From positions 1 to 19,424 of the forward strand of contig JBCCXA010000045.1 of the NCBI GenBank assembly GCA_039192515.1: 19,424 bases of DNA, given 5' to 3'. A program made the translations under genes and the position numbers. The notes under the pieces were generated by a model. It was not told the DNA's origin. It was given only the letters and a program-made list of their open reading frames with translations, and made no database searches. Source of the stretch: Verrucomicrobiota bacterium (GTDB lineage: Bacteria > Verrucomicrobiota > Verrucomicrobiia > Methylacidiphilales > JBCCWR01). Below, one piece after another: positions 1 through 19,424 of the stretch; the first letter of the stretch is position 1; every line of letters begins with the position of its first letter.

Positions 1-455
1 AGAATCAATTTAATGAGGCGGGGTTAGAAGCTTTGCGTTTAGAGGAGATTGAAAGGCAACTTCAAGATGGTCGAAAGAAACTGGAATACACTGAAAGTGC
101 TTATCAGGAATTATTATGCACTCGGGATAAATCTATTAAGCTCGCACAAGATAAATGGAAAGTCCTAAAAAATACAATTGAAGAGACGGAACTAGAGACT
201 TCAATTGCTGAGTTCTATGAACTAGCTGATCAATTGACTGATGTCAAAGCCCCTCTTGTTGAGTTACAAGAACTCACTAAAGAAAATCTTTATGCTGCAC
301 GCGGACGTGCTCACTCATTAAAGGAGAAAATGGATTTAAAAGAGTTGGCCCAATTGAATCAACTATCGGACATTAATGTTAGGAGAGCTATATCTGATTT
401 TATTTCTCAAAAAGGCATTTTATCAGGTGAAGAGCCGTCTGAAGAAATAGGGTAG
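1..455 (+). CDS. C-terminal fragment (about 150 aa visible) of a hypothetical coiled-coil/charged protein. The 5' end lies outside the window.
   Basis: The frame of the listed ORF 33..455 stays open back to nt 3 with no stop (NQFNEAGLEALR...). The TTG at 33 is only the first start-like codon, so the gene almost certainly begins upstream of the window. The sequence is E/K/L-rich and helical. I do not recognise a family. Confidence 0.45.
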   Translation, partial: NQFNEAGLEALRLEEIERQLQDGRKKLEYTESAYQELLCTRDKSIKLAQDKWKVLKNTIEETELETSIAEFYELADQLTDVKAPLVELQELTKENLYAARGRAHSLKEKMDLKELAQLNQLSDINVRRAISDFISQKGILSGEEPSEEIG

Positions 456-508
456 CTAAGTCGTTTTTGTGTGGAAATATCCCATAAGTTAGCAAGGCAA
501 CAGGCAAG

Positions 509-565
509 CTACGCTTGAACTAGGCTGATACCTCGAGCGTAAGCCCGCGGGAAGTTTATCTTTTG
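509..565 (+). terminator. Possible terminator-like imperfect hairpin followed by a T-rich stretch, downstream of the truncated plus-strand ORF.
   Basis: aagcTACGCTtgaactaggctgatacctcgAGCGTAagc forms an imperfect inverted repeat (509-542). ttatcttttgattttttttg follows at ~548-570. The T-run overlaps the 3' end of the convergent giant ORF. Confidence 0.2.
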
Positions 566-3500
566 ATTTTTTTTGTTGCTGCTTTTTTTGCACCCTTAGA
601 CTTTTCGTTAGGTGGTTGTTTGGGAGAATACTTCATCTGCTTAAGTACGTGTTGATATTCTTTCATAGCGTGACCGATGGCATTCTTCATTTCAGCAACT
701 TGTTCAATGCTGAGCGATGTCGATTGCTGGACTGTATACAACAACGTTTCCATCATCTGTGATTGCCTCTGGAGTAACTGATTGAAAGCTTCAGGCAAGC
801 TATAAACGATTTCAACTTGATAAGGAGAAGCAGTAGCATAGGACTCTTCAGGGGTAGGGGAGGGACTTTCCTGAATTACAGGGGTAGCTTGAGTTGCCAT
901 GCTTTCTTGAGATAATTGCTTTTCGGAGACCACTTCTTTTTTGGGAGGGATAAGGCCTCTTGCCAGAACTTTCTTGATCTCTTCCAGCCCCTCATTGAAG
1001 GCGGATAGCTGAACAGCAACTTTTCCAACAGGGTCATTTTCGTCTACCTTGTCAAAGCGAAGATTAGTCTGGAATTTACTTTTAATATCGTTCCAACGTT
1101 GTAATTCCAGATCTGTCAAAAGCTTATTAAGTTCTTTAAACTTTAGAAGGTTTGCTTCTGCCCCTGCAGTTAAGGTTTGGGCTTCACTTACATAGTGATC
1201 GATAATTAATTGATCCAACTCTTTTTCATTCATAATAGGGGCGATTTTTTCGGCTAACCGATTCATATTACGGTAGGATCCTTGTAACTTGAAGGGTGGC
1301 TCAGTGCGGTAAGCATCTGATTGGGAGGCAGAATGTATATAAGCTAGATTGACCCTTAAAATAACGTCACGTAGCTTGATCAACTTCTGCATGACATTCA
1401 CCATTTCATCTACTTCTTCCATCGAGAAGCTGCCTTCAAAATTGATACCTTCTTTGGAACCTGTCTCAGCGATACGGATAATGGAGTAAATATCCTTCTG
1501 GCTACGGCTTGCTAATTGATTCAAAACAGAGTTCGAGGTAATAGAGTTTTCGAGATAGCTCAATTTAAAGGCATTTTCACTCCCTCCAAGAATATCTCCT
1601 AGGTTATAGGTGTCTGCTCTATTGGCTAACATGTCTGGGATCTGAAATTTTTCTCCACTTTCAGTATATGGATTTCCCGCCATGACCACTGCCACTTTTT
1701 TACCTCTTAGGTCGTAAGTTTTGGGTTGCTTAGCCCAAACGCCTTCAATACGTCTTTGCCCATCACATAGGGAGATAAATTTTTGTAAGAGTTCCGGGTT
1801 ACAATGTTGGATATCATCCAAGTAAATCATCACATTATCACCCATTTCAAAGGCTAGGTTTAGTTTTGTGAGTTCTTCTCTGGCACTGGCATTGGGCGCT
1901 TCCTCAGGGTCTAGTGACATGACGCGGTGCCCCAAGGTGGGTCCACTAATTTTCATAAAGACTAATCCTAGTCGATTAGCGATATACTCCATCAGGGTTG
2001 TCTTACCATAACCAGGTGGAGATATAACGAGGAGGAGACCCATGAGGTCTGTTCTTTTAGATTCTCCTGCGTTGCCTAATTGTTTGGCTAGATTATCACC
2101 TACCATAGGCAGGTAAATATCATTAATTAAGCGGTTCCGGACAAAAGAGCTTAAAACGCGAGGTTTAAATTCATCCAGTTTTAATTTTCTCCTCTCTTCA
2201 CGAATCAGATCCTTTTTGGCGTTCTGATAGGACTCAAACTGTGGAGTGATATTCTTTTCGAAAAAGGACAAGCGTTTTATGAACTCGTGATAATCTAATG
2301 TGTATCCCTTCTGGTTCAAGCTAGGATGGTTTCCTCTTAATTTACCTAAAGATTTTGTTGCTGAAGTGCTGACTATTTTAAATTTATTTTGACTATCCAG
2401 GAGTATCAGAATCGAAGCTTCGTCAACATGTTGAATAAGTTTAGTATCATTTAGCTCACGGGCAAAGCCTCCGACCCAGTCGCGGATAAGCTCAAAGAGG
2501 CTTGACCGATTATTCTGAATTTCTGCGCAGGCGGTTTGGAATTTTTCTGCATACTGATTTGATTTCAGAGAAGTTTGGAATTCATTTACTAGCGTGACCG
2601 CACTCTGGCTAGTAGAAAAGCTAGTTCCATTGCTGAGTTCTAAAAATAAATATTCAGCCGCTAGAGGTGCGTATGTTGTCGGAAAGAGTTTAGTCTGTCC
2701 TAAAAAGTCGTTTATTTTAGATTCTAAATCTTCGATATACACATCGCAAAGTGGATTCCCTTGATAAAGTTCCTTCATTGTCCCAAAGCTGGCAAATTTG
2801 GTTTTTAAATTCTGCTTGCTTTGGTTCTCTTCGAATAAGCTCCAGAAGAGTAGTGCTGCTGTTCGAATGGATGGTGCATATCTAATGAGCCCTAAATTTT
2901 TATGTATGCTAAGAAGATTTGAGAATATGGTGGAGGCATCTTGATCATGAACACCTTTGACATAGCCTTCGGCATAGCGAGTGGACATAAACTCTTGTAA
3001 GTATGAATGTAAGTTATCTAAGTTTTTCCCTAGAGACCTCTGTAAAGTAACTTCATCGCTATTTTGGAATTGTTTTAAAAGTAGGTAAGCTAAATATTCT
3101 GCACGGTAGACGTCATCATTTTCTGAAATTACATCTTGAGTCCAAACTTGTCGGGTTTGAAGAAAACGGTCATCGGTAATTTTAGAGAAATAGTTTGTTC
3201 CAGTTAGGTGGAAGAACATATCATTCTCTTTTCTGACTATGGTTAAGTCCAGGGATTGCGTGTTTACAGAGAAGCTGTGTTTACCGAGTCGAATAATATT
3301 TTTCCCATCTATAAAGAGCTCTTGGCGGTCTTTTAATTGTCTGACAGAGTCCTCTTTGATAGTTTTAAGTCTGCCCTGAATATCATCTGCTTTGACGCTG
3401 TCTTCTAGTTGATGTAGCTCTTGAACAATATTGCGAATTTTTTCAACCATGAGATCTGCGGCCATATAGGCATTAATCTCATTGACAGTCTCTATGTTCT

Positions 3501-5859
3501 TAACACGATTACGTATACCATTAAAAATGCGTTCTGCTGAAGACATGAGCGCTTGGGCTCTTCTGTTTTTTGCTTCTACTAAGTTTAGCTTCTTAGACTC
3601 AAATGCATTATAGATTTCATCACGCTTTTCACTGATATCAGGTATAAACTCATCATATTCTGCAAATTGCCCCTCTAACTCTTCGAGTTGGATCATCAAC
3701 TTTGTCAAATATGCATCGCACTTCTCTGACGAGTCACAAAGGTCTAAGTAATTGACAACAGTTTGACCGATAAGTTTAAGCTGCGATCCGAATTGTGCTT
3801 TTGCTTCTGTTGAGCCTAATTCGCTTTTACGCTTCTTGAGTTCTGCTCTAGTTTGGTTGATGGATGAATAGATAGTAGAAATGTTATCTATTATTTTTGT
3901 CGTTTCTGTAGAGTCTTCTATTTTCAAGTTGCTTACAACATCAATAAGCATTTCAAGGCCGCTGCCCAAATGGTCGATCCTATCTTCTAAATCCTTGATC
4001 TCCATTACTGTGGAGGTATCTAAGACTTTATTCTGATGATCTTCAGCTTGCTGACGGTAGGTATTCAAGGCTTTAGGTTTTAAAAGAAATTTGACACAGT
4101 CTTCTGAAAGTTTTTGTGTATCTTCGGCAAGCGCACTCTCCATTTCATTTACACGCTCTAGATTCATATATCGAAGCTCTTTTAGAGATATTACTTCACC
4201 TCTTAGCATTCGCAGCTCTGTAAGTAGTTCTACAAATTGGGTGATTTCAGTAAATGAAGCTTTACAGGCCACTGCTAATTTCCCAGCTTTCGCTCTGGAA
4301 ATCTTTAATTGATCAGAAGCATGACGTTTTAGACGCACGACTTTGTCAAATTCATCAATGGCTGATTCCGAAGCTTGACGAATCTCGACTAGAGGCTTTT
4401 TGATCTCGAGAGCTTCAGGCTTATCTAGCCAGAAATATGCATCTGTGACAGTGGCAGTTTTGCTGACAAGATCAATATAGAGATCAGCATAGCTGTCATC
4501 TCGGTTAATGAGATTTAAGATCTCATGACATTCTGCCATACAGCGAACGAGTTCACGATTCCCAATTTTATAGAGAAAAGAGTCATTCTTCGTTTCTGTC
4601 GCTGCATTTGCGCAAAGAAAAGGTGTTTTCCAAACTTGTAGACTATGATGTTTTTGTGGTTCGCTACTTGATTTAAAATAGACCAATTCACCATTTTCGA
4701 ACAGTGAATACCCGTGACAAACGATGGGAGTTTTTACTTGCTGGTCAATAATGTTGTATTGCAACAATAGGTAGGTGCCACTTAAGCGGTTGTAGAATAC
4801 ATAAAGAAAATCCTCTCCATTAGGAGATTCAATTCTTCTAGAAAAAATCATATCTTTCAAATCGGTTCCGAATACTTTATGCTCGCCAGATTGTAAGTAA
4901 TAACCATCAGGAAAGATGATTCCATGGTCATCCGGTAGCAAAACACAAGCGCTTTCAATTTTATCGATACGAAGGACCTGATTGAGTTTTTCATTGAAAA
5001 CAAGGTGGCGAAAGTTCTTTTCTTGAAACGGTTTGACTTTTAAAAGAACAATTTTTCCCACGCTGGCATAGAAGATTTCTGCATCATCTAAAGTCTGATC
5101 TGGATTTTCTACTCTTTCTGAGTAAATGCCTTCTCCAACATCTGTATTGTTTTCGACTTTGACTGTTAGATCTCCCCCAGTAGTTTCAACGAAGAGACGA
5201 TTTTCAATGGATATATGCGGGTGACGTCCTTTTTGATGATGATCGCGGTGAGTCCGAATCCATTCAAATTCGTGTTGAGGAGGAAATGAAAATTCGTGGT
5301 CGAAACGATTACCTAAATACTTGATTTCGTCATTCTGTAAATTCCATTTAAAGGTCTTGATATCATTGATACTTTTACCAACGCGAAAGACCATAAAAAG
5401 ATTTGGCCCAATGATGCGAAATTTGGCAAACCTAGTATCTTTGTAGTATTTATATAACTGTTTAAAATCAAGAGGGAAGTCTCCTATAAAAATAATGCTT
5501 AAATCAAGTTCATGGAAGCTACTATCTTTATATTCATAGACTGAAAAAACATCACTAAGTTCTGTTTCAGTTTTTAAACCAAGATGAACATTATAGCCAA
5601 ATAGGAATCGATTTTTATTTAGAGGGGTGATGTCGCGAGCTACACAGTTATTTTTAGTTGTGACTCTGTCTGTCGTTAGTAAAGTTGACTCGATAGAACC
5701 AAACACTTCCTTGCGAGCTTGATTAAGGCGATTCAATCGTTCTTTTAAGTCTTCAGCATGATTCATTAGCCTGGATCTAATGATCTCGTAGGCACCGCTC
5801 TGTAGAGCTTCAGGTTTTTCTTTAGCGGTAGAGTCTTCTATGACTGCGTCTTCTGCCAT
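556..5859 (-). CDS. Giant 1767-aa multidomain protein. It has an N-terminal beta-rich domain (about aa 1-480), a long coiled-coil/alpha-helical region (about aa 480-1250), one AAA+ ATPase module of AAA_5 type (MoxR/McrB/dynein-like, about aa 1260-1480), and a C-terminal helical region with a P/S/T-rich linker and lysine-rich tail.
   Basis: An uninterrupted 5304-nt ORF with an ATG start at 5859 (MAEDAV...). The Walker A P-loop SPPGYGKTT is encoded at + coordinates 1996-2013 (residues 1283-1288). The Walker B-like hhhhDD motif (VMIYLDDIQH) is at about 1813-1827. The sensor/arginine region VAVVMAGNPYTESGEKFQIPDMLANRADTY is at about 1640-1695. The pattern D(D/E)I..N...LL..L...(insert)...NP...G...P.AL.NR is characteristic of AAA_5 family ATPases. 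Long heptad-like E/K/L/Q-rich stretches lie between aa ~480 and ~900. The basic C-terminal tail is KSKGAKKAATKKIKR. Confidence 0.8.
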   Translation of the reverse strand: MAEDAVIEDSTAKEKPEALQSGAYEIIRSRLMNHAEDLKERLNRLNQARKEVFGSIESTLLTTDRVTTKNNCVARDITPLNKNRFLFGYNVHLGLKTETELSDVFSVYEYKDSSFHELDLSIIFIGDFPLDFKQLYKYYKDTRFAKFRIIGPNLFMVFRVGKSINDIKTFKWNLQNDEIKYLGNRFDHEFSFPPQHEFEWIRTHRDHHQKGRHPHISIENRLFVETTGGDLTVKVENNTDVGEGIYSERVENPDQTLDDAEIFYASVGKIVLLKVKPFQEKNFRHLVFNEKLNQVLRIDKIESACVLLPDDHGIIFPDGYYLQSGEHKVFGTDLKDMIFSRRIESPNGEDFLYVFYNRLSGTYLLLQYNIIDQQVKTPIVCHGYSLFENGELVYFKSSSEPQKHHSLQVWKTPFLCANAATETKNDSFLYKIGNRELVRCMAECHEILNLINRDDSYADLYIDLVSKTATVTDAYFWLDKPEALEIKKPLVEIRQASESAIDEFDKVVRLKRHASDQLKISRAKAGKLAVACKASFTEITQFVELLTELRMLRGEVISLKELRYMNLERVNEMESALAEDTQKLSEDCVKFLLKPKALNTYRQQAEDHQNKVLDTSTVMEIKDLEDRIDHLGSGLEMLIDVVSNLKIEDSTETTKIIDNISTIYSSINQTRAELKKRKSELGSTEAKAQFGSQLKLIGQTVVNYLDLCDSSEKCDAYLTKLMIQLEELEGQFAEYDEFIPDISEKRDEIYNAFESKKLNLVEAKNRRAQALMSSAERIFNGIRNRVKNIETVNEINAYMAADLMVEKIRNIVQELHQLEDSVKADDIQGRLKTIKEDSVRQLKDRQELFIDGKNIIRLGKHSFSVNTQSLDLTIVRKENDMFFHLTGTNYFSKITDDRFLQTRQVWTQDVISENDDVYRAEYLAYLLLKQFQNSDEVTLQRSLGKNLDNLHSYLQEFMSTRYAEGYVKGVHDQDASTIFSNLLSIHKNLGLIRYAPSIRTAALLFWSLFEENQSKQNLKTKFASFGTMKELYQGNPLCDVYIEDLESKINDFLGQTKLFPTTYAPLAAEYLFLELSNGTSFSTSQSAVTLVNEFQTSLKSNQYAEKFQTACAEIQNNRSSLFELIRDWVGGFARELNDTKLIQHVDEASILILLDSQNKFKIVSTSATKSLGKLRGNHPSLNQKGYTLDYHEFIKRLSFFEKNITPQFESYQNAKKDLIREERRKLKLDEFKPRVLSSFVRNRLINDIYLPMVGDNLAKQLGNAGESKRTDLMGLLLVISPPGYGKTTLMEYIANRLGLVFMKISGPTLGHRVMSLDPEEAPNASAREELTKLNLAFEMGDNVMIYLDDIQHCNPELLQKFISLCDGQRRIEGVWAKQPKTYDLRGKKVAVVMAGNPYTESGEKFQIPDMLANRADTYNLGDILGGSENAFKLSYLENSITSNSVLNQLASRSQKDIYSIIRIAETGSKEGINFEGSFSMEEVDEMVNVMQKLIKLRDVILRVNLAYIHSASQSDAYRTEPPFKLQGSYRNMNRLAEKIAPIMNEKELDQLIIDHYVSEAQTLTAGAEANLLKFKELNKLLTDLELQRWNDIKSKFQTNLRFDKVDENDPVGKVAVQLSAFNEGLEEIKKVLARGLIPPKKEVVSEKQLSQESMATQATPVIQESPSPTPEESYATASPYQVEIVYSLPEAFNQLLQRQSQMMETLLYTVQQSTSLSIEQVAEMKNAIGHAMKEYQHVLKQMKYSPKQPPNEKSKGAKKAATKKIKR

Positions 5860-5861
5860 CG

Positions 5862-5915
5862 TTGCAAAATCATATTTAAAGAGGAGGTAGGAATCAAATA
5901 AAGCCTATTCTCCTC
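5862..5915 (-). terminator. Intercistronic stem-loop plus U-rich tract between the flotillin gene and the giant ATPase gene. It could be a partial terminator/attenuator or a processing site.
   Basis: Minus-strand RNA reads GAGGAG-aa-TAGG cuuuauuugauu CCUA-CCUCCUC. This gives a ~10-bp stem with a small bulge (+ 5881-5915). It is followed by UUUAAAUAUGAUUUUG (+ 5862-5880) and ends 2 nt before the ATG at 5859. There is no canonical SD in front of the giant ORF. Confidence 0.3.
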
Positions 5916-5931
5916 AACTTGTTCTAATCTC

Positions 5932-8013
5932 TTAATCTAAAACACTAGATACGTTGTTATCGCTGATACCTGACCTTTGAGCTATGCCCATAAGGCTCTC
6001 GATTAACCCTTTGGATTTAGGATCTGATGCTTGGTTAAGCATCTTTCCTAATGCAGCTGCTATGGTTAGGTTCATAATGTCTTCTGATGTAACACCTATC
6101 TGACCCATGAGATTTCGCAATTGTGAGCGAAAGTATTCAGGGTCCGAATTAAAAAAAGTTTTTTCGATGTTCGTAAGCACATTGCTTTTTCCTACAAGAC
6201 CATCAACCGATTTGCCTGCTGTAATAGCGTTAGTGATTTTATCGAAGAATTGAGTTTCTCCACCGATAATATCTACTTTGGCATTCTTAAGGGCCTCAGC
6301 TACCACAGAAGCTTGGCTTGTGGCGATGTCTTTTTGAATATCGATTTCAGCCAGTTGGATTTCCTTGTTCATATCTAACTTCAAACGGAACTCTTCGTGA
6401 TCGCGCCCCACTTCATCAAATAGTTTCATAGCTTCGGCCTTCTTGTGGATTCCTGTGGCTTCGGCTTCTGCTTTCATTTGAATCACGTTAGCTTCAGCCG
6501 TTCCCTCTTTTTCAAGAGCATGTGCTTTAGCTTCCATAACCTGAACATCCGCCATTCCAGCTGCAGCACATTCGGCAGCATCTGCCTCTGCCATGAGTTT
6601 TTGGGCGGCAGATTTCTTCTGAGCAGCTTTATAGTTTGCCTCAGCATCAATAACTACTTTTTCAGCTTCAAATTCCTTGGCTCTTTTGTCTGCCTCAGCT
6701 GCCTTCATTTGTATGATTAAGGCCTGTTCAGCTTCTTTCTCCGCTGCCGTAACATGAACTTTTTTATCACGATCGGCAGTAGCAAATGCTTCAGTATCCT
6801 TTATGCGTTCCTGTTCTTCGACAACTTGGCGTTCAACCATCACCCGTTCTCGAATAACGTCTTGGATACTTTTTTCCTCGAGTTCAACCGCACGAGTCTT
6901 CTCAATCCTAGCAAGTTCTACCACTCGTTCACGTTCTACTTTCTCGAGTAATTTATCTTTCTCTACGCGCTCAAGCTCCACGGCATCGGTGCGTTCTTTA
7001 TTGCGAACTGCTACGACGAGCGCTCGGTTCTTGTTCTCTTCAGCAATCTGAACTTCCTCATCCGTAGCAATACGAGCTAATTCAGATTTTTGGCGCTCTT
7101 TTTCCTGAACAGTTTTAGCTTCAGCTTGCTCACGGGCTGTAATTGCAGCAATTTCTCTTTGTTGTTTTTGTTCTGCCTCAGCTAGTTGCTTGTTTAGTTC
7201 TAAGACCGCTTCTCTGGCTTCAACATCTTGTTGAGTGATAATCTTTTCTTTTTCTCGATCAATCTCATTGGCCAAAATTTTCTGTTTCGCAGTTAAGTCG
7301 GTAATTTTCTTAATACCCTCTGAGTCCAGGATATTATCCGGATTTAAGAATTCTAGCTTTGTTTGTTCGAGGTAGTCGATAGCTGCATCATCAAGGACAT
7401 AGCCATTCAGATCTGTTCCAATTTGTTCTAGAATTTCATCTTTAAACTCTCTCCGAGCATTGTAGAGGTCTACAAAATCAAATTTTCTACCCACTGTTTT
7501 GAGTGCTTCGGAGAATTTTGCATCGAAAAGTGCTTCAAGCATCTTTTCATCGGAGGCACGTTTGCAACCAACAGATTGTGCTACTTTGAGAACGTCTTCT
7601 TGAGTCTTGTTCACTCTGACAAAAAAAGCGACTTTGATGTCTGCCCGCATGTTATCTCTGCAAATCAAACCATCTGCGCTAATTCTCGTGATTTCTACTC
7701 GCTTCACGGAAATTTCCATGAACTCCACGCGGTGCATAATAGGAACGATGAACATTCCATCAAAAGAGACTTTTGTGCCTCCCAAACCATTGCGAACCAG
7801 TGCTTGGCCTTGATCAACTTTTCTATAAAACTTCATGGCCATTACTAATAATGCTACAAATCCCAATACTAATAAGATCACTCCTGTTATTCCTATTGAT
7901 GTTATGATACCTCCGAGTCCAGAAAAAAACTCTCCAATTGCTGAAGAGCTTTGTTCAACTTCATACTGCCCCAGAATAAGCCAGGAACCGATGACTTGCT
8001 CTATGTTATTCAT
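5932..8013 (-). CDS. Flotillin-like SPFH/band-7 protein (YqiK/FloT type, 693 aa). It has an N-terminal TM helix, an SPFH domain, a long Glu/Ala-rich coiled coil and a C-terminal domain.
   Basis: The N-terminal hydrophobic helix is GGIITSIGITGVILLVLGFVALLVMAM. The SPFH-like core is RKVDQGQALVRNGLGGTKVSFDGMFIVPIMHRVEFMEISVKRVEI..ADGLICRDNMRADIKVAFFVRV. An extensive EA/EK/ER-repeat coiled coil (AEAEQKQQREIAAITAREQAEAK...) is typical of bacterial flotillins. It sits immediately downstream of a YqiJ/NfeD-like gene, as in the yqiJK and yuaF-floT arrangements. Confidence 0.85.
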   Translation of the reverse strand: MNNIEQVIGSWLILGQYEVEQSSSAIGEFFSGLGGIITSIGITGVILLVLGFVALLVMAMKFYRKVDQGQALVRNGLGGTKVSFDGMFIVPIMHRVEFMEISVKRVEITRISADGLICRDNMRADIKVAFFVRVNKTQEDVLKVAQSVGCKRASDEKMLEALFDAKFSEALKTVGRKFDFVDLYNARREFKDEILEQIGTDLNGYVLDDAAIDYLEQTKLEFLNPDNILDSEGIKKITDLTAKQKILANEIDREKEKIITQQDVEAREAVLELNKQLAEAEQKQQREIAAITAREQAEAKTVQEKERQKSELARIATDEEVQIAEENKNRALVVAVRNKERTDAVELERVEKDKLLEKVERERVVELARIEKTRAVELEEKSIQDVIRERVMVERQVVEEQERIKDTEAFATADRDKKVHVTAAEKEAEQALIIQMKAAEADKRAKEFEAEKVVIDAEANYKAAQKKSAAQKLMAEADAAECAAAGMADVQVMEAKAHALEKEGTAEANVIQMKAEAEATGIHKKAEAMKLFDEVGRDHEEFRLKLDMNKEIQLAEIDIQKDIATSQASVVAEALKNAKVDIIGGETQFFDKITNAITAGKSVDGLVGKSNVLTNIEKTFFNSDPEYFRSQLRNLMGQIGVTSEDIMNLTIAAALGKMLNQASDPKSKGLIESLMGIAQRSGISDNNVSSVLD

Positions 8014-8036
8014 TTTTTTGTCTTTCTACTTTTCTA

Positions 8037-8693
8037 TTAATCCATTTTTACTTCTTCGATTTTGCGAACGAGATAGGCTCCATTAGCCTTGTCATGTTTA
8101 ACTACTAGGGCGGAATCACCTCGTCTTAAATTTTGACTATCATCAGAAACTCTGACCTCCAGAGTAATACTGGAGCCAGATATATTGAGATCCGCTTGAC
8201 CAAAATCGGCTCTGACTTCTCCAGTTCTGATCTTACAAATCTGTCCTAGGACTCTCTTCTTACTTAAACCAATTTGGTTAAAATTTCTGAAAACGTAACG
8301 AAGCGGACGCGTAATCAAAGCACTTGCAAAAATAGCTAAAATAAAGCTAGGAATGACTATGAGTGCAGAAACCAAGAGAGAACCAAACGGAAAAAGATAG
8401 TTAGCGATAATACATAGGGCCCAAGTCACAAATACAATAACATTGAGGATGATCATCAAGGGAACTTCTCCTATGTTAAAAAACTTTAGTATTTGTGTGG
8501 ATGCTCCGACATGAGCATCAGCGTTTAAATCTAACTCTAAGTCAACATCACCATCTAGATCGAAATCAAATTCTAATGCATCAATATCTAAGCCGCCTAA
8601 AATAACTAGTACCCAATAAATCGCAAATAGCCCTAATATCACAGTTAGAACAAGATTCACTGGTTGTATGATTTGATCTAAAAATAGTCCCAT
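8037..8693 (-). CDS. YqiJ/NfeD-like inner-membrane protein (218 aa). It has TM helices, an acidic DxD-rich loop and a C-terminal NfeD-type OB-fold domain.
   Basis: It has an N-terminal TM segment, then the acidic stretch LDIDALEFDFDLDGDVDLELDLNADAH, then two further hydrophobic helices, then a C-terminal beta-rich segment (GQICKIRTGEVRADFGQADLNISGSSITLEVRV...GDSALVV) matching the NfeD short-form architecture. It is 23 bp upstream of the flotillin gene on the same strand. Confidence 0.75.
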   Translation of the reverse strand: MGLFLDQIIQPVNLVLTVILGLFAIYWVLVILGGLDIDALEFDFDLDGDVDLELDLNADAHVGASTQILKFFNIGEVPLMIILNVIVFVTWALCIIANYLFPFGSLLVSALIVIPSFILAIFASALITRPLRYVFRNFNQIGLSKKRVLGQICKIRTGEVRADFGQADLNISGSSITLEVRVSDDSQNLRRGDSALVVKHDKANGAYLVRKIEEVKMD

Positions 8694-9090
8694 CTTCTCT
8701 ATTTACCCTTTATAGTGGATGATTTAGTGAAACAATAGTGATTAAACTTGTACAGGCATATTACAATTTCTTTATGAAATTATAGCGTGCTATCTTATGA
8801 TTTTACATAGGATTGTGTATAAACTAATCGGCAATTGACACGGCTAAGTCGTAAATTAGCTGACATGTTGAGTTGTGGAGGATTTAAGCTTTGTCTCGTT
8901 TGCACTACTGGTGGTTTGATCATTGGGCACATACTAATGCGGATGCTAATAAGTGTCATCGAGTCATAGATGAAAATCAGCCTTACTACAATACATCACC
9001 GAGACGACATCTTTATTGCAGATGTGACCTTTGTGATATTTTCTTTAGTACTCGCGTTAAGAGATATCTGTTGGGTGTAGCAGAGGGTAT

Positions 9091-9717
9091 TTATAGAGGT
9101 GCTGTCTTTTTCGATTTGGTAATAGCGCGGACGATGCCTAACGTATCAAATCCTAGTTGCACGAGCATTTGAACAGGTTGTTTGTCTTCTTTTGCCCAAG
9201 AGATATAGGTCCAGTATTCATCAACAATGAGATCGTCAGCAGATGCTCTTGAGCCTTTTACATGATTGAGTGATTTGCCATTGGGCTCTCCTAAGAGGCT
9301 CAAGACTGCATTTTGGGTGGTTAAGCCTTTTTTTATCTCATCAATGTCAGTGATTAGGGTGTCGTGTTGATCTGGCTGGTAGCTGCTAAAGAAAAAGTAG
9401 GAATCTAGGACTTTCTTGGGAGCATCTGGTGGTTGATAAAAGACTAGCTCGAGGGAGCGTGCATCTTGGATGGTGCCCAACCAAATCTCAACATTGGCAT
9501 TGCTGAAGTTAAAGACATCAAATTCACCATCGTTATTTGAGATTGATTGAGTTGTATTCGGTTTACCTAGCAGAGCAATGGCTTGTTGAGGTGTTGTTGT
9601 GCCTAATGCCAAGCTAGATATAGAGTGATGATTGAAGTCACGACCTATTTGATTGGTGCTAGCACATGAGAGAAGCAGAACGGATAGGAGTATATAGTGA
9701 AGGGATAATCTTTTCAT
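9091..9717 (-). CDS. Putative lipoprotein (208 aa), function unknown.
   Basis: The N-terminus MKRLSLHYILLSVLLLSCAST carries a signal peptide and a lipobox (LLSC). Its ATG overlaps the proC stop by 4 nt (ATGA), suggesting translational coupling. The stop codon is TAA at 9091-9093. Confidence 0.65.
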   Translation of the reverse strand: MKRLSLHYILLSVLLLSCASTNQIGRDFNHHSISSLALGTTTPQQAIALLGKPNTTQSISNNDGEFDVFNFSNANVEIWLGTIQDARSLELVFYQPPDAPKKVLDSYFFFSSYQPDQHDTLITDIDEIKKGLTTQNAVLSLLGEPNGKSLNHVKGSRASADDLIVDEYWTYISWAKEDKQPVQMLVQLGFDTLGIVRAITKSKKTAPL

Positions 9718-10544
9718 TTGCTTTTGAGGTTCTTGCCAAGTTCTATAGAGCGGTTGTGGGCGGCCTGAAAAGCTTTTTCGATGATTTCTGAGAAGGAATG
9801 TTCCGAAAAGCTATTCAGGGCAGCTTCGGTAGTGCCTCCTTTGCTTTTTACCTGATCGATTAGATATTCTGGGGATTTCTCGCTATTTTCAATCATAAGG
9901 CTTGCTCCTTTCGCTGTTTGATTGGCAAGTTTGAGTGCTATATCTGGATCAAGTCCATGTTTGATAGCAGCTTGCTGCAGAGCTTCGATGAAGAGATAAA
10001 AATAGGCGGGTCCTGAGCCGCTAAGAGCAGTAACTGCATCGAGTTGTTTTTCTTCAACCTCAAAGACAAGGCCTACAGCCCTAAAAATGTCTTCCGTAAT
10101 AACTTTATCTGAGTCAAGAGCATATTGGTTGACAGCATATGCGGTAGCACCTTCTCCAAGAAGCAGAGGTGTGTTTGGCATGGTTCGTATGATGCGCGCC
10201 TTTTCCATGAGATGCTTTTCTAGGTAGTCGAGTGTGATACCAGCGGCAATCGAAATGATAAGAGCTGAGCTAACGGTGCTCGAGGATTTAATAGTGGGTA
10301 AGACGTCATTCATCTGCTGAGGCTTTACGGCAAGAAGGATGGTATCTACATCAGTAATGGTTTCCTGGGTACTATTTCTCCAGCAGTTTTGGCATTCAGG
10401 GAAGTTATTGAGGAATGAATCCTTGCTCCCATCATCTGTGCGCCCTGTAATCAGTATATCTGTAGGAGTAATAGCGTTTGTGTTTAGTAAACCTCTCACT
10501 ATAGCACTAGCCATACGCCCTGCTCCAATGAACCCTATCCTCAT
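9714..10544 (-). CDS. proC: Pyrroline-5-carboxylate reductase.
   Basis: The N-terminal Rossmann motif MRIGFIGAGRMASAIVRGLL and a length of 276 aa fit. The ProC-typical C-terminal dimerisation region is present (GGTTEAALNSF..). Confidence 0.88.
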   Translation of the reverse strand: MRIGFIGAGRMASAIVRGLLNTNAITPTDILITGRTDDGSKDSFLNNFPECQNCWRNSTQETITDVDTILLAVKPQQMNDVLPTIKSSSTVSSALIISIAAGITLDYLEKHLMEKARIIRTMPNTPLLLGEGATAYAVNQYALDSDKVITEDIFRAVGLVFEVEEKQLDAVTALSGSGPAYFYLFIEALQQAAIKHGLDPDIALKLANQTAKGASLMIENSEKSPEYLIDQVKSKGGTTEAALNSFSEHSFSEIIEKAFQAAHNRSIELGKNLKSK

Positions 10545-10744
10545 AATTTCTAGAGGTTAAAGGCTTTCCTTGGTGCTCCAAGCAGAATATTTCTAACATA
10601 ACTAAAAACTGGGTGATTTAGATATTGTTCTTAGTCATCGCACGCGCATCATTAGTGCTTTAAGGAAAGTGGCTAAGCAAGAGATGTTAGGCTTGTATGG
10701 AAGTGCTTTGTAGTAGGTGATTACTGCGTGAAAAAGCTACAAGG

Positions 10745-12700
10745 ATGATGGAAACAAAAGATTGGCATGAGTTGGTTTTTCTTGAAAACCTCGCTCAACA
10801 ATATCCTTCGCGTGATGCAGCTATTCTAGAGATAGCGGCTTTAGAGGCCCAGCTCAAGCTACCCAAACCAGTTGTTCATGTCATTAGTGATATCCACGGA
10901 GAGTATAAAAAGTTACGTCACGTGGTAAATAACGGTTCGGGTAAGTTGAGGCCTCTTATAGATGAACTCTTCTCTGAAGAAAGATCTGAAGTGGAAAGAG
11001 CAGAGCTTTTAGCAACCATTTACTATCCGATGGAACTTATGGATAGCTTAAGTCATATCATGAAGGGCTGTGATAGAAGGTTGCAATGGGTAAAAAAGAC
11101 TCTTAGGGCACAAATTAAACTCGCCAGGTATCTAGCAAGAGGCTTGAGGAATAAAGATGTGCTCGCTTTGATTGATAGAGAGTGGCGAGAATTTTTTTAC
11201 GAAATGTTATATGAGCCAGTAGCCGGTCGAGGCGAAATATACATGGATGCTAGAATTGCCTCATTAGCTGAGAATGATCGAGATCTAGCGGCTGTGAGAA
11301 GATGCTCAAGGCTTGTCCGAAATATTTCTACGCAAGAACTCATTGTAGCAGGTGATTTGGGGGACAGAGGCCCTCGGATTGACCGAGTGATTGATTTTCT
11401 TCAACGACTGCCCAGGGTGTCCATGCTGTGGGGCAATCATGATGTATCTTGGATGGGAGCCTGTCTTGGGCATGAGGCATTGATAGCGAATGTCTTGAGA
11501 ATATCGCTAAGGTATAGGCGTCTCTTTCAACTAGAAGAGGGCTACGGGTTATTGTTGCTTCCACTGGAACAGTTGGCTCAGAAAATATATGGGAATGATT
11601 CTGCAGAGAGATTCTTTTCTAAGGGTCATGGGATGCGTGATTCTTTATTGGTGGCTCGTATGCAGAAAGCAATTGCCATAATTCAATTTAAGCTAGAGGG
11701 GCAATTGACTCAGAAGTATCCAGAATGGGGGATGGAGGAGAGAAACCTCTTGCATCGCATCGACTATGAAAAAGGAACCGTTCAGATTGAAGGAAAAACT
11801 TATGAGCTTTTAGACACAGTTTTTCCCACAATTGATCCCCAAAATCCTTATGAACTCTCTGGGGATGAAAAATTATGCATGGATCGGCTCCGGCAAAGTT
11901 TTGTGCTTAGTAACAAGTTATGGCATCACATGTCTTGGATGGAGCGTATTGGTTCCATGTACACGGTCAGAGATGGTGTTGTCATTTTCCATGCCTGCAT
12001 GCCTGTAGATGAAAATGGGGAATGGTTAAAACTTGAAATTGATGGGCAAGAGGTGGCAGGGCGAAAGATGTATGATGCGTTTGATACTATTATCAGGCGC
12101 GCTTTTCGAAAAGGAGCGAACAAGGCTGACGATGATATTGATTGGTTTTGGTACCTGTGGGCTGCCCCCGATTCCCCTCTATTTGGAAAAGACAAGATGA
12201 CGACTTTTGAGGGTTATTTTGTTGCAGAAAAGGAAACACATATAGAGAAAAAGAATGCTTATTTTTCTTTGATACAGGAGTACCCATTTTGTTGTCGACT
12301 TGGCAGAGAAATGGGCGCTAGGGCTGAGGATGAAGTCCTCATTGTGAATGGCCATGTTCCCGTAAAAGTGGACGAAGGTGAGGAGCCGGTTAAACAAAGT
12401 GGCAATGCCGTGATTATAGACGGGGCGTTCTCAGAAGCTTATGGTGATAGAGGATACACACTAGTCATGGGGCCTCAAGAAATTACATTAGCTGAGCATC
12501 ATCATTTTGAATCCATACACGACGTGATTAAAAACGATCGAGATGTTATCCCTAAAGTCATGACTATCCTGCCTTATGAAAAGAGGCGCTTAGTTGAAGA
12601 TACTGAAGAAGGAGAGAAAATTAAAGAGCAAGTAGTTGCTCTTAAGCGTCTGGTATACGCCTATGATGAAGGATTAATTAGAGAAAAATCAGTGAAATGA
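10745..12700 (+). CDS. fbp: Fructose-1,6-bisphosphatase class 3 (Firmicute Fbp/YydE type, metallophosphoesterase fold), 651 aa.
   Basis: The size (~640-650 aa) and the N-terminal pattern LENLAQQYPSRDAAILEIAALEAQLKLPKPVVHVISDIHGEYKKLRHVVNNGSG match the class-3 FBPase signature (…SDIHGEY…NGSG). An internal metallophosphoesterase motif GDLGDRGP..GNHD is present. Translation may start at either of the tandem ATGs at 10745/10748. Confidence 0.8.
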   Translation: MMETKDWHELVFLENLAQQYPSRDAAILEIAALEAQLKLPKPVVHVISDIHGEYKKLRHVVNNGSGKLRPLIDELFSEERSEVERAELLATIYYPMELMDSLSHIMKGCDRRLQWVKKTLRAQIKLARYLARGLRNKDVLALIDREWREFFYEMLYEPVAGRGEIYMDARIASLAENDRDLAAVRRCSRLVRNISTQELIVAGDLGDRGPRIDRVIDFLQRLPRVSMLWGNHDVSWMGACLGHEALIANVLRISLRYRRLFQLEEGYGLLLLPLEQLAQKIYGNDSAERFFSKGHGMRDSLLVARMQKAIAIIQFKLEGQLTQKYPEWGMEERNLLHRIDYEKGTVQIEGKTYELLDTVFPTIDPQNPYELSGDEKLCMDRLRQSFVLSNKLWHHMSWMERIGSMYTVRDGVVIFHACMPVDENGEWLKLEIDGQEVAGRKMYDAFDTIIRRAFRKGANKADDDIDWFWYLWAAPDSPLFGKDKMTTFEGYFVAEKETHIEKKNAYFSLIQEYPFCCRLGREMGARAEDEVLIVNGHVPVKVDEGEEPVKQSGNAVIIDGAFSEAYGDRGYTLVMGPQEITLAEHHHFESIHDVIKNDRDVIPKVMTILPYEKRRLVEDTEEGEKIKEQVVALKRLVYAYDEGLIREKSVK

Positions 12701-12792
12701 AATATAAGGCTCAAGCTTGCATTTTCCTTGTCGAAATAGAAAATTGTTCGAGAAAAAGGCTTGGTCAGGAATATGTTGGGTAGTGTAAGATA

Positions 12793-13287
12793 ATGAAGTC
12801 GGGAAGTAAGGTGCGTAGTAAATCAGTAGTCGGTCGTCGTTCGAAAAAACCAACAGATTCCGTTCTAAAGGACAAAAAAGTCCTTATTGTAGATGATGAC
12901 GATGTTTGTTGTGTAGGACTCAAGAGAGTCTTGGCAGATTTAGGGATTCAAGCCAGCTCGGCAAATTCTGGGCGTCAGGGCCTTAAAGAGATCAAAAAAG
13001 GAACCTTTGACCTTGTTCTATTAGACGTCATGATGCCTGACTTAGATGGTTGGGAAGTAGCCAAGATGCTCCGCACTGGCAAAAATTATCCCGACGTAAG
13101 GCTACTTTTCATGACAGGTCTTATTGATTATAGCCAAGCTAAATGGCTTAATAACTGTGAGTCTGATAGGGACAAGATTTTTTCCAAGACATGTTCTCCG
13201 GATGAACTGCTTGCTATGATGGAATCCTCATTTAAAGAAGTCGATTCTAAGCCTAAAAAAAAAGCTACAGTGAGCTTAACTTCCTGA
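12793..13287 (+). CDS. Stand-alone response-regulator receiver-domain protein (CheY-like). It has a basic N-terminal extension and a short C-terminal tail.
   Basis: It has the acidic pocket KVLIVDDDD. The phospho-acceptor context is FDLVLLDVMMPDLDGWEV. It also has the conserved downstream pair T(103)/K(139) and no output domain. The N-terminal segment MKSGSKVRSKSVVGRRSKKPTDS is Lys/Arg/Ser-rich. Confidence 0.78.
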   Translation: MKSGSKVRSKSVVGRRSKKPTDSVLKDKKVLIVDDDDVCCVGLKRVLADLGIQASSANSGRQGLKEIKKGTFDLVLLDVMMPDLDGWEVAKMLRTGKNYPDVRLLFMTGLIDYSQAKWLNNCESDRDKIFSKTCSPDELLAMMESSFKEVDSKPKKKATVSLTS

Positions 13288-13576
13288 TGGCGTAAGGTCA
13301 TTGCGGAACTTTTGTAGAGTTTAGAAATTCATACCTTAAAATGCTATCCAGTATGTTCAAGAAACGAGCCTCCTTATGTGACCATGCGGCCCTAAGAATA
13401 TTAAACCTGAATGATGCGATCGAGACTAAAAGATCTGGGCGGGATTTTGTTCCTAAGAAACGTAGAGTCTCCTAGCCAATTCAAATGAATAGGCAACAGT
13501 GCCTCATCCAATCTGTCATTCATTAGTTTCACCAGTGAAAGTCTCGAGAGATCTGTGTACTTCCTTAGTACTTGGA

Positions 13577-13604
13577 TCCGTCTTGATATCAGGGGATCAA
13601 GACG
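13577..13604. other. Perfect 10-bp inverted repeat (CCGTCTTGAT-atcagggg-ATCAAGACGG) inside a 584-bp gene-free gap.
   Basis: Read directly from the sequence. There is no U-tract in terminator orientation on either strand (an A-run follows on +, and a T-run precedes on -). Confidence 0.4.
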
Positions 13605-13871
13605 GCAGAAAAATCTATGGATATTTCAATCTTACCAATACCCGGTAGAGTCGAGATATAACAAAAAATGGATGTTTAAAAAGAATTCGAAAATGCTCTA
13701 AGAATATGACTTTTGGGATATACCTTTGTCGACTCTCTAGTTCTTGTGGCTTAAACTTTCAGGTAATTTGTTCTGCACCTGCATCATCAGCTTTGGACCA
13801 CTGCTTCGCATGGAGATGAGAGCGGATACCAGAAAGAATAAGACTAAGGACTAATAAGATAGCGCGGCTAG

Positions 13872-14471
13872 TTATTCACCTACCGAGTAACGAGCAAAGC
13901 GTCTGATGATGATATTTTCTCCTAGCTCACCGATCTTTTCGTTAACGATATCCTGGATAGACTTATTCTGATCCTTAATGAAGGGTTGTTCTAATAGGCA
14001 AATCGTGCTGTAGAACTTATCTATCTTACCCGCAACGATCTTTTCAATGACATTAGCGGGCTTATCTTTTACTTGTGAGGCAGCAACTTCCTTTTCATCT
14101 TCTATGACTTTAGGGTCAACTTCCTCACGCTTTAGATATTGGGGATTTGCCGCGGCAATGTGCAGAGTAATATCTTTTACAAAATCACGAAAGTTATCGT
14201 TTTTAGCTACGAAGTCTGTCTCACAATTAACTTCAATAAGAACGCCAACTTTACCACCAAGGTGGATGTAAGAAGCTATCACACCCTCTGATGCGGCACG
14301 GTCCGCCTTTTTAGAGGCGCTTAAGTTGAGTTTCTTACGTAGAACTTTTTCTGCTTCTTCAAGATTTCCTCCGGCTTCTTCCAAAGCTTTTTTGCAGTCC
14401 ATCATGCCTGCATTAGTTTTATCACGAAGTTGCTTAACAGTTTTAGGGTCTATAGTTGCTGCTTGAGACAT
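13872..14471 (-). CDS. tsf: Elongation factor Ts, short form (199 aa).
   Basis: The N-terminal UBA-like motif is TVKQLRDKTNAGMMDCKKALEEAGGNLEEAEKVLRKK. The core motif is GKVGVLIEVNCETDFVAKN. It sits directly downstream of rpsB (conserved rpsB-tsf operon). An AAGGA sequence lies 6-7 nt before the ATG. Confidence 0.9.
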   Translation of the reverse strand: MSQAATIDPKTVKQLRDKTNAGMMDCKKALEEAGGNLEEAEKVLRKKLNLSASKKADRAASEGVIASYIHLGGKVGVLIEVNCETDFVAKNDNFRDFVKDITLHIAAANPQYLKREEVDPKVIEDEKEVAASQVKDKPANVIEKIVAGKIDKFYSTICLLEQPFIKDQNKSIQDIVNEKIGELGENIIIRRFARYSVGE

Positions 14472-14525
14472 ATGAATCCTTTTTAAAATTTATGATGTGA
14501 TGTTAGCGGGTATTGAAATTAAAAA

Positions 14526-15293
14526 CTAGGCAGAAATGGCTTCCATCTCTTCTTTGGTCGGTTCGTCTGATTCCTTCGGGGATTTTGTCGATGGTCTTGT
14601 TCCTTTATATTTGGACAAGCCTTCTTGGACTGCTGCCTTGAGATGCTCTAAAATAATACGAATAGAGCGGATTGCATCGTCGTTACAAGCAATCGGGTAA
14701 TCAATATCGGAAGGGTCAGCATTGGTATCTGTAAGTGCTACGATAGGTATATTCAATCTAAGCGCTTCTTTTACGGCAATTGTTTCTCGGCTTACATCAA
14801 CAATAACCAGCACCTTAGGTGGGGCTTCCATGTCTTGGATACCATCCAAGTAACGGTGTAGCTTCATGCTCTCGCGGCGTAAAGCAGAGATTTCCTGCTT
14901 AGTAGGAAGTGCTTTCATCTTGCCACTCTTTTCCATTTCATCAATCTCTCGCATGCGTGCAACACTGCGACGAATGGTGGGCAGGTTAGTTAATGTGCCG
15001 CCAAGCCAACGCTCGGTAACGTAAAAAGCCTCAGAATCTTGCGCTGCCTTTTTGACTGCTTCTTGAGCTTGCTTTTTGCACCCGACAAAAAGGATTTTGT
15101 TTCCATCGGACGCTTGTCCACGAAGAAAGCTGAAGGCATCAGCGATCTGGTCAGCGGTTTTGTTTAGATTAATGACATGAATGCCATTGCGAGCCTCGTA
15201 TATGTAAGGCTTCATGCGCGGGTTCCATTTATCAGTGCGGTGACCGAAATGGACTCCTGCTTCTAGTAATGCTTTTACATCCGGTTTGGACAC
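14526..15293 (-). CDS. rpsB: 30S ribosomal protein S2.
   Basis: MSKPDVKALLEAGVHFGHRTDKWNPRMKPYIYEARNGIHVINL is a near-universal S2 N-terminus. The start codon is GTG at 15291-15293, preceded by AAGGAG at 7 nt. The protein is 255 aa. Confidence 0.95.
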   Translation of the reverse strand: MSKPDVKALLEAGVHFGHRTDKWNPRMKPYIYEARNGIHVINLNKTADQIADAFSFLRGQASDGNKILFVGCKKQAQEAVKKAAQDSEAFYVTERWLGGTLTNLPTIRRSVARMREIDEMEKSGKMKALPTKQEISALRRESMKLHRYLDGIQDMEAPPKVLVIVDVSRETIAVKEALRLNIPIVALTDTNADPSDIDYPIACNDDAIRSIRIILEHLKAAVQEGLSKYKGTRPSTKSPKESDEPTKEEMEAISA

Positions 15294-15470
15294 AAATACT
15301 CCTTTACTTTATTAATTTATGATCCCTCTCACGGAGTGGACTTCTCTTTCTAGAGAATATAGTTGTTGTTATTGTGCTCGTTGAACGAGCGTTAATCCCC
15401 CCAGATTTTTTTCTGTCGACCTGAGAAACGAAGTGGCAGAAAATATCAGAACCATTCGACTTGCCAAGCA
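15294..15470 (-). promoter_or_regulatory. Candidate rpsB promoter and ~140-nt structured 5' leader.
   Basis: On the minus strand, TTGGCA (complement of + 15462-15467) is followed by a 16-nt spacer and TATTTT (complement of + 15440-15445). The leader contains the hairpins GCTCG-ttcaa-CGAGC (+ 15376-15390) and TTCTCT-agaa-AGAGAA (+ ~15340-15355). Long structured S2-autoregulated leaders are known for rpsB-tsf operons. Confidence 0.3.
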
Positions 15471-15602
15471 GAAATATTAGAAAAAAATAAAAAAATTGAT
15501 TAAAAGTCACGGAAGCGTGATCGATTTTAAATATAAGATCAGCTAATGCTGCTTATTTTGTTGTAGTATGGATAGTTTATTAAGTATTTTTGTGTAAAAA
15601 AA

Positions 15603-15630
15603 TTGACGTTTGTGAATAACTTCTTAATAA
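15603..15630 (+). promoter_or_regulatory. Sigma70-like promoter for the secreted-protein gene.
   Basis: TTGACG at 15603-15608 is followed by a 16-nt spacer and TAATAA at 15625-15630, about 8-30 nt upstream of the candidate starts. Confidence 0.3.
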
Positions 15631-15637
15631 CTTATCT

Positions 15638-16435
15638 TTGCGTGTTGAGTCTAGCATGGTTTGCTTTATGAAAAATTTTCAGTTATCAGCGAAATGGATT
15701 ATTCTATGGAGTATGAGTTATTTGCTCTTGCCAGAAGCTGTATTAAGTAATGAAGATACGAAAACTGTCCTGATGCTTGATCAGATCACTCTCTATTCAA
15801 ACTATCCTGTCAAAAGAGATATTATCACTACTTGTTTCTGGGTTGGTGAAGGTCGTAGCAGATATAGCCGCACTACAAATTACAAGAGCGCTTGGGATGG
15901 GTCTTGGACAAAAAACTTTGGCGGAACAGACTGTCCAGCTGATCGTTTTTCTTTTAACGACGGAAAGATCACCTTACCGGTTGAGTTCGCTCCCACTCTC
16001 AATCCTTTTTATGTGGCGCTTCCTTTTAACGATGTGAAATACCCTAAAACGGCTCGTAAATATGTGCCTTGGTGGAACGAATCTAAGCATCGAGAATCGA
16101 GATGGTCTTCTCAATGTAAAGGCCGTTGGGTTATGATTGAGTTCAAGGGGAAGGTATGCTTCGCTCAATGGGAGGATGTTGGACCGTTTCGATACGACCA
16201 CGTTTCTTACGTTTTTGGGAATGATCGTCCTCGGATCCATACGAGAGCTGGTTTGGATGTTTCTCCTGCAGTCCGTGATTACTTAGGGATGGACGGCTTA
16301 GACAAAACCAATTGGCGTTTCGTGGAAGATGATGAAGTGCCTTACGGTCCATGGATTGAATACGGCGAGCAAGCCATCATCTATTCAGTTATCAAAAATC
16401 AGGGTGCGGTTCAAACAAATGCCAAAGATCTTTAG
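15638..16435 (+). CDS. Secreted hypothetical protein (up to 265 aa). It may have an RlpA/expansin-like double-psi beta-barrel segment near the C-terminus (tentative).
   Basis: It has a hydrophobic signal-like N-terminus (MKNFQLSAKWIILWSMSYLLLPEAVLS; the true start may be the ATG at 15656 or 15668). The segment RWVMIEFKGKVCFAQWEDVGPF..DHVSYVFGNDRPRIHTRAGLDVSPAVRDYLG loosely resembles the V.V.N..NG.S..VR.NDRGPF...IDLS.AA pattern of DPBB proteins. A sigma70-like promoter lies upstream. Confidence 0.55.
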   Translation: MRVESSMVCFMKNFQLSAKWIILWSMSYLLLPEAVLSNEDTKTVLMLDQITLYSNYPVKRDIITTCFWVGEGRSRYSRTTNYKSAWDGSWTKNFGGTDCPADRFSFNDGKITLPVEFAPTLNPFYVALPFNDVKYPKTARKYVPWWNESKHRESRWSSQCKGRWVMIEFKGKVCFAQWEDVGPFRYDHVSYVFGNDRPRIHTRAGLDVSPAVRDYLGMDGLDKTNWRFVEDDEVPYGPWIEYGEQAIIYSVIKNQGAVQTNAKDL

Positions 16436-16475
16436 ATAACGAAGATAAGGATCTTAATTCGATGAGTTTGAGATT

Positions 16476-16913
16476 TCATTCGGCTTGATTGGTATCTAGA
16501 TTAGATATCAGTTCTTTGAGCATCTGTTCTTGGGCTTTTGGGTGGTTTTCATAATTTTGAAGTTGTTTCGGAGGAAGGATTTTAGACATAGCATCTAGTT
16601 TGACTTGCTGTTGCGCCTTTTGGTATTTCGTTGGATCATCTGAATTTTTAGTATACTGCTCAGTCAGTTCAGCATCTTGAGCCTCATATAAGGCTGCGTA
16701 GACTACGTCTTTTTATTCATCTGACGGATCGAATAAATTTTGTATTTGCATGAGTTCACTGTGGGCGAGTGTGTTTTTCGCAGTTGATTCTTCTTCTTTT
16801 CTAAGTTTTTTATACTTTTTGAATTGCTCGTTGGATAACAGGTTTTTGATGAATTTTCTCTCCGAGAACTGGTCAGAGGGTAGATCCTTTTGATTACCAG
16901 AAAACACGTTCAT
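16476..16913 (-). pseudogene. Small hypothetical gene (about 145 codons) interrupted by an in-frame TAA at codon 67. It is either a nonsense-mutated pseudogene or a sequencing error.
   Basis: The listed ORF 16713..16913 (66 aa) ends at TAA (minus-strand codon at + 16713-16715). The same frame continues open for 78 more codons (KDVVYAALYEAQDAELTEQYTKNSDDPTKYQKAQQQVKLDAMSKILPPKQLQNYENHPKAQEQMLKELISNLDTNQAE) to a TGA at 16476-16478. The composition (K/E/Q-rich helical) is the same on both sides of the stop. Confidence 0.35.
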
Positions 16914-16970
16914 GACTCTATCGGTATCTTCTATGAAATAGACTCGAACCCAGGTTCATAGCGATATCTC

Positions 16971-19424
16971 TTACAATTTAGTTAAGGTAGATTTTAAGGT
17001 TTTTTCTTCGAGTTTGATCTTTTTAGGATTTTCTTCTGAATTTGTCTTTGTTTCAAGCTGGGCTTCTTTTTTTTCTATGATGAATAGCTCTTTTTCTTCC
17101 TCAGATGCCTTCGATGGCAATGGCTCCATTCTTTGAATGATTTCAGATTTCCCCATGGGTTGATCTCGAGAACTCTGAGGTTCAGTTTTTCGGATGTCTT
17201 TGTTACTGAGTAGGTTGCGGAGCATTTTTTCTAAGAACATTGATTTTCCTATAGCTGCGCTTTTACCTGAACTGGCAATGGGGTCATCATATGTTGCCGA
17301 TGCAGAAGGCTTTATATGGGTTCTTATCGGTTTACTTCCAACTAAAGAATAAGAGACATTCTTTTGCTTGGTATCCTGGACTATGATGCCTGCATTAGCC
17401 CGGGTCGGTTTTAAGCTAATTAACTTTTGGCCTACCCCTGATTTAAAGGCTACGCGAGGTGGTCTTTCCAGGCTTTGCTCTTGGAAGATGGTTTCTAAGC
17501 TTCGCTCGGTTTCTTGACCATTTATTGCAAAGATTTTTTGGCCATTTTCCAACTCCACTACACCATAAACTCCAGACTGGATAATGACTCCCGCCACTGA
17601 AACGATAGGAACACTATTTGATTGAACAATGAAATCAGAAGCTTGGCTGGAAAGCTCACTTTCTCCTGAGCCGCTGCTGCTACCTCCGGATCCTCCACCG
17701 GAACTAGAGGCAGAGTAATAAAAGACATTACCTGTCCCTAAGGGATCTGCGCCGAAGCTCACACTGAATTGCTCAGTTCCTGTTAAGCCGCCTTTGTTAT
17801 GTGGAGCGCTGTTATCTAGTGAATAGACTAAGAAGCGGGAAGCAGAGCTTAAGGCACCAGCACCAGCGTTGTTGATGAAAGAGCCACTAGCTGCTTCTAG
17901 AGTAATATCATTTCCTCCACCAGTCGTGGTGATGGTTGTTCCAGAGGCCAGTGTTAGATCTCCTACGGTTCGGATAAGCACATCATTTGTCGTAGTTCCC
18001 CCGATGTTGCCATCAATGATTAGCCCACCAGCACTATCGAAAAGAGAAAAGGCTCCACCACGAGTGACGTTGCCTAACGTAGTAATTGCATTTGATGTGT
18101 GATTCAGAGTGAAAGTTCCATTACCCAGAAGGTTGAGTCCCCCGACGGTAATTGCTTCGCTTTGAGTGACGTTACCTGAGGTTGTGAATGTCAGATCATT
18201 GGAGCCAATATTAAGACCCGTGGTGGTAGAGCCATTTACAGTCAAACTGCCTATTGCTAAATCATTTGTGTCGGTGTAGGAAAGAGAGCCACCAGATCCA
18301 GCTATGGTGGTAATGTCATTACCCGCGTTCGTTAGAGTTTTAGCACCACTTCCTTTTAACACTAATCCAGTAGCAGCAATGGCTTGAGTTTGGGTGAGTG
18401 CACCACCTGTTTCTAAACTCACATCATTAGCTCCTACATTGATGCCATTGGTGGAGCCTACGCTTCCAACTGCTAAATCATCGGTATCTCTAAAGGAAGT
18501 TTCGCCTCCGGATACTGCGATGGTGTTTACATCGTTACTGGCGTTTTCTAGGGTCTTGGCCCCACTTCCAGTAAGCTCTAACCCAGCTGCACTAAGGGCC
18601 TGGCTTTGAGTAACCGATCCTGTTGAAGAGAGAGTGAGATTACCTGAAGTGGTAAGTCCAGTGGTATTAACGGTGCCAATGTCAAAGCCACTATTCTCCA
18701 GGAAGCTAAGCGAGCCGGTATTACCTGCTAGAGTGGTGATGGCATTACCGGTATTCGTTAGGGTAAATGCTCCGCCAGCACCTAAGAGTTCTAATCCGGC
18801 TGCACTAAGGGCTTGGCTTTGGGTAACCGATCCAGTAGAGGAGAGAGTGAGGTTGCCTGAAGTGGTGAGTCCAACAGTATTGACTGTTCCAATGTCAAAG
18901 CCACTGTTCTCTAAAAAGCTAACCGATCCGGTGTTACCTGCTAGGGTAGTAATCGCATTAGCCGTATTGGTTAGGGTAAACGCACCACTGGCTCCGAGGA
19001 GTTCGACACCGGCAGCAGTGATGGCACCGCTTTGAGTGACCGTGTTATCGGCCGTGAAACTGAAGTTGCCTGTGGTATTAATCAGCGCGATGTCTGCGGT
19101 GCCAATTTCCTGGATAGCAATATTACCGCTAGCATTGGCGCTATCAGCGGTGTTGCGGGATTGCGCGCTGATAGACCCAAAGGTGTTACCGACATTGGTT
19201 AGGGTAATATCCTGACCAGTGTCATTGGTGGTTTTAAATGTTGCGGCGTTGGTGACATTGATGGCACCGGTATTGGTAATGGCGCCAGTGGAGGTGACAT
19301 CCAGGGTATTGCTAGCGGTGGTCGCGCCAATGGCTAAGCCATCGGTTTCGGAAAGGGTGATGGTGCCAGTGTTACCAGCTAGGGTATCGATATCATTACC
19401 GGAGCGAGTAATGGTATAGCTTCC
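16971..19424 (-). CDS. C-terminal >817 aa of a very large beta-helical repeat protein. It is adhesin-like and carries Pmp-like GGA[F/L] and FxxN motifs. The N-terminus is outside the window.
   Basis: I translated the minus-strand frame by hand. It is open from the window edge (19424) to the stop near 16971, with no ATG/GTG/TTG before the GTG at 18422. This explains why the ORF track lists only 483 aa. The sequence is dominated by G/T/S/N/A/L repeats of ~71 aa (…VTQSQALSAAGLELLGAGGAFTLTNTGNAITTLAGNTGSLSFLENSGFDIGTVNTTGLTTSGNLTLSSTGS…). It then has a Gly/Ser linker (SSSGGGSGGSSSGSGESE), a ~150-aa non-repeat region and a K/E-rich C-terminal tail. There is no C-terminal autotransporter beta-barrel. 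Confidence 0.8.
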   Translation of the reverse strand, partial: GSYTITRSGNDIDTLAGNTGTITLSETDGLAIGATTASNTLDVTSTGAITNTGAINVTNAATFKTTNDTGQDITLTNVGNTFGSISAQSRNTADSANASGNIAIQEIGTADIALINTTGNFSFTADNTVTQSGAITAAGVELLGASGAFTLTNTANAITTLAGNTGSVSFLENSGFDIGTVNTVGLTTSGNLTLSSTGSVTQSQALSAAGLELLGAGGAFTLTNTGNAITTLAGNTGSLSFLENSGFDIGTVNTTGLTTSGNLTLSSTGSVTQSQALSAAGLELTGSGAKTLENASNDVNTIAVSGGETSFRDTDDLAVGSVGSTNGINVGANDVSLETGGALTQTQAIAATGLVLKGSGAKTLTNAGNDITTIAGSGGSLSYTDTNDLAIGSLTVNGSTTTGLNIGSNDLTFTTSGNVTQSEAITVGGLNLLGNGTFTLNHTSNAITTLGNVTRGGAFSLFDSAGGLIIDGNIGGTTTNDVLIRTVGDLTLASGTTITTTGGGNDITLEAASGSFINNAGAGALSSASRFLVYSLDNSAPHNKGGLTGTEQFSVSFGADPLGTGNVFYYSASSSGGGSGGSSSGSGESELSSQASDFIVQSNSVPIVSVAGVIIQSGVYGVVELENGQKIFAINGQETERSLETIFQEQSLERPPRVAFKSGVGQKLISLKPTRANAGIIVQDTKQKNVSYSLVGSKPIRTHIKPSASATYDDPIASSGKSAAIGKSMFLEKMLRNLLSNKDIRKTEPQSSRDQPMGKSEIIQRMEPLPSKASEEEKELFIIEKKEAQLETKTNSEENPKKIKLEEKTLKSTLTKL
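18560..19030. repeat. Direct tandem repeat with a 213-bp (71-codon) period. It has about 2.2 near-identical copies (~85% nt identity). More degenerate copies continue on both sides (roughly 17900..19424).
   Basis: The strings gctgcactaagggcctggctttgagtaaccgatcc at 18587 and gctgcactaagggcttggctttgggtaaccgatcc at 18800 are offset by exactly 213 nt. The antisense ORF 18634..19035 shows the duplication as repeated …SSNPAALRAWL… blocks. Confidence 0.85.

Follow-up and report, generated by a model that had tools for sequence, protein, structure and literature searches.

Bacterial ATPases that combine the Pfam domains DUF3686 and DUF7902 with an AAA module form a family whose architecture and gene context were already described by Ravi et al. 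(2024, mSystems; PMC11237479). In that study, the operons of the family combine a band-7/flotillin gene with one for a YqiJ/YuaF membrane protein and frequently add a CesT/Tir-PspA pair; abbreviated operons without this pair are described as well. The text supplement of the study does not mention DUF3686, and literature searches found no experimental work on members of the DUF3686 family. Reviews describe bacteria as having no Vps4-like ATPase for PspA (PMC7619361; PMC10936438).

The stretch of DNA analysed here (the window, 19.4 kb) encodes one such ATPase, which agrees with the family published in 2024 in its domain order, its length, its motifs and its partners in the operon. The window carries the three-gene form without CesT/Tir-PspA, while the pair, or PspA alone, occurs in 16–26 of 80 related loci and on plasmid pQBR103. 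The window ATPase is a typical member of a bacterial family that is large and already catalogued, and the sequence itself is no discovery; the arrangement that the initial annotation did not recognise is the standard DUF3686-DUF7902-AAA architecture. The protein, named ‘DNA repair ATPase’ at NCBI, probably serves to maintain the membrane, not to repair DNA. The features on which this view draws are as follows (residues are those of the ATPase).

8037..8693, minus strand: YqiJ/YuaF-like membrane protein, first gene of the operon, 218 aa (Pfam, BLASTP, hydrophobicity scan)
5932..8013, minus strand: YqiK-type flotillin (SPFH), 693 aa, upstream of the ATPase (hhalign, hydrophobicity scan)
556..5859, minus strand: giant AAA+ ATPase gene, stop codon included, 1767 aa
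5701..5799, minus strand: N-terminal helix, residues 21–53, heptad-like, before the beta domain (AF2 model; conservation 0.73)
4627..5685, minus strand: beta-rich domain, residues 59–411, about 26 strands, core of Pfam DUF3686
3319..4401, minus strand: helical rod, residues 487–847, long helices of 16–58 residues (Pfam, AF2 model, heptad score)
2077..3297, minus strand: family-specific middle region, residues 855–1261 (AF2 model)
1603..2076, minus strand: AAA+ alpha/beta core, residues 1262–1419 (Pfam, motif scan, AF2 model, structural comparison)
1996–2019, minus strand: Walker A PPGYGKTT, residues 1281–1288
1813–1830, minus strand: Walker B MIYLDD, residues 1344–1349
1711–1752, minus strand: pre-sensor-1 beta-hairpin, residues 1370–1383 (AF2 model)
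1672–1674, minus strand: putative sensor-1 N1396 (role from fold position)
1618–1620, minus strand: candidate arginine finger R1414 (role from fold position)
952..1602, minus strand: lid and helical extension, residues 1420–1636 (AF2 model, structural alignment)
559..951, minus strand: variable C-terminal region, residues 1637–1767 (AF2 model, conservation)

The ORF at 556..5859 is not a chance reading frame, since its product is 100% identical to one NCBI protein (P0001, from a Verrucomicrobiota MAG) and more than 6000 homologue clusters, formed at 90% identity, align with it end to end. The best 120 of these clusters are 1619–1906 aa long and share 50–61% identity with the ATPase at 90–100% query coverage, and identity to it is 48–55% for homologues from nine or more of the lineages listed. 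Pfam assigns DUF3686, DUF7902 and AAA to the protein, and the AAA module, searched by itself, retrieves the same family. The order of parts is a propeller-like domain, a helical-bundle rod of about 360 residues, the family-specific middle region and one MoxR-type AAA+ module. The hydrophobicity scan reveals no transmembrane segment in the ATPase, and Pfam finds in it no DNA-binding, nuclease or protease domain and no VWA adaptor.

The motor of the ATPase is one MoxR-type AAA+ module in which the motifs for nucleotide binding and hydrolysis are intact and invariant. The P-loop GYGKTT (residues 1283–1288, nt 1996–2013 in plus-strand coordinates) has the form GxxGKT, which is one residue shorter than [AG]xxxxGK[ST]. 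A regular-expression scan of the ATPase for the latter pattern gives zero matches, so that GYGKTT is the sole P-loop-like site, and in the same type of scan MIYLDD is the only match to hhhhD[DE]. The two Walker motifs lie 60 residues apart within one AAA+ core. All motifs, including IYLDDI (1345–1350) and AVVMAGNPYTESGEKFQIPDMLANRADTY (1390–1418), are found at the residues given initially, and the reported insert that separates Walker B from sensor 1 is present as well; in the AF2 model it can be refined to a beta-hairpin at the pre-sensor-1 position. Its strands (1370–1375 and 1378–1383) follow alpha3 and precede beta4, and their pLDDT is about 83–92. The named core motif residues are invariant in sets of 61 and of 32 homologues, and column conservation of the core reaches 0.90 across phyla. 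Walker B reads DD instead of the usual DE in every homologue compared; for this reason ATP hydrolysis may be slow or regulated.

Structural comparison assigns the core more firmly than sequence searches. Pfam by itself does not separate AAA from AAA_5, and when the PDB is searched by sequence, whether with the protein itself, its full-length profile or the AAA-only profile, the matches are confined to the P-loop stretch in p97, Rix7 and RuvB, which indicates no clade. In structure, the core is closest to the MoxR members CbbQ (6l1q) and NorQ (9qh4), and all its structural neighbours are AAA+ proteins, so the P-loop is not of the SMC/ABC class. The alignment with CbbQ spans 242 of 267 residues and therefore extends past the alpha/beta core. 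The RTEPPFKLQGSYRNMN segment of the lid and helical extension is invariant, and R1530 in the lid is a candidate sensor 2. The hairpin of the helix-2 insert, expected in the MoxR clade, would fall at residues 1306–1323, which join beta2 to alpha2; this highly conserved stretch is modelled as a short helix and loop, not as a hairpin.

The initial annotation proposed a single AAA+ module, in a protein that is neither a six-module machine nor a MoxR protein of 300 aa. This holds: the 1767-aa chain has one P-loop, one Walker B and, in two AF2 models, one alpha/beta core. Cryptic extra modules were looked for in these models and with hhalign, where the other regions of the ATPase score below 1% against the AAA core and reveal no second module. 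The same result leaves a midasin- or dynein-like protein with several degenerate AAA modules scarcely credible.

The N-terminal part belongs to DUF3686 (PF12458, E 2.8e-185), which matches residues 37–476 over its whole 448-position profile. Ahead of the beta-rich domain, the heptad score at residues 29–58 exceeds the 99th percentile of shuffled sequences. The domain looks like a divergent beta-propeller, to which it bears only a distant likeness; the early description of the N-terminal region as beta-rich and devoid of a P-loop is borne out, and GPNLFMVFRVGKS at 151–163 is not a P-loop. The following rod contains DUF7902 (PF25472, E 1.4e-26, residues 596–679). It was first read as a coiled coil, and the heptad-like stretches quoted for that reading do exist at 561–591 and 725–757; however, AF2 models the rod as spectrin/BAG-like antiparallel bundles. 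Its column conservation of 0.70 is high for a simple spacer.

The initial outline of the architecture was right in its parts and overlooked the roughly 400 residues that the AF2 model places between rod and AAA core. This middle region comprises a small beta unit (855–893), an all-helical domain (919–1154), beta strands (1160–1189) and long pre-AAA helices (1190–1261); Pfam gives no match to it, and its profile does not resemble that of the AAA core. The C-terminal region consists of a disordered linker, two low-confidence helices (1690–1743) and a K-rich tail (1753–1767), with pLDDT below 50 at 1637–1691 and 1743–1767 and the tail disordered in the model. Conservation here is 0.15–0.35, and a K/R-rich tail occurs in only about 6 of 61 homologues. 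Conservation thus lends no support to the suggested binding of membrane or nucleic acid by the lysine-rich C-terminus.

The chief functional clue is the pair of same-strand genes upstream of the ATPase, neighbours which the initial annotation did not give. The operon of the window is the short form, in which genes for the YqiJ-like protein, the YqiK-type flotillin and the ATPase follow each other with gaps of 23 nt and 72 nt. The YqiJ-like protein has about three transmembrane segments and a soluble C-terminal domain in the hydrophobicity scan (Pfam YqiJ_N, E 3.5e-5; BLASTP against E. coli YqiJ, E 1e-5). The flotillin has one N-terminal hydrophobic segment (29–66), followed by a long A/E-rich helical region. 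By itself it gives no Pfam match, and a PDB profile search yields a weak match to QmcA only; its identity is settled by hhalign of the family against E. coli YqiK (probability 99.95%, E 3e-38; 535 columns at low stringency). A C-terminal extension peculiar to ATPase-linked flotillins was considered and rejected, as the YqiK alignment runs nearly end to end.

This gene order, YqiJ-flotillin-ATPase, is conserved over many phyla. In a survey of 80 related genomes from Bacteroidota, Planctomycetota, Verrucomicrobiota, Desulfobacterota, Myxococcota and others, the flotillin lies upstream of the ATPase in 61 of 64 informative loci (absent in 3 of 64), and the YqiJ-like gene is present in 59 of 62. 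The recurrent neighbour families are flotillin, YqiJ-like, PspA and CesT/Tir only, with no conserved client, repair or VWA gene among them. In about 25 loci, unrelated genes are inserted between flotillin and ATPase. The flanks of the window operon hold the housekeeping genes proC, FBPase, rpsB and tsf; promoter and terminator scans perform no better than on shuffled sequence, and Rfam gives no match. E. coli retains yqiJ-yqiK without such an ATPase, which indicates that flotillins in general do not need it.

No PspA or CesT/Tir gene is present in the 19.4-kb window. PspA occurs in 26 of the 80 related loci, mostly adjoining the operon, and in 16 of those 26 a CesT_Tir_1 gene lies immediately upstream of it. 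At locus L013, the ATPase stop codon is overlapped by the PspA start, and plasmid pQBR103 carries the series YjfI-PspA...SPFH-‘DNA repair ATPase’. In 16 Bacteroidota loci, a divergently transcribed HTH and S24-like (LexA/CI-type) regulator adjoins the extended operon. Near the homologue at locus L037, a 2644-aa ORF looks NRPS/PKS-like in sequence, and BLASTP finds no resemblance between its product and the operon proteins. The adjacency of ATPase and PspA suggests an ATP-driven recycling of a membrane-remodelling polymer, by analogy with Vps4 and ESCRT-III.

A functional link between the ATPase and the flotillin/YqiJ pair is very likely. The best explanation, which stands an even chance of being correct, is that the ATPase is a soluble cytoplasmic mechano-enzyme working with the YqiJ-like protein and the YqiK-type flotillin, and with PspA where it is co-operonic. 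The AAA+ modules would form a ring, presumably a hexamer as in CbbQ, NorQ and RavA, from which every subunit would extend a helical arm tipped with the propeller-like domain. This domain may bind the cytoplasmic flotillin cage and/or PspA polymers at the membrane, taking the role that falls to a separate VWA/MIDAS partner in ordinary MoxR systems and in midasin. The rod could then transmit ATP hydrolysis from the ring so as to pull on, disassemble or recycle these membrane scaffolds. The outcome would be ATP-driven remodelling in envelope-stress repair, analogous to that of Vps4 on ESCRT-III. The specific mechanism of a scaffold remodeller is put forward tentatively, as somewhat less than an even prospect. 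Several observations weigh against the explanation as a whole: the DD of Walker B, the modelled loop at the helix-2 insert, the lack of PspA and CesT/Tir genes in the window, the few loci that lack the flotillin, and the yqiJ-yqiK pair that E. coli has without the ATPase.

Instead of the scaffold, the ATPase might act on clients, as a chaperone that unfolds, extracts or matures membrane-associated proteins gathered by the flotillin cage. Parallels are FtsH inside the HflK/C cage and ordinary MoxR ATPases that mature specific enzyme complexes. The operon evidence serves this account equally well, since gene neighbourhood cannot separate action on a scaffold from action on clients held by it, and the MoxR-type fold fits, because client enzymes are the known targets of CbbQ and NorQ. 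For the family itself, Ravi et al. proposed a role like that of a chaperone in the assembly of complexes linked to the membrane (PMC11237479), and S. aureus FloA-NfeD reportedly stabilises unfolded proteins without ATP, as cited in PMC13086221. Nevertheless, the neighbourhood lacks a conserved client gene, and neither a protease domain nor a VWA adaptor is found, so that the client chaperone appears rather unlikely, at perhaps one part in several of the whole expectation.

Readings remote from the membrane fare worse. Two inherited labels, ‘DNA repair ATPase’ and ‘ATPase involved in DNA repair’, together with the long helical region, evoke an SMC/Rad50/SbcC-like coiled-coil enzyme on DNA, and the LexA/CI-type regulator beside the extended Bacteroidota operons could point the same way. 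However, the ABC-type head of those enzymes, with Walker motifs split between two coiled-coil ends, is absent; both motifs sit in one core with AAA+ neighbours only. As DNA-binding and nuclease domains and nearby repair genes are likewise missing, the conserved partners are membrane proteins and the basic tail is unconserved, such a role is highly improbable. An anti-phage or other conflict system, with a large NTPase as the sensor of infection and a membrane protein as the effector, is very unlikely too. Defence systems often include large ATPases that carry repeat-type sensor domains, and the insertions between flotillin and ATPase would suit one, but PADLOC 2.0 gives no real match for the three operon proteins: one marginal hit (mad8, E 0.0036) covers the P-loop only, and the flotillin and YqiJ-like proteins have none. 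Homologues are found in 0 of 50,697 phage records and in 13 of 72,556 plasmid records, the latter being megaplasmids, chromids or records of chromosome size that are classed as plasmids. Furthermore, the housekeeping flanks, the identity kept between lineages and the conservation of the AAA core are unlike fast-evolving defence genes.

The family matters because it is large and conserved over at least 12 phyla, and because the database name ‘DNA repair ATPase’ finds no support here. The family is tied to flotillin and PspA scaffolds, whose bacterial dynamics have no known energy source. It is possible, though doubtful, that this family is the ATP-driven remodeller said to be missing in bacteria for SPFH cages and PspA/ESCRT-III polymers; it would be a MoxR-type ring that carries its own propeller adaptor, and hence a non-homologous functional counterpart of Vps4. 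If so, membrane-repair scaffolds would be actively recycled in many bacterial phyla, and the repair annotation would be wrong on thousands of database entries. Added to the published description are the presence of exactly one AAA+ module, of MoxR and not Vps4 type, the modelling of the ‘coiled coil’ as a spectrin-like bundle rod, and the only distant likeness of the beta domain to a propeller. These points indicate residues for mutation, namely K1286 (Walker A), D1348/D1349, N1396 and R1414.

Among known systems, the MoxR proteins CbbQ and NorQ, to whose family RavA also belongs, share the pre-sensor-1 beta-hairpin and the core fold with the ATPase. They are stand-alone proteins of about 270–500 aa with a separate VWA/MIDAS partner, whereas here the module lies at residue ~1260 of 1767, with the propeller-like domain, the rod and the middle region ahead of it, and has DD in Walker B; no VWA domain is found in the window ORFs or conserved neighbours. 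Midasin/Rea1 and dynein have AAA_5-type modules as well, and in them a ring and a remote substrate-binding domain are connected by a long helical element, a logic that the ATPase may share. However, these are eukaryotic proteins with ribosome-biogenesis or microtubule functions and six AAA modules per chain instead of one, and the order is reversed in the ATPase, whose putative binding domain is N-terminal.

Vps4 and ESCRT-III of archaea and eukaryotes offer the parallel of a AAA+ gene beside one for a polymer-forming partner, as a subset of the loci here has the ATPase next to PspA of the ESCRT-III family. The window ATPase nevertheless has no MIT domain, no classical core lacking the pre-sensor-1 hairpin and no adjacent ESCRT-III gene. 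Finally, FtsH with HflK/C is a AAA+ machine functionally paired with an SPFH cage protein, which resembles the pairing of ATPase and flotillin. FtsH is a membrane-anchored, classical-clade AAA protease in a periplasm-facing cage, whereas the ATPase has neither transmembrane segment nor protease domain, and YqiK-type flotillins, with the topology of FloT/YqiK, face the cytoplasm.

The giant ATPase is a soluble protein with a single MoxR-type AAA+ core, invariant catalytic residues and a propeller-like domain that sits distally on a conserved helical rod. Its gene shares a conserved operon with the genes for a cytoplasm-facing flotillin and the YqiJ partner of that flotillin, and PspA is frequently present as well. 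In the window, two genes lie directly upstream of it on the same strand, with gaps of 23 and 72 nt:

8037-8693, minus strand, YqiJ-like gene, 218 aa (Pfam YqiJ_N, E 3.5e-5; BLASTP against E. coli YqiJ, E 1e-5)
5932-8013, minus strand, flotillin-like gene, 693 aa, with one N-terminal hydrophobic segment
556..5859, minus strand, giant ATPase ORF, 1767 residues

A hydrophobicity scan revealed about three hydrophobic segments in the YqiJ-like protein and none in the ATPase. The flotillin-like family (29 orthologues aligned) matched E. coli YqiK in hhalign with a probability of 99.95% (E 3e-38), and with less stringent settings the alignment covered almost the whole length. This comparison of sequence profiles is decisive for the assignment. 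No Pfam Band_7/flotillin match at E <= 0.01 was obtained for the window protein or for 28 of the 29 orthologues, and the gap therefore lies in Pfam coverage of this flotillin subfamily. A promoter scan in front of the YqiJ-like gene gave nothing that stood above shuffled controls. About 400 nt separate this gene from those for a BamE-domain protein (9091-9717, minus strand, 208 aa, with an N-terminus resembling a lipoprotein signal) and proC (9714-10544, minus strand, upstream on the ATPase strand). The window also carries a class-3 ('Firmicute-type', PF06874) fructose-1,6-bisphosphatase at 10745-12700, here in a Verrucomicrobiota MAG, a 265-aa ORF with no Pfam match (15638-16435, plus strand), and a 483-aa ORF with weak DUF5649 repeat matches alone (16971-18422, minus strand).

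The ATPase ORF is a real gene. NCBI lists an identical protein for a Verrucomicrobiota MAG, on the very contig that makes up the window, and more than 6000 homologue clusters exist, with alignments spanning its full length. Pfam assigns DUF3686 to residues 37-476 (E 2.8e-185) and DUF7902 to 596-679 (E 1.4e-26), while AAA and AAA_5 match residues 1276-1400 weakly (about 1e-6). The best 120 of these clusters contain proteins of 1619-1906 aa with 50-61% identity and unchanged Pfam content. The arrangement, which the initial annotation did not recognise, is thus the usual layout of a large, already catalogued family, and the protein is a typical Verrucomicrobial representative of this known, uncharacterised group. 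Database homologues P0006, P0013 and P0091 retain that architecture and additionally carry ankyrin repeats, and P0046 and P0062 carry TPR repeats; such additions fit a role of one protein end in protein-protein contacts. The sequence elements named in the initial annotation all lie where it had placed them: GYGKTT at residues 1283-1288 (nt 1996-2013 in plus coordinates), IYLDDI at 1345-1350, the NP...NR segment at 1390-1418, two heptad-like stretches at 561-591 and 725-757, GPNLFMVFRVGKS at 151-163, and the K-rich tail at 1753-1767. Taken as a whole, its observation was confirmed, and its interpretation was supported in part.

The structure was predicted as two overlapping halves, 1-900 (pLDDT 84.1) and 840-1767 (pLDDT 80.4, pTM 0.68), from 61-sequence alignments.

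Elements of the predicted structure, by residue
21-53, helix (model of 1-900)
59-411, beta domain of about 26 strands (model of 1-900)
428-479, helices (model of 1-900)
487-847, long helices (model of 1-900)
855-893, small beta unit (model of 840-1767)
919-1154, all-helical domain (model of 840-1767)
1160-1189, strands (model of 840-1767)
1190-1261, long helices (model of 840-1767)
1276-1419, single alpha/beta AAA+ core (model of 840-1767)
core to about 1636, helical lid and extension (model of 840-1767)
after about 1636, disordered linker, two low-confidence helices, disordered K-rich tail (model of 840-1767)

Conservation, expressed as the mean majority fraction per region, is highest in the AAA core (0.90), followed by the propeller-like domain (0.73), the helical rod (0.70) and the middle helical domain (0.52), and falls to 0.15-0.35 in the C-terminal linker, helices and tail. 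The rod scores higher than a plain spacer would be expected to. A K/R-rich C-terminal tail occurs in only about 6 of 61 homologues. The two low-confidence helices after the linker (window 559-790, residues 1690-1767) are partly conserved, with the family consensus VLxxQFxxMxxWxxP preceding the non-conserved basic tail, and they may serve in docking or autoinhibition.

In the model, the core runs through beta1, Walker A, alpha1, beta2, a conserved loop, alpha2, beta3 with D1348/D1349, alpha3, a beta-hairpin (1370-1383), beta4 ending at N1396, a loop, a helix ending at R1414, and beta5; the helix-2 insert takes the form of a conserved loop with no hairpin. The 1370-1383 hairpin occupies the pre-sensor-1 position, so the insert described as characteristic in the initial annotation is a clade feature. 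By position in the model, N1396 is a candidate sensor 1, R1414 a candidate arginine finger, and R1530, within an invariant GSYR, a candidate sensor 2. The residues named here, including these three, are invariant among 61 homologues and likewise among 32. Walker B (window 1813-1830, residues 1344-1349) reads DD, and not the usual DE, in all aligned homologues. Active AAA+ ATPases seldom show this, and it may point to slow or regulated hydrolysis.

A motif scan of the whole 1767-aa protein identified GYGKTT, of the form GxxGKT, as the sole P-loop-like site and MIYLDD as the sole hhhhD[DE] site, with no match to [AG]xxxxGK[ST]. Walker A and Walker B thus each occur once, neither model contains a second alpha/beta core, and in hhalign the N-terminal domain, rod, middle region, pre-AAA helices and post-AAA region each matched the AAA core with a probability below 1%. 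The single module proposed earlier therefore holds, and a midasin-like, multi-module reading was rejected. An SMC/ABC-class P-loop was rejected because all 60 structural neighbours of the C-terminal model among the matches listed are AAA+ proteins. In other words, both alternatives raised in the initial annotation, cryptic AAA modules and a different NTPase class, were checked, and neither was found.

The operon was compared across 80 loci, on contigs sampled at one genome per species, from Bacteroidota, Planctomycetota, Verrucomicrobiota, Lentisphaerota, Desulfobacterota, Myxococcota, Acidobacteriota, Cloacimonadota and Alphaproteobacteria. Among the loci with enough sequence, 61 of 64 had the flotillin gene upstream in the same orientation, and 59 of 62 had the YqiJ-like gene upstream. 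Beyond these two, the sole recurrent families in the 80 loci were PspA/IM30 (26 loci; Pfam E 2.4e-15), usually directly upstream of the YqiJ-like gene or directly downstream of the ATPase; CesT_Tir_1 (PF22550, E 1.6e-51), directly upstream of PspA in 16 loci; and a divergently transcribed HTH_3 plus Peptidase_S24-like (LexA/CI-type) regulator, beside the operon in 16 loci. CesT_Tir_1 and PspA form an upstream operon extension in Bacteroidota (L018 2434-4489, L022, L025, L026, L027, L042 and others), and the regulator suggests cleavage-controlled induction of the whole Bacteroidota cluster.

In the Planctomycetota and Phycisphaerae loci L013, L019, L028 and L074, two PspA paralogues precede the YqiJ-like gene, and L013, L019 and L074 have a third directly after the ATPase. 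The PspA regions of L013 are 5013-6500 and 14634-15350; there, the beginning of the third PspA gene and the stop codon of the ATPase gene overlap (14634 vs 14637), which suggests translational coupling. About 25 loci contain unrelated genes of varying content between the flotillin and ATPase genes (for example, L020 9325-9813, L070 9409-9897, L049 9212-9868 and L080 7670-9887), which by eye resemble genes for a REP-associated transposase-like protein, for a DUF559-like protein and for a pair of ABC transporter proteins. Insertions seem to be tolerated at this junction or drawn to it. On the Pseudomonas fluorescens megaplasmid pQBR103 (L082 986-14190), a YjfI-PspA/polyamine-type cluster is joined with the SPFH and giant ATPase genes in one string: YjfI, PspA, rhomboid, DUF2491, DUF350, DUF1190, glutathionylspermidine synthase, a hypothetical protein, SPFH and 'DNA repair ATPase'. 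About 8 kb further downstream is a gene for phospholipase D.

Ordinary MoxR ATPases work with a VWA/MIDAS partner. In this family, the propeller-like domain would stand in for that partner as a built-in adaptor, and the AAA+ cores would form a hexameric ring bearing six arms. Driven by ATP, the ring could then pull on flotillin cages and/or PspA polymers and so disassemble or recycle them. The main alternative is that the ATPase works on client proteins that the flotillin collects and not on the scaffold, and the gene context fits both readings alike.

Other roles are less convincing than action on the scaffold or its clients. NCBI names the homologues 'DNA repair ATPase', a label that probably arose by name propagation through coiled-coil similarity; a role in DNA repair finds no support. 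A defence role for the operon is unlikely, because PADLOC gave no real match for its proteins, homologues were absent from 50,697 phage records and present in only 13 of 72,556 plasmid records, conservation across phyla is high, and the flanks of the window carry genes with housekeeping functions (proC, class-3 FBPase, rpsB and tsf).

The literature search found no experimental study of this ATPase family. The family could plausibly supply the energy for flotillin/PspA dynamics in bacteria, and its link to flotillin and PspA is already published as a prediction. According to a 2025 review (PMC7619361), a Vps4-like ATPase appears absent in bacteria, and Makarova et al. (PMC10936438) pointed to an ancient functional connection of SPFH proteins with ESCRT-III proteins. 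In their 2024 paper (PMC11237479), Ravi et al. reported operons joining CesT/Tir-PspA with three further genes, together with abbreviated operons lacking the PspA pair as the more widespread form; the window operon is such an abbreviated form. In E. coli, yqiJ-yqiK is present without such an ATPase.
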